This document shows, piece after piece, positions 1 through 64,000 of a DNA stretch of 64,000 nt (within the stretch, counting starts at the first letter, position 1; the number at the start of each line of letters is the position of its first letter). A program made the position numbers and the translations under genes. The DNA comes from a virus: positions 18,856 to 82,855 of IMG/VR virus record IMGVR_UViG_3300009164_005114, one strand, 5' to 3'. The notes beneath the pieces were generated by a model. It did not search any database. It was not told where the DNA came from and saw only the letters and a list, made by a program, of their open reading frames with translations.

Positions 1-1
1 T

Positions 2-2305
2 TGTAGTTACAGTACTAACAGCGTATTGCATTTGTTCTTTAGTAACTTCTTTTGAAGAAATTGCTTGTTGAATTTGAAATAAATCGTTTGGACTAATAGT
101 ATAATATTTTTTAGCCAATTCGTATAAATCATATTTTCTACATCCCGCAAAGAATGAATCTAAAATACTATCAACTCTAACTTTATTAGTTTCATTTGCC
201 AACACTTTATTAACAATAACATTTAATACTGACGGATGGTCAACAACAATTTTCCAAGTTAAACTACCACTTCTACTTGTATTTTTATAGGTGTAGATTG
301 GTTCAGGTCTTCCTAAGAAATCATTCGCATTCCAATTGGCAGTAACTGTTTCACTAAATGTTAACCCATATGGAGGGAACCACATAACTCTACCACCGTT
401 AGGTCCTCTTTCACAAACAGGTAAATCTGAAACAGAAAATCCTGGTGTATTTGAAGTTGCCCATGCTAAATTTTCTAATGAGAACATATATTTTTTAGCA
501 TAAGCATTATTATAACTTCCAATTAAATTTGTTGAGTCTTGACCCCCTTCTTGTTTGTTTGGAGCGATATTAAGATTATATGTTTTATCTAACACAGAAT
601 ATGAAAATCTTCTACCTTCAGTTGTAATACCATCAGTTTTTTGAAGGTCATTATATTGAAGATACGGAATGTCTTTGGCAAATACTCTACAGTATTCAGT
701 ACCAACTTCTTGTCCAATTGCCCCAACATAAGTTAAAACTCTTGAACCTTTTGTCATTTCAGTATATCCGTCATTGAATACTTTACTAACTTGGTCAATC
801 GCATTACCAACATGTTGTAATCGTTTACCACCTTGTGGTTGGCTGTCAACAATTCTTTGTGTTTTATCAAGAATAGAACCTTGTTTAAATGTTCTTTCTG
901 TTGATTCAGTTGAATTATATGATGATGGTTTAAAGTCAGAATCTTCTCTGATTATTTCACCACCAATACCAACTTTCTTACCAGCATTACCTTTGTATTT
1001 TGGTGACACCCATGTGAATCCACCTTCAATACCACCACCATTACTATATGTCGGACCATTAGCACCTAAACGAATTTCTTTACTTGGACCTTCATATAGT
1101 TGAGCTAATTCTGATGGACCATAAACAGGAGATTGTTGTTCATTACCAAATGAGTCAACAGGTAACGCTCTACTTGGTGAGAATACTCTTGAAGGGTCAG
1201 AACTTGTTGACCCAACATAAAAATTAGAATTATTTGTTTCTGTACCAACAATAGCACCACCTAATCTATCAAGTAATGTTCTGTCGTAATTTGGCTTATA
1301 TCTGTTGTAGTTAATATTTTTCCACAACAAAGATTTTTGCCCCGCACCTGTATTGTTATAAAATATTTGTGTACCAGTCTTACCAGCACCTAATAAGTTA
1401 CTTACAAAATTACCTGCTGCTGCAATTGGATTTGCAAGTAACGATTGTCCAATTGTTGTTGGTTGTGCAGGGTTAACATTTGGGTCAAAATAAGAACCTG
1501 GAATTAATGAGAATGGAGCAACACTACCACCCAATCTAAGTAAGAAATCTGCAGATGCCGAAACAGGATTAGATGGAACTGTAATTTGATAATTTGGCTC
1601 AATTAAAGGAACATTACCTGTTAATATATTAACAAGATTAGTACTACTGTTAACATTTAAAAAATTAGCACGACCTATTGTTTCTCTAATAATCGCTCTA
1701 CCTATTCTTTCTTGAAACTCTTTCTTAAGTGTTTTTGCACCTAATCGAGCAATATATGAATCCGCACTTAATAAACCATTACTACCTTGTGGGTCTGGAT
1801 TTAATAAAATTGAAAGTGGTGTATAAGATGAAGGATTGATAATTGTTGGGTATGGTTGACCATTTGGTATTCTACCGCCATCAGGATATACAATTTCTAA
1901 TGTTGTAACCGCTTCACCCGCATCAAAGGTATTACTTGTTGAGTAAGCATTAAGTGGTTTCCATATTTGTGTTGCAGCATATCCCGTATCAACAATATGA
2001 GCATCTTGTTGTCCAGGGCCATACTCCCCTTGATTTGAAGTTGTATTTAAGTTACCACTAATATCTGGTGCCAATTCATATCCACCATCATTACCCCATC
2101 TATTTAGTGGGTATTGTTTGTCCGCAAAAAATGTAGTATCAATTAATCCATCAGGACTATCAACTACCGCATAATCCGATTGAATCACCTCGTAAGTTGT
2201 AGGTGGCGTGGCGGGGTTAGGAGATTTAGCATAAGGTACTAAATTCCTGGTGATTAGTTTTTTTCTAAACCCCTCTGTGCTAATATAATCTAATGGACTC
2301 CCCAT
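2..2305 (-). CDS. Large virion structural protein, probably baseplate (partial, runs off the left edge; missing from the ORF track)
   Basis: ATG at 2305 gives MGSPLDYISTEGFRKKLITRNLVPY...; the same frame reads ...QMQYAVSTVTT at the window edge and contains GPNGGRVMWFPPY...FLGRPEPIYTY. It lies downstream of the tape measure gene and is preceded by the TATTTAT motif. Confidence 0.7.
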   Translation of the reverse strand, partial: MGSPLDYISTEGFRKKLITRNLVPYAKSPNPATPPTTYEVIQSDYAVVDSPDGLIDTTFFADKQYPLNRWGNDGGYELAPDISGNLNTTSNQGEYGPGQQDAHIVDTGYAATQIWKPLNAYSTSNTFDAGEAVTTLEIVYPDGGRIPNGQPYPTIINPSSYTPLSILLNPDPQGSNGLLSADSYIARLGAKTLKKEFQERIGRAIIRETIGRANFLNVNSSTNLVNILTGNVPLIEPNYQITVPSNPVSASADFLLRLGGSVAPFSLIPGSYFDPNVNPAQPTTIGQSLLANPIAAAGNFVSNLLGAGKTGTQIFYNNTGAGQKSLLWKNINYNRYKPNYDRTLLDRLGGAIVGTETNNSNFYVGSTSSDPSRVFSPSRALPVDSFGNEQQSPVYGPSELAQLYEGPSKEIRLGANGPTYSNGGGIEGGFTWVSPKYKGNAGKKVGIGGEIIREDSDFKPSSYNSTESTERTFKQGSILDKTQRIVDSQPQGGKRLQHVGNAIDQVSKVFNDGYTEMTKGSRVLTYVGAIGQEVGTEYCRVFAKDIPYLQYNDLQKTDGITTEGRRFSYSVLDKTYNLNIAPNKQEGGQDSTNLIGSYNNAYAKKYMFSLENLAWATSNTPGFSVSDLPVCERGPNGGRVMWFPPYGLTFSETVTANWNANDFLGRPEPIYTYKNTSRSGSLTWKIVVDHPSVLNVIVNKVLANETNKVRVDSILDSFFAGCRKYDLYELAKKYYTISPNDLFQIQQAISSKEVTKEQMQYAVSTVTT

Positions 2306-2348
2306 TTATACTTTTCTTAATAAATAGGTTAAAGGTAATTTTTTATCA

Positions 2349-4205
2349 TTAATATGAGACAACACCTTGACCTTTATTTGATTTTGTGTCAGATAAACTT
2401 AAAACATATTGTTTAAATTGGTCACTGTTAAAAATCGCATTTAATTGTTGTTGTGTTAGTGTAGTTCCTGGCGGGGTATCTATAGTAATTTTAAACTCAC
2501 CAAACTCAATTTTACTTGTTGTAGTTTTACTTTCAGTATTTGTTAAACTAGCATTTCGACTTACAGTTCTTTCCCCTAAAACATCTGTAAGAGATATTGG
2601 TTTTTGTGTTGTGGCGGCTGATTTTGATTTAACCGCACTAGCTGCGGAAGTTGTTGGTCTTCCTACCGCAGTTAAAAGTTCTTCAGAATATTTTTTGAAT
2701 TCTTTTTCAATAGTACTTGAACCAGTAACACCTTGGTTAGTTTTTTGAAGAATATCTTTAAGTGCTTCCATACCTTTATTACCCATACCACTCGCAGTAT
2801 TTGTAATACCTTCCTCAATTGCTTTAACTTTTTTAGATAAATCCTCATTACTTAACTTACCTGAAGTATTCGCAACATATAAATCTCTCATTTCTTTAAT
2901 AGCGTCATTAACTTTTTCTGTTATTACCGCGCTACCAGGAACAGTTGTATCAACCGCTTTACTAAGTGACCTTGTAATTCTATCTGCTCCTAATAAATTA
3001 CCTCTAATCGCAGAAGACCCCGCAACACCATAAGTTGCTTTGGCGACATTACCCTCAATTGCTCGTTGGATGTTTTTTAATACATCTAATTGACTTGTTT
3101 GAATTTCTTCTAAAGTTTTGGGAGCATTAGCCTGTTGTTCCCTTAACTTTTCCATTTCGTCCTGAGTAATATCACCTAATTTTTTGGTTTCAACTTTACC
3201 AGTTTCATCGTCTTTAAGTTGTACAACATACTCACCATCTTTCATTGTTGCCATATTGGCGAAGAATTGTTTATCTTCTTCGTCTTTAAATTTCAATGAA
3301 GGATTAATGGCCGAAACTCTTTTATCTAAATCTGCAGCAGCTAAAGCTGATTTTGTAAGTTGTTCATAAGAGATACCCGTCTCTTTAGACATTTCTCTTA
3401 ATGTTAATACACCTTGTGGATTTATTTTAAACGATTTGCTTTTTTCGTCAAATTCAGTAAATTGTTTTGTGGCTTTGATTAAACTGTCTTGTAATGCACC
3501 TGGGTCGTTAATTGCATCATTCATTAAGGCAAACGGGTCACCTAATTGTCCAACAGCTAATCCTAATCTTTGGAATGATGCCGCCATGTTAATAGCACCT
3601 TCAGGGTCTATAACTTTATTAGCAAATTCAGCGGTAGTTTTCATGTCAAATCTTAACATTGAAGCTTGAGCCGCCATTTTAGTTAACCCCTGAACACCAT
3701 CGTTAAAGTTAAATCTATTCATTAACTCCATGTTATTAGCAACATCGGTCATTACAGTTCTAGCATTCAAACCAATACTTTGAACATATTCAATAGATTT
3801 TTCTAAATTTGGTCCAATTTGAGATGTTTCATACCCAACTTTTGAAAAAGAATCAACCAATTCTTTAGCCCCAACACCTAATACTGTAGACGCGGCATAT
3901 AATTTACTAACTTGGTCTTCAGTTGCAATAACATTTCGTCTCGAACCTTCGGCAATTTTTGCCATAGTGTTTGAAACATCATTAATATCTCCACCTAATC
4001 TAATAACTCCTGCGGCCGCTCTAGAAACCGCATCGTTCATTTCATCTAATCTGGTTCTACCCTGAACAAAAGAATTATTTAGTTTATCGGCCTGTTGGTA
4101 CATGTTACCGATAGAGTCTAATATTTTTTCAATAGGTGACCCTAAACTATCAACGGTTTCTTTAAGTTCTTTAGCACTACCTTCGTCTTTTGGATTTCCT
4201 GCCAT
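2349..4205 (-). CDS. Tape measure-like protein
   Basis: 618 aa, Ala/Lys/Gln-rich and helical-looking; canonical position after tube and tail chaperone genes. Confidence 0.65.
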   Translation of the reverse strand: MAGNPKDEGSAKELKETVDSLGSPIEKILDSIGNMYQQADKLNNSFVQGRTRLDEMNDAVSRAAAGVIRLGGDINDVSNTMAKIAEGSRRNVIATEDQVSKLYAASTVLGVGAKELVDSFSKVGYETSQIGPNLEKSIEYVQSIGLNARTVMTDVANNMELMNRFNFNDGVQGLTKMAAQASMLRFDMKTTAEFANKVIDPEGAINMAASFQRLGLAVGQLGDPFALMNDAINDPGALQDSLIKATKQFTEFDEKSKSFKINPQGVLTLREMSKETGISYEQLTKSALAAADLDKRVSAINPSLKFKDEEDKQFFANMATMKDGEYVVQLKDDETGKVETKKLGDITQDEMEKLREQQANAPKTLEEIQTSQLDVLKNIQRAIEGNVAKATYGVAGSSAIRGNLLGADRITRSLSKAVDTTVPGSAVITEKVNDAIKEMRDLYVANTSGKLSNEDLSKKVKAIEEGITNTASGMGNKGMEALKDILQKTNQGVTGSSTIEKEFKKYSEELLTAVGRPTTSAASAVKSKSAATTQKPISLTDVLGERTVSRNASLTNTESKTTTSKIEFGEFKITIDTPPGTTLTQQQLNAIFNSDQFKQYVLSLSDTKSNKGQGVVSY

Positions 4206-4235
4206 GATATTAATTGGTTATGTATATAAATAGAA

Positions 4236-4260
4236 GAAGGACCAAAAATTTTAGTCCTTC
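4236..4260 (-). terminator. Hairpin at the end of the chaperone extension
   Basis: GAAGGAC...GTCCTTC inverted repeat. Confidence 0.4.
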
Positions 4261-4409
4261 TTATTATCTTCGAGCCATTTGTCCAATAAATATTTTCTAA
4301 CAAATATTGGCATTCGCTCAAAATCTTGATATGTAATTTTCATTAAAGTATTCAGATAGTAAAACTCATCTATCTGATTTTTTCTATAATCAGAAGAAAG
4401 GGCGAAAAA
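4251..4409 (-). CDS. Frameshift extension of the tail assembly chaperone (gpGT / T4 gp51-like segment)
   Basis: 52-codon frame FFALSSDYRKNQIDEFYYLNTLMKITYQDFERMPIFVRKYLLDKWLEDNKKD*, overlapping the chaperone 3' end in the +1 frame at TTT TTT CGC; contains the MP-x3-R motif typical of these segments. Confidence 0.65.
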   Translation of the reverse strand, partial: FFALSSDYRKNQIDEFYYLNTLMKITYQDFERMPIFVRKYLLDKWLEDNKKD

Positions 4410-5133
4410 AGTCGACCCCAAAACCAACATTCACTGTTAGTCTTTCTCCTGACGGGGCCATTATAATTTTAGTCATATCCAATCTTGGTTCGTTCTCATT
4501 CATAAAATTTTTAATGAACTTTGAATCGGCAATTGGCATTGACTCGATGAATTTTGCAATAACTGCTTTATCGGTTGAACCGTCAATCTCAATGATTTCT
4601 TTTTGTAATCTCCAAGTAACTCTTGGAACAACTCTGCCTTGGGGGTATGTTTCTGCTAATCTACCAATCTCCATAATTTCACCATAATTTAAAGGTTTAA
4701 TTTTAATTGTTGATTGTGATTTTGGTAAAAGAATTGTAAAACTACCGTCTTCATTTGGTTGTTGTCCGTTAATGATAGATAGTTCATCCAACCTAACATT
4801 TGTTTGAAATACTTTTTTAGTTGATGGGTCTGTAAGATTTAATGTCATCTCAGGACCAAATGCCGTGTTTCTTAAAAATATTAAGATTGCCTCAACATCA
4901 CCTTCAATTAGGTCTTCAACCCTAACATCTGGTTCGTAAATTTTTGCTCTTAATAAAGTCATTGTTAAATCATTAGTTCCACCCATCAAAATGTTTTCAT
5001 CTGATGCGGTAAGATAACCAACTTTTAATGATTTCTTTTTGTTTTTGTAGAAAATACCTTGAGAAGGTAATGGTACCACATCGTGTGGTAGTGTAAAATT
5101 TTGTTGACCGTAGTCGATTGTTTGATTATCCAT
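4390..5133 (-). CDS. Baseplate hub / tail assembly chaperone (T4 gp26-like)
   Basis: VPLPSQGIFY, LTASDENIL and GDVEAILIFLR motifs, C-terminal DFF; lies between tube and tape measure. Confidence 0.7.
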   Translation of the reverse strand: MDNQTIDYGQQNFTLPHDVVPLPSQGIFYKNKKKSLKVGYLTASDENILMGGTNDLTMTLLRAKIYEPDVRVEDLIEGDVEAILIFLRNTAFGPEMTLNLTDPSTKKVFQTNVRLDELSIINGQQPNEDGSFTILLPKSQSTIKIKPLNYGEIMEIGRLAETYPQGRVVPRVTWRLQKEIIEIDGSTDKAVIAKFIESMPIADSKFIKNFMNENEPRLDMTKIIMAPSGERLTVNVGFGVDFFRPFF

Positions 5134-5135
5134 AT

Positions 5136-5173
5136 AAAAAAATTAACCGTAAAGTTTAGTGCTTTACGGTTAA
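5136..5173 (-). terminator. Intrinsic terminator after the tail tube gene
   Basis: 12-bp stem TTAACCGTAAAG/CTTTACGGTTAA followed by a T7 run on the minus strand. Confidence 0.7.
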
Positions 5174-5205
5174 ATATAATTGATTGTAAAATTTTGTAAA
5201 TAAGA

Positions 5206-5694
5206 TTAGTAAACTAGTACACATCTATCCATTCTCAATGTCGCAGTAATAGACGCTAAAGCATCTGTTTTGTAGTCTAACGCATTGAAGTTAACGTCTG
5301 TTAAGAATGTTCCGTAAAGAATCCATTTCTCAACAACAACACCTGTTGGGTCCAACATTTCAAGGTCGATGTCTTTTTTGTAACCCGCAGCATAACCCAT
5401 ACGACCTGTCACTGATTCAGCATGTAGACGAACCCACTCCATAAGAGCTTGAGCCGCTGAAGGTCCAATTGGGTCTCTAAACGTTACGTTAATTGTTTGC
5501 CAGTTAAATCTACCAGCAACGAAAGTTGAAGTGTTTAAGAACGGTATCTCAACTGGTGCAATTTGAATATGAGGTCTTGATGTAGATTCTACAAACCACT
5601 CGTTAATACCCAAACTTGACGGAAACCTTAAGATGAAACGGTTTTGGCGTTTCGGTTCGTAAGGTATCGGCATTTTCATTAATAAATCAGCCAT
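5206..5694 (-). CDS. Tail tube protein (T4 gp19-like)
   Basis: EPKRQNRF, AGRFNWQTINVTFRD, YKKDIDLEMLDPTG.VVEKW motifs; 162 aa; downstream of sheath. Confidence 0.85.
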   Translation of the reverse strand: MADLLMKMPIPYEPKRQNRFILRFPSSLGINEWFVESTSRPHIQIAPVEIPFLNTSTFVAGRFNWQTINVTFRDPIGPSAAQALMEWVRLHAESVTGRMGYAAGYKKDIDLEMLDPTGVVVEKWILYGTFLTDVNFNALDYKTDALASITATLRMDRCVLVY

Positions 5695-5789
5695 GTTATT
5701 TTAATTTTTTTGTTTCTTTAGTTTATATCTATAAATATAGTCTTGTTAAAAAATTTTTCTCTTTACTTTTAATTTGGACGGATTATAAT

Positions 5790-6620
5790 CTAATTATATT
5801 CCTTTTTAACGCCTCCAGCAGTAGAATAAGTCTTAACTATATTATCTGGTTTATCTTTAAAATGTTTACTCATTACTTCAACATTTCTAATATCATCATC
5901 TGAAAATCCAATACTAGGTTGCTCTGGTACAAAATTATTTGACACATCGTTTTTAATATATGCCTTCTTATTAAGAACTGAAGCCATCGCCTTTATATAA
6001 GATACAAATTCTTCCATTGCACGAACTTTTGCTTCTTCGGGATTGGCAGCACCTGTTTCATCTCCAAAAGACACAGGGTGAAACTTACAAAGTTCCAAGT
6101 ACGACTTAATTAATTCATCGTCACTCATGTCCCCTTCATCCGTAAATGTTCTATATTTTTTAAGGTTCTTAATTAATTTGTCTTTATCTATACCATGAAA
6201 TCCATCAATAATGTAATTGTAAACAGCTTGTTTTAATGTGTTTGGGTTGTGACCTCTTGCGGTAATAATTGAAAAAATTGAACCGTTATTGATTGCCTCT
6301 CTAAAATCACTAAACGCTGGACCAAGTTTTGCTCTCATGGTATCTACTAAAAAATCTTTGTCACCTGCGGTTCTAAAATTTCTAAATGGGTCTTCAGCGA
6401 ATCCTAAAATGGTATTACCCTTATAATCAAAAGGTTCTTTACCTATTTGACTTCTATATTCCGCAAAGTCATCAGTACTCATACCAACTTCATCACCACT
6501 TTCAGTTTTTAATACTATCTTTGTTGGCATATGAACAATGTTGTCATCCCAATCAAATGCATAATATTTCATATCGGGTGTACCCTCACCTTTAAAACCT
6601 TCTTTAAGTTGTCTTTTCAT
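5790..6620 (-). CDS. HAD-superfamily phosphatase-like protein
   Basis: YAFDWDDNI (DxD), IITARGH, conserved K and GFSDDD match HAD motifs I-IV. Confidence 0.6.
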   Translation of the reverse strand: MKRQLKEGFKGEGTPDMKYYAFDWDDNIVHMPTKIVLKTESGDEVGMSTDDFAEYRSQIGKEPFDYKGNTILGFAEDPFRNFRTAGDKDFLVDTMRAKLGPAFSDFREAINNGSIFSIITARGHNPNTLKQAVYNYIIDGFHGIDKDKLIKNLKKYRTFTDEGDMSDDELIKSYLELCKFHPVSFGDETGAANPEEAKVRAMEEFVSYIKAMASVLNKKAYIKNDVSNNFVPEQPSIGFSDDDIRNVEVMSKHFKDKPDNIVKTYSTAGGVKKEYN

Positions 6621-6633
6621 ACTTTGGCATTTA

Positions 6634-6654
6634 GGGGGTACTTAATGTACCCCC
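6634..6654. other. GC-rich hairpin immediately 3' of the sheath gene
   Basis: GGGGGTAC-TTAAT-GTACCCCC with no U-tract; stabiliser or weak terminator. Confidence 0.5.
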
Positions 6655-6663
6655 ATGAATTTA

Positions 6664-9600
6664 TTATATATTTTCAAACGAAGCTCCTGTTGGAGTAATG
6701 AAGAATTCAATATCAATAAACTCCAAAGCTTTCGTAGGTTTTAGGTAGATTTTACCTGTTAAAGTGTTTCTATCTAAATCTTCAGGTGAAGAAGATACTG
6801 TTACACGGAAATCGTATAAACCTCTGTCTCTTCTAATTGAATCTAAGATAGGGTTAACACTATCCAAGAATTGTTGTCTAACAACTTGGTCGTTTTGTTC
6901 AAACAATAATCTTACCGCCACTGCTGAAATCAATTTACGAGCTTGTAGTAATAATCTTCTTACGTTTAATCTGTTAAGTGCTGTGTCAGCAACTTGTAGA
7001 GTTTTATTACCCCAAATTACAGTTCCAACATCAGAGAAAGTTGCGATAGGGTTAATTCTACCTTGATACAATGTATCTCTATCAGTTTGTGTAAGTTTTT
7101 GTCTAGCTTTGATTGAGTTTACAAGACCTCTTGTGTAACCCGCTGATGCAAACCAAGGGAATGAAATGTTATCTGTCAACGCTAAGTTTCTACAAACCTC
7201 ACCTGTTGGTGGTAAATAAATTTGAGTATTGTTAACTGTATCTCTTGTTAAAATCCAAGGATAATAAGTTGCGGTATAGTTAGAGTCAATTCCTGTGTTA
7301 TCTAAGTTATCAACCGCTTCTTGTGAGTAGATGATATCTTGTGGGTTGGTTGAATCTGGTGTATACATATTATAGTCAGGAGTTGTTGCGATATAAACCG
7401 AGTCAGCTCTTGAATATTGTACCATATCTATTGCTTCTTCTACTAAGTTTGAGTTATTAACATAATCAATACTTGAAGTTGCAAACACGTTAATGTTAGT
7501 TGCTTCAGGATTTGCAAATGTTAAGATACCAAGTAAGTAAGCGTAATAGTCAGTGTTTGCGAAATCTTGAGTATTATTTTGAACCACAATTCTTTTGAAT
7601 ATACCGTCACCTGTTGCGGTTGGATATCTTGAAGAAGGGTATGCTCCTGATAAATAACCTGAAGAACCTAATTGGAATCTATCTTGGTTAGTTCTAAACT
7701 CTCTGTAAATATCCCATCCATCAAATCCACCTGCAAAACACACTGTGTATTTTCTTGAATAAATAAAGTAATAAGGATTTTCTTGAGTTTGCGGGTCAAA
7801 TCTAAAGTCAGCAGTTCCACATTCAAATGCCGTTTGTCCACTTGTCATTGAAGTTCTTGCGATTGTTACAACTGTAGCACCTGAGTCCATATGGAAACCT
7901 CTACTCAAATAATTCCATTTAACTGATTCTGTAGCTAATTCCCACCCAACAATTGGGTTTTGTTTACCTTTGTATGTTAGTAATGACTCATCAACACCAT
8001 ATTGTGTTGAGAATCCTAAATATGTTTTTCTAACAATATCTCCCCCTGATTCAACTGTTCCTCCTCCAACGGCAGAACCGAATGGTGGATTTGCAATAAC
8101 CTCTCCAGGGTAATCATATTTAGTTTTAAATTTAGGGAATGGTGATGGATATACATTAGCGTCTTCATATTCTCTTTGTGTGTAACCGTAGAAACCACAA
8201 GGTAATGAGTCTATTGGATATTCATTTGCCATTTCAACCATTATATATTTTGAAATTAATGCGAACTCACCGTTAGACGAACCAATCTTTTTAGCAATAA
8301 AGTTATTTGTACCTGGGTCCATATTACAATTTGTAAATTTCTCAATTACAATTGGATTAGAATCAGTGTCAAAGAAATTTCTAACTAATACATCAAAAGA
8401 CATATTATTAAACGATAAATTAGCAATTGAAACTTTAACTTCGGTATTTGCTGCATCACCATCAGAAATTGATATGAATTTAAACAAATCATATACTTTA
8501 TTACCTCTTAATTCTGAAACTAAGAAAGGTGTTTCAGGTGATTGATATTTTTCTAAATTCCATGCAATTGATGAACTTGATTGACTTCTTGCGTCTGGTA
8601 GTGCAATTAAATCACAATTTAATCCACGAACATAACCTTGACTATAACCATAATTCAAACTTCCTTGATAAATTTCTTCAACATAAATTGGAACTTGGAA
8701 TCTTGATTTACCAAAATTATCAACACCCAATACTTTAGTTATATATTTTGCAGATGATGCTAATAATGAAGTCTCAAATGAGAATGTGTTATTATCTTTA
8801 GTTACACCTGAAAGTAAGAAAGATGCATATGGAGATTGAGTTATACCCGAATATTGACCTGTACAAACAAGTTGTAAGTTATTAGGTACCCATGTATTGT
8901 TATTATTGTAATCAATACCTACTTCATAAACAGGACCATGGTCAACACTATCAGCACTGTTTGCGTAAAGTGAGATACCTCTTGAACGAATAGTACCTAC
9001 AACCATATTATTATATTCAGAGTAAGCAGTACCTGTAAATTGGTAAGTCATACCTGTAATAGTACCTGTAAATTCTGTAGATGTTGCACCAGTTGCTAAA
9101 GTACCTACAGTGTAGTAGAATGAATATCCTGTATAAGCATTTCCTGAAGAAATGTCAAAGTTTGCATAATACCATGGGTCGTTTGATGACGAAGTTAAAT
9201 CATTCTGAGCTAAATTGTTTTCACACTTATATGGGTCTTTAATAACATTATAAGTGTTTGTTAAACCGTAGTAATCGCTTTCAGGAATTGCACCGTACAT
9301 AACAACAGTTGTTGCTGAAAGGTTAGGGCTATCCATAATACCGTCTAAAATAGAATTAAAGTCACTTTGTAATGTTGATGTAGAACCATCAGACAATCTA
9401 TATTGTACATTTAAATTTGCTTGAACCTCAACAGGAAGTTGAGAAAGGTTTGTAAATGTAACAGTATTCCCTGTAGAATTACCTGTAAACGTTGCAGTAA
9501 AAGGTGCACTACTTGTGTTTATTGCAATTGTTGTAGGGTCAACATTGGCAATTAACGAAAGACTCCAAGATGGACCCGCGTCATAACCTGATAGACCTAA

Positions 9601-9897
9601 AACTCTTGTAACAAACAATTGGTTAGATTGTTGTAGATATGACTTAGCGATGTAAGCAGCCTCATACTTTGGTATCTGAGTGTTATAAAACTTAACGGGT
9701 TCTGTTCCCCCGAAATAAGCTTGAAACTCATCATAGTTTGTTATGAATACTGGTTCGAATGCTGGTCCTTTTATAGTTTCTCCAACAAGACCTAAAGTTG
9801 TTACACCCACACTTTGGGCTACGAATGATAAGTCGGTTTCGGATGTGTATACGCCTGGTGATACGAATACTTTTTGATTTGCTTGTGCTGTTGCCAT
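6664..9897 (-). CDS. Tail sheath protein with large insertion domains
   Basis: SPGVYTSETD N-terminus; PWFASAGYTRG, LYQGRINPI, IWGNKTLQ, RLNVRRLL, LFEQND, KPTKALEFI. Confidence 0.95.
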   Translation of the reverse strand: MATAQANQKVFVSPGVYTSETDLSFVAQSVGVTTLGLVGETIKGPAFEPVFITNYDEFQAYFGGTEPVKFYNTQIPKYEAAYIAKSYLQQSNQLFVTRVLGLSGYDAGPSWSLSLIANVDPTTIAINTSSAPFTATFTGNSTGNTVTFTNLSQLPVEVQANLNVQYRLSDGSTSTLQSDFNSILDGIMDSPNLSATTVVMYGAIPESDYYGLTNTYNVIKDPYKCENNLAQNDLTSSSNDPWYYANFDISSGNAYTGYSFYYTVGTLATGATSTEFTGTITGMTYQFTGTAYSEYNNMVVGTIRSRGISLYANSADSVDHGPVYEVGIDYNNNNTWVPNNLQLVCTGQYSGITQSPYASFLLSGVTKDNNTFSFETSLLASSAKYITKVLGVDNFGKSRFQVPIYVEEIYQGSLNYGYSQGYVRGLNCDLIALPDARSQSSSSIAWNLEKYQSPETPFLVSELRGNKVYDLFKFISISDGDAANTEVKVSIANLSFNNMSFDVLVRNFFDTDSNPIVIEKFTNCNMDPGTNNFIAKKIGSSNGEFALISKYIMVEMANEYPIDSLPCGFYGYTQREYEDANVYPSPFPKFKTKYDYPGEVIANPPFGSAVGGGTVESGGDIVRKTYLGFSTQYGVDESLLTYKGKQNPIVGWELATESVKWNYLSRGFHMDSGATVVTIARTSMTSGQTAFECGTADFRFDPQTQENPYYFIYSRKYTVCFAGGFDGWDIYREFRTNQDRFQLGSSGYLSGAYPSSRYPTATGDGIFKRIVVQNNTQDFANTDYYAYLLGILTFANPEATNINVFATSSIDYVNNSNLVEEAIDMVQYSRADSVYIATTPDYNMYTPDSTNPQDIIYSQEAVDNLDNTGIDSNYTATYYPWILTRDTVNNTQIYLPPTGEVCRNLALTDNISFPWFASAGYTRGLVNSIKARQKLTQTDRDTLYQGRINPIATFSDVGTVIWGNKTLQVADTALNRLNVRRLLLQARKLISAVAVRLLFEQNDQVVRQQFLDSVNPILDSIRRDRGLYDFRVTVSSSPEDLDRNTLTGKIYLKPTKALEFIDIEFFITPTGASFENI

Positions 9898-9998
9898 TAT
9901 TAAATTATTCTGTTACAGATTTATTTTATAGATAAATATTCAACATAAGTTGAAAAAACTTTACTTTTCAATAACTATTTATAAACGGTATGAATTAA

Positions 9999-10017
9999 TT
10001 CTGCCTTTTTTCTGCCT
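9999..10017 (+). promoter_or_regulatory. Direct repeat TTCTGCCT x2 abutting the RHH start codon (candidate operator)
   Basis: Copies at 9999-10006 and 10010-10017, 11-bp period. Confidence 0.45.
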
Positions 10018-10179
10018 ATGAAAACTAATAAGGAAATCAAGAATATTAAAATATCACCTGAATCACACGAGATATTGAAAAAATACTGTGATAAGAGGGG
10101 AATAAAGATTTATAAATTTTTAGAAAATTTAATTATTGAGAAGTGCAAAGAGAAGAAAGATATATACGGTGAAGATTAA
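10018..10179 (+). CDS. Small ribbon-helix-helix DNA-binding protein (53 aa, missing from the ORF track)
   Basis: MKTNKEIKNIKISPESHEILKKYCDKRGIKIYKFLENLIIEKC... shows the beta-strand/helix/G/helix RHH pattern. Confidence 0.7.
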   Translation: MKTNKEIKNIKISPESHEILKKYCDKRGIKIYKFLENLIIEKCKEKKDIYGED

Positions 10180-11219
10180 ACGAGCTTGTTATTGTACAAT
10201 ATTGTTGAATCCTGTGTATCGTCTATTTTTGTAACTTCAACTCTAAGTCTATCGTTTGTTGTTATTTCAATATTTTGAAGGTCACTACCATAGTAATCAC
10301 CGTTAATGTATATGTCAAAAGTATCTACATTACCAGTTGAAACTAAATTCATATTGGCAGTGAAATCAATAAAATCATTTAACATAGTATTACCCGAAAC
10401 AAATAAAAAATTCATCTCAAATTCATCAGGGTTTTCAGGATATTTTTTTCTTTTTTGTTTTTTTGTTGAGGTGTCGATTTCCATAAGTTGTGTTACTCTT
10501 GCAATTGCAGGTTTAACTTCAAACTCTTCTTCGTCAATAAGATATCCCAACATTGTGAAATCATAATTTTGAATATAATATTTTCTTGACTCAATTGTCA
10601 TTTGAGATTCATCTGAAACATTATCCAAAATAATTGGAACATATTGTCCTTTAATAAATGTGTAGGCTTGTCTTGACGCGAATGTTTGCATAACCACTTT
10701 ATTAAGTTGGTTAAGTTCTCTCATTCTATTACAAATAATTTTAACACTATATTTGATATCAACAGGGACAGGTTGTGGAATTGTATAAATGTCCATACCT
10801 TGTTCATTACCATTCCATGTTGGTACCGAAGCGTAATAAAATTGCTTTCTGTTTGGAATGTTATAAATTAAAGCAGGGTTTGAACCGTATTTTACTTCAG
10901 GATTTCTAACCACTGTAATAAATGGTGGGGATGGATTATTATCCATATCCGTGAATAATGCGGTTTCAGTATATTGAGTCCAATTTTGAGTTGTAATGAT
11001 AATATCCAACATAGGAACAATTTTTCCCGATGTTGTTACTTGTAATTCATCTTTAACAAAATTCAACATACCTTTATCTAAATCGGCATGTAATACTGAC
11101 TTAGGTAAATAAGTTCCATCTTCTTTAATATACTCTAAAAGTTGTTCTCTTCTTTCAGATAAAACTTTTTTTGGTACTAAAGGTAATGTTGGTTTAACTA
11201 TGTTTCTTGGTAACGGCAT
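10176..11219 (-). CDS. Putative tail completion/terminator protein
   Basis: Position between neck and sheath genes; PVPVDIKYSVKI segment resembles tail-terminator proteins. Confidence 0.45.
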   Translation of the reverse strand: MPLPRNIVKPTLPLVPKKVLSERREQLLEYIKEDGTYLPKSVLHADLDKGMLNFVKDELQVTTSGKIVPMLDIIITTQNWTQYTETALFTDMDNNPSPPFITVVRNPEVKYGSNPALIYNIPNRKQFYYASVPTWNGNEQGMDIYTIPQPVPVDIKYSVKIICNRMRELNQLNKVVMQTFASRQAYTFIKGQYVPIILDNVSDESQMTIESRKYYIQNYDFTMLGYLIDEEEFEVKPAIARVTQLMEIDTSTKKQKRKKYPENPDEFEMNFLFVSGNTMLNDFIDFTANMNLVSTGNVDTFDIYINGDYYGSDLQNIEITTNDRLRVEVTKIDDTQDSTILYNNKLV

Positions 11220-11223
11220 TTTA

Positions 11224-11634
11224 TTATTTTACAACAAATATTTTATTTTGCGAATTTATCATATCAACTTCATTTGCATGATAAACAGGTTCTTCACTGT
11301 CTTTATAAACAAACGAATCAAATTTATATGGATTATATGTAACAACTTTATCAGAAGTTGAGGTTGGTAAATCGTCACATGGATATTCACAATAATCTAA
11401 TAATTTTCCAATTACAAATGCGTGAACATTCTTTGATTTTTCAGAACGAACTTTTTCTTTACCACCTTTTCTAACTCTAAACTCAACATCTCCTAATTTA
11501 ACATAGTCAGCATGCATAATTACTTTACTATCATAGGTGACCGAAAAAGTATGTTTGTGTAAATTATAATACACCATAACTTTCTTACCCAAAAATAAAT
11601 TATCAAACTGAGATTCAGTTATTACTACTTTCAT
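11224..11634 (-). CDS. Conserved phage hypothetical protein with MKVVITESQ leader
   Basis: VYYNLHK...KNVHAFV...VTYNPYK motifs; N-terminal ITESQ motif. Confidence 0.55.
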   Translation of the reverse strand: MKVVITESQFDNLFLGKKVMVYYNLHKHTFSVTYDSKVIMHADYVKLGDVEFRVRKGGKEKVRSEKSKNVHAFVIGKLLDYCEYPCDDLPTSTSDKVVTYNPYKFDSFVYKDSEEPVYHANEVDMINSQNKIFVVK

Positions 11635-12146
11635 TATAATCCTCTAAATTCGTTTTCGCTTACATATGTTGCGGTTATTGTTCTATAGAACGGTTTGTAT
11701 CCACCATAAGTATGTTTATTGTCTGACTTAACAAGTCCATCATCAATAACCGTATAATATCTAATTCGGTCTTCAGTTTCATAATATCCAAAGTAATCAC
11801 CCATAAGGATATTAACTTGCATATCATCAAGAGTTTTTTGGTAAATTGAAAATTTCATATTACCTGGCTCATCTTGTTTAACTTTAGAATTACCAAGTAA
11901 TTTGTTAGTTGGAGCCATGATTTGAACATAACCGTTCAATTCTATAGGTGCCATGAATTGTATTCCATCTTCTAAAACTTCACCATACACATCATCAGTT
12001 TTTGTGCGATATCTATCAACACGGTATAACACAACCGTGAAATTCATATCACCCACTAACCACTCTTCACCCATACCAATATCTAATACAAAATCCTCCT
12101 CACCGAAGAATTTGCCTAACCTTGTAATTGGAACTAATTTTTGCAT
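11634..12146 (-). CDS. Putative head closure/neck protein (gp14-like)
   Basis: LYRVD...DDVYGE motif; context. Confidence 0.5.
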   Translation of the reverse strand: MQKLVPITRLGKFFGEEDFVLDIGMGEEWLVGDMNFTVVLYRVDRYRTKTDDVYGEVLEDGIQFMAPIELNGYVQIMAPTNKLLGNSKVKQDEPGNMKFSIYQKTLDDMQVNILMGDYFGYYETEDRIRYYTVIDDGLVKSDNKHTYGGYKPFYRTITATYVSENEFRGL

Positions 12147-12201
12147 ATATTGATAAATACTTTATTTTTACTTATATTTAAGACAAACTTTTATTAAAAG
12201 A

Positions 12202-13953
12202 ATGGAAATAAGTTTGGAGTCAAAGGCATTGACGATTCTTGAAACATATGAAGGTGGTAATAATTACATGTTAGAGTTAAAACGTAAGTCACAACTTAAC
12301 AAAAAATTTTACCCAACAAGAAGTCAATCAGAGTATATTATTAACTTCCACGACAAGCAACCAAAGGTTGCCAAGAAGTGGGTGATTCTTGACGCCTACT
12401 TTGCACAAAAATTAGCTGACGATAAATTATATACCGAAATACCTCAAAAAGTTTGGGTTGAAAAATTATTAGCAGATAAAGAAAAGGCTTACCACATTTG
12501 GGGTAAAGTTTTTGAAAAAGAAGAATTACATGATTTTTGGTTACCAAAGGCAGCAATCATTAAAGATAATTCAGTTAAAGATGTTGTGATTGATTATTCC
12601 AAATATTCTCACCGTCCTCCATTAGAACATCAAAAAGAAGCAATTCAAAAATTAGTTGAAAATAAAAAGTTTATCTTGGCTGATGACATGGGTCTTGGTA
12701 AAACAACCTCAACAATCATTGCAGCATTAGAATCAGGTTCTAAAAAAGTTTTAATCATTTGTCCCGCTACTTTAAAAATTAACTGGAAACGTGAGATTGA
12801 AAATTATTCAGACAAATCAATCTACATTGCGGAAAGTAAAAACTTTAGTACTGAGGCGGATTTTGTAATTATAAACTACGACATAATAAAAAATTTCCAT
12901 GACCCTAAAAAGAAAGATGAATCTCAAGTTCTTGCTGCCAATTTTGATTTGGTTATTATTGACGAAGCACACTATATCAAAAATGCTACGGCGCAAAGGA
13001 CGAAACTAATTAACGATATCGTTAAAAAAACTGACAGATTGTGGTTATTGACAGGTACCCCAATGACATCACGACCAATTGATTATTTCAACTTATTAAG
13101 TTTGATTGATTCCCCTGTTGCAAAGAATTGGATGGCATATGCTATCAGATATTGTCAAGGATATCAATTTAATGTTGGCGGAAGAAAAGTTTGGAATGTG
13201 ACGGGTGCATCAAATTTAGAGGAATTAAGAGACCGAACTGTAGGATTAACATTAAGAAGATTAAAAGAAAATGTTCTTGACCTACCCGATAAAATTATTA
13301 CCCCTGTATATCTTAGATTAAAATCTAAAGAATATGAAAATGTTATGGGGGAATATTATGATTGGTATGATAAAAATCCTGAAGAGTCAAAATCACTAAC
13401 AGTTCAATTTTCAAAACTAACAAAGGTTAGACAAATTATTGCTGACGAGAAAATTGCTCAGACAATTGAACTTGCCGAAAACATTTTAGAACAAGACAAG
13501 AAAGTTATCATATTCTGTAATTTCACAGATTCTTTAAATAAAATTACAGAACATTTTGGAAAACTTGCAGTTAAACTTGATGGTTCAATGTCAAAACCTG
13601 AAAGACAATACTCTGTTGACCAATTCCAAGACAACCCAAAGGTTAAAGTTTTTGTTGGTAACATTAAAGCCGCAGGTGTTGGTATTACTTTAACATCAGC
13701 AGAAGCGGTAATCATGAATGACCTTTCATTCTTACCATCAGACCACGCACAAGCTGAAGACCGAGCATATCGCTACGGTCAAAATAACAATGTATTAGTA
13801 TACTATCCAATTTTTGAAAATACGATTGAAGGTATCATTTATGATATATTGAACAACAAGAAACAAGTCATCGCAACAGTTATGGGTGACAACCAAAATC
13901 CTGCTGATGCAGCAGAAGAAATTCTACAAAGAATTAATCAGTTGAGATATTAA
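12202..13953 (+). CDS. SNF2-family helicase/ATPase (SMARCAL1/HARP-like)
   Basis: LADDMGLGKT, DEAH, LTGTP, GVGITLT and QAEDRAYRYGQ motifs. Confidence 0.92.
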   Translation: MEISLESKALTILETYEGGNNYMLELKRKSQLNKKFYPTRSQSEYIINFHDKQPKVAKKWVILDAYFAQKLADDKLYTEIPQKVWVEKLLADKEKAYHIWGKVFEKEELHDFWLPKAAIIKDNSVKDVVIDYSKYSHRPPLEHQKEAIQKLVENKKFILADDMGLGKTTSTIIAALESGSKKVLIICPATLKINWKREIENYSDKSIYIAESKNFSTEADFVIINYDIIKNFHDPKKKDESQVLAANFDLVIIDEAHYIKNATAQRTKLINDIVKKTDRLWLLTGTPMTSRPIDYFNLLSLIDSPVAKNWMAYAIRYCQGYQFNVGGRKVWNVTGASNLEELRDRTVGLTLRRLKENVLDLPDKIITPVYLRLKSKEYENVMGEYYDWYDKNPEESKSLTVQFSKLTKVRQIIADEKIAQTIELAENILEQDKKVIIFCNFTDSLNKITEHFGKLAVKLDGSMSKPERQYSVDQFQDNPKVKVFVGNIKAAGVGITLTSAEAVIMNDLSFLPSDHAQAEDRAYRYGQNNNVLVYYPIFENTIEGIIYDILNNKKQVIATVMGDNQNPADAAEEILQRINQLRY

Positions 13954-13994
13954 GCAACTACGGATTATTTATATACAACGGATAATCCAAAACT

Positions 13995-15524
13995 ATGAAA
14001 AAAACAGAAGAGAAAATCCAACAACTAGAACTACAGATACTTGAAACCCACGTTAACAAAGAAAAAGAGTTGTTGATTACAGAAATGAAAAAAATAGGAA
14101 TAGAGAAATTACCTTATTCTTATACAGCCCTCAAACAGTTTATTGACCCAGAAACAATGAACTTTCATTATAATAAACATTATAAAGGGTACGTGGATAA
14201 ACTAAACGACGCATTATCAAAGAAAAAATACGGAGATTTAGATTTAGAAAAAATAATCAAAACAATTAGTCGTTTTGATAAAAACATAAGAAATAATGCA
14301 GGTGGTGCTTTTAACCACGCATTATTTTGGAACATGTTAACTCCTGAACCCAAAAAACTTGATGGTGAACTTTACAAAAAAATCACCAAACAATGGGGGA
14401 CATTCACCGCATTCAAAAAAGAATTTGAAAAACAAGCCAAAGAAAGATTTGGTTCTGGATGGGTATGGTTAGTTCTAACCTCAAAAAATACTTTAAAAAT
14501 TATGTCAACTCCAAACCAAGACAATCCATTAATGAATGTGATTGAAGGGGGTGGATTTCCACTATTAGGACTAGATTTATGGGAACATGCTTATTATCTA
14601 AAATATAGAAACAAAAGAGATGAATATATCACAAACTTTTGGAAAGTAGTTAATTGGGATTTTGTAACAAAAATGTACGAAATGAAAATTGAAACAAAAT
14701 TAACTGAATCAACAAAATTAAAACAATTGTTAAGTGAGGGTAAATCTGAAATGTGTTCTCAATCAGAGAATGAATTCTATAGAATGTTATTCAATGCAAA
14801 TTCCGATATAAAATGGACTTTCATGAATGGTATTAATAAAATCATGAAAGAAGTATTCAATGAAAACTATATTGAAAAACCAGACAACGACCAATTACCT
14901 GGTGTTTATAATCTTGAGGGTCCTGGCAGGTCTGTTATTAATAAATTAAACACAAACTACACATCTTTTTGTATCTTATTAAAAGATTTAAATAATGTTA
15001 TTGCAACAATTCCTAATAAAGAACCCATTCAATTTATGGATAAAACTCCATCACAACAAAAGAAAGAGGTTGAAAGATTTGTTAATGCATTAAACCATTT
15101 TAAGTTTAGAATCTTTGATAAAGAAAGTTCAACTTTTCAAAATTTATTAAGAATTTTAACTGAAAAAGATAAAGCAGGAAGTAAAAGAGAAGAAATCACG
15201 GCATCAATACTTAAGAGGTTTTTTGGTAAAACCGCTAAGGTTGAGGTGGTTGGAGAACTTGGTAATAAAAAAGACGCAATACAAGGTGTGGATTTAGAAG
15301 TTTTTAAAGATGGACAATTATATACCGCTCAGATTAAACCGTTTAGAAATATGATTGAAACTGAGGATGGTATTGTTTTAGAAGGTACCGCAAGTGTTAA
15401 GTTATACAAAACAGATTGGATGGTTTTCCAAAAAGGAAAAAATGTTTTAGTGTTCAATCAAAAACCAAAAATTGTAGGTGGTAATTTTGTTTTTCCAAAA
15501 GATTCACTGCTCTACAGTATTTAA
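13995..15524 (+). CDS. sod: Fe/Mn superoxide dismutase fused to an uncharacterised C-terminal domain
   Basis: LPYSY..L, HYNKH, GGAFNHALFW, FGSGWVWL, NQDNP and DLWEHAYY; about 270 extra C-terminal residues. Confidence 0.9.
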   Translation: MKKTEEKIQQLELQILETHVNKEKELLITEMKKIGIEKLPYSYTALKQFIDPETMNFHYNKHYKGYVDKLNDALSKKKYGDLDLEKIIKTISRFDKNIRNNAGGAFNHALFWNMLTPEPKKLDGELYKKITKQWGTFTAFKKEFEKQAKERFGSGWVWLVLTSKNTLKIMSTPNQDNPLMNVIEGGGFPLLGLDLWEHAYYLKYRNKRDEYITNFWKVVNWDFVTKMYEMKIETKLTESTKLKQLLSEGKSEMCSQSENEFYRMLFNANSDIKWTFMNGINKIMKEVFNENYIEKPDNDQLPGVYNLEGPGRSVINKLNTNYTSFCILLKDLNNVIATIPNKEPIQFMDKTPSQQKKEVERFVNALNHFKFRIFDKESSTFQNLLRILTEKDKAGSKREEITASILKRFFGKTAKVEVVGELGNKKDAIQGVDLEVFKDGQLYTAQIKPFRNMIETEDGIVLEGTASVKLYKTDWMVFQKGKNVLVFNQKPKIVGGNFVFPKDSLLYSI

Positions 15525-15551
15525 TAATAAACTAATTGATATTTATTAGAT

Positions 15552-16664
15552 ATGGCAGTTATTCCAGAACCAGAAAGGTCAAAAATTTATACAAGAATTA
15601 AACACTTATTGGGTGCACCATTAAGAAGTGTTGAGATTGAAGATGAAATGATGGATTCTTTGATGGAACTATCTATTCAAGATTATGAACAATATGTTCT
15701 TGATTGGTTAATTGAAAGTCAGTGGGTTAACTTGGTTAACTTGAACATGACTGAAAAGTCTGTTGCTCAAGCTTTAATTACAAGAACCATGGATTTTGAA
15801 CAACAATTTGCATATTCGTATTCAAAAATTGTTGGACTTCAAACTATGGGTCCATGGGTACTTAAAAAAGATTATTTTCTTCTTGAGCCAAACAAACAAG
15901 ATTATGAAATACCTGCAGGTAGAGAGATTAATGAGTTATTATGGTTTAGTAACCAACCTTGGACTGCATTTGGTATGGGTGGAATTGGTGGTTTTGGTGG
16001 TGTTGGATTAGGTGCGAATGAAGTAGGATTTGCTCAAATGGGTTATCAAGGTTCTTACTTTATGATGTCAGGTTTTGACTACTTGTTAAGAATGCAAGAG
16101 GCAAACATTATGAATAGAATTTTAGGTGGTTCGTTAACATATAGAATTACTGCGTTACCTGATGGTAAAAGAAACGTACAGTTATATAACGCTCCTGGTA
16201 ATCATTTTAATTGGAATAATTATAGCGGATATGTCGGTAAAGCTGTTTGGTATTGGTATTACGATGTAACTCCTGATAGTAGGGCGGATTGTTTAAAAAA
16301 TAATCCTGATGTAATTAAAATGCCTAATGAAGTTCCTTTAGAAGAGTTTACTTGGACAGATTTAAATGTACCTGCACAACAATGGGTAAGAAGATGGTTT
16401 ACCGCTTACGTTAAAGAAACGTTAGGTAGAGTTAGAGGGAAATATAGTGGAAACTTAAAAACCCCTGACTCTGAAATCCAAATGGACTATACAAGTCTTT
16501 TAACTGAAGGTAAAGATGAAAAAACTAAGTTAGAAGAAGAATTAAAACTAAGACTTGAAAGACTTAGACCTGAAAAACAAATGGAAAAAGAAGCCCTTAT
16601 TGCTGAAAATTTAAATAAGCAAATGAAATTCAGAGCTATGCCTCGTCAAATATATGTAATTTAA
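15552..16664 (+). CDS. Neck / head-tail adaptor protein (gp13-like)
   Basis: N-terminal IKHLLGAPLRSVEI and C-terminal WVRRWFTAYVKETLGRVRGKYSG motifs. Confidence 0.7.
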   Translation: MAVIPEPERSKIYTRIKHLLGAPLRSVEIEDEMMDSLMELSIQDYEQYVLDWLIESQWVNLVNLNMTEKSVAQALITRTMDFEQQFAYSYSKIVGLQTMGPWVLKKDYFLLEPNKQDYEIPAGREINELLWFSNQPWTAFGMGGIGGFGGVGLGANEVGFAQMGYQGSYFMMSGFDYLLRMQEANIMNRILGGSLTYRITALPDGKRNVQLYNAPGNHFNWNNYSGYVGKAVWYWYYDVTPDSRADCLKNNPDVIKMPNEVPLEEFTWTDLNVPAQQWVRRWFTAYVKETLGRVRGKYSGNLKTPDSEIQMDYTSLLTEGKDEKTKLEEELKLRLERLRPEKQMEKEALIAENLNKQMKFRAMPRQIYVI

Positions 16665-16668
16665 CCTT

Positions 16669-17004
16669 ATGGCAATATTAAGAACAATCCCATCTACAAG
16701 ATTAATTAATGGGGAAATATTAGAAACTTCAGAAATTTCAATTGTGTCTGAAAGAGAATACTCAACTAACGGTGAGGAATGTGTTATCATTAGAAATGTA
16801 TTGGAGTCTACAGTTACTTTAAACTCAAAAACTACTGACCATATTGTCGTAAAGGCAATGACAAGGATAACAATCAAACCTGACACAGGCAAAATTGACG
16901 AAGACTATGATGAAATAGTTGCCGACAAATATGCCTGTATTGAGTTTAGATTTTGTGCTGGTAATTGGTATATCTTATCTTCAGACGGTCTCAAGAATTC
17001 CTAA
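16669..17004 (+). CDS. Hypothetical beta-rich protein
   Basis: ORF following the neck gene in the same orientation. Confidence 0.5.
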   Translation: MAILRTIPSTRLINGEILETSEISIVSEREYSTNGEECVIIRNVLESTVTLNSKTTDHIVVKAMTRITIKPDTGKIDEDYDEIVADKYACIEFRFCAGNWYILSSDGLKNS

Positions 17005-19710
17005 CTTTTCTTTCCACCCTTCTTCAGCTAATTCGTACATATAGTCAGGGTCTAAACCTCGTTTTTTCCAATATGACATTTCAGCATCTGTAATCGCTAA
17101 CACGTCCTCCAATTTATCTTGACCTGACTCGTCAAATGGTTGACCATTTATCAATTCACATTGTGCGGTTGTAAAGATACCTCTTTTTTCAGGGTCAGTA
17201 ACAATTAAACCATTTCTCACTTCATCCTTAAAACAAACTAATAACGGCTCAATTCTTTTATTAAAAGTGGTAATTGCTCTTGGGACATTATAATCACCTG
17301 TTAAATTAGGGTCATTGTCTAAAATGTCTTTATCTAACATATAACAATTAATTTGAACTCCATCCCCTTTCTTTTGAACATCTCCATGAGACGATTTAAG
17401 TCCATTATTAACATACATAATAACATCACCTAAACTTACGTTTAAATTTGATTGAAGAGCTAATTCCATGTGGGCCATTCTGCTCATACTATTACCCGAT
17501 TTAGTTTTTTCTGTTAAACGTTTTTTGTAATCATCCATACTTAGTTTAACTTTCGCCCTTTGAGCGATTTTACTTAACGGTATCTTTTTATCAAAAATTG
17601 TCTGTAAGTACTCATAGTAATATTCAACAAACGCCTTACCATTGCCTTCAAGTAACATTTTAACACCTTTATCCAAAAAGGCCTCAATATACAATGGAAG
17701 TTTCTTTGATTTAATACTATTACCCGTTAATTTGATTTTACCTTTGGCATCCATAACCGCATAGTTCTTACGAGCTAAGTTGATGGTAGAAGGCCATATA
17801 CCATCAGTATCAAGCGCCATCTCACCTCTCATGAATATATCATTATACTCGGCAACATCGGCTTCAGGCCCAAAATATTCTTTACCCTCTTTAACTTTCC
17901 AATTCAATCCACGACCAACATAAACTCTATCGTTTGCCTCATCAGGAGTTGAGAAGTTAACACCATCCGTATCCATTACCAACGGAACGTATCCTTTAGT
18001 CATGAAGAACTTAATCATCTGACGAAGGTATTGTCTACCTGTACAGGTAATCTGTTCACCCATATACATGTCACCCCAAGCATAAACCTGAGGAGCGGAT
18101 AATGCACCAAACATCGAGTTAATGAAAATCTTAATCGGTAACTGTTTATTACCATATGATTCAGACTTCTTACGGTCAACATTATAAAACTCTTCAGCAA
18201 GTTGTTTGTATTTGATACGGGTATTACGGAAGTAACTTAACATACCTTTCATTGCACCTGTTACATCACAGTCAGGAAATACATCATGTACTAACTGAAT
18301 AGAAGGGTATAGAGATGAGAAATCGAGTTTAAGTACGTTCTTACTATAACCAACCTTAAGTAGTCGTGAAAGACCTCCTACAAAGTCTGTCTTACCTTGT
18401 TTTTCTGGAATAGCGAGCCCATGCTTATAAGACCAAGCTAACATTAACATTTTCCATAATGTTGCAGTACCCATGGTTGAAACCCTTTCGTATGTTGTTG
18501 GAATCATCGCAGCCAACAAGAAGGAACCTTGGTTGAACTCTTGGTCCACCTTAAGGGTTTCATCTAGGTCATCGTCAAGATACATCTCTACTAACTTATC
18601 ACCTTTAATCTTATTGTATACGTCAGTACGTTTATCACAAATTTCATCAATTTTAGAATCCACACCAACTTTTTTGTAATTACCGTTTTTAGTGTTTAAC
18701 CAAAAGTCTTCTTTCTTTGAGTAGAATGGACCAATATCTAAATGGTCAATATAAACACGGTCAGGGGCTTCAGCATTAATATACTGAGTAATGTATTTCA
18801 ATCCCGCAGATTTAATACTTGAATTGATTGCTTGTGCTCTACGAACAGCATGAATAATATCAATTACATTATAACCCCAAATAGAAGTTTGAGTAAATGT
18901 CTCAACCTCATTCGCAAGTTTTAACATACTATCTTTTCTTGTGAATGAATGTTGAGGATGTAATGATTTACAAATCTTCTTAGGGTCTATCCCCAATATT
19001 TGACATCTTTCAAAAATCCAATGCCAGTCGAAATTTGCTGAGTTGTAACCACCAATAATACTTGGTTTTAATTCATTAATAACATTAAAGAATTCAATGA
19101 TGGCATTCTTTTCTTCTGCCTCATCCATACACTCAATAACTCGGTGATATCCTTTATTTGTTTTAATTCCAATCATGAAGATACGACCGTCCTTTGGTTC
19201 AAGAGCAGTCGTCTCTAAGTCATATACCATTCGGGTAACTTCTTCATAATTCTCAAATCCTTTAAATAATCTTTTTTCTTTAGAGATTAAGTATTGTTCT
19301 ACAGGAGGTAAAATCATTACTTTGTCTTTTGTTTTTTCACCCCATGGGTCACAACCACCTTCTCTAAAGAACTGAATAAGCTCTCTATATCCTTTAAGTG
19401 ATTTCACCATGAAAGTCATACCTTTTTGTAACCTTTCGTTACCGTGAGTTTCCAACTTCTCAATCATAATACCATGTTTGGACATGGCTTCTTTCTGAGC
19501 TGCTTTTGAATTACCGTAAAAGTTAATACCGCGTAAATCACCTACCCATGCAAATGGGGTAAACGTATCCTTACGGATTTCTTTTCCTTTACCAGGAATC
19601 TCTTTAATTTTGTAAATGGAGTTGGATGCGTAGTCAAATTCTATTGCTACAATAAATTCTTCGGGGTCATTCCCGTGCAAGAACGATTCAATTTCTTCGT
19701 TAGATATCAT
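16981..19710 (-). CDS. Family B DNA polymerase
   Basis: Exonuclease motifs YDLET and YNSANFD; polymerase motifs DFSSLYPS, KIFINSMFG and MDTDG. Confidence 0.95.
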   Translation of the reverse strand: MISNEEIESFLHGNDPEEFIVAIEFDYASNSIYKIKEIPGKGKEIRKDTFTPFAWVGDLRGINFYGNSKAAQKEAMSKHGIMIEKLETHGNERLQKGMTFMVKSLKGYRELIQFFREGGCDPWGEKTKDKVMILPPVEQYLISKEKRLFKGFENYEEVTRMVYDLETTALEPKDGRIFMIGIKTNKGYHRVIECMDEAEEKNAIIEFFNVINELKPSIIGGYNSANFDWHWIFERCQILGIDPKKICKSLHPQHSFTRKDSMLKLANEVETFTQTSIWGYNVIDIIHAVRRAQAINSSIKSAGLKYITQYINAEAPDRVYIDHLDIGPFYSKKEDFWLNTKNGNYKKVGVDSKIDEICDKRTDVYNKIKGDKLVEMYLDDDLDETLKVDQEFNQGSFLLAAMIPTTYERVSTMGTATLWKMLMLAWSYKHGLAIPEKQGKTDFVGGLSRLLKVGYSKNVLKLDFSSLYPSIQLVHDVFPDCDVTGAMKGMLSYFRNTRIKYKQLAEEFYNVDRKKSESYGNKQLPIKIFINSMFGALSAPQVYAWGDMYMGEQITCTGRQYLRQMIKFFMTKGYVPLVMDTDGVNFSTPDEANDRVYVGRGLNWKVKEGKEYFGPEADVAEYNDIFMRGEMALDTDGIWPSTINLARKNYAVMDAKGKIKLTGNSIKSKKLPLYIEAFLDKGVKMLLEGNGKAFVEYYYEYLQTIFDKKIPLSKIAQRAKVKLSMDDYKKRLTEKTKSGNSMSRMAHMELALQSNLNVSLGDVIMYVNNGLKSSHGDVQKKGDGVQINCYMLDKDILDNDPNLTGDYNVPRAITTFNKRIEPLLVCFKDEVRNGLIVTDPEKRGIFTTAQCELINGQPFDESGQDKLEDVLAITDAEMSYWKKRGLDPDYMYELAEEGWKEKLGILETV

Positions 19711-19734
19711 AAGTTATATAGTTGGTTTATTAGC

Positions 19735-19752
19735 TTTCACACCATCGTGAAA
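19735..19752 (-). promoter_or_regulatory. Hairpin in the polymerase 5' leader
   Basis: TTTCAC-GATGGT-GTGAAA, 24 nt upstream of the ATG. Confidence 0.4.
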
Positions 19753-19797
19753 TTTACCTTCTATGATAAATATAAAATAAAAAACTTAGTAATCAAA

Positions 19798-20175
19798 TTA
19801 ACAACAAGCAGTTTCTGAAATAAAACTTGGTTGAATATTAATATATAACTCTTCTCTAATAGGTAGAATCAAATTACCTTCGTCATTCTTAATTAAAAAC
19901 TGACCTACATATCGACCTGGGGTATTTGTATCCCTTGAACTAAATTTGAAATAAATATAATATTCGGGTTCAGCACCTAAAGGTAAAATTAAATTTACTA
20001 TTTCTGCAGGTGCCGACACAATTTTAGGAATTCCTGTTTCTACTTCTACCATAGTAAAAAAGATTGTTGAAACCGCCAAGTCCTCCATTAGTTGAAGATA
20101 TCCTGACCTTCCGTCTTTAACTACCTGCATTTTTAATACAGGGAGTGTTGCGTTTTGTTTGATAAAGAATTCCAT
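19798..20175 (-). CDS. BppU-N-like Ig-fold structural protein
   Basis: FFIKQNATLP.L ... Y.F...DT..PG.Y.GQF.I pattern. Confidence 0.5.
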   Translation of the reverse strand: MEFFIKQNATLPVLKMQVVKDGRSGYLQLMEDLAVSTIFFTMVEVETGIPKIVSAPAEIVNLILPLGAEPEYYIYFKFSSRDTNTPGRYVGQFLIKNDEGNLILPIREELYINIQPSFISETACC

Positions 20176-20191
20176 AACAATAAATATATTG

Positions 20192-21868
20192 TTATGACTC
20201 TTTTCTTAAACTTCTTTCGTAATGTTCAAACCTATCGTGTTCTGTTGGTGTCATAAGTAGTAAGCCAGGATATAAATTTCCTTCTTTAACTAACTGATAC
20301 ATATGACTCATCCATGTTTGTTCAAATGGGTGTGCCCAAGTTGTATCTAAAAACATTTTCTTATTACCTGTTCTGGTCACAATTTGTGGCCAGTTACAAT
20401 AATACACTTCACCCGTAACATAAGGTATACCTTGGAATGTTCTAATAGAATCATAAACAGCTTTAGGTGCATTTGGGTCAATACCTTGTTCAGGTAATCT
20501 ATTTTTACCTGGCCAATATTTTTCTCTAACCACTTGTGGTACATTATACCAAGACCACTGAGTACCATTATCACCAAAGAACTCACTAAAGTTTAACTTT
20601 AAAAAATCAAAGTTTTCTTTTTTTGCAATTTGTAATGTTTTTGAATATAAATTAGGAACATACCTATTAAACCCATTTCTACAAACATGACCTTCATTTG
20701 GATAGAAAAACATATCATCTTCAAAAAATAAATAAAAATCTAAATCGGTCTTTTCTTCAAAATGTTCGGCAATCCATTGTCTTCCACCACAAATACCTAA
20801 ATTATCTTTTTTAATGTGTTCAAATCCATATTCTTGACAAATTCTGGCGTAATCATCAAATGTGGATGTGTCGGTAGAATTATCCAATAAAAACTTTTTA
20901 GTTTTTATAATATAATCCTTATCATAAGCATTCATTGAATCAATTAATGTTTGAAATTGTTTTGGACTATTAAATGTGATGACATACAAACCAACTTTAT
21001 TAACATCTAAACTATTTGTAGATTTGTTAACATTTTCTGATTTAGGTGTAAGGTTATTATTCTTCAAGTCCTCAAAAAATTTACCAACTAAACCGTTAGA
21101 TTCAATTTCAAAATAATTTACCAAATCTGAATGTTTATAACACATAATACTGAAAATTGATTCTTCAGTACCCATATACCCTTCATCTAAAGTTGATTTT
21201 AATAATCCATAATAAATTCCGTTAATATCACCAATAGTGTGTTTTGGACCACCAAAGAACCCACCTCTTGCGACTTTATTAACTTTGGCACCCGCAATTG
21301 AATTTAACTTATTATATTCAAATCCGTGAATTTCATTTTCCGCATCGTAAGGAAAACAAACGAATGAAAATTTTGAAATGTATTTTGATAAATTATCCAA
21401 AACTTTATCATGAGTAAAATAACCTGGATGAACAGTATTAGTTAAACCACCATCAATCCAAAACATATATTCTGAATCAAACTGGTCCATTATTTTTGCA
21501 TCGTGTAGCAAAAATACTTTAGACATAACTAATGGATTATAATTTTCTAATCTACCTTGGGTTGATTCTTTTAACCATCCTGATAAATTAGCCCACTCAT
21601 CATTGGTTCTAATTTTTTGTATTTTATCAAAGAATTCAGAATCTCTAAACCATGATAATGGTCTAACAATAAATTGAGTATTTGATTGGTCTCTTCTTTT
21701 AAAAACAAACTCTTTTAATTCTTCATCACCAAAAATTATTAAGTTTTCCTCAACTTGTAATAATTTTTCAAATTGGTCTAAATAATGTTGGTAAGGTCTT
21801 GACCAACCTTCTGATAGTTCTCCTCTACCAATGTCCCATATACCTGTTACTAATGTTATATTACTCAT
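20192..21868 (-). CDS. HtrL/YibB (WlaTC)-family domain fused to a GT-A glycosyltransferase domain
   Basis: TLVTGIWDIGR, FWIDGG, GGFFGG and GTEESIF; second domain has NLGICGGRQ and FFEDD. Confidence 0.75.
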   Translation of the reverse strand: MSNITLVTGIWDIGRGELSEGWSRPYQHYLDQFEKLLQVEENLIIFGDEELKEFVFKRRDQSNTQFIVRPLSWFRDSEFFDKIQKIRTNDEWANLSGWLKESTQGRLENYNPLVMSKVFLLHDAKIMDQFDSEYMFWIDGGLTNTVHPGYFTHDKVLDNLSKYISKFSFVCFPYDAENEIHGFEYNKLNSIAGAKVNKVARGGFFGGPKHTIGDINGIYYGLLKSTLDEGYMGTEESIFSIMCYKHSDLVNYFEIESNGLVGKFFEDLKNNNLTPKSENVNKSTNSLDVNKVGLYVITFNSPKQFQTLIDSMNAYDKDYIIKTKKFLLDNSTDTSTFDDYARICQEYGFEHIKKDNLGICGGRQWIAEHFEEKTDLDFYLFFEDDMFFYPNEGHVCRNGFNRYVPNLYSKTLQIAKKENFDFLKLNFSEFFGDNGTQWSWYNVPQVVREKYWPGKNRLPEQGIDPNAPKAVYDSIRTFQGIPYVTGEVYYCNWPQIVTRTGNKKMFLDTTWAHPFEQTWMSHMYQLVKEGNLYPGLLLMTPTEHDRFEHYERSLRKES

Positions 21869-22748
21869 ATATTCTATTGAATTCTTCTAAAATTTTATAA
21901 AAACTTTTATTTAATGTGAACATTTCATCTGTCACTCCTGCGGGTGCATTATCTCTACACCACCAAATATCAAAATGTTTTCTTTCAAATAATTCTTTAT
22001 GATTGAAATACATTAAAGTCATAATTGGTTCTTCATGGTGTAAGTTCTTCGCATCTATTATAGTTTTTTCAGCATAATCTTCAAATAAATTTACAATTTC
22101 ATCCCACTTGTCTCTGTGACCTCCAAACAATCCACCAATAATATGAAGACTTCTATCATATTCTTTGTACCACTTAGGGTCTAAAGTTTGTGACCAAAAG
22201 TTTCTATCATTTTCTTTACCGAGTATTAAAAACTTATCACCAGTATCCTCAATCATGTTATGTAAAAAATCATTATTAAACAAACTACATTCATAGTATC
22301 TTTGCTCTGGATGAGTACCACTTAAATATTTTACAGGAACTAATCCACAATGAGATAAACCCGCATCAATCCAATAATAATAGTCGTAAGATTTATCTTC
22401 ATTCCACCACCAATGAAATTTAGAATATTGAATTTCAACACATCTATCAGATTTTTTAGTTTGCTCAACATTTTTATATTCTTTAATTAAATGTTGGAAT
22501 TTAGTTGTTGAAATATCAAAAATTTCAAACTTTAATTTCTCAGATGATATTGAATGTGTTTCGTAAAAGAATTTTTTTAATGGTTCTATTTCTCTTTCAG
22601 ACGTATAACATAAGAAATCTGCGTCGGTCATTTTTAAAAGAGATAATAAACTATAACTATAGTGACCCCCTCTATTCATTCTACCACCGTATTCGGTGCC
22701 ATACAAATCACTATAGATTGATGTGATAAATTTAACTTTAGTTGACAT
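21861..22748 (-). CDS. HtrL/YibB-like putative glycosyltransferase
   Basis: YYWIDAGL, IGGLFGG and EEPIM motifs, paralogous to the neighbouring gene. Confidence 0.65.
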   Translation of the reverse strand: MSTKVKFITSIYSDLYGTEYGGRMNRGGHYSYSLLSLLKMTDADFLCYTSEREIEPLKKFFYETHSISSEKLKFEIFDISTTKFQHLIKEYKNVEQTKKSDRCVEIQYSKFHWWWNEDKSYDYYYWIDAGLSHCGLVPVKYLSGTHPEQRYYECSLFNNDFLHNMIEDTGDKFLILGKENDRNFWSQTLDPKWYKEYDRSLHIIGGLFGGHRDKWDEIVNLFEDYAEKTIIDAKNLHHEEPIMTLMYFNHKELFERKHFDIWWCRDNAPAGVTDEMFTLNKSFYKILEEFNRIYE

Positions 22749-23472
22749 ATGTGAATTGATTGTGTTCTTTATTGTTTTTTAATTCTTGGGTTAATATTCC
22801 ACTTAAATATTGTGGTGGAATTTTACACGGACTATATAAATTCCAATTATAAGTTTGAGTGTAAAAATTATTGTATTGTCCTTGTGACACATCAGACCAA
22901 CTACTCATCTGAGGAGCCAATGGTAAAATTGGACAATAACTTTGTTTGATTGGTAATACAAATTGATAGATGTAATCATCAATTGCGTAGTACCCTAATT
23001 TTTCAGGTATTTCCATCTCTAATACATTATCATAGATTGAACTATGATAAATCATCATATTAGTTGCAAATATACCTCTTTCGTGTTCTTGTTTTGGGGG
23101 TAAATTTGTTATATCTAAAAACAAAGGTTGTTCTTTACTACGAAGAACAGGTCTGTTTAAAGTAGGAGAAAGATTGATAATACCATATTCAAATTCACCA
23201 CTTTCAGTTTCAATTTTATTAATTAAGTCTTTTGAGTATGGTAAAAAAGTACAATCATCTTCAATAACCATCACAGAGTCGTATCCCCTCTCTTTAGCAA
23301 GTTTAATAATTCCTGTATGAGATAAAGTACATCCTCCGTGATTGTTTAAATCAACAGCTTTAAATAATTCGTAATCCCATCCCATATAGTCCATCTCTTT
23401 TTGAATATGGTCTAATCGGTCAGGTCGTCTTTCTAAATTAACGACAAATTTGGGAATGTTGGTAATATTCAT
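22738..23472 (-). CDS. GT25-family glycosyltransferase
   Basis: VVNLERRPDRL, GCTLSH, VIEDD, AID. Confidence 0.8.
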   Translation of the reverse strand: MNITNIPKFVVNLERRPDRLDHIQKEMDYMGWDYELFKAVDLNNHGGCTLSHTGIIKLAKERGYDSVMVIEDDCTFLPYSKDLINKIETESGEFEYGIINLSPTLNRPVLRSKEQPLFLDITNLPPKQEHERGIFATNMMIYHSSIYDNVLEMEIPEKLGYYAIDDYIYQFVLPIKQSYCPILPLAPQMSSWSDVSQGQYNNFYTQTYNWNLYSPCKIPPQYLSGILTQELKNNKEHNQFTYVN

Positions 23473-24737
23473 TAACTAACGTGGTTGTGGGTTAATCTGC
23501 CTGTAATTCTATCACACCATCCTTTTGATTCTGAGTAAGGCCATACTACCCAGTAAGAAGGTAATTCATCTGTTTGGAATTCTCTCCACACTTTACAATA
23601 CTTATCAGGGTCTCTCATAAATCCTGCAATTTCATTCTTGTCTGCATCTTTTCTGTATAAAGTTTCGTCTTTATCGTTATGGAATGCAACAACCCAAAAA
23701 TCATAATCCGTTTCAGGTACTTGAGAATATCCGATATCAATACAATGTTTAAACATCATACAGAAACTATCTTTCCATTCTTGTTCTGTCTCAAAATTAT
23801 ATGGGTTTGGTGGATAGTTTTTATCTAAAGTATATTTGTCAATTGCTCTTTTTTGGAATAAGATACCTGCATATTTTTCATACTCGGTTAAAGTTCTAAC
23901 GGTACCAAAACCATAAGGACCATCATGACCTTCTTGAGTTTCACCATCCATACCAAATAATTTTCTATTTGTTAAATGAGATACTCTGTTTCTTTCACCC
24001 CAACCTTTGTCATCATCCCATTGTTTTGTTCTACCTTTACGAGTGTATTCGTGGTAAACAACAGGAATATGTGGGTGGAATAAATCATAACCCCAAGTGT
24101 AAGCTCTTGCAGCAATTGAAATTTCTTCTCCGTGGAAATAATATTCAGGGTTGTGCTGAACTTCAGTTGAGAATTGTCCTAATGTAAAACAGAAGTGAGC
24201 TGAGTAGAATCTTGATGTTACAGGTTTTTTTAAATCTTTCCAACCTGGAATTGTTTCAGGTAAGAAGAATACTGCACCTTCAGGAATGAATCGGTCAAAA
24301 ACCATTCTCCATGCATCAGGGGCTCTTCCTGCTGGGTCATTTTCGGGGTCAAAAGAAGGAACGTAGCCCGTAAGTAGAGGCTTCTTATACCCGTCCTTCT
24401 GTAACCCCTTTATCATTTTGATAAGGATATCGTCCCAATCCTTAACAAATCTCATGTGAGAATCTATTTGTAGTGTATAAGTTTCACCTTTGTAAAGTTG
24501 TTGAACTTGGTGTCTCGCCCAACAAACACCTTTAGAATCTTGATAAGGAATATCTAAAATTCTAAATCTTTTGTCGTTTTTATACTCATCTAAATTATCA
24601 AAACCGTCTTCTTCACTGTATTGTCTTGCAATACCGAAAACTAAGTTATTTGGTTTTTTGGCGTTTTCCAACATGTCTTTAATTGTTGGGATTAACTGCG
24701 GGTCTCTGTATGAGGCAATTTGGATAAAAATCTTCAT
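23472..24737 (-). CDS. GT60-like polypeptide (Thr/Ser/Hyp) alpha-GlcNAc transferase
   Basis: IFIQIASYRD, GVCWAR, LQIDSHMRF..DWD, FHGEE...AAR..T.GYDLFHP, YGFGTVRTL. Confidence 0.85.
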   Translation of the reverse strand: MKIFIQIASYRDPQLIPTIKDMLENAKKPNNLVFGIARQYSEEDGFDNLDEYKNDKRFRILDIPYQDSKGVCWARHQVQQLYKGETYTLQIDSHMRFVKDWDDILIKMIKGLQKDGYKKPLLTGYVPSFDPENDPAGRAPDAWRMVFDRFIPEGAVFFLPETIPGWKDLKKPVTSRFYSAHFCFTLGQFSTEVQHNPEYYFHGEEISIAARAYTWGYDLFHPHIPVVYHEYTRKGRTKQWDDDKGWGERNRVSHLTNRKLFGMDGETQEGHDGPYGFGTVRTLTEYEKYAGILFQKRAIDKYTLDKNYPPNPYNFETEQEWKDSFCMMFKHCIDIGYSQVPETDYDFWVVAFHNDKDETLYRKDADKNEIAGFMRDPDKYCKVWREFQTDELPSYWVVWPYSESKGWCDRITGRLTHNHVS

Positions 24738-24762
24738 GTATGTTATATTTTACCCTAAAAAT

Positions 24763-24794
24763 AAAAAACCCTCCACGAAGGTGAAGGGTTTTTT
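24763..24794. terminator. Bidirectional intrinsic terminator-like hairpin
   Basis: AAAAAACCCT-CCAC-GAAG-GTGA-AGGGTTTTTT. Confidence 0.65.
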
Positions 24795-24818
24795 ACATAT
24801 ATTAATTTTCTTTTTTTA

Positions 24819-25919
24819 TTAACATCCGTTAGGGTCAGAAGCGGTAATTAAACCAGCTCCACCACTAACTAAATACCATGCAGTACCGTTAGAATAATAA
24901 CCATCTGCCGCCACAATTGATAATCCTGTGTTAACATATAATGTCTCACCAATGTTAGGTCCAGGTCCTTGAGATGCTGGTACATAAAGTGTGTTAGGTG
25001 CTGAACTAAAGTCGGTACATGCTAAATTTGATGTTGAACCTGTTCCCAGAATATAAGTATAATATCCGAATGTTGCGGTAGGTGTTGTAGTTACTGTAGG
25101 TGTGTTAGTTGGAGTTGAAGTATGAGTTGGTGTTGGAGTTTGTGTTGGTAATAATGAACATAATGAGAATCCTCCTGTTTCATTACCATTTGAATTTAAT
25201 TGAACTACTTGTCCTGAGTTTGAATAGCAACCTGTCATATTAACAGTTACTGGTCCGTATACTAAATTAAAGAATTGTGTATTTTCATCAAAGTTTGCAA
25301 GTTCACCATAAATTGTTATTGATGGTGATGCGTTACATGCATCATTACTTGTTAAACCTGTTGAAACTGAGAACGAAAATCTTGCTCTTGTTGGTGTAGG
25401 TGTGTTAGTTGGTGTTTCAGTTTGAGTCGGAGTTGGTGTAACTGCCGCAGTTCCTGTTTGTGTTGGAGTCGCAGTTAATGTTGTTGTGGTTGTTGGTGTT
25501 TGAGTTGGTGTTTCCGTATTAGTTGGAGTTGGTGTATTAGTTGGAGTTGCAGTTAATGTAGTTGTCGTTGTTGGTGTTTGAGTTGGTGTCTCCGTATTAG
25601 TTGTAGTTGGAGTTGGTGTAGGTGTTGTTCCAGGCGTTTGAGTATTTGTTGGTGTTAAAGTTGGTGTTGGAGTTGCGGTCTTTGTCGGAGTTGGGGTACT
25701 AGTTGGATAATACATTGGATATGCTCCATTATTAACCAATACCACACTATTAACAAATGACGGTGCAATTGAATAAGTGTTGTTTATTAACCAAATATTT
25801 TTTGTTTGGTTTGGTAATAACTCAACTTGGTATTCCCACATTGAATCGTCACATCTTCTATAATTGAAGTTTACAACGGTTGAACCCGTGTTTGTTAAGG
25901 TATATTTGCTACATGCCAT
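24819..25919 (-). CDS. Thr/Pro-repeat mucin-like virion protein A
   Basis: Long TPT(N/Q/E)T tracts between small Cys-containing beta domains; no signal peptide; TATTTAT motif upstream. Confidence 0.75.
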
Positions 25920-26003
25920 CTTGATTTCTTTTTATAATATAAATACTAAGTATTTGTTTATTAGATTCAATATTTCTAATTTTTTATTTTTTTAATTTTG
26001 TTC

Positions 26004-27755
26004 TTAGCACCCATTAGGGTCAGAACTTCCAATTTGACCTAAACCACCACTAACTAAGTACCATGCAGTACCATTAGAATAGTAACCATCCGCGGCTGGT
26101 GTTGTTAATGAAGTATTAACATATAAGTACTCGCCAACATTAGGACCAGTCCCTTGAGATACTGGTGCATAAAGAGTATTAGGGGCGGAACTAAAGTCAG
26201 CACACGCGGTGTTTGTTGTTAATCCCGTACCTAAAATATATGTGTAATACCCAAATGTTGCTGTAGGTGTTGTTGTTGGTGTAGGTGTTGGAGTTTGAGT
26301 TAAAAGTGAACATAATGAGAATACTCCTACATAGTTACCGTTAGAGTCTAACTCAACTACTTGTCCTGAATTTTTATAATAACCTGTCATATTCACCGTC
26401 ACTGGTCCATAAAGAGAATTAAAGAATTGCGTATTTTCGTCAAAGTTTACAAATTCACCATAAATTGTTATTGAAGGTGACGCATCACACGCATCGTATT
26501 GAGTGGTCCCTGTTGAAACTGAGAACGAGAATCTTGTTCTTGTTGGTGTTGGAGTTTGAGTTGGTGTTTCGGTATTAGTTGGTGTTTGAGTTTGAGTTGG
26601 TGTTTTGGTATTAGTTGGTGTTTGAGTTGGTGTTTGAGTTGGTGTTTCCGTGTTAGTTTGTGTAGGTGTTTGAGTTTGAGTCTCAGTATTTGTAGGTGTT
26701 TGTGTAGGTGTTTGAGTTTGAGTCTCAGTATTTGTAGGTGTTTGTGTAGGTGTTTGAGTTTGAGTCTCAGTATTTGTAGGTGTTTGCGTTTGTGTTGCAG
26801 TATTACTTGGGGTTTGGGTAGGTGTAGGTGTTTTTGTTGAAGTATTAGTTGGTGTTGCAGTTGGAGTTGGTAAAGGACATCCTCCTAATAATACAATATT
26901 ACCATCACCATATGCAATTTGAATTGTTTCCGCACAATAAATTTGAGTTGTAAATACATCTAAGAAGAAATCAAATTCAAACCCATCACAATCAATACCA
27001 ACAAAAGTTGTTTGATTTTGAGTTCCACCAAACAATAAATAAGTTTTACATATTGAATTAGTAGGTGTTTGAGTTTGAGTTGGTGTTAATGTCGGAGTAT
27101 TAGTTGAAGTTTCTGTGTTAGTTGGTGTTAAAGTTTGTGTAGGTGTTTGAGTTGGAGTTTCCGCAGCAGTCCCTGTATTTGTAGGTGTATTTGTTGGCGT
27201 TTCCGTGTTAGTTGGTGTAGTTGTTGGGGTTGAGGTGTTAGTCGTGGTATTACTAGGTGTGTTTGTTGGAGTTTCCGTGTTAGTTGGAGTTGCTGTAGGA
27301 GTTAATCCAATAGTAACAGATGGGGTTGGTGTCATTGTTTCGGTTGGAGTTTGAGTTGGGGTTTCAGTTGTTGTTGAGGTTGGAGTAACTGTTGAGGTTA
27401 CTGTTGCGGTTGGTGTTACTGTTGCAGTTGACGTAGGAGTTAATGTAGGAGTTTCCGTAGGTGTTGGCGTTAATCCTTCTGTTTGAGTTGGAGTTTGAGT
27501 TGGAGTTGAAGTGTTGGTTGGTGTATTTGTTTGAGTTGGCGTAGGACTAGGTGTTGGACCTGGAACATTTAATGTGTAGGTATAACCATAAGTTGGTACA
27601 TATAAATCATAGATACCGTAATAATAACTAGATATATAGTTAAACGGAATTATTTGCGTTCCCAAATCAATAGTACCTCCCGTGTCTGGAAAATACGTAA
27701 CTTGTGAGGTTTGCCCACTTAAATTATCACTTTCAATTCTTATTCCTAATGCCAT
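26004..27755 (-). CDS. Thr/Pro-repeat mucin-like virion protein B
   Basis: Three TPT tracts; C-terminal module paralogous to protein A (both end SDPNGC). Confidence 0.75.
   Translation of the reverse strand: MALGIRIESDNLSGQTSQVTYFPDTGGTIDLGTQIIPFNYISSYYYGIYDLYVPTYGYTYTLNVPGPTPSPTPTQTNTPTNTSTPTQTPTQTEGLTPTPTETPTLTPTSTATVTPTATVTSTVTPTSTTTETPTQTPTETMTPTPSVTIGLTPTATPTNTETPTNTPSNTTTNTSTPTTTPTNTETPTNTPTNTGTAAETPTQTPTQTLTPTNTETSTNTPTLTPTQTQTPTNSICKTYLLFGGTQNQTTFVGIDCDGFEFDFFLDVFTTQIYCAETIQIAYGDGNIVLLGGCPLPTPTATPTNTSTKTPTPTQTPSNTATQTQTPTNTETQTQTPTQTPTNTETQTQTPTQTPTNTETQTQTPTQTNTETPTQTPTQTPTNTKTPTQTQTPTNTETPTQTPTPTRTRFSFSVSTGTTQYDACDASPSITIYGEFVNFDENTQFFNSLYGPVTVNMTGYYKNSGQVVELDSNGNYVGVFSLCSLLTQTPTPTPTTTPTATFGYYTYILGTGLTTNTACADFSSAPNTLYAPVSQGTGPNVGEYLYVNTSLTTPAADGYYSNGTAWYLVSGGLGQIGSSDPNGC
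26658..26786. repeat. 42-bp coding tandem repeat, about 3 copies
   Basis: Unit TTGTGTAGGTGTTTGAGTTTGAGTCTCAGTATTTGTAGGTGT, encoding TPTNTETQTQTPTQ on the minus strand. Confidence 0.85.
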
Positions 27756-27788
27756 GTCAATAAATACTTAATTTTTTTGTTTTATTCT

Positions 27789-29795
27789 TTAAACTATACG
27801 ACCAATTCCATTTATTACTACATATCTCAAATCGTTTTGAGGTATTAAAATATATTCCAAATCATCATCAGGTATTAATAAATAAACCAAATCTTCATCT
27901 GGAATTACTACATATGTCAAATCATTTTGAGGAACAATAATCGCACAATCAGGGCAAATAGGATTTAATAATCCATATTTATTTTTTAATAATTTAAAGT
28001 TGTGTTTAATTTGTGATGCATTGAGAGGTTCTGTATACATTCTAAACGCACTAATGTCACCAATCATACTACCCCCAAAAATTTCTTCTAATCTAACATG
28101 AGTTGTAAGACCCGAATATTCTGTGTGGTCTAAATCGTATGTCGTTAAACACTCAGGGTCTTGTTGGTAAACAATCTCGTTTATATTTGGAGGACATCCT
28201 CCTGAGAATGTTAAATTATCGTGAAGTCCTTGAGTACCTCCACCTATTGAAATGTTATATCCAACGCCAATTTGTTTTTCTTTTGGAGTGTTAAGTAACC
28301 TTGGGATAATTTCTTCAAAATTTTCTGTGACCATGAACAATTTACCATTAACATAGAATTTTAATGTTCCCATTCTATATTTTTGCTCTTCAGTCCACAT
28401 GTCAGTAAATGTTACAACCTCAGTTGTTGCTGGGTCATAACTTGGGTCATGAGTTATTGGAGGTTCAATTAAACTAACACTTCTACCTTCAATAGTTGCA
28501 AAATAAACATCTTTAACTAAAAGACCTAATCCACCTTTATCATATAAATCACAAGTATCTAACCATTCATATCTTTGGAAAACCGCATCAATTTGAACCC
28601 AATGTTCCAAATTAATATATGGTGTTAATTTACATTCATCAAAAATCCCTCTTGTTGAACACCATTCAGTTACTGAAGTCCCTGTTACATATGTTAAACC
28701 TGTAAGACAAGTTCCAGTGTGTTCACACCCACCAGTAATTCTATATGTCTTAACACATAATCTTGGGTTTCCACTATCACCACTAAGTCTTAATGATAAA
28801 CCATTTGAAACTCCATCATACAATGGGTCTGTTTCAGGGTATTGCGCCTTTGAATCACAATCACAAGGACAACCACAAGTACAATGCGTTATTGTGCCAC
28901 CCGATGGTTGGTAAACTTGTAAACATTCTGATGATGTGTTTGCCGAACTTGCACAACCACAAGTATGCATACAAGTTAATCCTGACGTAACTCTTGTATA
29001 TCCAGTATCTTGTATTGGACTTCCGTCGGCGTAATGGTAATATTTGTTTTCAGCTCTTGCCCCCATATAAAAGAAGGTACCTTTATTATCAGGATATCTT
29101 TCATTCAATCCCACAGAAGTATCACCAGTCCACCTATATCTTAACATGAACTCGGTTGTCCAACCTAAAGGAACTCTTTGAGGAAATACTTGATAATCAT
29201 AACCTGGTACTTTGTAGAATCCTTGGAAGAACCCTCCATTTAATTTCGCAACATACCCAATATTTCCACCAACATTTTGGTAAGATAAGTCGTAATTATA
29301 GGAATTATCATTCCATAATCTATTTTCAGTTGTTGTAAAACCTGTGATTGGGTGGAGTTTCATTCTCCTATCGTATTTGTATCTACTAAATCTATCAGAT
29401 ACATTTTCATATAAACCAGTAGTAATTTCAATAGTTTCTCCTGACATATGTTGAACCAAACCATTATCCATACCTGTTAATCCAATGTCACATAACTCTG
29501 TAGTTTTTACACAAAAATTTGGATTGATGTCTTCAGGGTTCCAATAGTTTTCAGAAACAATTGTTTGATAATCAAAAGAACACGCAGATATTTGGCATAA
29601 TGTTGTTCCAGTGCTATTAAATTCAAATTTAAATGGCATTCTATTTCCATCTTCCTCACCTATTAATAGTGGAGAAAATATAACTTCTTGGTCATAGTCT
29701 TTTTCATCCGACGCTAAACAAATATCGGTTACTTCGTTGACTGGTTTAAGACCCCAACGTCTAAAATTATATTGATTAATATTCTGATATGCCAT
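27789..29795 (-). CDS. Cys-rich structural protein with a LamG/ConA-like domain
   Basis: LKFYVNGKL ... IGGGTQ ... GDISAFRMYTEPL...IKHNF pattern; CTCGCPCDC cluster. Confidence 0.6.
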   Translation of the reverse strand: MAYQNINQYNFRRWGLKPVNEVTDICLASDEKDYDQEVIFSPLLIGEEDGNRMPFKFEFNSTGTTLCQISACSFDYQTIVSENYWNPEDINPNFCVKTTELCDIGLTGMDNGLVQHMSGETIEITTGLYENVSDRFSRYKYDRRMKLHPITGFTTTENRLWNDNSYNYDLSYQNVGGNIGYVAKLNGGFFQGFYKVPGYDYQVFPQRVPLGWTTEFMLRYRWTGDTSVGLNERYPDNKGTFFYMGARAENKYYHYADGSPIQDTGYTRVTSGLTCMHTCGCASSANTSSECLQVYQPSGGTITHCTCGCPCDCDSKAQYPETDPLYDGVSNGLSLRLSGDSGNPRLCVKTYRITGGCEHTGTCLTGLTYVTGTSVTEWCSTRGIFDECKLTPYINLEHWVQIDAVFQRYEWLDTCDLYDKGGLGLLVKDVYFATIEGRSVSLIEPPITHDPSYDPATTEVVTFTDMWTEEQKYRMGTLKFYVNGKLFMVTENFEEIIPRLLNTPKEKQIGVGYNISIGGGTQGLHDNLTFSGGCPPNINEIVYQQDPECLTTYDLDHTEYSGLTTHVRLEEIFGGSMIGDISAFRMYTEPLNASQIKHNFKLLKNKYGLLNPICPDCAIIVPQNDLTYVVIPDEDLVYLLIPDDDLEYILIPQNDLRYVVINGIGRIV

Positions 29796-29804
29796 ATGAT
29801 ATTG

Positions 29805-29832
29805 ATAAATACCTTGTGTCCTAGTATTTATA
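29805..29832. promoter_or_regulatory. Divergent pair of TATTTAT putative late promoters
   Basis: ATAAATA at 29805-29811 serves the minus-strand gene and TATTTATA at 29825-29832 the plus-strand gene; the motif recurs upstream of at least 19 genes. Confidence 0.6.
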
Positions 29833-29847
29833 GATAAAAAAGAAGAG

Positions 29848-30678
29848 ATGATTACAACAGATAACGAATTTTATTCATCACCATACTATTTTCTTTTAAG
29901 AGATAAAGGAGATAAATACTCATTATATTTCTCCGTAGAGGGAAATTTGACCGAAGCTCGTGAAAAAGATGAGGTGATTCACTTTGAAAAAAGTAAAGGT
30001 ACAAAAGTTAAAAACCATCTTAAGAAAGTTGCCAAAGAGAAAAAAATTAAAACAACTAAAGGTCTTAAGAAGGATTTGGAAGAATTAGTAAATTTAGATG
30101 GAGCATTGTCCAATTCTAAAATTCCAATTCTTGACCCAAAACTTCACCCTAAAAAAACAATGGACCAAACCGTTGCAGCTGCTCGTATTACAAATGACCC
30201 TATTTCTCGTGGTTATAGAAGTTATTATGGTGAGTCAGTTGAGGAAGTTAGTGAAATTGATATGTCGGGGGCTTTTGGATACGAAGAGACTGAAGATATG
30301 GACGGAGCAGAAACTTACAAATATTTAGTTAAAAAGATGGGTATGGAACCTGATGAGGCAAAAGAAAGAACAAAACAACAAGGTAAAGACCCTTCAGGTA
30401 AAAAAGATAAAAATTCAAAGTATTATAAAGATAAAAATTTTGTAACAAGGGCAACTTTATCTGAAATACAAAAACAAAAAATGATTAAAGTGGTTGAAGA
30501 CATTTTAATGGGTAAAAAAAATTCAGACAATTCTGAGGTTGGAAAAAAAGAACTTCCTAAGAATATTGATGAATTACCACTATTAATTAGAAAAAATTTA
30601 AAAACTCTTTTGGGTCATGTTGAAAAAAACGGATTCTCAAAAGAAGATTTAATCAAACTTATAAAAAAAGGTGAATAA
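29848..30678 (+). CDS. Hypothetical Lys/Glu-rich protein
   Basis: 276-aa ORF, first in its operon. Confidence 0.6.
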   Translation: MITTDNEFYSSPYYFLLRDKGDKYSLYFSVEGNLTEAREKDEVIHFEKSKGTKVKNHLKKVAKEKKIKTTKGLKKDLEELVNLDGALSNSKIPILDPKLHPKKTMDQTVAAARITNDPISRGYRSYYGESVEEVSEIDMSGAFGYEETEDMDGAETYKYLVKKMGMEPDEAKERTKQQGKDPSGKKDKNSKYYKDKNFVTRATLSEIQKQKMIKVVEDILMGKKNSDNSEVGKKELPKNIDELPLLIRKNLKTLLGHVEKNGFSKEDLIKLIKKGE

Positions 30679-31138
30679 AAGTTTATACGATAAAGAGATT
30701 GAATTTCCATCTGACAAAAGGGAGTATATGAAAAAATGTTTTCATATGGTTAAAAATGCAAATGAGAAAACTGAGGGATTTAACAGAAATAAAGAACTTC
30801 AGGGACAAAAATTTATCACATATAAACAATTAAAAAGAATTAAAAACTTTTTTGATAACTTTAAAGGTAACCAAAAAGAACCTTCATTTATTTTAAATGG
30901 TGGTGTTGAAATTAAAAATTGGGTTAACGATGAGTTAAGAAAAATGAGGGAGTATATTAAAAATACCAAAACGAATAAAATGAACGCTGGTATGATGAAC
31001 CAATTCATTGACCCTCACGAGAAAAAAGATTTTACAAATGTAAGACCATCTCAAGAACATTCAAAAACTGTAGACAAATATAACCCTTCAGTTAATGAAA
31101 GTGTTAAGAGAATAAACGAACTAATTTCAAAAATATAA
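30671..31138 (+). CDS. Hypothetical protein
   Basis: ORF coupled to the upstream gene; GTG start. Confidence 0.6.
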   Translation: MNKSLYDKEIEFPSDKREYMKKCFHMVKNANEKTEGFNRNKELQGQKFITYKQLKRIKNFFDNFKGNQKEPSFILNGGVEIKNWVNDELRKMREYIKNTKTNKMNAGMMNQFIDPHEKKDFTNVRPSQEHSKTVDKYNPSVNESVKRINELISKI

Positions 31139-31142
31139 TATC

Positions 31143-31436
31143 ATGGCACAACAAACAACAGTTGATTTAAACCAAAATGAACCAAACGCAATGACAGCAA
31201 TTGCAGAACAAGAAAGAGCTAAATTGATTCCTAAAAACGATTATAATCAAGCGGGTAATCCTTATTCTTCTGTAAACAAAGATGCGGTTGCCGATGGTGA
31301 CTCTATGGGTAGAGGTACAGGCTCTTTTTTAGATGTTTATAACGTAAACGCGGGAACGATAGATGATATCGTGGAAAGAAAAAGTGAGGTAAAAATCAAT
31401 CAATACAATTCATCAAAAACATACCCTAATTTCTAA
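31143..31436 (+). CDS. Hypothetical protein
   Basis: 97-aa ORF within the operon. Confidence 0.55.
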   Translation: MAQQTTVDLNQNEPNAMTAIAEQERAKLIPKNDYNQAGNPYSSVNKDAVADGDSMGRGTGSFLDVYNVNAGTIDDIVERKSEVKINQYNSSKTYPNF

Positions 31437-31915
31437 TGAAACTACAAGGAGCATTAAAAGGTTTAATTTGTGAAATCGCGTCTTTAGATGGTATTGTCGA
31501 TGCTATTAAAGGACGAAAAGTTGTTATTATTTATTACGATGGTGATGAACCAGGTGGTAGAGGACTAAGACAAATTGAGCCAGTATGCTTAGGAGTTAGT
31601 AAAGCGGGTAATAAAGTTTTAAGAGCTTGGGATTCAGAGGGGTCGTCTCACACTGCTTATGAAGGAGACCAACCATTACCAGGGTGGAGATTATTTAGGT
31701 TAGATAAAATTCTATCTAACAAACCTACGGGTGAGGTTTACAATGAACCCAAACCTGGTTATAATTTTAACGGAGACAAAAGTATGGTTAGTGTTATTAT
31801 TAATGCTAAGTTTGATAATACACCACCACAACCTCAAACGCCACCAACACCACAACCTGAAACACCACCAACACCTGAAACTCCACCAACACCAGAAGAA
31901 GAAAATTTAACATAA
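31436..31915 (+). CDS. Stand-alone WYL-domain protein with a Pro/Thr/Glu tail
   Basis: AIKGRKVVIIYY...R.IEP..LG...LRAW...WRLFRLDKI. Confidence 0.75.
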   Translation: MKLQGALKGLICEIASLDGIVDAIKGRKVVIIYYDGDEPGGRGLRQIEPVCLGVSKAGNKVLRAWDSEGSSHTAYEGDQPLPGWRLFRLDKILSNKPTGEVYNEPKPGYNFNGDKSMVSVIINAKFDNTPPQPQTPPTPQPETPPTPETPPTPEEENLT

Positions 31916-31916
31916 C

Positions 31917-32558
31917 ATGGACAGATTAATGGAAAAATTGGCTTTATCAAAAGCCATTATGGATAAGGCAGATGGAATTAAAAGTTCAAATTCCATGAAT
32001 GGAGGTTTACCACCAACATCATTACAACAATTAAATGCTCCTGAAACATTTAATGTTCCTGCTGCAAAATACAATATACCTTCAGAATTCTTACAAGAAG
32101 AATCATCTGTAAATCAACCTTACTTATCTGCAGCACCAAGAGAAAATACAAAACCAGTTGGTGTACCAACAGTAGATGCAATCAAAAATTCTAAATTACC
32201 TGAAGAAATTAAAAGGTTAATGATGGAACATCCAATTGCTCAAGCCCAACAACCACAAATGACAATATCTAATGAGCTTATTGAAAAGGCATCGAGATTA
32301 ATGAAAGAAAATGGTGGTTATATTCCTGAATCAGCAAAAGAAAAATCAACTCAACAACAACCGCAACAACAACAACATTCAGTTGGCGGTATTGATTATA
32401 AATTAATCAAAAAAATGATTAATGAAGCAGTTAATGATGCGTTAAAAGAAAACGGATTACTCACAGAATCTTCAGAAAAATCTAATGAAATTTTTAGTTT
32501 TAAAGTTGGTAAACATATATTTGAAGGTAAGGTAACCAAAATTAAAAAGTTGTCTTAA
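31917..32558 (+). CDS. Hypothetical protein
   Basis: 213-aa ORF; IKNSKLPEEIK motif. Confidence 0.6.
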   Translation: MDRLMEKLALSKAIMDKADGIKSSNSMNGGLPPTSLQQLNAPETFNVPAAKYNIPSEFLQEESSVNQPYLSAAPRENTKPVGVPTVDAIKNSKLPEEIKRLMMEHPIAQAQQPQMTISNELIEKASRLMKENGGYIPESAKEKSTQQQPQQQQHSVGGIDYKLIKKMINEAVNDALKENGLLTESSEKSNEIFSFKVGKHIFEGKVTKIKKLS

Positions 32559-32612
32559 CCCCTTTCTTTATTTGACTCGAATTACTATATTTTAAGAAAT
32601 ATATTAATTATA

Positions 32613-33827
32613 ATGTCAAAAATTAAAATCTTAGTAGTACCATCCGACAGAACTGGTGTCGGAAAATTTAGGTCAGTCGACCCTCACGTATTCTTACAAA
32701 ACTTGTATGGAGACGAATTCCATGTAGATATAGTTTATGAAGTTCCTTATGAGGATATGAAATTTTGGTCTCAGTATCAAATTGTTTCATATCATAGAAG
32801 TATTGGTCCTGATTTTGATAAATCACATGAACTTATTCAAAAATTAAATTCATTAGGAATTATCACTGTTTGTGATATTGATGATTATTGGATGCCAGGA
32901 AGAGAGCACCCAATTCATGATATTATTAGAGTAAATAAGATTAATGAAAAAATTGTTGCAAGTCTTAGAGTTTCACAATATGTGACAACTACAACAAATA
33001 TTTTTGCAGATGAAATCAGAAAAATAAATAAAAATGTTTCTGTTTTTCCAAATGCAATTAACCCTAATGAACCACAATTTAAAGAACCTACTTTAGAATC
33101 AGATAGATTGAGGATTGGTTGGCTAGGGGGTTCTTCTCACTTACACGACATTCAGTTATTAGACCAATCTTTTGGTAGAATGACATCCGCTAAAGATAAG
33201 GTACAATTTGTATTGTGTGGATTTGATACAAGAGGTAGTGTTACCGAAATTAATCAACAAACAGGTGAACACAAAAGAAGAGATATTTTACCTCATGAAA
33301 CTGTTTGGGCTCAATACGAAAAAATATTTACACAAAATTATTCTATAGTTTCTGAAGATTATAAAAAACATCTATTAAATTATAATCAATTACCTTATGA
33401 AAATGAGGCGAATGAGGCTTATATTAGAGTATGGACAAAACCTGTTACATCTTACGCTAAGAATTATTCAAAATTTGACGTATCTTTGTCTCCAATCAAA
33501 AACAATATGTTTAATAGAATGAAGTCTCAATTAAAAGTTATTGAAGCTGGATTCTATAAGAAAGCCCTTATTGCTTCAGATTTGGGGCCATATACCATAG
33601 ATTTAAAACACTGTTTAAATCATGGTAATTTTGTTGATGGTAACGCACTTTTAGTTGATGAAAAAAGAAATCATTCTGATTGGGCGAAATTTATTGACAA
33701 ACTTATTAAAAACCCAAATATGGCAAAAGACATGGGTGAAAGATTATATGAAACCGTTAAAGACACATATGACTTAAATATTGTAACAAAAAGTAGAGCA
33801 GAATTTTACAAATCTTTAATTAAATAA
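32613..33827 (+). CDS. GT-B (GT4-like) glycosyltransferase
   Basis: DIDDYW, RIGWLGGSSH..D, FNRMKSQLKVIEAG, IASD.GPY. Confidence 0.8.
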   Translation: MSKIKILVVPSDRTGVGKFRSVDPHVFLQNLYGDEFHVDIVYEVPYEDMKFWSQYQIVSYHRSIGPDFDKSHELIQKLNSLGIITVCDIDDYWMPGREHPIHDIIRVNKINEKIVASLRVSQYVTTTTNIFADEIRKINKNVSVFPNAINPNEPQFKEPTLESDRLRIGWLGGSSHLHDIQLLDQSFGRMTSAKDKVQFVLCGFDTRGSVTEINQQTGEHKRRDILPHETVWAQYEKIFTQNYSIVSEDYKKHLLNYNQLPYENEANEAYIRVWTKPVTSYAKNYSKFDVSLSPIKNNMFNRMKSQLKVIEAGFYKKALIASDLGPYTIDLKHCLNHGNFVDGNALLVDEKRNHSDWAKFIDKLIKNPNMAKDMGERLYETVKDTYDLNIVTKSRAEFYKSLIK

Positions 33828-33830
33828 CAA

Positions 33831-34532
33831 ATGATAAACATACCATTAACCAAAATTTTATTCTTGGATATTGAAACTGTGGGTATTCAACCTGATTGGG
33901 AGTCTCTTGAGTCTAATAGACCTGAGTTGGCATTCCAATTTAAAAATTACCACGATTGGTTTCAAAAAAGATTTCCTGAGGATGCAGATAAACCTGTAGG
34001 AGATATGTTTGTAAACCGAGCAGCATTAGTTCCTGAATTTGCAAGAATAGCATGTGTTAGCGTTGCCTTTGTTACAGATAAAGGTGAAACTAAAATGCAA
34101 TCTTTTAGTGACCCTGATGAGAAAAAATTATTACAAGATGTTCAAAAATTATTGTACCGAGTTGGGGAGTTGGGATTCTTTTTATGTGGTCATAATGTTA
34201 AAGGGTTTGATATCCCTATGATGGCAAAAAGAATGATTATGAATGGAATTCTTCCACCAAAAATATTACCAGGTCATGATACTAAACCATGGGAAATTAA
34301 AGCTCTTGATACTAAAGAACTTTGGCAATATGGTGGTTACGGGTCAATCGCATCATTAGAATTAATGTGCGTTTGTTTAGGTGTTGAATCTTCTAAAAAC
34401 ATGGAAGTAACAGGTAATAAAGTTCACGAAGCATTTTGGGTTAAAAAAGATATTAAAGGTATTGTTGAATATTGTGAAAAAGATGTATCTGTTTTAATTG
34501 ATGTAATAAATAAACTATTAAAATTAAAATAA
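33831..34532 (+). CDS. Stand-alone PolB-like 3'-5' exonuclease (DEDD)
   Basis: FLDIET, GHNVKGFDIP, YCEKDV. Confidence 0.85.
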   Translation: MINIPLTKILFLDIETVGIQPDWESLESNRPELAFQFKNYHDWFQKRFPEDADKPVGDMFVNRAALVPEFARIACVSVAFVTDKGETKMQSFSDPDEKKLLQDVQKLLYRVGELGFFLCGHNVKGFDIPMMAKRMIMNGILPPKILPGHDTKPWEIKALDTKELWQYGGYGSIASLELMCVCLGVESSKNMEVTGNKVHEAFWVKKDIKGIVEYCEKDVSVLIDVINKLLKLK

Positions 34533-35125
34533 TGGATAAGATTTACAAAGAAATTGAAAGACAATTTGATAAGATTAAAGCTCAAGCAGGTATTGAACCT
34601 GATGAGGAATATCAAAAAGAATTAGAAGAAGCGCTTGGTTTAGATTTAGATGAAATTGAAAAATTTATGTACGACTCGGCCAGAACAAGAACTGTTAAAA
34701 TAGAGACTGTTCATAAAGACGCAGTATTCCCAAAATACGCATACCCAACCGATTCAGGATTTGATTTACATTCAACTAATGATTTAGAAGTAGGTCCGTT
34801 TGGGAGAGTTTTAGTTCCAACAGGAATTAAAGTTTCTTTTGAAGAAGGATATGAAATTCAAGTTAGACCTAAAAGTGGTTTGGCAATTAAACAAGGTTTA
34901 ACTGTTTTAAACACACCAGGAACTGTAGACCAAGGATACACAGGTGAAATACAAGTTATTGTCTTCAACACAAACAATTACGCAGTTACAATTCCAAAAG
35001 GAATGAAAGTTGGGCAAGCTGTTTTATGTCCTGTGGTTAATGGTAAGTTTGTTAATTTTGAACAGGTAAATAGTATTGAAAATAAAGACCGAGGAAATAA
35101 TGGATTTGGTAGTACAGGAATTTAA
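34532..35125 (+). CDS. dut: dUTPase
   Basis: SGFDL, RPKSGLA, PGTVDQGYTGEI, RGNNGFGSTG. Confidence 0.95.
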   Translation: MDKIYKEIERQFDKIKAQAGIEPDEEYQKELEEALGLDLDEIEKFMYDSARTRTVKIETVHKDAVFPKYAYPTDSGFDLHSTNDLEVGPFGRVLVPTGIKVSFEEGYEIQVRPKSGLAIKQGLTVLNTPGTVDQGYTGEIQVIVFNTNNYAVTIPKGMKVGQAVLCPVVNGKFVNFEQVNSIENKDRGNNGFGSTGI

Positions 35126-35135
35126 AAAATAAATA

Positions 35136-36776
35136 ATGATTACAGTAGGATATTCAACAAGAGAACATAACCCAAAATTTATAGAATACTTAAAAAAAAG
35201 TTCAGGGTTTAAAAAAATAGAAGTTATTGAAAAAATTAATAACGGAGAAAAATCTTTAGCAGAAGTTTATAATGAAATACTTTCAGAGTCAAAAACTGAC
35301 ATAGTTGTATTATGTCATGACGACATTTACTTTGATACATCAAGTTGGTATCACAAAATAAAGTCTCATTTTGATAAAAGTGATTACGGTATTTTAGGAG
35401 TTGCGGGTACAACCCATATGTCAGAAACTGGTAGATGGTGGGAAACTAATCGTAGAAAAAACATGATTGGTATTGTTAATCACGAAAGTGGTGGAAAAAA
35501 ATGGACATCAAAATACTCCGAAGATTTAAATAAATCTATTAAGGAAACCGTTATTGTTGATGGTTTGTTTATCGCATTAAGTAAATCAAGAATCAAAACT
35601 AATTTTTTGGAAGAGTTTAAAGGGTTTCACTTTTATGATATCGCATTTTGTTTTGAAAATTACTTACAAGGGGTTAAAGTTGGTGTTATAACAAATATTA
35701 GAATTACTCATAAATCTATAGGACAAACAAATGACCAATGGGAAGAAAATAGAGAATTGTTTGTTAAAAAATATGGTGAAAATTTACCATCAAAAATTCC
35801 ATTTGACCCAAATAAAAGAATTAAAGTTTTACTATCTTGTCTTTTCTTTAGAGGATTTACAGGTTCTGAATTATATGTTTTTGAACTTGCTAAAAGTTTA
35901 ATTAAATTAAATTGTAGTGTAACCATTTTATCTCAAATTGGAGGACCATTAACTGACATGGCAAAAAAATTGGGTATTAAATGTGTGTCATTTGAAAACG
36001 CGCCAGGTTTTAAACTTGGCGATGGTCAATGGGGTATGAACACCCCTGAAGGGTTTAAGCCATCAACACCAAATGCTTTGTATAAAGTTTCTGAAGTTGA
36101 TTATGATATTGTCCACATCCAACACAAACCAGTTACTGAAAGAATTTTAAACATGTATCCTGAATTGGATAAAATTTGTACTATTCATTCTGAGGTAATG
36201 TCAAAAGAACTTGAAAATCCAATTCTTAACGATACAATAAAAAAATATATCGCAATTCGTCCTGAGATTAAATCTCATATGATTGAAAATTTTCAAATTC
36301 CTGAAGAAATGATTGAGGTCATTTACAATCCAGTTGATAATGAAAAATTTAAATCTAAAACTATACCAACTGAAAACTATGTGTTATTTGTTGGTACTAT
36401 AGATTATTTAAGAAAAGAAGCAATTTTAGATTTAATTGAATACACAAGAGAAATTGGAAAAGAGTTATGGTTAGTAGGTGAAAATAATGGAAATTATTTA
36501 GAAAATATTTTACTTGAGGACCATGTTAAACATTTCCCATCAACTTGGAACATTGAGGATTTTATAACTAAATCTTACGAAACTGCGGGTATTCAATTAG
36601 GTAGAACAACTATTGAAAGTTGGTTGTGTAATAAACCAAGTTGGATTTATAAGGTAAATTCAAATGGATTTATTTTATCAAAAGAAAAACATGAACCCCC
36701 AACCGATATTGAGAAATATTATACCATGAATGTTGCTCAACAAATAAGAAATGAATATGTTAAAATATTATCATAA
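35136..36776 (+). CDS. Two-domain glycosyltransferase (GT2-like plus GT-B)
   Basis: YN...CHDD, VDGLFIA and FHFYD; second domain FTGSELYVFELAKSL. Confidence 0.8.
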   Translation: MITVGYSTREHNPKFIEYLKKSSGFKKIEVIEKINNGEKSLAEVYNEILSESKTDIVVLCHDDIYFDTSSWYHKIKSHFDKSDYGILGVAGTTHMSETGRWWETNRRKNMIGIVNHESGGKKWTSKYSEDLNKSIKETVIVDGLFIALSKSRIKTNFLEEFKGFHFYDIAFCFENYLQGVKVGVITNIRITHKSIGQTNDQWEENRELFVKKYGENLPSKIPFDPNKRIKVLLSCLFFRGFTGSELYVFELAKSLIKLNCSVTILSQIGGPLTDMAKKLGIKCVSFENAPGFKLGDGQWGMNTPEGFKPSTPNALYKVSEVDYDIVHIQHKPVTERILNMYPELDKICTIHSEVMSKELENPILNDTIKKYIAIRPEIKSHMIENFQIPEEMIEVIYNPVDNEKFKSKTIPTENYVLFVGTIDYLRKEAILDLIEYTREIGKELWLVGENNGNYLENILLEDHVKHFPSTWNIEDFITKSYETAGIQLGRTTIESWLCNKPSWIYKVNSNGFILSKEKHEPPTDIEKYYTMNVAQQIRNEYVKILS

Positions 36777-37933
36777 TGAAAATAGGAATAATTGGTGCGA
36801 ATGATTTAAGTGTGTCTTTTGGATTATTATGTGAAAAAAAAGGTCACACCGTTATTGTTGCGGATTCAGATGAAAACTATATTTTTAATTTAAATCAAAA
36901 AATTTGTTTAACTAATGAACCATTAGTTCAATCTATGTTATTTGATACCACAAAATTTAGTGGTACCACAAATCATTTAGATTTAATTAAAAATTCTGAT
37001 TTAATTTTTGTTTTTGTGACAACACCATCAAATGTTAATGGTAGTTATGACACAACTAAAGTTTTTGAATTTGTTGCTGAATTTTATACAGCATCATCAT
37101 TAGACATACCTCTTTATGATAAAAAATTAATAATAAGTTCTGTTGTTAATCCTGGTGATGTTGACCAAATACAACAAAGGTTAAGTATGTTTAACGTACA
37201 AGTTGCATATAATCCTTTATTCACAGTTGAAGGTGAGATGGTTAAAAATATTGAGGAGTCTGACATAGTTTTAATTGGTAGTGAACATCAAGAACTTTCA
37301 AATACTTTAACTTACTTACATACTAAAATTAAAACAGTTCCCGTTAACACTTACGTAATGTCCCCAAAAGCGTCTGAAATAACTAAATTATCTATTAATT
37401 GTTTTTTGGCATCAAAAATTAGTTACGCAAATATGATAGGTGAAATTATGAGTAAATCAGGAATTGAAGAAGAAACTAATATTGTGTTAACAGCCATTGG
37501 TGGGGATTCCAGAATTGGTAAAAAATTAATGAAATATGGTTTTGGTTTTGGAGGACCTTTAATTCCTAAAGATAATAGAGCATTACAATTTTATTCAAAA
37601 TCAATTGACGCAAATTCTGAGTTACTTTTAAATGTAGAAACATTTAATAAATCTCATTCAGAATTTATTAAAAATTATTATATACAAGGAAACCCAAATA
37701 AAGAAGTACCATTTGTGTTAAACCACATTACCCATAAAAAAGGAAGTGTAACATTAGATGAATCACAACAATTTCAATTATGTGTAGATTTACTAATAGA
37801 AGGATATTATGTGAATGTTATTGAAATTTCAGAGATTGCAAATAAATTAAATTCTTTGTCCGAATCATACGATGGTAGATTAAGATTTTACAAACAAGGG
37901 ACTAAACCCGAAGGTATTTTAATTAATTTATAA
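36776..37933 (+). CDS. UDP-glucose/GDP-mannose dehydrogenase homologue with degenerate active site
   Basis: FVTTP, YNP, EITKLSIN.FLA.KISYAN and DSRIG present; GGPLIPKD lacks the catalytic Cys. Confidence 0.8.
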   Translation: MKIGIIGANDLSVSFGLLCEKKGHTVIVADSDENYIFNLNQKICLTNEPLVQSMLFDTTKFSGTTNHLDLIKNSDLIFVFVTTPSNVNGSYDTTKVFEFVAEFYTASSLDIPLYDKKLIISSVVNPGDVDQIQQRLSMFNVQVAYNPLFTVEGEMVKNIEESDIVLIGSEHQELSNTLTYLHTKIKTVPVNTYVMSPKASEITKLSINCFLASKISYANMIGEIMSKSGIEEETNIVLTAIGGDSRIGKKLMKYGFGFGGPLIPKDNRALQFYSKSIDANSELLLNVETFNKSHSEFIKNYYIQGNPNKEVPFVLNHITHKKGSVTLDESQQFQLCVDLLIEGYYVNVIEISEIANKLNSLSESYDGRLRFYKQGTKPEGILINL

Positions 37934-38643
37934 TGATAGTATTAACTACAACATATAATTGTGAAAAATTTGTAGAAAAATCTTTATTGACGATTATGTC
38001 TCAAAGGTTTAAAGATTTTAAGTGTTATATTACTGATGACATGTCAACTGATAAAACCGTTGATGTTATAAAAAAAACTATAAGTGGTGATGATAGATTT
38101 GTTTTAATTGAAAACAAACAAAAGATGTATCAGCCAGGTAACTATGACCAAATAATTCGTGGGATGAATATTCATGATAATGAAATTTGTGTTGAAATTG
38201 ATGGAGATGATTGGTTACCAAATTCAAATGTTTTATCATTTATTGATGAAATATATAAAAATGAAAATGTTTGGATGACTAGTGGTTCGTTCAAATATCA
38301 CGATGGGAGGCCAGGTTTTGCAAATCCCCCAAAAAATTTTACAACTGTTAGAAACCAAACTTTTACTTTATCTCATTTAAGAACTTGGAAATCTTGGTTA
38401 TGGAAAAAAATTAAAGAAGATGATTTAAAAGATGTTTCAGGAAATTACTGGAGTGTCGCAGGTGATTTATCATTTATGTTTCCAATGTTAGAAATGTCAG
38501 GAGAAGAACACTTCAAATTTATTCCCGAAGTGTTATATGTCTATAACGAATCAAATCCATTAAACGACCATAAAGTTAACATGAATAAAGTGGTATCAAC
38601 TGTTAATATTATTAGAAATAAACCTGAATATAACAGAATATAA
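37933..38643 (+). CDS. GT2-family glycosyltransferase
   Basis: YNCEKF, DDMSTD, IDGDDWL. Confidence 0.85.
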   Translation: MIVLTTTYNCEKFVEKSLLTIMSQRFKDFKCYITDDMSTDKTVDVIKKTISGDDRFVLIENKQKMYQPGNYDQIIRGMNIHDNEICVEIDGDDWLPNSNVLSFIDEIYKNENVWMTSGSFKYHDGRPGFANPPKNFTTVRNQTFTLSHLRTWKSWLWKKIKEDDLKDVSGNYWSVAGDLSFMFPMLEMSGEEHFKFIPEVLYVYNESNPLNDHKVNMNKVVSTVNIIRNKPEYNRI

Positions 38644-39333
38644 GTGAAAATATCAATTTGTATCCCAACATGGGAACAATACGACAGAGGAGTTGAATTT
38701 CTAAGAAATAATTTAGAACGTATTTTAACCCAAACATATAAAAATTTTAACGTAATAATTTCAGACCATAGTAAAGATGATAAAATTAAATTACTATGCG
38801 ATTCGTATTCAGATAAATTTGAAATTAAATATGTTAAGAATCAAACCCTTTTAGGTAATGGACCTGCCAACACTAACAACGCAATAATTAATGCGGACGG
38901 GGACATTATTAAAATAATATTCCAAGATGATTTTTTATATCAAGATAAGTCATTAGAAATAATTGCAAAAGAATTTGAAAACACCGAATGTAATTGGTTA
39001 GTTAGTGGTTGTAACCATACACATGATGATGGAAAAAATTTTTCAAACTTTATGGTTCCATATTGGAACGACAACATTGCAACAGGAACAAATACAATTA
39101 GTTCTCCCTCAGTTTTATCTTTTAGAAATAATAATCCTTGTCTTTTTGATGAAGAATTAACTATGTTAATGGACTGTGAAATGTATTATCAACTTTACAT
39201 CAGATACGGATTACCTAAAATTATTACGGACTGTTTAATCACAAATAGAATGCACCAACATCAAATTAGTAGTTTATATAATAAAGATATGTGGTCAGAA
39301 ATAAATCATGTAAAAATTAAACACAGCATATAA
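38644..39333 (+). CDS. GT2-family glycosyltransferase
   Basis: ISICIPT, ISDHSKD, N.NNAI, FQDD. Confidence 0.85.
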   Translation: MKISICIPTWEQYDRGVEFLRNNLERILTQTYKNFNVIISDHSKDDKIKLLCDSYSDKFEIKYVKNQTLLGNGPANTNNAIINADGDIIKIIFQDDFLYQDKSLEIIAKEFENTECNWLVSGCNHTHDDGKNFSNFMVPYWNDNIATGTNTISSPSVLSFRNNNPCLFDEELTMLMDCEMYYQLYIRYGLPKIITDCLITNRMHQHQISSLYNKDMWSEINHVKIKHSI

Positions 39334-39334
39334 A

Positions 39335-40219
39335 ATGAAAAATCCAAAAGTATATATCAACATTCCAGCACAAGCAATCGCAGGTGGAGTTGAGTCTTTA
39401 TTTCAATTAGCCGACGCAATTAACAATGTTGGAGGTGAATCAATCATATTATGGGATATTCAATACGGAGACCCAATTCCTGGAAAATATAAACATTATA
39501 ATGTACAACATTCAAAAGAAGTTGAAGATACTTCTGATAATTGGATTATTTATCCTGAAGTTTGGACTGAAAAATTACACACTTATAAAAACTTAAAGAA
39601 AGCGATATGGTGGTTAAGTGTTGATAATAATCACGGTAAATTTAAAGAATTTTCTGATTCAAATATTACACATTTTTATCAGTCTTTTTATGCGTTAGAT
39701 TTTTTACAAAAAAATGGTGTTGAGAAATATCTTCCGTTATTTGATTATATCCCCGCAAAATATACTGAATCAACTTATGATATTTCTGAAAAGAAAAATA
39801 TTGTTTGTTACAATCCTGTTAAGGGTCTTGAAATTACCAATCAAATTAAATCTTTAAATCCTGATATTCAATTTGTACCTATTGTTGGTATGGAAGAAAA
39901 TCAAATTATTGACCTGTTAAAAACAAGTAAAATTTATATTGATTTTGGTCACCATCCTGGGAGAGATAGGATACCAAGAGAATCTGCAATACTCGGAAAT
40001 TGTGTTATAACAAATTCAAAAGGAGCTGCGGGATTTTATAATGACATACCTGCCAGCAAACAATATAAAACATCAAACGTCGAGGAAATTGGAACTGCAA
40101 TTCGTAACTGTTTTGAAAACTTTGAATCCGTAATCAATGAATACGCAATATACAGGTCTTCAATTAAAAACCAAAAAGAACAATTACATAACCTTGTAAA
40201 ACAATATTTTATATTATGA
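39335..40219 (+). CDS. Putative GT-B glycosyltransferase
   Basis: GGVESLFQL, WWLSVDN, YIDFGHHPGRDRIPRE. Confidence 0.65.
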   Translation: MKNPKVYINIPAQAIAGGVESLFQLADAINNVGGESIILWDIQYGDPIPGKYKHYNVQHSKEVEDTSDNWIIYPEVWTEKLHTYKNLKKAIWWLSVDNNHGKFKEFSDSNITHFYQSFYALDFLQKNGVEKYLPLFDYIPAKYTESTYDISEKKNIVCYNPVKGLEITNQIKSLNPDIQFVPIVGMEENQIIDLLKTSKIYIDFGHHPGRDRIPRESAILGNCVITNSKGAAGFYNDIPASKQYKTSNVEEIGTAIRNCFENFESVINEYAIYRSSIKNQKEQLHNLVKQYFIL

Positions 40220-40887
40220 TTTTAAATGATGACTTAGGGGTAAATAAAGATGTTTTATATAAGATTACATCAAAATATACTGAATCAATATTTGTTGATT
40301 TAGGAGTTAGAGAAGGTCTCTCTTCTAAAATAATGTTATCGGATTCTGTTAAGAATAATAATAAAGTATTTGGTGTTGATGTTGATTGGGGTATGTTAAA
40401 CTCTGAAGTGAAATCTCACCCTAACTATACAACAATTTTAGGTGATTCATCTACTGTTGGGAAATATTGGAATGAAAAAATAAACGGGTTATTTGTAGAT
40501 ACTTTTCATATTAAAGACCAAGTTTTATCTGAATTATATTTTTGGTATCCCCATATTAAAGAAGGCGGTTTTATTGCTTTCCATGACACAAATTGGCCAC
40601 AAGGTCAACATGATGAATATGGAGGGATTACTTGGGGTAGAGTTGAAGAGGGGGTTAAATCATTCTTTAATGTTGATTCTCTAAACTATGAAGATGAACA
40701 CATTAAGATGATTAATTATCCTGAATCGTGGGGACTAACAATTGTTGAAATCAAAAAGAAAAAAGACTATGTTTCCGAGTTTCCTAACTGGAAAGAAATT
40801 ATTGATAGAAGAAATCATTTAATTAGTCTTTTTTGGAATGAAGAAAATAAATCTGATGTTAAAATTGACTTAGTATTAAATGTATGA
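40216..40887 (+). CDS. Class I SAM-dependent methyltransferase (Methyltransf_24-like)
   Basis: VDLGVREGLS, GDS, FVDTFH, GGFIAFHD. Confidence 0.8.
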   Translation: MILNDDLGVNKDVLYKITSKYTESIFVDLGVREGLSSKIMLSDSVKNNNKVFGVDVDWGMLNSEVKSHPNYTTILGDSSTVGKYWNEKINGLFVDTFHIKDQVLSELYFWYPHIKEGGFIAFHDTNWPQGQHDEYGGITWGRVEEGVKSFFNVDSLNYEDEHIKMINYPESWGLTIVEIKKKKDYVSEFPNWKEIIDRRNHLISLFWNEENKSDVKIDLVLNV

Positions 40888-41977
40888 TTATGTAATAGTA
40901 GGTAGCGGATTCTTTGGTTCTATATGTGCTAGAGAGCTAACTGATAACGGATACAAATGTTTGGTGATTGAAAATCGCAATCATATTGGTGGTAATTGTC
41001 ATACCGAAAAAAGAGACAATATTAATATCCATACATATGGACCACATATTTTTCACACCTCAGATGAAGAAATTTGGAATTGGATTAACAAATATGTTAA
41101 GTTCAATAACTTTACTTTAACTCCTGTCGCAAATTATAATGGTGAAATATATTCATTACCTTTTAGTATGTGGACATTCAATAAATTATGGAATGTAACA
41201 ACACCTGAAGAAGCCAAAGAGATTATTAAATCTCAATCAATGGACATTGATGAACCTAAAAATTTAGAAGAACAAGCAATAAAATTAGTTGGTAGAGATG
41301 TGTACGAAAAATTAATTAAAGGTTACACCGCAAAACAATGGAGAAAAGACCCTAAAGATTTACCAAAAGAAATTATTAAAAGATTACCCGTTAGATTTAC
41401 ATACGATAACAATTATTTTAATGACACATATCAAGGAATACCTATTGGTGGGTATACTCAAATTTTTGAAAAGTTATTAGATGGTATTGAGGTTAAATTA
41501 AATGTCGACTACTTTGAAAATAAAGAATATTGGGATAGTATCTCCGATAAAGTAATTTATACAGGTCCAATTGATAGATTCTATGATTATCAGTTTGGTG
41601 AGTTGGAATACAAGACGACTAAATTTGAACATGACAGATACCCTGAAGAAAATTTCCAAGGGACTGCGGTAATGAATTATACAGATTTGAAAATATCTTA
41701 TACAAGAATTATTGAACATAAACATTTTGAAAAATCTGAATCCCCTGTAAGTTGGATAACTTACGAAACTCCTGTTGAATATCGTGCAAATGAAACTGAA
41801 CCGTATTACCCAGTTAACGATTCAGAAAACAATTTAAAATATTCAAAATATAAAGAATTGTCAGATTCACAATCAAAATACATTTTTGGTGGTAGATTGG
41901 CACAATACAAATATTACGACATGCACCAAGTAATACAAAGTGCGTTAGACACCGTAAAAACATTAATAAAAAAATAA
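40880..41977 (+). CDS. glf: UDP-galactopyranose mutase
   Basis: GSGFFG, HIGGNC, YGPHIFHT, YQGIP, EPYYP, GRLAQYKYYDMHQ. Confidence 0.95.
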   Translation: MYDYVIVGSGFFGSICARELTDNGYKCLVIENRNHIGGNCHTEKRDNINIHTYGPHIFHTSDEEIWNWINKYVKFNNFTLTPVANYNGEIYSLPFSMWTFNKLWNVTTPEEAKEIIKSQSMDIDEPKNLEEQAIKLVGRDVYEKLIKGYTAKQWRKDPKDLPKEIIKRLPVRFTYDNNYFNDTYQGIPIGGYTQIFEKLLDGIEVKLNVDYFENKEYWDSISDKVIYTGPIDRFYDYQFGELEYKTTKFEHDRYPEENFQGTAVMNYTDLKISYTRIIEHKHFEKSESPVSWITYETPVEYRANETEPYYPVNDSENNLKYSKYKELSDSQSKYIFGGRLAQYKYYDMHQVIQSALDTVKTLIKK

Positions 41978-41978
41978 C

Positions 41979-42779
41979 ATGTATAATTTGTCAGTAATAT
42001 CAAGTTTTGGTTTAGACGTTAGTTTTCAAACCGAAAAATTTTGTGAATTGTACGCGGATATGATTCCAAACACACCTAAAGAGTCAATTAGGATTTTATG
42101 GGTTATGGAACCCAATGGAGTTTCAGGGTTTAGACAGAACGCAATAGATAACCATGGAAAATTTGATTTAATTTTAACTGGTGATAAAGAAATTTTGGCA
42201 TCATGCCCAAATGCAAAACTGTTCCCTTATGGTACAACTTGGATTAAAGATTTTGAATTTCCTGAACAAAAAGAATATTGTATTACAACATTAATTGGAG
42301 GTAAGACACAATGTTCGGGTCATGTATTAAGACATTCAGTACCTGAAAAAAGTAAATTAATAACATCAATTCCTGTTCATTTATATAACAGCATTAATAC
42401 TTCGTTTACCCCATTACCTGAAATGAGAAAAATGAAAAGTAATTTGTGGAAGAATGAATTATTTTATTCCCAATTTCATATTGTAATTGAAAATGTGACT
42501 GAGGATAATTGGTTTACAGAAAAATTAATTGATTGTTTCCAAACAAAAACAATTCCAATTTATATTGGATGTGATAATATTGGAGATTATTTTGATTTAA
42601 GGGGTATGTTCCATGTAAAAACATTAGATGAAATGGTTGAGGTATGTAATACAATTACACCTGAAACATATCAAAATATTTTAGAATATGTTAATATAAA
42701 TTATGAAAAGTCCATGAATTACCATGACTTTAGAAAAAGGATTGAAAACGAAGTTAAATTATTTATTTCAAATAACTAA
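41979..42779 (+). CDS. GT10-like (fucosyl-type) glycosyltransferase
   Basis: FHIVIEN...WFTEKLIDCF..KTIPIYIG. Confidence 0.7.
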   Translation: MYNLSVISSFGLDVSFQTEKFCELYADMIPNTPKESIRILWVMEPNGVSGFRQNAIDNHGKFDLILTGDKEILASCPNAKLFPYGTTWIKDFEFPEQKEYCITTLIGGKTQCSGHVLRHSVPEKSKLITSIPVHLYNSINTSFTPLPEMRKMKSNLWKNELFYSQFHIVIENVTEDNWFTEKLIDCFQTKTIPIYIGCDNIGDYFDLRGMFHVKTLDEMVEVCNTITPETYQNILEYVNINYEKSMNYHDFRKRIENEVKLFISNN

Positions 42780-42782
42780 AAT

Positions 42783-43565
42783 ATGGATGTAGTATCAACA
42801 AGATTAATGGGCGGATTAGGAAACATAATGTTTCAAATTGCCGCAGCATATAGTGTATCTCTTAGAGATAATAAAGAAATGATTTGTGATACAAGGGATA
42901 TGATGATACCTCACAAACCATATACTTTTTATCTTGATAATATTTTTAGAAAAGTAAAATTTTCGGACAGCTTATCTATTTTAAATCCTATTGGAGAATG
43001 TGGATTCCATTACTGCGATATACCAAAAATTCAAGGTAATGTTAAGTTAATTGGTCATTTTCAAAGTGAAAAATATTTTATTAATCACAAAAATGAATTA
43101 TTAGATTTATTTGAAATTGATGAAAAAACTAAAACAACTTTATTAGAAAAATACGGTGAGGTTCTTAATCAAGATACGTGTTCAATCCATGTTAGAAGAG
43201 GGGATTATTTAGGACTACCCAATCATCACCCAACTCAACCAATTAGTTATTATGAAAATGCAATTAAAATTATTGGAGAAGAAAAACATTTTTTAATATT
43301 TTCTGATGACATAAAATGGTGTGAAGAAAATTTTAATTTCTTAAAAAATAAAACATTTGTTTCAGGTAATCTGGACTATGAAGACCTATACCTAATGTCA
43401 ATGTGTAAACATAATATAATTGCCAACTCAACCTTTAGCTGGTGGGGAGCATGGTTAAATAAAAATGAAAGTAAACAAGTTGTTATACCATCAAAATGGT
43501 TTGGAATTTCTAATTCACATTTAAACACTAATGACTTATATTGTGATAAATGGATTAAACTATGA
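42783..43565 (+). CDS. GT11 alpha-1,2-fucosyl/colitosyl-transferase
   Basis: GGLGNIMFQ, FQSEKYF, HVRRGDY, FSDD, IIANSTFSWWGAWL. Confidence 0.9.
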   Translation: MDVVSTRLMGGLGNIMFQIAAAYSVSLRDNKEMICDTRDMMIPHKPYTFYLDNIFRKVKFSDSLSILNPIGECGFHYCDIPKIQGNVKLIGHFQSEKYFINHKNELLDLFEIDEKTKTTLLEKYGEVLNQDTCSIHVRRGDYLGLPNHHPTQPISYYENAIKIIGEEKHFLIFSDDIKWCEENFNFLKNKTFVSGNLDYEDLYLMSMCKHNIIANSTFSWWGAWLNKNESKQVVIPSKWFGISNSHLNTNDLYCDKWIKL

Positions 43566-44485
43566 AAGTATTAGTAACAGGTTCTAATGGATTACTAGGT
43601 AATGCATTAAAAGAATTATTAGGTGAAGGTCATATCTACCATACAAGAAAAGATGCTGATTTAACCGATGAAAAATTAACCAAAGAATACATCACACATC
43701 ATGTGAAAAATTCTGGAGTAGACACAATCATACATTGTGCAGCAAAGGTTGGAGGGGTTCAAGCAAACTCAACAAACAATGAAACATTTTTTATTGAGAA
43801 CTACAACATAAATAATAATGTTATAAGTGCGGCATTTGAGAATGGAGTTAAAAACTTTGTAAATTTATCCTCCACTTGTATTTTCCCCGACTCTAACATT
43901 ACATACCCACTAACAGCCGACCAAATAGATATCGCACCTCCTCACCCATCTAACCATGGGTATTCTTATGCAAAAAGATTATCAGGATATCAAACAAAAA
44001 TCATTAGACAATTAACGGGTAATAATTGGATTACAATTGTACCAACAAATGTTTATGGTCCACACGATAATTTCCATCCTGACCATAGTCACATGATTCC
44101 TGGTATTATTCACAGAGCGTATAACTGTAAACAAAATAATGAGGACTTTGTAGTTTGGGGAGATGGTAGTCCTTTAAGACAATTCATCCACTCAAAAGAT
44201 TTAGCGAAAGTTATTTTATGGGCAATTGATAATTGGAATAGTGATGTTCCATTTATGGCGGTTAACGATAACGAGCATTCAGTTATGGATATTGTTAAGA
44301 TAGTTGCCAAAAAATTTGAAATTGCAGATAACAATTTAATTTTTGACGAAACAAAACCAAGAGGTCAATTTAGAAAACCAGCAAAATCAGACATACCTAA
44401 AGATTACGAATACATTAACCTTGAAACAGGGATAACCGAAACCATTGATTGGTTTATTAACAACTATAATACATTAAGAAAATGA
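43562..44485 (+). CDS. GDP-L-fucose synthase / GDP-colitose synthase (Fcl/ColC-like)
   Basis: TGSNGLLG, AAKVGG, SSTCIFP, YSYAKR, PTNVYGPHDNF, WGDGSPLRQF. Confidence 0.9.
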   Translation: MKVLVTGSNGLLGNALKELLGEGHIYHTRKDADLTDEKLTKEYITHHVKNSGVDTIIHCAAKVGGVQANSTNNETFFIENYNINNNVISAAFENGVKNFVNLSSTCIFPDSNITYPLTADQIDIAPPHPSNHGYSYAKRLSGYQTKIIRQLTGNNWITIVPTNVYGPHDNFHPDHSHMIPGIIHRAYNCKQNNEDFVVWGDGSPLRQFIHSKDLAKVILWAIDNWNSDVPFMAVNDNEHSVMDIVKIVAKKFEIADNNLIFDETKPRGQFRKPAKSDIPKDYEYINLETGITETIDWFINNYNTLRK

Positions 44486-45642
44486 AAAGAATTGATTTAA
44501 TTCAAGACACTATTGATAACCAAGATATTGATAATTTAATTACATGGTTACAAAATTACCCAAGATTAACTAAAGGTTCAAAAACAATTGAATTTGAAAA
44601 TAAGTGGTCTCAATGGTTGGGGTCAAAATATTCTGTTTTTGTTAACTCAGGTTCATCCGCAAATTTACTTATGCTATACGCATTGAAAATTCTTAACAAA
44701 ATGAAGAACAATAAAGTTTGTGTCCCAACATTATGTTGGGCAACAGATTTGGCGCCTGTACTTCAATTTGATATGGAACCATTATTGATTGACTGTAATT
44801 TAGATAATTTGTCAGTTGATTTAGAACATTTGGAGGAAGTGTTTAAAACCGAAAATCCATCTGTATTAATTTTAGTTTCAGTATTGGGATTATCACCTGA
44901 TATGGATTCTATTGTTGAGTTGTGTAAAAAATATGATGTTATATTACTTGAAGACAACTGTGAGTCACAGGGGACTAAATTCAAAGGTACTAAACTTGGT
45001 AACTTTGGTTTAATGTCATCATTCTCAACTTATTTTGGTCACACTATGTCGACAATTGAAGGTGGAATTATTTCAACAAACGATGAAGAAATTTACAACA
45101 CATTACTACAACTTAGAAGTCACGGTTGGGATAGAGATTTATCTACGGACAAACAACAAGAATTAAGAAAAGAATGGGATGTGACTGATTTTTCAGCATT
45201 ATACACATTTTACATACCAGGATTTAATTTAAGAAGCACTGATTTGCAAGCTCAAATAGGTATCAAACAATTAGATAAAGTTGATGGAATGATTAACAAT
45301 AGATACGAGAACTTTTTATACTACAAATCTAAATTAGAAGGTAAAACATGGTTCCCAAAAACTTTTGACGATAGTTACACTTCAAACTTTGCAATTCCTT
45401 TTATTACCAAAACTATTGAAGATAAAGAAAATTTAATTAAGGAGTTAGACGAAAATAACATTGCTTGTCGACCATTAATCTCAGGTTCAATGGGTACTCA
45501 ACCATTCTATAAAAAATTATATGGTGAGAATAAATTACCTAAATGTAATATTATAGATGAAAGAGGAATCTATGTTCCTAATCATGATAAAATGAATAAA
45601 GAAGATATTGACAGGATTTGTGATATCTTATTAAAATATTAA
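44482..45642 (+). CDS. DegT/DnrJ-family PLP enzyme, ColD-like GDP-4-keto-6-deoxymannose 3-dehydratase
   Basis: VNSGSSANLL, EDNCES, RSHGW.R, PGFNLR; His at the Schiff-base Lys position (FGHTMSTIEGG). Confidence 0.8.
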   Translation: MKRIDLIQDTIDNQDIDNLITWLQNYPRLTKGSKTIEFENKWSQWLGSKYSVFVNSGSSANLLMLYALKILNKMKNNKVCVPTLCWATDLAPVLQFDMEPLLIDCNLDNLSVDLEHLEEVFKTENPSVLILVSVLGLSPDMDSIVELCKKYDVILLEDNCESQGTKFKGTKLGNFGLMSSFSTYFGHTMSTIEGGIISTNDEEIYNTLLQLRSHGWDRDLSTDKQQELRKEWDVTDFSALYTFYIPGFNLRSTDLQAQIGIKQLDKVDGMINNRYENFLYYKSKLEGKTWFPKTFDDSYTSNFAIPFITKTIEDKENLIKELDENNIACRPLISGSMGTQPFYKKLYGENKLPKCNIIDERGIYVPNHDKMNKEDIDRICDILLKY

Positions 45643-45647
45643 TAAAA

Positions 45648-46436
45648 ATGTTGAAGTACTTTAAACCTGCAAGAGGTAATGGAGTTCACCAAAGAGGTTA
45701 TTTTTCATACATAACCGAAGCTGTTGTTCATATACATAATGTACTATTAAATTACCCCGACGAAAAATTAAAAATTTATTACGACCTATCAGACATTGTA
45801 GGATACGGTAGTCAAAATATTTATGATGTTTGTTTTGTTCAAGATAAAAATGATTACTTAACAAATATTAATGATTATTCTAATATTGAATTGGTCAATT
45901 ATATTTCACCATTAAATGCTTATGAAAGTGAAACATTTACACTTGAAAACTTAAAAATGTGTGAATCAATTATTAAGGAAAATTTCATATTAAATGACGA
46001 AATGAAACAATTGTTTTCATCAAGACATTCCCAAATTGATTTTACAAAAACTATAGGATTTCATAGGAGAGCCACAGATATGGCAGATGTGCATCATATA
46101 CCAACAATAGATTTATCTGAAATCTTTAATATATTAGAAAAAGAAGAGTTTGAAAATGTATTTTTAATGTGTGATAACCTTAATGATTTAAACCAATTCA
46201 GACAAAGATATGGTAATAAACTAATAACTTTTGATGAATTTACGTCATCAAAAACTGAAGACAACCCATTCTTTAAATTAAAAAATGACGAGGAATCAAT
46301 TAAACAACACATACAAGAAATTGTTTTTGGGGCATATACATTAGGAATGACTAAAAAATTAGTTTGCACTAAATCAAATCTATCAACATTTTCAATTTTC
46401 TCAAACTCACAATTAAACTACACAAGATTAAATTAA
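45648..46436 (+). CDS. NodZ/GT23-like GDP-sugar transferase
   Basis: IGFHRRATD, FLMCD, SNLS. Confidence 0.6.
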   Translation: MLKYFKPARGNGVHQRGYFSYITEAVVHIHNVLLNYPDEKLKIYYDLSDIVGYGSQNIYDVCFVQDKNDYLTNINDYSNIELVNYISPLNAYESETFTLENLKMCESIIKENFILNDEMKQLFSSRHSQIDFTKTIGFHRRATDMADVHHIPTIDLSEIFNILEKEEFENVFLMCDNLNDLNQFRQRYGNKLITFDEFTSSKTEDNPFFKLKNDEESIKQHIQEIVFGAYTLGMTKKLVCTKSNLSTFSIFSNSQLNYTRLN

Positions 46437-47417
46437 ATGTCAAAAAAAATTGCACTTATAACAGGAATCAACGGACAAGACGGTTCTTATTTAGCAGAGT
46501 TTTTACTTGATAAAGGATATGAAGTTCATGGTACCTTAAAAAGAAACTCAGTTGCCGAAAATCAAACGGCAAGATTGGATAACATATTCAATCAAATTAA
46601 ATTACATTATGCAGATTTAACAGATTTATCTTCTTTAATATCAGTAATTCAAAAAACAAATCCTGATGAAATTTACAACTTAGCTGCTCAGTCACATGTT
46701 AGGATTTCATTTGACCAACCAATATATACCGCCAATGTTACGGGTATTGGAACTCTTAATTTATTAGAGGCGGTTAAATTAATTAAACCATCCGTTAAAA
46801 TATACCAAGCATCTTCTTCAGAAATGTTTGGAAATTCCATTGACGAAGATGGATTCCAAAGAGAATCTACCCCATTAAATCCTGTATCTCCTTATGGATG
46901 TGCTAAAGTGTTTAGTTATAACATTGTAAGAAACTACCGAAACTCATATGGTATGTTTATTTCTAATGGTATTTTGTTTAATCACGAATCACCAAGAAGA
47001 GGGACAAATTTTGTAACTAATAAAGTTTGTAAAGAAGTCGTAAAAATACATTTAGGATTATCTAATGAATTAAAATTAGGTAATTTGGAGGCCACAAGAG
47101 ATTGGGGACACGCTAAAGATTATGTAAAAGCAATGTGGATGATATTACAACAAGATAAACCAGATGATTTTGTATGTTCAACGGGTATATCTCATTCAGT
47201 ACAAGATTTATGTGAGTATACATTCTCAAAATTTGGATTAAATTTTAGAGATTATGTAACTGTTGATGAAAAATTTTTACGACCAGAGGAACTTCACAAT
47301 TTAAAAGGTGATAGTTCTAAATTAAATAATATTACAGGGTGGACTCCAGAATACACCTTTGAAACAATGTTAGATGAAATGTTGGAATTTTGGATAAATT
47401 ATTATACTAAAAAATAA
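46437..47417 (+). CDS. gmd: GDP-mannose 4,6-dehydratase
   Basis: ITGINGQDGSYLAE, NLAAQSHV, QASSSEMFG, SPYGCAK, NHESPRRG, RDWGHAKDYV. Confidence 0.95.
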   Translation: MSKKIALITGINGQDGSYLAEFLLDKGYEVHGTLKRNSVAENQTARLDNIFNQIKLHYADLTDLSSLISVIQKTNPDEIYNLAAQSHVRISFDQPIYTANVTGIGTLNLLEAVKLIKPSVKIYQASSSEMFGNSIDEDGFQRESTPLNPVSPYGCAKVFSYNIVRNYRNSYGMFISNGILFNHESPRRGTNFVTNKVCKEVVKIHLGLSNELKLGNLEATRDWGHAKDYVKAMWMILQQDKPDDFVCSTGISHSVQDLCEYTFSKFGLNFRDYVTVDEKFLRPEELHNLKGDSSKLNNITGWTPEYTFETMLDEMLEFWINYYTKK

Positions 47418-47422
47418 AAAAA

Positions 47423-47806
47423 ATGATAAATGTACCAGTAAGTATTGGTGAATTAATTGATAAATTATCAATTCTTCATGTAAAAAAAATTAAAGTTTCT
47501 AATCCTGAAAAATTAGAATTTATTAATAAAGAGTTTGAATTATTATATAATATGTCATCATATTATCTAAACGATGAAGAAATTTCAAAACAATACCATA
47601 TGTTAGTAGATATTAATTCTAAACTTTGGGAAGTTGAAGACAAACTAAGAGTGTTAGAAGTTGAAAAAAGATGGGATGCAGAATTTGTTGATTTAGCAAG
47701 AAAAGTATACTTTACAAATGATGAAAGATTTTCAGTTAAAAACAAAATTAATGAACTAACTAATTCAGAAGTTAGAGAACAAAAAGAATATGTTGAATAT
47801 AAATAA
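47423..47806 (+). CDS. DUF6165-like conserved protein
   Basis: VPVSIGELIDKLSIL, LWEVED, LARKVYFTNDERF. Confidence 0.65.
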   Translation: MINVPVSIGELIDKLSILHVKKIKVSNPEKLEFINKEFELLYNMSSYYLNDEEISKQYHMLVDINSKLWEVEDKLRVLEVEKRWDAEFVDLARKVYFTNDERFSVKNKINELTNSEVREQKEYVEYK

Positions 47807-47820
47807 ATTAAATTACTCTA

Positions 47821-48567
47821 ATGGCAAGACAAACTAAAAAACCAACACCTACTCCTTCGACTTATGAGGAGAAATCGGTAAGAACAAAAAAAGAAATAAT
47901 TTGTTCAATTATTAAAAGAAAAACAAAAGAAAAATTTTTAACTCAGACACAAAAAAATTATTACGATAAATTAATTTCAAGTGAGGTAACAATTTGTTCT
48001 GGTCCTGCAGGTGTGGGTAAAAGTTATATTACAATGAAAGCTGCGATTGATTTAATCTCAGACCCAAACACACCCTATGAAAAAATTATTATTGTAAGAC
48101 CAGCTGTTGAGGCTGAAGAAAAATTAGGTAGTTTACCTGGTAATGTTGAAGAAAAATTAGACCCTTATATTTTCCCATCTTATTATTTGTTAAACAAAAT
48201 AATTGGAAAAGAGACAAGAGAAAAATTAAAAGAGATTGAGGTTATTGAAGTTTTTGCATTGGCGTTTATGAGAGGTATGAACATTGATAATTCAATTTTA
48301 ATTTTTGAAGAAGGTCAAAATGCAACTCCAAGTCAAATGAAGTTATTATTAACAAGAATTGGATTTAATAGTAAATTCTTTATTTCAGGTGACGTTGAAC
48401 AATCTGATAGATACAAAAACAAAACACATAGTGGATTGTGGGATGCAATTGAAAAATTTAGGGGAGATGAAAACATCTCAACCTTTGAGTTTAAAGATAA
48501 AAATGATATTGTTAGAAATCCTTTAATTAGTAAAATCTTACAAAAATACGATAACGAAACAGAATGA
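47821..48567 (+). CDS. phoH: PhoH-family ATPase
   Basis: GPAGVGKS, RPAVEAEEKLG.LPG, AFMRG, LTRIG, GDVEQSD, VRNPL. Confidence 0.92.
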   Translation: MARQTKKPTPTPSTYEEKSVRTKKEIICSIIKRKTKEKFLTQTQKNYYDKLISSEVTICSGPAGVGKSYITMKAAIDLISDPNTPYEKIIIVRPAVEAEEKLGSLPGNVEEKLDPYIFPSYYLLNKIIGKETREKLKEIEVIEVFALAFMRGMNIDNSILIFEEGQNATPSQMKLLLTRIGFNSKFFISGDVEQSDRYKNKTHSGLWDAIEKFRGDENISTFEFKDKNDIVRNPLISKILQKYDNETE

Positions 48568-49160
48568 GAATAGGGGTAGAGTTGAATGGTGTTTTAAGAG
48601 ATACTTTAAGAAAAATTCAACAAGAGTATGAAAAATGGTATTTAGAAAATCCATTCAAAGAAGATGAGGAAAAATCAGAGTACGAAGTATTATCTGATTT
48701 GACCACTTTGAATATATTAAAACATCTTAAATTTAAAGATGAAGATGAATTATATAATTTTTTATATAAAGAACATACCATGGAAATTTTTGGTCATGCT
48801 GGCTCGGTTGAAATTTCAAGTATGATGGATTTTAACGAATTCTATTTAGACATGAGAGATAATCATGACATACTAATTGTTTCCGATGAAATGGGTAAAT
48901 CAAAACCTGCATCTCTTTTCTTTATTTCAAAATTTGGTTGTTTAGTTGAGACGGTAAAATTTTATAGTGAATCAACAATTAATTCACTATGGGATTCAAT
49001 AGACGTTTTACTTACTGCAAATCCTAAACTATTATTAAACCATCCTGAAGGAAAAATGGTTATTAAATATGAAACTTCATATAATTCTGATATTGAAACA
49101 AACCATTCAATAACGCATTTTAAACAACTAAAAACAAAAATAACAGAGATATATGATTAA
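48564..49160 (+). CDS. 5'-nucleotidase/HAD-like protein with degenerate motif I
   Basis: MRIGVELNGVLRD in place of the usual IGIDxDGVL. Confidence 0.55.
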   Translation: MRIGVELNGVLRDTLRKIQQEYEKWYLENPFKEDEEKSEYEVLSDLTTLNILKHLKFKDEDELYNFLYKEHTMEIFGHAGSVEISSMMDFNEFYLDMRDNHDILIVSDEMGKSKPASLFFISKFGCLVETVKFYSESTINSLWDSIDVLLTANPKLLLNHPEGKMVIKYETSYNSDIETNHSITHFKQLKTKITEIYD

Positions 49161-49434
49161 AGTATTAGGACAAAATTACTATATTGATTTGGACAAAGTA
49201 GAAGAATACTTGGATATGACAAATCAATTTCCCCCTGAAGAAATTTCAGGTACTACAGAAATGAAAATTAACATCATAAAATTTGAAATGGTGAAAATGT
49301 TAATGGATACAGTATTAACAGAACACGAAGAAATTGACGAACAATTAGGTTTAAAATCAAGTACAAGTACTAGTATACCATTCAGATTGGCATTCAATAG
49401 CTTATTAAACAAAAAACTTATAAATCATTATTAA
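49153..49434 (+). CDS. Hypothetical protein
   Basis: Translationally coupled 93-aa ORF. Confidence 0.6.
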   Translation: MIKVLGQNYYIDLDKVEEYLDMTNQFPPEEISGTTEMKINIIKFEMVKMLMDTVLTEHEEIDEQLGLKSSTSTSIPFRLAFNSLLNKKLINHY

Positions 49435-49435
49435 T

Positions 49436-50488
49436 ATGGAAACATCTTTAAACGAAAAAGTAAAACAGTCGATTCAAAATCTAAGAGACAAGAAATCTAG
49501 AATTTATTTCTTAGTACAAGATACTAAAGGGAATGCAAGAGCGTCTGTTAGATTAATTTATCAAATGGCTAAAACCCTTTTAGATTCAGGATTTAATCCT
49601 ATAATCCTTCATGAAAAATCAGATTACGCTGGCGTTATTGCTTGGCTTGACGAAGAATATATGTCAATCCCACACAAATCAATTGAAGGTCAAAATTTGG
49701 AGATTTCTCCTGAAGATTTTATAATCGTACCTGAATTATTTGGTTACATTATGGAACAAATTAAAAACTTACCTTGCGGTAAAATAGTTTTAACTCAAAA
49801 CTATAATAATATTGTAGAAACTCTACAACCTGGTCAAAATTGGCAACAATACGGATTCTTAAAATGTATTACAACTACAAAAAAACAAGAGGAATATATT
49901 GAAACGGTTATGAGACAAACAAGTTTTGATATTATTAAACCTTTAATTACCGATAGCTTTTACCCAAAAACTTTACCTGCAATGCCAATCATTGGTGTTC
50001 ATACTAAAGACCAATCAGATACAATTAACATTATTAAAACATTTTACCTTAAATTCCCTCAATATAGATGGTTCACATTTAGAGATTTAAGAGGTCTTTC
50101 TGAAATTGAATTTGGAAATTCTTTAAGAGATTGTTTTGTTAGTGTTTGGATTGACGAACAAAGTGGATTCGGTACATTCCCATTAGAATCAATGGCTTCA
50201 GGAGTACCAGTAATTGGTAAAGTACCTTACATGCAACCTGAGTGGATGAATGAGGATAACGGTATTTGGATTACTAACCCTACACTATTTTGTGATTTTA
50301 TTGCCGACTTTATTCAAAATTGGTTAGAAGATAATATCAAACCTGAACTTTATGACAACATGAAAAAAACTGTTGAAAATTATACTAATAAACAAGAATT
50401 TGATTCTACCGTTACTTCTTTATTTGAAGGGTATTTAAATCTAAGGGCAGATTCATTTGAAGAACAAATCGCTAAAACTGAAGAATAA
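49436..50488 (+). CDS. GT-B (GT4-like) glycosyltransferase
   Basis: IIVPE, GFGTFPLESMASGVPVIG. Confidence 0.75.
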   Translation: METSLNEKVKQSIQNLRDKKSRIYFLVQDTKGNARASVRLIYQMAKTLLDSGFNPIILHEKSDYAGVIAWLDEEYMSIPHKSIEGQNLEISPEDFIIVPELFGYIMEQIKNLPCGKIVLTQNYNNIVETLQPGQNWQQYGFLKCITTTKKQEEYIETVMRQTSFDIIKPLITDSFYPKTLPAMPIIGVHTKDQSDTINIIKTFYLKFPQYRWFTFRDLRGLSEIEFGNSLRDCFVSVWIDEQSGFGTFPLESMASGVPVIGKVPYMQPEWMNEDNGIWITNPTLFCDFIADFIQNWLEDNIKPELYDNMKKTVENYTNKQEFDSTVTSLFEGYLNLRADSFEEQIAKTEE

Positions 50489-50489
50489 T

Positions 50490-51296
50490 ATGAATAACAA
50501 ATTATCACTATCCGTAATATTACCAATTAAATCATCTAAAGCAAAAGACTTTGATGAATATTTTGAAAAAGCTATCACATCAATTAAAACACAAACAGTT
50601 GAAATTGAGGAATTATTAATAGTACATACATCCGAAGAATCATTAATCAAACATTTAAATGATTATGATTTTGGTACTCTTAATGTCACAAAATTATTGT
50701 GGGATAAAGAACCTAATTATTGTGAACAAATTAATTATGGTGTTAAAAACGCCAAGGGTACTTGGATTTCTTTATTTGAGTTTGATGATGAGTATTCATC
50801 AATTTGGTTTAAGAATGTTAAAAAATATATTGACTCTTATCCTCAAACACAAGTATTTTTACCTGTTGTTGTTGAAACTGACGAAAAAGGTTTATTCGCA
50901 GGGTTTACTAATGAAGCAACATTTGCAGCTAATTTTAGTCAAGAAATGGGTATATTAACTAACGAAACTTTACAAGATTATCAAAACTTTCAAACCGCTG
51001 GTTCTGTAATTAAAAAAGAAGTTATTGAGGATTTTGGAGGATTTAAGCCCTCAATCAAATTAACTTTTATTTATGAATTCTTATTAAGACTAACTTATAA
51101 TTCAGTATCAATTATGACTATTCCAAAACTTGGTTATAAACATACTAATATGAGAGAGGGTTCAATATTTTGGAATTATAAATTTGGTCAAGATAAGATG
51201 ATTGAAGATGAAGTAAAATTTTGGATTCAAACGGCAAAAAAAGAATTTTTCTTTGTTGATGATAGAGCCATAAATTATCAAACTGAAAATGTATAA
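50490..51296 (+). CDS. GT2-family glycosyltransferase (start moved to ATG 50490)
   Basis: LSVILPI, QINYGV, FEFDDEY. Confidence 0.75.
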   Translation: MNNKLSLSVILPIKSSKAKDFDEYFEKAITSIKTQTVEIEELLIVHTSEESLIKHLNDYDFGTLNVTKLLWDKEPNYCEQINYGVKNAKGTWISLFEFDDEYSSIWFKNVKKYIDSYPQTQVFLPVVVETDEKGLFAGFTNEATFAANFSQEMGILTNETLQDYQNFQTAGSVIKKEVIEDFGGFKPSIKLTFIYEFLLRLTYNSVSIMTIPKLGYKHTNMREGSIFWNYKFGQDKMIEDEVKFWIQTAKKEFFFVDDRAINYQTENV

Positions 51297-52045
51297 TGCA
51301 AGAAACTCTATCTGCAACGACAGAAGATGTTTCATCCAAAAAAAGAGGTAGAAAGACAGTAAATGTAAATTATTTTGACGTAAGAGAAGAGACCGCAGTT
51401 AGAAATTTTCTATTGGCGGAAACCGCAGAAGAAAAAAACAAAATATATAACGAATACTTAAGAGGCCCTCTTGATAAGATGATTTCGTCTATCATAAGGA
51501 GATATAAATTATATCGTAAGGATATGGATTTTATTGAAATCCATTGTGACACTCATTCTTTTTTAATGACTAAGGTTGATAAATTTAAACCTTCAAAAGA
51601 AAAGAAAGCGTATTCGTACTTTGGTACAATCTGTAAAAATTATTTAATGGGTCAAATTATTAAAGACCAAAAAGAAATAAACAGAAAAGTATCATACGAG
51701 GACATGTCTGAAAGTATTGAAGAAAGACCTGATATGATGTACCGAATAGATGAGGAAGTGGTAGACACTAGTGTTATCATTACTCAATATCTAAAAGAAT
51801 TAAAAGATTTTATTGATACTGAAAATTTAAACGATAATGAAAGAAAATTAGGTTATGCGTTAATTGATTTATTTGATAATTATGAATCAATTTTTTCGGG
51901 AGCGGATAATAACAAATTTAATAAGAATGTTATTCTTTTATCATTAAGAGAAATGACAAATCTTAGTACTAAAGAAATACGCAGTTCTATTAAGAGATTT
52001 AAAAAGTTGTATATTTTAATTCAAACTAAAATGAAAACCGATTAA
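51296..52045 (+). CDS. Phage sigma factor-like protein (gp55-like late sigma)
   Basis: Region-2-like KFKPSKEKKAYSYFGTICKNYL, resembling the gp55 F.P....FAYFT.I segment. Confidence 0.6.
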   Translation: MQETLSATTEDVSSKKRGRKTVNVNYFDVREETAVRNFLLAETAEEKNKIYNEYLRGPLDKMISSIIRRYKLYRKDMDFIEIHCDTHSFLMTKVDKFKPSKEKKAYSYFGTICKNYLMGQIIKDQKEINRKVSYEDMSESIEERPDMMYRIDEEVVDTSVIITQYLKELKDFIDTENLNDNERKLGYALIDLFDNYESIFSGADNNKFNKNVILLSLREMTNLSTKEIRSSIKRFKKLYILIQTKMKTD

Positions 52046-52060
52046 AAAGTATTTATAGAT

Positions 52061-52426
52061 ATGCCTAGACCACAAAGAAAAGAAATAAATTTCACTAAAG
52101 ATTCAATTTTATCTTTAATGCAAGAAATCTACAATGAACTTGTAGAACAGAGACAAACTGCAATTAGAATCCAAAATAAAATGTTAACCATGTTGAAAGA
52201 CCCTGAAGACATGACAACAATTGGACCTGTAATTGAAAAACAACAAAAAATTGTTAATGATTGTGTTGATAAAAAAATAAGTCTATCAAAATTACAATCT
52301 AGTATTTGGGAAAAATCAAATAATAATACTGAATCGTTTTCTCTTGCAGATTTAGATGACGACCTTATTCAAAATTTAATTGATAAGGACGTGTCTAACG
52401 ATGAGGAAACATATAAAATGAGATAA
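52061..52426 (+). CDS. Hypothetical helical protein
   Basis: ORF preceded by TATTTATA. Confidence 0.6.
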   Translation: MPRPQRKEINFTKDSILSLMQEIYNELVEQRQTAIRIQNKMLTMLKDPEDMTTIGPVIEKQQKIVNDCVDKKISLSKLQSSIWEKSNNNTESFSLADLDDDLIQNLIDKDVSNDEETYKMR

Positions 52427-52427
52427 A

Positions 52428-54500
52428 ATGTCAGCATTAGATTTAAATCAAGGATTTGATTCATCAAAAAGTAAGATTAGTTCAATTAAAAGTTACATTG
52501 AGATTTCTAAGTCTGCAAAGCAATTGTCACGCTCTGCGGGTAATTCTCAATCAGAATCTATCTCAAATTTAGCATCTTCTTTAGATAAAATATCCACACA
52601 ACAAAAAAGATATCTAAGACAACCTCCAACATCTTTTGACCAATTATTAGATTTAATTGGTTTGGCAAATGGAAGCGGTTCTTCAACACTTGATTACTTA
52701 AAAAAAAAGTTATTAGAAGTTAGCGTCAAAATAGAACCTAAAGTTCAACAAATAATTAGTGAAGAGGCGTTAAAGGCGTTAGGGTGTTCTCAAGAGCAAA
52801 CGTTTCAAGGATACTCAACCTCAACATTACAATTAAACCCTTTAAGTACATTACCCGTTGGTCAGGGAATTTATGTCCCTGTTCAGTCATTAGACATTGC
52901 CAGTATTTTAAAAACTTCAGTAGATTCTAAAGTTGGTAAAATAATTTACGAAAAACCATTACCTAGTGTCCAAGATGGTGTTTTTAAACCTTATGGTGGT
53001 AAAAAACCATTTCCAATGAATAAGACATTAAATCTTAGAATGGATGGTGCAAATGCTGGAACATCTTTTTATTCTGAATATGGAAAATACTATCAAGGTA
53101 TTTCAGGTCAAAATTTATTTGATTTTCAATACTCCCCAACAAATCAATATGGCGTAAATCAAGATTGTTATAGAGTTGCACTAATAAGTGGAACAACTGC
53201 AAATTCTCCGACAAATAAAGTCGGTGATTTTTTAAAAGACTATTACGGAACAATTAAATTAATTGATAGTGTTGATTTTGGGGCGTCATTAGTAAATCTA
53301 ATATCAGGAGCAATAGACATACAATCTCAATTAGGAGCGGAGGACATTACAAATCAATCACAATTTTCATTATTCATACAAAGAATATTAGGACTTTGTT
53401 TTGATTCTAGAAGAGAAATTGATGTTAGTGGTATTTCTAAAGTTGGCGAATTAGATGGTGTTGACGAAACATTTTTTGAACTTACGGAAGTAGATTTACG
53501 AAATATTGAAATAAGGTTAACCAATATCCAAAACGGTGTTATGGAGTTTGAAGATTGTAACAATGTTAAATTACCTGTTGATTACAATACTTTAACTGAT
53601 GGGTTAATTAAATTTAGAGAAAACGATGAATTATCCACCGAAGCTCAAGTAAAAGAATTAAATTCAGTGTTAGATTCAATCTATCAAAATCCTGATTGGA
53701 AAGTATTTTTACCAACTAATTTTAATTTAGAGGTTGCGGTTAATAAAGATATTCTAAAACAAATACCTTTAGCAGTTGCCTCTTCAGTATTAAGTCCTAA
53801 AGTTTTATTTCCAATATTTGTATTACTACAAGTTGTTGAGAGTGAGGCAAAAAATAACTACAATCAAGCGGTAACTTCAGGAAACACTTATATCCAATCG
53901 GGAAACACAATTGCGGGTGGAGTTAACAATATTGTTAACAATCAAGTCGATTTCTTAAAAACGTTTAAAACTTTTAACATTGAAGTTACTTCAAAAATAG
54001 GCGCAATTTTTCTTGAGTCGTTATATGAGATTTTAAAGAAAGATATTATAAATCTTTTGAGTACGATAATTCAAGACATTGTAAAAGGTAAGTTAGAAAA
54101 ACGATATGCAACCATTTTAAGACTAGTAAATATTGCAATAGCAATCTCTCAATTAATTGATGATTATAGAAAGTGTAAATCATTGGTTGATGATATTTTA
54201 ACATTATTAAATTTAATAAATGGTCTTGCTGGTGGACCAGGAATACCTAAACCATTATTACTTTTAACCAAACTTTTACCAGGTACATCACCTGAAAGGT
54301 CTACCATAAACACAATAGAATTATTACAATCAGTTGGCATACCTACAGGTACTCTTCCTGATGGTTCTCCAAATTTAATGGGGATATATAATCTTATGAC
54401 TCATAGAGGTGCCGAAAAAGAAAAAGCCGAAAATGGCAAATTAGATGCCATTGGAGTAGGAGCTGGTGGCCCTATAGATATTTACGGAGTATCAGTATAA
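52428..54500 (+). CDS. Hypothetical, probably virion-associated protein
   Basis: 690-aa ORF in the operon with the spike gene. Confidence 0.55.
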   Translation: MSALDLNQGFDSSKSKISSIKSYIEISKSAKQLSRSAGNSQSESISNLASSLDKISTQQKRYLRQPPTSFDQLLDLIGLANGSGSSTLDYLKKKLLEVSVKIEPKVQQIISEEALKALGCSQEQTFQGYSTSTLQLNPLSTLPVGQGIYVPVQSLDIASILKTSVDSKVGKIIYEKPLPSVQDGVFKPYGGKKPFPMNKTLNLRMDGANAGTSFYSEYGKYYQGISGQNLFDFQYSPTNQYGVNQDCYRVALISGTTANSPTNKVGDFLKDYYGTIKLIDSVDFGASLVNLISGAIDIQSQLGAEDITNQSQFSLFIQRILGLCFDSRREIDVSGISKVGELDGVDETFFELTEVDLRNIEIRLTNIQNGVMEFEDCNNVKLPVDYNTLTDGLIKFRENDELSTEAQVKELNSVLDSIYQNPDWKVFLPTNFNLEVAVNKDILKQIPLAVASSVLSPKVLFPIFVLLQVVESEAKNNYNQAVTSGNTYIQSGNTIAGGVNNIVNNQVDFLKTFKTFNIEVTSKIGAIFLESLYEILKKDIINLLSTIIQDIVKGKLEKRYATILRLVNIAIAISQLIDDYRKCKSLVDDILTLLNLINGLAGGPGIPKPLLLLTKLLPGTSPERSTINTIELLQSVGIPTGTLPDGSPNLMGIYNLMTHRGAEKEKAENGKLDAIGVGAGGPIDIYGVSV

Positions 54501-54501
54501 T

Positions 54502-54711
54502 ATGAAAAAAGAAGAATTTGAAAATATCGTCAAAGAACAATCAGATTTGAAAAATTTACCTAATTCAAAATTAATTGAATTTATGGATAAACTATCAACT
54601 GATTTTGATGAAACAAAAAATAATATAATTGGATTAACTATCTATTTGGATAAAGTTGAAGAATTATATAATAACACTTTAAACGAATATCAATCAAGAA
54701 AAAATGAGTAA
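54502..54711 (+). CDS. Small coiled-coil protein
   Basis: Coupled ORF overlapping the next gene. Confidence 0.55.
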   Translation: MKKEEFENIVKEQSDLKNLPNSKLIEFMDKLSTDFDETKNNIIGLTIYLDKVEELYNNTLNEYQSRKNE

Positions 54712-56239
54712 TAGTTCAATATTTTTTCAAGTACAAGTAATTTCAAATGATGACCCAATGATGTTGGGTAGAATTAGAGCTAAACTTTTGGTTGATAACT
54801 ATGCCGATATTGTTAAAGCAATAACTGACCCTCCATGGGATGAAGAAAAAGATGTGTGGACGGCAAGAGACCCTTTTATTTTTAATCCTCTTATGCCGTA
54901 TTTTATGTATCAAGTACCCAAAGTGGGAGAAATGTCACAGGTACTTTATGTAAATAAAGATTTTAGATATCAAAATCAGTATTATATACAAAATACGTTT
55001 TCAAGTCCAACAACAACAAATTTTGAGTTTTATCAAGGAGGTAATAAATTTACAGGTACTGGTACCCAATTAAAAAATCCAAAACCTTTAAAAAATCAAG
55101 ATGGAACGTATACCGACCAAGCAATCCATAAAGGCGTTTTTCCTGAGCCAGGCGATAACGCAATATTGGGTCGAGGAAGTGCTGACGTTGTTGTAAAAGA
55201 AAATGAAGTTTTAATAAGAGCTGGTAAATTTACTGGAAGCATGCTTCAACCAAATGTACCACCTGTTGCAAATCAAAAAAGAGGATTCTTACAACTTTCA
55301 AGATTTAATAAAACAAAAATTAAACAACCTGATAAAATTGTTTCGGAAGCCAATGAAGTTGTTGTTGCAGTAAAATATCTTATTGAGTGGGTAATAACTA
55401 ACCCTGAAAATACTCAAGATAAATTTGCGGGAGAGGTTTATCTATATCAACTAAAAAATGATATTTCTACAAATTCTAAAAATTTAACGGTAGGTACTAT
55501 GGTTAAAGAAAATTTAAAAACTTTAGTTGCTTTAGAATCATTTACAATGTTATCAAAAAGCGAGGTTGTTGCATTTATTAATAATTTTATTCAAACTTGT
55601 AATAGTAAGACAACCACAACTTCAGGTATACAACTATTTGCAAGTGAAAATAATAAATTTGCAATGTTTTATAGACCTAATGGTTTAACATATTCTTATT
55701 TAACTCCAGGAAGTACAACAGGAACAACATCAACAACAGGAATTGAATATAAAAACATTTCTGAGATTTTTAATCAAGTTAAACTTTATTCCGCACTTAA
55801 ACAAGGTGGTTATGGGTTAATTTATGCTAAAGATAGAGTTGGTATTCCTATGAGTTATAAGTCAACTATTGTACCTCAAGAATCATATACAAGTAACCCA
55901 ACAACATATGGTGCTTTAGGTAGTGATACATTATTTTTATTATCCCAAATTTCAACAATACCAGGTAAGGGTAAGATTAACTTTGATGATACTTTATACG
56001 GTATTAACGGTGACCAATTTGTTGATGAAATTTTACCAAAAACATCAAGTTTGGTTAGAGGTGAAGAATTAATGGAGTTAATTAATTTAATTACAAGATT
56101 CTTATTAACACATACACATGCCTACCCTGGACTACCTCCAGTAACTGTTACACAAGATGGGACTTCGGTTTCTGACATATTAACAGAGTTACAAAATGCA
56201 AGTCAAAAAATTCTTAATGAGAATATTCGACTTAATTGA
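54704..56239 (+). CDS. Baseplate central spike (gp5/VgrG-like)
   Basis: OB-fold DDPMMLGRIRAK...VPKVGE; PGD.AILGRG; C-terminal LVRGEEL...THTH metal-binding apex. Confidence 0.75.
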   Translation: MSNSSIFFQVQVISNDDPMMLGRIRAKLLVDNYADIVKAITDPPWDEEKDVWTARDPFIFNPLMPYFMYQVPKVGEMSQVLYVNKDFRYQNQYYIQNTFSSPTTTNFEFYQGGNKFTGTGTQLKNPKPLKNQDGTYTDQAIHKGVFPEPGDNAILGRGSADVVVKENEVLIRAGKFTGSMLQPNVPPVANQKRGFLQLSRFNKTKIKQPDKIVSEANEVVVAVKYLIEWVITNPENTQDKFAGEVYLYQLKNDISTNSKNLTVGTMVKENLKTLVALESFTMLSKSEVVAFINNFIQTCNSKTTTTSGIQLFASENNKFAMFYRPNGLTYSYLTPGSTTGTTSTTGIEYKNISEIFNQVKLYSALKQGGYGLIYAKDRVGIPMSYKSTIVPQESYTSNPTTYGALGSDTLFLLSQISTIPGKGKINFDDTLYGINGDQFVDEILPKTSSLVRGEELMELINLITRFLLTHTHAYPGLPPVTVTQDGTSVSDILTELQNASQKILNENIRLN

Positions 56240-56259
56240 TATTTATTGTAAAAACATTA

Positions 56260-57759
56260 ATGTCAATTTTAAGGTCATACATAGATAAGAACAATACAAT
56301 AATTTCAAATTCGTATGTTAATACGGGAAGAAACCCTGTTGTTGAGTTAAATTTCGGAGCGTCGGATTACATAATTCCAAATTATGGTTACAGCAGATTT
56401 TTATTTAATTTAGATTTAGGTTTATTATATGAAAATATTGCCACAGGTGTTATATCTACAGGATGTACCACAGGGATGACTCATGTTCTTAAAATGACAA
56501 ATACTTCTTCATTTGATAATGAACTATTGAATACTTTTATGTCAAATGAAAGAAGAAGAGCAACCTCATTTGATTTAATTTTATTTAGAATTCCTGAAAC
56601 TTCAGGTAACACAGGAACTCCTCAATATTGGGACGAGGGTGTTGGCTATGATTACACCGATTTTAATATTAACCACAATAGTTCTTATGGTGGGTCAACT
56701 CCATTAACTTATGTTGATAGTAGGTCTTTTTCAACAAGACCGTCCAATTGGTATCAAACAACCACAATTGATAATTGGTCTCAACCTGGTGTTTATAATA
56801 ATAAAAACCAAGGCACCGTAAATTATTCAGGATTAACTATTGTTGCCAGACAACACTTTGAACTTGGTAATGAAGATATTAACATGGATATGACCAATGA
56901 AATAAACGGTATATTAAATGGAACAATTACAGGTGTCACAGGATGGGGAGTTGCTTACTTACCGCAGATTGAAAACATTACTGGTTTAACTGACAGTTAT
57001 AGTGTAGCATTCTTTTCAAGACATACTCAAACATTTTACCAACCATTCTTACAAACAACATACGATGATATTATTAAAGATGATAGAAACGTATTTTTAA
57101 AGAATCAAACAAATAGATTATATCTTTACATATATCAAAATGGAGATTTGGTTAATTTAGACGCCGACCCAACAGTTCGAATTGAAGACAGAAATGGTGA
57201 TGCAGTTCCTGGTATGGCAACTTTATCAACTTGTTTAAAAACAAGAGGAGTTTATGAAGTAATTGTCCCTAATGGATTTACAGGTGCCACTCCATGTCAA
57301 TATTATGATGTGTGGTCAGGATTAACAATCAATGGACAATCAATCCCAAATGTTACAAATCAATTTGTATTACAACAATATAATGCAGGTATTCAAATTG
57401 GTTCATTATCTAAAGACCCAATAAAATTTGGATTTGACTTTTATGGTATATTACAAAACGAACAAATCCTTAATTCTGACATTAGAAAAGTTGGTGTAAC
57501 AATTAAGAAAGCATACACAGGACAAGTTCTACTACAAAATGTATCTGCGTTTTATAGAGTATATGTTAAAGAAGGAACTACCGAAGTCCAAGTTCAAGAT
57601 TGGACTCCAATCAATAGAACACCAAATGAGTATTATTTTATATTTGATATGAGAGATAAAATTCCAAATCAATACTACGTTGATATTCAAGTGAATACTT
57701 CGGGTGAAAAGGATACTTATAAGAAAGAATTAACTTTTAATATTGTAAATAAGAAATAA
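56260..57759 (+). CDS. Virion structural protein (start moved to ATG 56260)
   Basis: Beta-rich, S/T/G-rich; WDEGVGYD and FFSRHTQTFYQPFL; TATTTAT motif upstream. Confidence 0.55.
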   Translation: MSILRSYIDKNNTIISNSYVNTGRNPVVELNFGASDYIIPNYGYSRFLFNLDLGLLYENIATGVISTGCTTGMTHVLKMTNTSSFDNELLNTFMSNERRRATSFDLILFRIPETSGNTGTPQYWDEGVGYDYTDFNINHNSSYGGSTPLTYVDSRSFSTRPSNWYQTTTIDNWSQPGVYNNKNQGTVNYSGLTIVARQHFELGNEDINMDMTNEINGILNGTITGVTGWGVAYLPQIENITGLTDSYSVAFFSRHTQTFYQPFLQTTYDDIIKDDRNVFLKNQTNRLYLYIYQNGDLVNLDADPTVRIEDRNGDAVPGMATLSTCLKTRGVYEVIVPNGFTGATPCQYYDVWSGLTINGQSIPNVTNQFVLQQYNAGIQIGSLSKDPIKFGFDFYGILQNEQILNSDIRKVGVTIKKAYTGQVLLQNVSAFYRVYVKEGTTEVQVQDWTPINRTPNEYYFIFDMRDKIPNQYYVDIQVNTSGEKDTYKKELTFNIVNKK

Positions 57760-57760
57760 C

Positions 57761-58219
57761 ATGGCAAAAATAGTAAAACTGACAGAGTCAGATATCACAA
57801 GATTAGTTAAAAAAGTTTTATCAGAACAAGAAAGAGCGAATTATATGTTCTTTAGTAATTTAGAACAAATAAAAAGACAATGCGAAATGATGTTGGAAAT
57901 GGACCAAGACAAACTTGACGAAATTATCCAAAATGGACATGATTGGGCCGATGACCATATATCAGAAGCAAAAACTAATATTGACCAAGTATTTGATTTT
58001 TTCAAAAATGAAATGTCAAAAGAATATGTTGACTACGAAGATATTAATGAAGGTAGAAAAAAAACAGGGACGCCACTTTGTGCTAGAGGTAAATCTGCCG
58101 CAAAATCAAAATTTAAAGTTTATCCTTCAGCATATGCAAACGGATATGCGGTTCAAGTATGTAAAGGTAAAATCAAAGGGTTAGACGGTAAGAAACATTG
58201 TTCTGGTTCATATTGTTAA
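57761..58219 (+). CDS. Putative internal head protein with LTESD leader and basic Cys-containing C-terminal module
   Basis: MAKIVKLTESDITRLVKKVLSEQ; LCARGK...YPSAYANG..VQVCKG. Confidence 0.55.
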   Translation: MAKIVKLTESDITRLVKKVLSEQERANYMFFSNLEQIKRQCEMMLEMDQDKLDEIIQNGHDWADDHISEAKTNIDQVFDFFKNEMSKEYVDYEDINEGRKKTGTPLCARGKSAAKSKFKVYPSAYANGYAVQVCKGKIKGLDGKKHCSGSYC

Positions 58220-58262
58220 AAAAAAATTTATCCAAGTATTTTTTTTATTGTTTTAATTGACT

Positions 58263-58270
58263 TATATTTG
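58263..58270 (+). promoter_or_regulatory. Bacteroidota-type -7 box
   Basis: TATATTTG matches TAnnTTTG, upstream of 58297. Confidence 0.45.
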
Positions 58271-58296
58271 TAGTCAACATATATACAATAAACTAA

Positions 58297-58698
58297 ATGA
58301 AAAATATTGCCCATAACTTAAAACGACTAATTCAAAAAAAGTACATTTCTTTTTCTAGAATGTCAAATCCCCAAGTCAAAAAATCAGCATACGAAAGGGA
58401 TTGTATCACAATTTGTAAAAAATTAATTGCAAAAGACGATACTGTTTTACTGTTAACCCCAATTTCTAATAAACGTTATATCCGTAACGAAGAATTACAA
58501 ATCTTTGTAATTTTAGAAAATTATAGTGTAAAAGTGATTAATCACGTTTACTCTTACACAGTCTTCTTAGAAGACAAATCATGGCATTTAATTACTAATT
58601 TATTTGATAATGAAGTTGAAAGACGTAGAGAAGTGTTTGAAAATGAAATAACTTCAAACATAAAACACTCATTACAAAACATCATAAAATCACTATAA
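58297..58698 (+). CDS. Hypothetical protein
   Basis: 133-aa ORF. Confidence 0.6.
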   Translation: MKNIAHNLKRLIQKKYISFSRMSNPQVKKSAYERDCITICKKLIAKDDTVLLLTPISNKRYIRNEELQIFVILENYSVKVINHVYSYTVFLEDKSWHLITNLFDNEVERRREVFENEITSNIKHSLQNIIKSL

Positions 58699-59006
58699 TG
58701 AAAAATAGCCCATTTAGAAAAACATTTATTGGGGGTCTTGTTATATTGTTTTTTGTAATTCTTTTTTTCCTTGTTATTTTTGTTAATGTGTTTAATAGTA
58801 TTAATGATTACATAGACAATGAAGAGAGAAATAAACCTAAGGTTAAAGAAATAATCGTTGAGGAGATTAAACCTGAAGTTATCCACATTGACACCCCAAA
58901 AATTAAAGTGATAAATAAACCTAAAGAAAAGGTTATTGACACACCTATAATTACAAAACCAAAAGACACTGTTGTGGTCATTGACACAACAATTTTAAAA
59001 AAATAA
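58698..59006 (+). CDS. Single-pass membrane protein
   Basis: Hydrophobic FIGGLVILFFVILFFLVIFVNVF, followed by repeated DT motifs. Confidence 0.6.
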   Translation: MKNSPFRKTFIGGLVILFFVILFFLVIFVNVFNSINDYIDNEERNKPKVKEIIVEEIKPEVIHIDTPKIKVINKPKEKVIDTPIITKPKDTVVVIDTTILKK

Positions 59007-59037
59007 TTTGTATAATAAAAAAATAATTGTATCTTCG
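59007..59037 (+). promoter_or_regulatory. Bacteroidota-type promoter
   Basis: TTTG-N19-TATCTTCG (one mismatch). Confidence 0.5.
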
Positions 59038-59041
59038 TTTT

Positions 59042-59425
59042 ATGAAAAAATTAATCTTATCATTCGCACTTTTATTAAGTTCAGTTGTTGGATACTCTCA
59101 GTACCTTGGACCGATGAATCAAGGACTATTCAATAGTTTAGGTATTGAAGAACGTACTTTATTAATTGAATGTGTAAACCAAACTGGGGTTTCGTTGGAT
59201 TCTATGGAGTGGATTCAAGTAGGTGACTCAACTTATGAAAAAGTTAGAATGGACGATGGTTTCAATTATTACTACAATAAAAAAACCATCATCTATAATA
59301 GTGATGGTTCTAATCGAGTTATGACAGATTATGGTACTCATAGTTTAGACAAACCAAAATTCTTGGTCGCTATTTTCAAGTATTCTAATGGTGTCTCAAG
59401 AGTTACATTAATGATGTATTACTAA
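59042..59425 (+). CDS. Secreted protein with Sec signal peptide (start moved to ATG 59042)
   Basis: MKKLILSFALLLSSVVGYS|Q. Confidence 0.65.
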   Translation: MKKLILSFALLLSSVVGYSQYLGPMNQGLFNSLGIEERTLLIECVNQTGVSLDSMEWIQVGDSTYEKVRMDDGFNYYYNKKTIIYNSDGSNRVMTDYGTHSLDKPKFLVAIFKYSNGVSRVTLMMYY

Positions 59426-60651
59426 AATTCTTCAGCAGTATCTTTAATTTGTACGGCAGTTGATAACCCTCTGCCGTATTTGTCTTTTTGACTTGGTTTT
59501 ATATAGACAAAATAATCATCTCCAGTTACTTCAGCTTTATCTTTTAAAGGTATTTCTTCACCTTTAAATGTATCTAAAGGATATTTCATATATTGTAAAG
59601 TACCTACCTTTGGTACTCCATCACCATCTGTAAAGGCAACAGTTAAAGGTAATGTACTACTACCATTATCTCCCATACCTTGAGACGTTGTAATTGTTCT
59701 TATGATTTTTCTACCTAATTTCGCGGCTTCGTTTGGAGGAAAAGATTTATTAACTTTATCAAAAATAATACCTAATTCATCTCTTGTTGGTAGTTTAAGT
59801 CCCGCTGAAATAATTTTTCCTTCTTCTGTTTCAAACCAAACATCATAAGTGTTACCATTTTTTACAAAATATAATGCTTTACCTGAAGTATTTTCTCTAA
59901 ACGAATCGTCTTTTAATAGTTTATAATCAAAGTTAGGAGACGTTTGTTCGTTTAAAACCTTCTCAACTAATCTTAATAAATCGTTTTCTGTTAATCTTAT
60001 TGTTTTTTTCATTGATTCATTTTTTGGTTTATATGAAACCATCTTAGGTTTATTACCTGTTCCCGTTTTTGAATGTGACTTTTCAGCTCTTCTTTTTTGT
60101 TGACAAGCACTTTTCTTTTGGGAGTCACTCATTTTTGACGCAACACCTGCCGCACGACATTTAGGATATCCTTTATCTGATGCTTCAGGTCTACCACATG
60201 GAGGGTGTTTACCATCAACTTTACGACAGATATTAACCCAAGGACCTTTTGGTTGTTTACTACCTTTTGGTTTTTTTTTGGTTCCAAACCATACCGCTAA
60301 ATCTTCTTTAAGTGGACCAACCGCTTTTTTAATAATATCATCAGGAGATTCAATATCATTTAAACTACCACCTTCATCATCATTTTGGTCTGTATAAAAT
60401 TGTTTTAAATATGTATCTACTTTTGATAACATTTCAGTTTTCTTTTCAATTTTGGCTCTTTGTTCAGGTGATTCTTTAAAATCATCATCTGCCTCTTCAT
60501 ATGCCAATTCTGCATTAGTATATTGATAAACAGGAGTATTGAATGGTGCCAATTGGTCTGGTTTCCATTCTTGTGGTGCAAGTACTATTGGGACTTTAAA
60601 ATGACCCGAAGAACCTGACCCTGTCGCTTCACTAATTCTATTTTTTTTCAT
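59422..60651 (-). CDS. Modular putative internal head polyprotein (start moved to ATG 60651)
   Basis: MKKNRISE...; LKEDLAVWFG...PCGR...YPKCR; internal MKKTIRLTENDLLRLVEKVLNEQ. Confidence 0.55.
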   Translation of the reverse strand: MKKNRISEATGSGSSGHFKVPIVLAPQEWKPDQLAPFNTPVYQYTNAELAYEEADDDFKESPEQRAKIEKKTEMLSKVDTYLKQFYTDQNDDEGGSLNDIESPDDIIKKAVGPLKEDLAVWFGTKKKPKGSKQPKGPWVNICRKVDGKHPPCGRPEASDKGYPKCRAAGVASKMSDSQKKSACQQKRRAEKSHSKTGTGNKPKMVSYKPKNESMKKTIRLTENDLLRLVEKVLNEQTSPNFDYKLLKDDSFRENTSGKALYFVKNGNTYDVWFETEEGKIISAGLKLPTRDELGIIFDKVNKSFPPNEAAKLGRKIIRTITTSQGMGDNGSSTLPLTVAFTDGDGVPKVGTLQYMKYPLDTFKGEEIPLKDKAEVTGDDYFVYIKPSQKDKYGRGLSTAVQIKDTAEEF

Positions 60652-60682
60652 ATACTTACTATAAATATATTGATAACACATT

Positions 60683-60907
60683 ATGGAACAAGAAAAACAA
60701 CCTATCGGATTACTTTTTGATAGTATGGCATATTATTCACCTGAAGATATCTCAATTCTAACTGATAATTTAACATACGAACAATCTTATTATGTTCTAA
60801 CCCAAGCTTTAGAATTTGCATACAGAGCTAATTTATTTAGTTTACAAGAATCTGAATTAGTATCAAAATCTTTACGAATATTAAATTCACCAAAAACTGA
60901 AGAATAA
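60683..60907 (+). CDS. Hypothetical protein
   Basis: 74-aa ORF followed by a terminator. Confidence 0.6.
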   Translation: MEQEKQPIGLLFDSMAYYSPEDISILTDNLTYEQSYYVLTQALEFAYRANLFSLQESELVSKSLRILNSPKTEE

Positions 60908-60936
60908 AAAAAGGGGTCTCACGGAACCCCTTTTTT
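60906..60936. terminator. Bidirectional terminator between convergent genes
   Basis: A7-GGGGT...ACCCC-T6. Confidence 0.75.
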
Positions 60937-60938
60937 AT

Positions 60939-61715
60939 TTATAATTTATTTCCACAAGACGGACAAAATTTATATTTTGATTTTGTCTTGGTACCACATT
61001 CAGTACAATATTGTTTAATCTCATCTGTAGTTTTATTTTTAGTACCTAATGGTAATATTTTTAAACTAATTTGATTAGATACATTGTATTCAAAATTTTG
61101 GTAAGAATTAGTAAATTTTTGATTTGATTTTTCACCTTTCTCGACTCTACCTGTTTCAATAGATTTTTTTGATTTAAGACTTCTAATGTTTGGACCTTGT
61201 GGTGTTGAACCTCCAACCATTGATGAATTAGAGTAAAATGAAGTTGGTATTGAGGAGTTTGATGTTGTAAATGTCATATCTCCATAGTATGGTGAACCTG
61301 TGTTGATGGTAGTATTTACAGTTCCATTTAACCCTAATGTTGTACCATAATTTGGTTGATATGTTTGTTCGTTATAGAACTCAATTCTTACGTCCCCGTT
61401 TAAATCAATTGCAGACCTGTTTTCAGACGTATCTTTTACTTCGTAGGTACTGAACTCAAACTTGTTATTAGAGTCAAGGAAACGTTCTAAAAACACCCTT
61501 TGACCTGGTCTAATAACAATACCACTTGTTGAGATATACTCACCATTTAATTTGATTTTACAGAGAACAGATTTGTGTGTTGGATTATGAATTTCAAATT
61601 CAAAATTGTCTTTGTCGTTAAGAAATACGACGTGACCATTGTAGACTTTAAGACGCGACTTTTTCTTTGTGATGTGAGCAGTCGGTTTGCTCACGTTAGT
61701 TGTTGTGTAATACAT
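60939..61715 (-). CDS. Beta-sandwich protein with C-terminal zinc ribbon
   Basis: CTECG...FCPSCG. Confidence 0.7.
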   Translation of the reverse strand: MYYTTTNVSKPTAHITKKKSRLKVYNGHVVFLNDKDNFEFEIHNPTHKSVLCKIKLNGEYISTSGIVIRPGQRVFLERFLDSNNKFEFSTYEVKDTSENRSAIDLNGDVRIEFYNEQTYQPNYGTTLGLNGTVNTTINTGSPYYGDMTFTTSNSSIPTSFYSNSSMVGGSTPQGPNIRSLKSKKSIETGRVEKGEKSNQKFTNSYQNFEYNVSNQISLKILPLGTKNKTTDEIKQYCTECGTKTKSKYKFCPSCGNKL

Positions 61716-61745
61716 TTTTTTAATTTTATTATAGTTAATGACTAT

Positions 61746-61805
61746 GTTACCAATACCTTAGTGTCCGTGAATACTCAACAGCTTGTTAGGGCTGGGGACT
61801 GATAA
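61746..61805 (-). ncRNA. Candidate structured 5' leader RNA
   Basis: GC-enriched intergenic patch with nested stems (CAGC/GCTG, GTCC/GGAC, TATCAGT/ATTGGTA). Confidence 0.35.
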
Positions 61806-61839
61806 ACTAAAATCTAAAAATAAATATATTCAAAATGTT

Positions 61840-61869
61840 TTTGGAATCAAGAAAAAATGTATATATTTG
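61840..61869 (+). promoter_or_regulatory. Bacteroidota housekeeping promoter (-33/-7)
   Basis: TTTG-N18-TATATTTG. Confidence 0.6.
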
Positions 61870-61894
61870 TACTGTAATCAAATAAAGATAAGAT

Positions 61895-62116
61895 ATGAAA
61901 AACTCAATTGTAATTTTATTCTCAATAGTATTATTAACTTCATGTGCAACTCAAAAAACTATTGAATTGGCAAATGGTAAAATGGTTACCGAAAAAAAAT
62001 TCGCAAGAATGTGCCACAGAGCATACAAAAAGAGTTTTGGTAAAATGCCAAAAGAAGATAAGAAATTATTTGAGGACGTAAAAATAACTGTGGATACTAC
62101 TCAGTCGGGAAATTAA
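61895..62116 (+). CDS. Small lipoprotein
   Basis: MKNSIVILFSIVLLTS|C lipobox. Confidence 0.7.
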   Translation: MKNSIVILFSIVLLTSCATQKTIELANGKMVTEKKFARMCHRAYKKSFGKMPKEDKKLFEDVKITVDTTQSGN

Positions 62117-63571
62117 TTATCCTTGAACAAAGGTGATGTAATCACTTGGTTTATACATAACTCTGTTATAACCCGTGTCTTTAACTATTTTCAATACGTT
62201 TGGTTTGTCGGTAGTAACCGCAAACTTGTTATCTATAAATTTCTTAACCGCAACTTGAGGGGTATCTGCATTAACTGTCTTAACCGTAATAATTTTAGCA
62301 TTTGAAGGTACCTTTTCTCCTGATGATTTAACAATTTTAACTTTATCCCCAACCTTAATACCATAACTGGCAATTGGTTTTAAAGCAACATAAGTACCAT
62401 CTTTCTCAGGTGTAGAATTAATGAATGCGTTAGATATTAAATATTTTACCATTTCATCAGGTTTACCTGCTGCGTATTCAACTGTGTTACCTGTAAGTTT
62501 AGATTGTTGGGTAGTAGATTTACCTTCCCCTTTATTTTCGGTTTCAACACCTTTTTGTTTTAAATTACCACAATTATCTAATACTAATATTGTTTTTTCG
62601 TTGGTTTCACCTCTAGCTGCAAGTGATGGAGAACAACCCCAATATATAACTGAAGACCCCTTACTGATTTTAACTTCAGGTGTGCTTGAGTGACAATTAG
62701 AACCTGAAATACATTGTAAACTAATTATAATATCCTTACTTTGATTCCCGATAATTTGTTTTGCTTGAGCATCTGTAACTATTAAAGGCTTACTTGTTCT
62801 TGAACCACCATCAACTCTATTATTTAAATTCGCAACACCTATAACAACACCATTTAATTTTACATTAAAAGTTGCCTCATCGCATCTATGGCCTCCTCTA
62901 CAAGTAAATGGTTTTCCGTCTGGTATTGACACTGATGGTGACGCATCTTTATTTTCATTATACATAACCTCAACAGTTAACCCTACAACACATTTTGCTG
63001 GAGATTGTAATTTTAATTCTACGTTAACAAATCTTTCAGATTTATATTTTTTGTCATTTGGATTATCAACTCCTTTAGTGTAAGTAGTTGAACCAATAAT
63101 AACCTCAGGTGCTTCAAATATTGGTGATTGAGATATAATACCTTGACTCAATAAGTTGTCAAAATATTGAGTTAAATAAGTTTTCATTGTGGTAGCCCTT
63201 TTTTCTGAAAGATATCCTGGGTCGACCTTAGGGTGACTAGGTACTTCATTATCAGTATTAGTTACTTGGGATTCTCCCGCAATGATTTTTACATAAACTA
63301 CTCTTCCTTTTTTTGCTGCCAAAAATTTTGCAGCGTTGGCTAATTGACTATCTAATTGTTGCTTACCTTTAGAAGATAACGCTTTCCACATTCCATTGGC
63401 AAAAAAACTTTCACCTTTAAGGGTCATTTCATCAGGATTTGTTGTTGATTGAACTGCTGATTGTTTATTACTATCATCTTCCGATAGATATAATCTTTTA
63501 GTTGCAGATTCATGTAAATTAATAATCCTTATTTTTTCTTCCGAACTTACACACCAATTTTGCTTAATCAT
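62117..63571 (-). CDS. Protein with OmpA-like (peptidoglycan-binding) domain
   Basis: F..G...L...KIIAGES...LSEKRA..MK.YL...RFVNV pattern; leader EEKIRIINLHE. Confidence 0.5.
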   Translation of the reverse strand: MIKQNWCVSSEEKIRIINLHESATKRLYLSEDDSNKQSAVQSTTNPDEMTLKGESFFANGMWKALSSKGKQQLDSQLANAAKFLAAKKGRVVYVKIIAGESQVTNTDNEVPSHPKVDPGYLSEKRATTMKTYLTQYFDNLLSQGIISQSPIFEAPEVIIGSTTYTKGVDNPNDKKYKSERFVNVELKLQSPAKCVVGLTVEVMYNENKDASPSVSIPDGKPFTCRGGHRCDEATFNVKLNGVVIGVANLNNRVDGGSRTSKPLIVTDAQAKQIIGNQSKDIIISLQCISGSNCHSSTPEVKISKGSSVIYWGCSPSLAARGETNEKTILVLDNCGNLKQKGVETENKGEGKSTTQQSKLTGNTVEYAAGKPDEMVKYLISNAFINSTPEKDGTYVALKPIASYGIKVGDKVKIVKSSGEKVPSNAKIITVKTVNADTPQVAVKKFIDNKFAVTTDKPNVLKIVKDTGYNRVMYKPSDYITFVQG

Positions 63572-63601
63572 TTTTTGTTTTTATTATAAATAGTTTTAAA
63601 T

Positions 63602-63631
63602 AAAAAAAGGGACAATTTCTTGTCCCTTTTT
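63602..63631 (-). terminator. Intrinsic terminator after the major capsid gene
   Basis: A7-GGGACAA-TTTC-TTGTCCC-T5. Confidence 0.8.
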
Positions 63632-63651
63632 ATTATCATTCAAGATATTGA

Positions 63652-63999
63652 TTATCTCAATTCTCTTAAGTCGAATGTTCTAACACCATCAACTGTGATA
63701 CGTCCGTAGAATCTGTTATTAACCATTTTCTTAGCGTATCTAGTCATGATACCTTTGATTGGTGTAAAGTTGAACGGATTGTACATAGTTGGAGTTAATT
63801 GTAGAGGTACGTACGGTGCGTAGATGTAACCTGTGTCTAACAATGATGTTCCTTTGTGTCCCATTAACACTTGGTTTGGTGGGAAGTAAGGGTCACGGTA
63901 AACTTGGTAACGACCTGCTAATGTACCAACTCTTTCAATACCCATGTTGTATTGGTCTTGCTCAGGAGCCGCGTTTGATACGTGGAAATATTCCAAGTC
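63652..63999 (-). CDS. Major capsid protein, T4 gp23-like (3' part only)
   Basis: GTLAGRYQVYRDPY, GYIYAPYVPL, FTPIKGIMTRYA. Confidence 0.93.
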   Translation of the reverse strand, partial: DLEYFHVSNAAPEQDQYNMGIERVGTLAGRYQVYRDPYFPPNQVLMGHKGTSLLDTGYIYAPYVPLQLTPTMYNPFNFTPIKGIMTRYAKKMVNNRFYGRITVDGVRTFDLRELR

Positions 64000-64000
64000 A

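Follow-up and report, generated by a model that had tools for sequence, protein, structure and literature searches.

A freshwater jumbo phage that probably sugar-coats its own fibre-like proteins

Enzymes of GT60 and GT27, two families in which a DxH metal-binding motif replaces DxD, O-glycosylate Ser/Thr residues of polypeptides (PMC7185993). Glycosylation of phage particles has also been described: the mycobacteriophages Che8 and Rita use their own glycosyltransferases (GTs) to decorate structural proteins in the host cytoplasm, which provides a glycan shield, with the C-termini of the major capsid and tail tube subunits as acceptors (Freeman et al. 2023, as cited in PMC11256854 and PMC12619734). 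Virions of the Xanthomonas jumbo phage XacN1 contain PAS-positive glycoproteins, whose synthesis the authors credit to ORF328/ORF334 (Yoshikawa et al. 2018, PMC5852040). The preliminary description of the locus studied here knew of no phage pathway of its form. This novelty is tempered because mycobacteriophage virion glycosylation has been published and the XacN1 ORF334 proposal exists (PMC5852040); what stands is that no description of GT60 or mucin-type glycosylation in phages or bacteria was found in the literature searched.

The cassette analysed here comes from a freshwater jumbo myovirus. The window, i.e., the whole stretch of DNA that was analysed, spans 64,000 nucleotides (positions 18,856 to 82,855 of IMG/VR record IMGVR_UViG_3300009164_005114) of an 83-kb contig that is ~28% complete; one complete relative measures 309 kb. 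The co-oriented run of genes reported earlier at 19798-29795 is indeed present, and consists of eight ORFs that are all located on the minus strand (Table 1). In the phage's own clade the gene order is kept as p668, one to three Thr/Pro (TP) ORFs, GT60, variable GTs, HtrL558, g125 and PolB, with a TP region of ~3 to 8 kb. All eight block proteins are free of signal peptides and hydrophobic segments (Kyte-Doolittle means over 19 residues peak at ≤1.29). The absence of membrane segments from all eight implies that enzyme and acceptor are in one compartment and, together with the lack of signal peptides, fits a cytoplasmic reaction. A further sugar and GT cluster of 19 kb, without an obvious acceptor, is located at 32613-51296.

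Table 1. Positions in the window of the genes and sequence elements of the cassette
Feature	Position	Strand	Remarks
TATTTAT motif 5' of p668	29805..29811	-	Candidate late-type promoter element
p668	27789..29795	-	Conserved ~650-aa body protein
TATTTAT motif 5' of TP583	27760..27766	-	
TP583	26004..27755	-	Modular, 30% Thr; three Thr/Pro tracts between small globular modules
TATTTAT motif 5' of TP366	25939..25945	-	
TP366	24819..25919	-	Three small beta-rich modules joined by disordered Thr/Pro tracts
Terminator-like hairpin + T-run	24768..24782	-	Between TP366 and GT60
GT60 (PF11397) glycosyltransferase	23472..24737	-	Soluble, DxH motif D92-S-H94
GT25 glycosyltransferase	22738..23472	-	Variable slot: replaced/absent in many relatives
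p295	21861..22748	-	295 aa; weak HtrL-like GGxFGG...EE motif
HtrL558	20192..21868	-	N-terminal HtrL_YibB domain + probable GT2-like GT-A C-terminal half
TATTTAT motif 5' of g125	20180-20186		
g125	19798..20175	-	125 aa; stand-alone copy of the domain heading Thr/Pro-tract proteins in relatives

The central enzyme, which we propose to be the initiating polypeptide O-glycosyltransferase, had previously been assigned to GT60 on the basis of short motifs. This assignment is firmly supported by the profile search against PF11397 (222.6 bits, cut-off 21; E 1.3e-65) and by the match to phrog_24687 (E 9.8e-168), and 4584 relatives were found at E≤1e-3. The motifs themselves fall on conserved columns of an alignment of 32 diverse GT60 relatives, in which D92, H94, F201, E204 and E205 are invariant and I7, A8, Y10, R11 and D12 nearly so. 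The phage protein also has a conserved, subfamily-specific C-terminal region of ~120 aa. No relative was found among PDB sequences by single-sequence or profile searches. PF11397 is rare, being present in one of 401 sampled Bacteroidota genomes, which is the query genome itself. There is no support for a route via Hyp because a 2OG-oxygenase (PF13640) is absent from the complete relative G406.

The two signal-less Thr/Pro-tract proteins of the preliminary description are confirmed by their composition, the positions of their tracts and the absence of a hydrophobic segment. TP583 contains 177 Thr and 67 Pro in 583 aa, with tracts at residues 58-238, 291-418 and 479-506, and TP366 contains 93 Thr and 39 Pro in 366 aa, with tracts at residues 65-187 and 251-288 that connect modules at residues 1-66, 178-255 and 283-366. 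The two C-terminal modules of TP583 are 71% identical to their TP366 counterparts, and its gene has tandem DNA repeats, including 3.1 perfect copies of 42 bp at 26656-26786. In the AlphaFold model of TP366 the modules reach a pLDDT of ~90 and the linkers stay below 50; fold comparison of the modules gave no clear or informative match (best Z 5.1), and none of the 673 metagenomic homologues of this protein has a name. The long, clustered, tandem-repeat and disordered Thr/Pro tracts characteristic of mucin-type acceptors are therefore present, as judged from the composition of TP583/TP366, the tandem DNA repeats and the linker pLDDT of TP366. In a stricter Thr/Pro screen of the 83-kb contig TP583 and TP366 were the only T/P-rich ORFs, and a looser screen with a 30-aa window also picked up the Pro/Thr tail of a 159-aa ORF (31436-31915).

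The other enzymes of the block differ in how well they can be assigned. GT25 matches PF01755 above the cut-off, in two stretches (E 5.7e-12; 46.4 bits, cut-off 24), as expected from the earlier assignment. Of the two genes that had been called HtrL/YibB-like, HtrL558 holds, with residues 3-252 matching PF09612 (E 5e-21; 75.9 bits, cut-off 24.1). It does not reach the NCBIfam equivalog cut-offs (84 vs 264.9) and is thus placed in the family, but not among the orthologues of YibB. The C-terminal half of the window protein has no match to PF00535, but the Saprospiraceae orthologue (63% identical) passes this profile (26.7 bits vs 23.3), which points to a probably GT2-like C-terminal half. Across lineages, no partner accompanies GT60 more constantly than HtrL558. 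The likeness of the second gene, p295, is weaker: Pfam and NCBIfam searches gave no match, and there is one local BLASTP match to HtrL558 (49 residues, E 0.001). The XacN1 block contains homologues of p295, and Gemmatimonadaceae have them as fusions with NTP_transf_5.

Two flanking proteins had been given domain names that we could not confirm. The 'LamG-like' p668 has no Pfam match even at E 10, its AlphaFold model is unusable (pLDDT 28), and a language-model lead (Atlas; feature 0.94, cluster with 36% LamG_3) is all that points in this direction. The protein has 1416 homologues, many of them longer and with PF13385 or PF03382; PF13385 is confined to C-terminal extensions of some of these longer homologues. 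Relatives carry variable C-terminal tips (LamG_3, DUF285), sometimes after a Thr/Pro linker, and TP-linked forms occur in L058 and L051. The p668 of the window ends in four IPxxDLxY-type repeats, and its gene has a 30-bp tandem repeat at 27813-27925. Likewise, the 'BppU-like' g125, a putative anchor domain, has no match in Pfam or PHROG searches, and a profile search of PDB sequences yielded nothing better than E 0.68, with unrelated proteins. The tract partners of the cassette in relatives also include p668- and g125-type proteins. With a g125 domain at the head of TP-tract proteins and variable tips on p668, the proteins of relatives are built like fibre or receptor-binding proteins.

In the 50 nt 5' of genes no heptamer is more frequent than TATTTAT (17 of 76; reverse complement 7), although as a short AT-rich word it is not enriched overall (40 found vs 48.7 expected). 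It precedes the tail tube, sheath, p668, TP583, TP366 and g125 genes, but not GT60. The label 'virion proteins', which TP583 and TP366 had received, is one that we infer from this motif, common to tail genes, and from the module architecture. The terminator-like hairpin divides the proposed substrate genes from the enzyme genes. Exact matches to TP366, TP583, GT60/GT25 and HtrL558 are present in contigs from three lake metatranscriptome libraries, which may stem from carried-over DNA.

Because the pairing of GT60 with Thr-rich proteins recurs in unrelated phages and bacteria, it is probable that the phage coats fibre-like proteins of its own with sugar. After clustering at 70% identity, a tract ORF is located within 2.5 kb of GT60 in 8 of 16 informative clusters. 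As background, tract genes account for 7 of 304 genes (~2%) in the complete relative and for none of 252 ORFs over 180 kb in a Saprospiraceae contig; in high-GC DNA the tract criterion is unspecific, with 17 matches per 100 kb in Lewinellaceae. Chromosomal GT60 genes of Saprospiraceae and Bacteroidia have a divergent neighbour whose product carries a TAT-like N-terminus (RRxALK) together with S/T/P repeats and a domain for T9SS sorting, and these loci also contain a sulfotransferase; the Lewinellaceae locus has the same architecture as that of Saprospiraceae. Directly 5' of GT60, Gemmatimonadaceae encode a protein with a PqqD domain and an S/T/P tail, and Arcticibacterium a 422-aa (T/S)P(T/S) protein; in Scytonema the gene of a (PT)n protein is 1.8 kb away on the 5' side. 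In groups of viral and metagenomic contigs at 38-41%, 53% and 59% identity, TP ORFs are ~50 nt to 1.6 kb away. Thus, the expected co-occurrence does recur in unrelated phage and bacterial lineages, and the idea that GT60 primes the Thr tracts gains from this linkage as well as from the enzyme family, but adjacency is not universal. A tract neighbour is absent in a 17-locus phage group (64-68% identity) and several other GT60 lineages, and in XacN1 and Xoo-sp13 the closest tract, ~8 kb from GT60, is a PT linker of 30 aa within a protein of 3313 aa. In related phages TP-tract proteins are also located 70-85 kb from GT60, and up to ~130 kb in one relative, which shows that tracts are frequent in these genomes. 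Inherited synteny may account for part of the linkage. It should be noted that PT linkers are widespread and do not require a glycan.

These exceptions are what would be expected if the tracts were ordinary flexible linkers of hypervariable fibres or adhesins, the GT60/HtrL block had another target, such as further virion proteins (capsid, tail) or a glycan that is soluble or lipid-linked, and proximity reflected a common fast-evolving accessory region. Distant TP-tract proteins in relatives, GT60 lineages without a tract neighbour, the second sugar and GT cluster without an obvious acceptor, and the fact that it is chiefly through LOS/LPS core loci that HtrL_YibB and GT25 are known (PMC4172580) all favour such an explanation. 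We nevertheless regard it as rather unlikely: the islands in bacterial chromosomes encode little besides the tract protein, GT60, HtrL-GT2 and sulfotransferase, the pairing recurs across differing gene orientations and tract-protein architectures, the block shows no lipid-carrier transferase, flippase or polymerase, and polypeptide glycosylation is the precedent for GT60 (PMC7185993).

Two further explanations concern other targets. It seems improbable that the module acts during infection on host proteins or the host surface, such as S/T/P-rich T9SS glycoproteins, in superinfection exclusion or receptor masking, and leaves the phage proteins unmodified. Saprospiraceae chromosomes encode a GT60 that is 70% identical to that of the phage, together with HtrL558, beside a secreted S/T/P protein, which suggests exchange between the phage and a Bacteroidota host, and that suitable host proteins exist. 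However, the phage's own tract proteins are abundant and directly beside the enzyme, each with the upstream motif. More improbable still is that the GTs hypermodify phage DNA (glycosylated hydroxymethyl-pyrimidines) in the T-even manner. The position of the block, which abuts PolB, would fit this, relatives have a gene of the thymidylate-synthase family whose product may act as a hydroxymethylase, there is a faint, sub-threshold TAGT match on the C-terminal half of the Saprospiraceae HtrL558 orthologue, and diverse phage GTs are documented to glycosylate DNA (cited in PMC12619734). Against it, the same GT60/HtrL pair adjoins a secreted-protein gene in bacterial chromosomes, and no hydroxymethylase was found on this 28% complete contig. 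Moreover, to our knowledge GT60 is not a family of DNA glycosyltransferases.

On balance, we lean towards the view that the cassette combines hypervariable, modular Thr/Pro-tract proteins with a soluble module that would glycosylate them, giving fibre-like appendages. In the pathway that we infer, including its enzyme-substrate relation, sugar, linkage, extension and virion location, GT60 would move the first sugar from a host UDP-sugar to Thr of the disordered TPTxT tracts in the cytoplasm of the infected cell. By family precedent, this sugar would be an alpha-linked HexNAc. Extension of the glycan would then fall to the tightly linked HtrL_YibB/GT2-like protein, together with the slot of GT25 and p295 that varies between strains, and the resulting stiff, densely glycosylated linkers would keep the small beta-sandwich modules away from the particle as fibre-like appendages. 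A broader view, which we hold tentatively and at somewhat less than even chances, is that GT60 and HtrL_YibB/GT2 form an unrecognised prokaryotic module for cytoplasmic mucin-type O-glycosylation of S/T/P tracts, acting on TAT-like/T9SS surface proteins in Bacteroidota and PqqD-fused peptides in Gemmatimonadaceae, and captured by jumbo phages for a bottle-brush glycocalyx, possibly mimicking host surface glycoproteins. If true, mucin-type O-glycosylation, so far tied to eukaryotic GT27/GT60, would reach bacteria and their viruses, and abundant freshwater jumbo phages would have a self-made glycan coat on hypervariable appendages, with a bearing on host recognition, protease resistance, particle stickiness and grazing in lakes. 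Glycoengineering would then also gain a compact soluble enzyme set that glycosylates Thr/Pro linkers in the bacterial cytoplasm.

Among known systems, a close phage counterpart is that of XacN1, in which ORF334, for which a role in virion glycosylation was proposed, is a GT60 homologue (46% identical) followed by homologues of p295 and HtrL558. The XacN1 block differs in containing a carbamoyltransferase and in having no adjacent tract protein, and its glycoproteins are known as PAS-positive bands, not by protein name. In the same search XacN1 PolB had no detectable match to the PolB of the window; the XacN1-type block has therefore probably been exchanged horizontally. In contrast to the mycobacteriophages, the candidate acceptors here are separate modular proteins with mucin-like tracts of 120-180 residues, and initiation would rely on another enzyme family; no S/T/P tract occurs in the tail tube ORF (5206-5694) of this contig, which has no capsid gene.

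GT60 activity is defined as retaining transfer of GlcNAc from UDP-GlcNAc to Ser/Thr or Hyp in polypeptides. The protist GT60 enzymes, the polypeptide alpha-GlcNAc transferases Dictyostelium Gnt1/Gnt2 and Trypanosoma cruzi OGNT, have family PF11397 and the DxH motif in common with the phage enzyme, whose proposed acceptors would likewise be Thr/Pro-rich mucin-type tracts and which, like Gnt1, is predicted to be soluble, without a membrane anchor. Unlike these, it is phage-encoded, has the extra conserved C-terminal region and is coupled to an HtrL_YibB/GT2-like protein, which we know of no protist GT60 system to use. Chloroviruses and mimivirus are eukaryotic giant viruses that encode the glycosylation of their own capsid or fibrils and use other GT families and acceptor proteins, with atypical N- or O-linkages. 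Their likeness to the phage lies in virus-borne nucleotide-sugar enzymes, for which the second sugar and GT cluster may be compared, and soluble GTs that operate without lipid-carrier machinery.

The source contig is 82,855 bp long and has 31% GC and an estimated completeness of 28% (CheckV), with genes for the tail tube, the tail sheath and the baseplate hub at 4.4-9.9 kb. Since freshwater metagenomes of many studies contain near-identical DNA and a complete relative measures 309 kb, the phage is a jumbo myovirus of fresh water. Eight co-oriented ORFs occupy its minus strand, read from 29795 to 19798: p668, the two signal-less Thr/Pro-tract proteins TP583 and TP366, GT60 (421 aa), GT25 (244 aa), p295, the 558-aa protein HtrL558 and the 125-aa protein g125. 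As computed from sequence, all eight proteins lack hydrophobic segments. Megablast detected nothing similar to this 10-kb region among cultured phages, and no relatives like the Xanthomonas jumbo phage XacN1 were found among cultured phages for the family-B DNA polymerase (PolB) of the window; viral relatives of P0208 were not found.

The assignment of GT60 is unambiguous, as the enzyme scores 222.6 bits in the PF11397 HMM check, far over the cut-off of 21, and matches phrog_24687 with an E-value of 1e-167. The three motifs by which the preliminary description had recognized it coincide with invariant or nearly invariant columns in an alignment of 32 relatives (36-49% identity); they include D92-S-H94, the DxH motif that GT60 and GT27 have in common (PMC7185993). 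According to PMC7185993, GT60 is reported from prokaryotes and protists only and belongs with GT27 to the families that glycosylate Ser/Thr of polypeptides. Sequence and profile searches with GT60 against the PDB found nothing. The GT25 label was borne out by a PF01755 match that passes the cut-off, while one of the two genes described as HtrL/YibB-like proved to be so: residues 3-252 of HtrL558 pass PF09612, but p295 is weakly HtrL-like. Pfam gives no match for the C-terminal half of HtrL558 itself, but the Saprospiraceae orthologue, which is 63% identical to HtrL558, passes Glycos_transf_2. The HtrL_YibB family is uncharacterised and has been linked to LOS loci (PMC4172580). A profile search of the complete 309-kb relative did not find PF13640, and a hydroxyproline route is therefore unsupported.

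Thr makes up 25% of TP366 and 30% of TP583, and the Thr/Pro tracts comprise 123 and 38 residues in the former and 181, 128 and 28 residues in the latter. By a stricter Thr/Pro screen the contig has no other T/P-rich ORF; a looser window criterion adds a third tract-bearing ORF, which encodes a 159-aa protein at 31436-31915 (+) with a Pro/Thr/Glu/Gln-rich tail, PQPQTPPTPQPETPPTPETPPTPEE. The two C-terminal modules of TP366 are 71% identical to those of TP583. The tracts are encoded by tandem DNA repeats, including 3.1 perfect copies of 42 bp, and a freshwater DNA run contains many skip and go-back joints inside them, which fit either strain-to-strain variation in repeat length or assembly ambiguity among strains. 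The AlphaFold model of TP366 has three confident small beta-rich modules with disordered tracts between them. The likeness of TP366 to known folds is that of a generic small beta-sandwich, with no nameable family (Foldseek best E 0.4; VIA-align best Z 5.1), and an Atlas search with its C-terminal modules gave 0.82, under the useful range.

The observation of the block as a whole is real, except for three peripheral labels, namely that of p295 and those of the two outermost genes. For p668, described as LamG-like, and g125, described as BppU-like, PDB sequence and profile searches were empty, and the AlphaFold model of p668 was unusable. The 1416 relatives of p668 that were found have a ~650-aa body in common and differ in their C-terminal tips (LamG_3, DUF285), which in some are preceded by a TP linker, and in relatives, TP-tract proteins begin with the g125 domain. 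In locus L143, DUF285/BspA-like repeats come after the g125 domain. In phage fibres and receptor-binding proteins, a linker usually joins a conserved N-terminal domain to a variable distal module. The heptamer TATTTAT is the commonest within 50 nt upstream of the contig genes (17 of 76, and 7 for its reverse complement), and 21 of its 46 occurrences on the contig lie inside the non-coding 3.4%. It stands upstream of the tail tube, tail sheath and an adaptor-like gene, as well as of p668, TP583, TP366 and g125; GT60 has no upstream TATTTAT and is preceded by a terminator-like hairpin. Because this word is the commonest upstream heptamer and is common to tail and TP genes, it is a candidate late-type promoter element, albeit a short, AT-rich word without overall enrichment on the contig. 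The sharing of TATTTAT and the domain architecture of p668 and g125 lend indirect support to the view that the TP proteins may be virion parts. Contigs of three lake metatranscriptome libraries, which could include DNA carry-over, match pieces of TP366, TP583, the GT25/GT60 junction, HtrL558 and PolB with zero mismatch and at low depth; p668 is not covered by these contigs, which is no sign of silence.

Features of the window and of GT60 loci in other genomes (locations without a prefix refer to the window)
Feature	Location	Strand	Remarks
TATTTAT, examples	5731-5737, 9932-9938, 20180-20186, 25939-25945, 27760-27766, 29805-29811	-
Family-B DNA polymerase (PolB)	16981-19710
Tandem repeats, perfect or near-perfect	26656-26786 and 25462-25610		42-bp and 78-bp, inside Thr/Pro tracts
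Nucleotide-sugar and glycosyltransferase cluster, 19 kb	32613-51296	+	Large, soluble; GT4-like, GT2_5+GT4 fusion, UDP-Glc dehydrogenase, two GT2, methyltransferase, UDP-galactopyranose mutase, GT10, GT11, epimerase/reductase, DegT-family enzyme, GDP-mannose dehydratase, PhoH, GT1, GT2
g125 domain heading Thr/Pro-tract proteins	L143:12530-15235, L146:12240-13214, L149:12387-13622, L172:14257-14844		Tandem paralogues in places
Four-gene island, Saprospiraceae MAG chromosome	L085:4349-11092		Sulfotransferase (PF13469), S/T/P protein, divergent GT60 and HtrL_YibB-GT2
Gemmatimonadaceae MAG cluster	L093:4233-9269		PqqD-domain protein has an internal RRR-hydrophobic segment
Second cluster, four Thr/Pro-tract proteins (772, 822, 505, 324 aa)	G406:C1:72783-88723		~70-85 kb from GT60

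IMG/VR yielded 339 GT60 relatives, and the best 80 of these (85-94% identity) share one gene order, namely p668, TP ORFs, GT60, variable GT slot, HtrL558, g125 and PolB. In this clade the TP region varies from about 3 to 8 kb, and the TP proteins are 40-60% identical, compared with 85-90% for their neighbours. As the clade is one lineage, this is evidence of hypervariability and not of independent linkage. GT60 and HtrL558 also occur together in XacN1 and a second Xanthomonas jumbo phage, Xoo-sp13 (46-49% identity), in most further viral contigs, and in contigs of MAGs labelled Saprospiraceae/Bacteroidia (~70%), Lewinellaceae (61%) and Gemmatimonadaceae (52-55% identity), these names being the labels of the MAG contigs.

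Scans of IMG/VR, GTDB and JGI provided the neighbourhoods in other lineages. The Saprospiraceae locus L085 is truly chromosomal, as uvrB, a BamA-like gene and NAD kinase lie close by; the S/T/P protein of its island has an RRxALK TAT-like N-terminus, ~10 S/T/P repeats and a T9SS sorting domain, and a neighbour of this type is present also in L083, L084, L087 and the Lewinellaceae locus L089. Since a cytoplasmic GT adjoins a gene with a TAT-type signal, the Saprospiraceae arrangement suggests that glycosylation may precede export. In five Gemmatimonadaceae loci (L090, L091, L092, L093 and L095), a PqqD-domain protein with a C-terminal S/T/P tail is encoded directly 5' of GT60; before it come an HprK-like ORF without Pfam match and the gene of a protein in which NTP_transf_5 and a p295-like domain are fused. 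The cluster resembles a peptide-modification (RiPP-like) one. In Arcticibacterium, a GT60 of 305 aa (33% identity) comes after a 422-aa protein of which ~300 residues are (T/S)P(T/S), and in Scytonema a (PT)n protein is encoded 1.8 kb upstream of GT60. Groups of viral and metagenomic contigs with 38-41%, 53% and 59% identity have their tract ORFs ~50 nt to 1.6 kb away from GT60. Among 401 Bacteroidota genomes surveyed with PF11397, no new loci turned up.

The co-occurrence of GT60 with T/P genes that the preliminary description had anticipated stood in part. When all recovered GT60 ORFs were clustered at 70% identity, a tract ORF was present within 2.5 kb in eight clusters, which include unrelated lineages, but was lacking in eight others, and four were uninformative. 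As background, the complete 309-kb relative has such tracts in 7 of its 304 genes, and 180 kb of the same Saprospiraceae contig have them in 0 of 252 ORFs; for the Gemmatimonadaceae genome the figure is 2 per 100 kb. In the Lewinellaceae genome (62% GC) the tract criterion is unspecific, and neighbour architecture was used there instead of a count. No tract protein adjoins GT60 in XacN1 and Xoo-sp13, where the nearest tract, a single PT linker of 30 residues, belongs to ORF325 (3313 aa), ~8 kb off and after baseplate wedge genes. Nor is there a tract ORF within 7 kb in a 17-locus phage group (64-68% identity), except in one member (4.6 kb upstream). Further tract proteins are found 70-85 kb from GT60 in related genomes, and up to about 130 kb in one relative; the second tract cluster of the complete relative sits among large unannotated proteins. 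Over the whole records of XacN1 (AP018399.1) and Xoo-sp13 (MN047793.1), a TPTxTPT-coding pattern has 51 matches each, spread across several large genes, and the reversed control pattern has none. In the block of the Xanthomonas phages, the gene of a 765-aa carbamoyltransferase (L001/L002, 11390-13706) separates GT60 from the p295 homologue, a hint that the sugars there may be carbamoylated.

With recurrent and partly independent gene linkage now behind it, the interpretation proposed initially appears plausible: GT60 would prime Thr of the disordered tracts in the cytoplasm, HtrL558 and the variable GT25/p295 slot would extend the glycan, and the TP proteins would become glycosylated appendages. 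Judging from gene content and neighbourhood, we lean slightly towards this reading as a whole. The sugar cluster of the window could supply and extend glycans for the TP-protein acceptors. The tracts may instead be plain linkers, with the enzymes serving some other acceptor, a reading that we consider rather unlikely. That host proteins or the host surface are the target seems very improbable. Least probable is phage DNA as the target: relatives do carry a thymidylate-synthase-family gene, but the GT60 islands in bacteria speak against it.

In the literature searched, nothing relevant was found on GT60 or PF11397 together with phage. Virions of XacN1 have PAS-positive bands, for which the authors proposed ORF328 and ORF334, the GT60 homologue, as the makers (PMC5852040), and O-glycosylation of virions by phage GTs is established for the mycobacteriophages Che8 and Rita, as cited in PMC11256854 and PMC12619734. 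The proposed system of the window would be a variant of known phage/viral self-glycosylation, and it is a possibility that a prokaryotic GT60/HtrL mucin-type system is common to Bacteroidota, Gemmatimonadaceae and jumbo phages.
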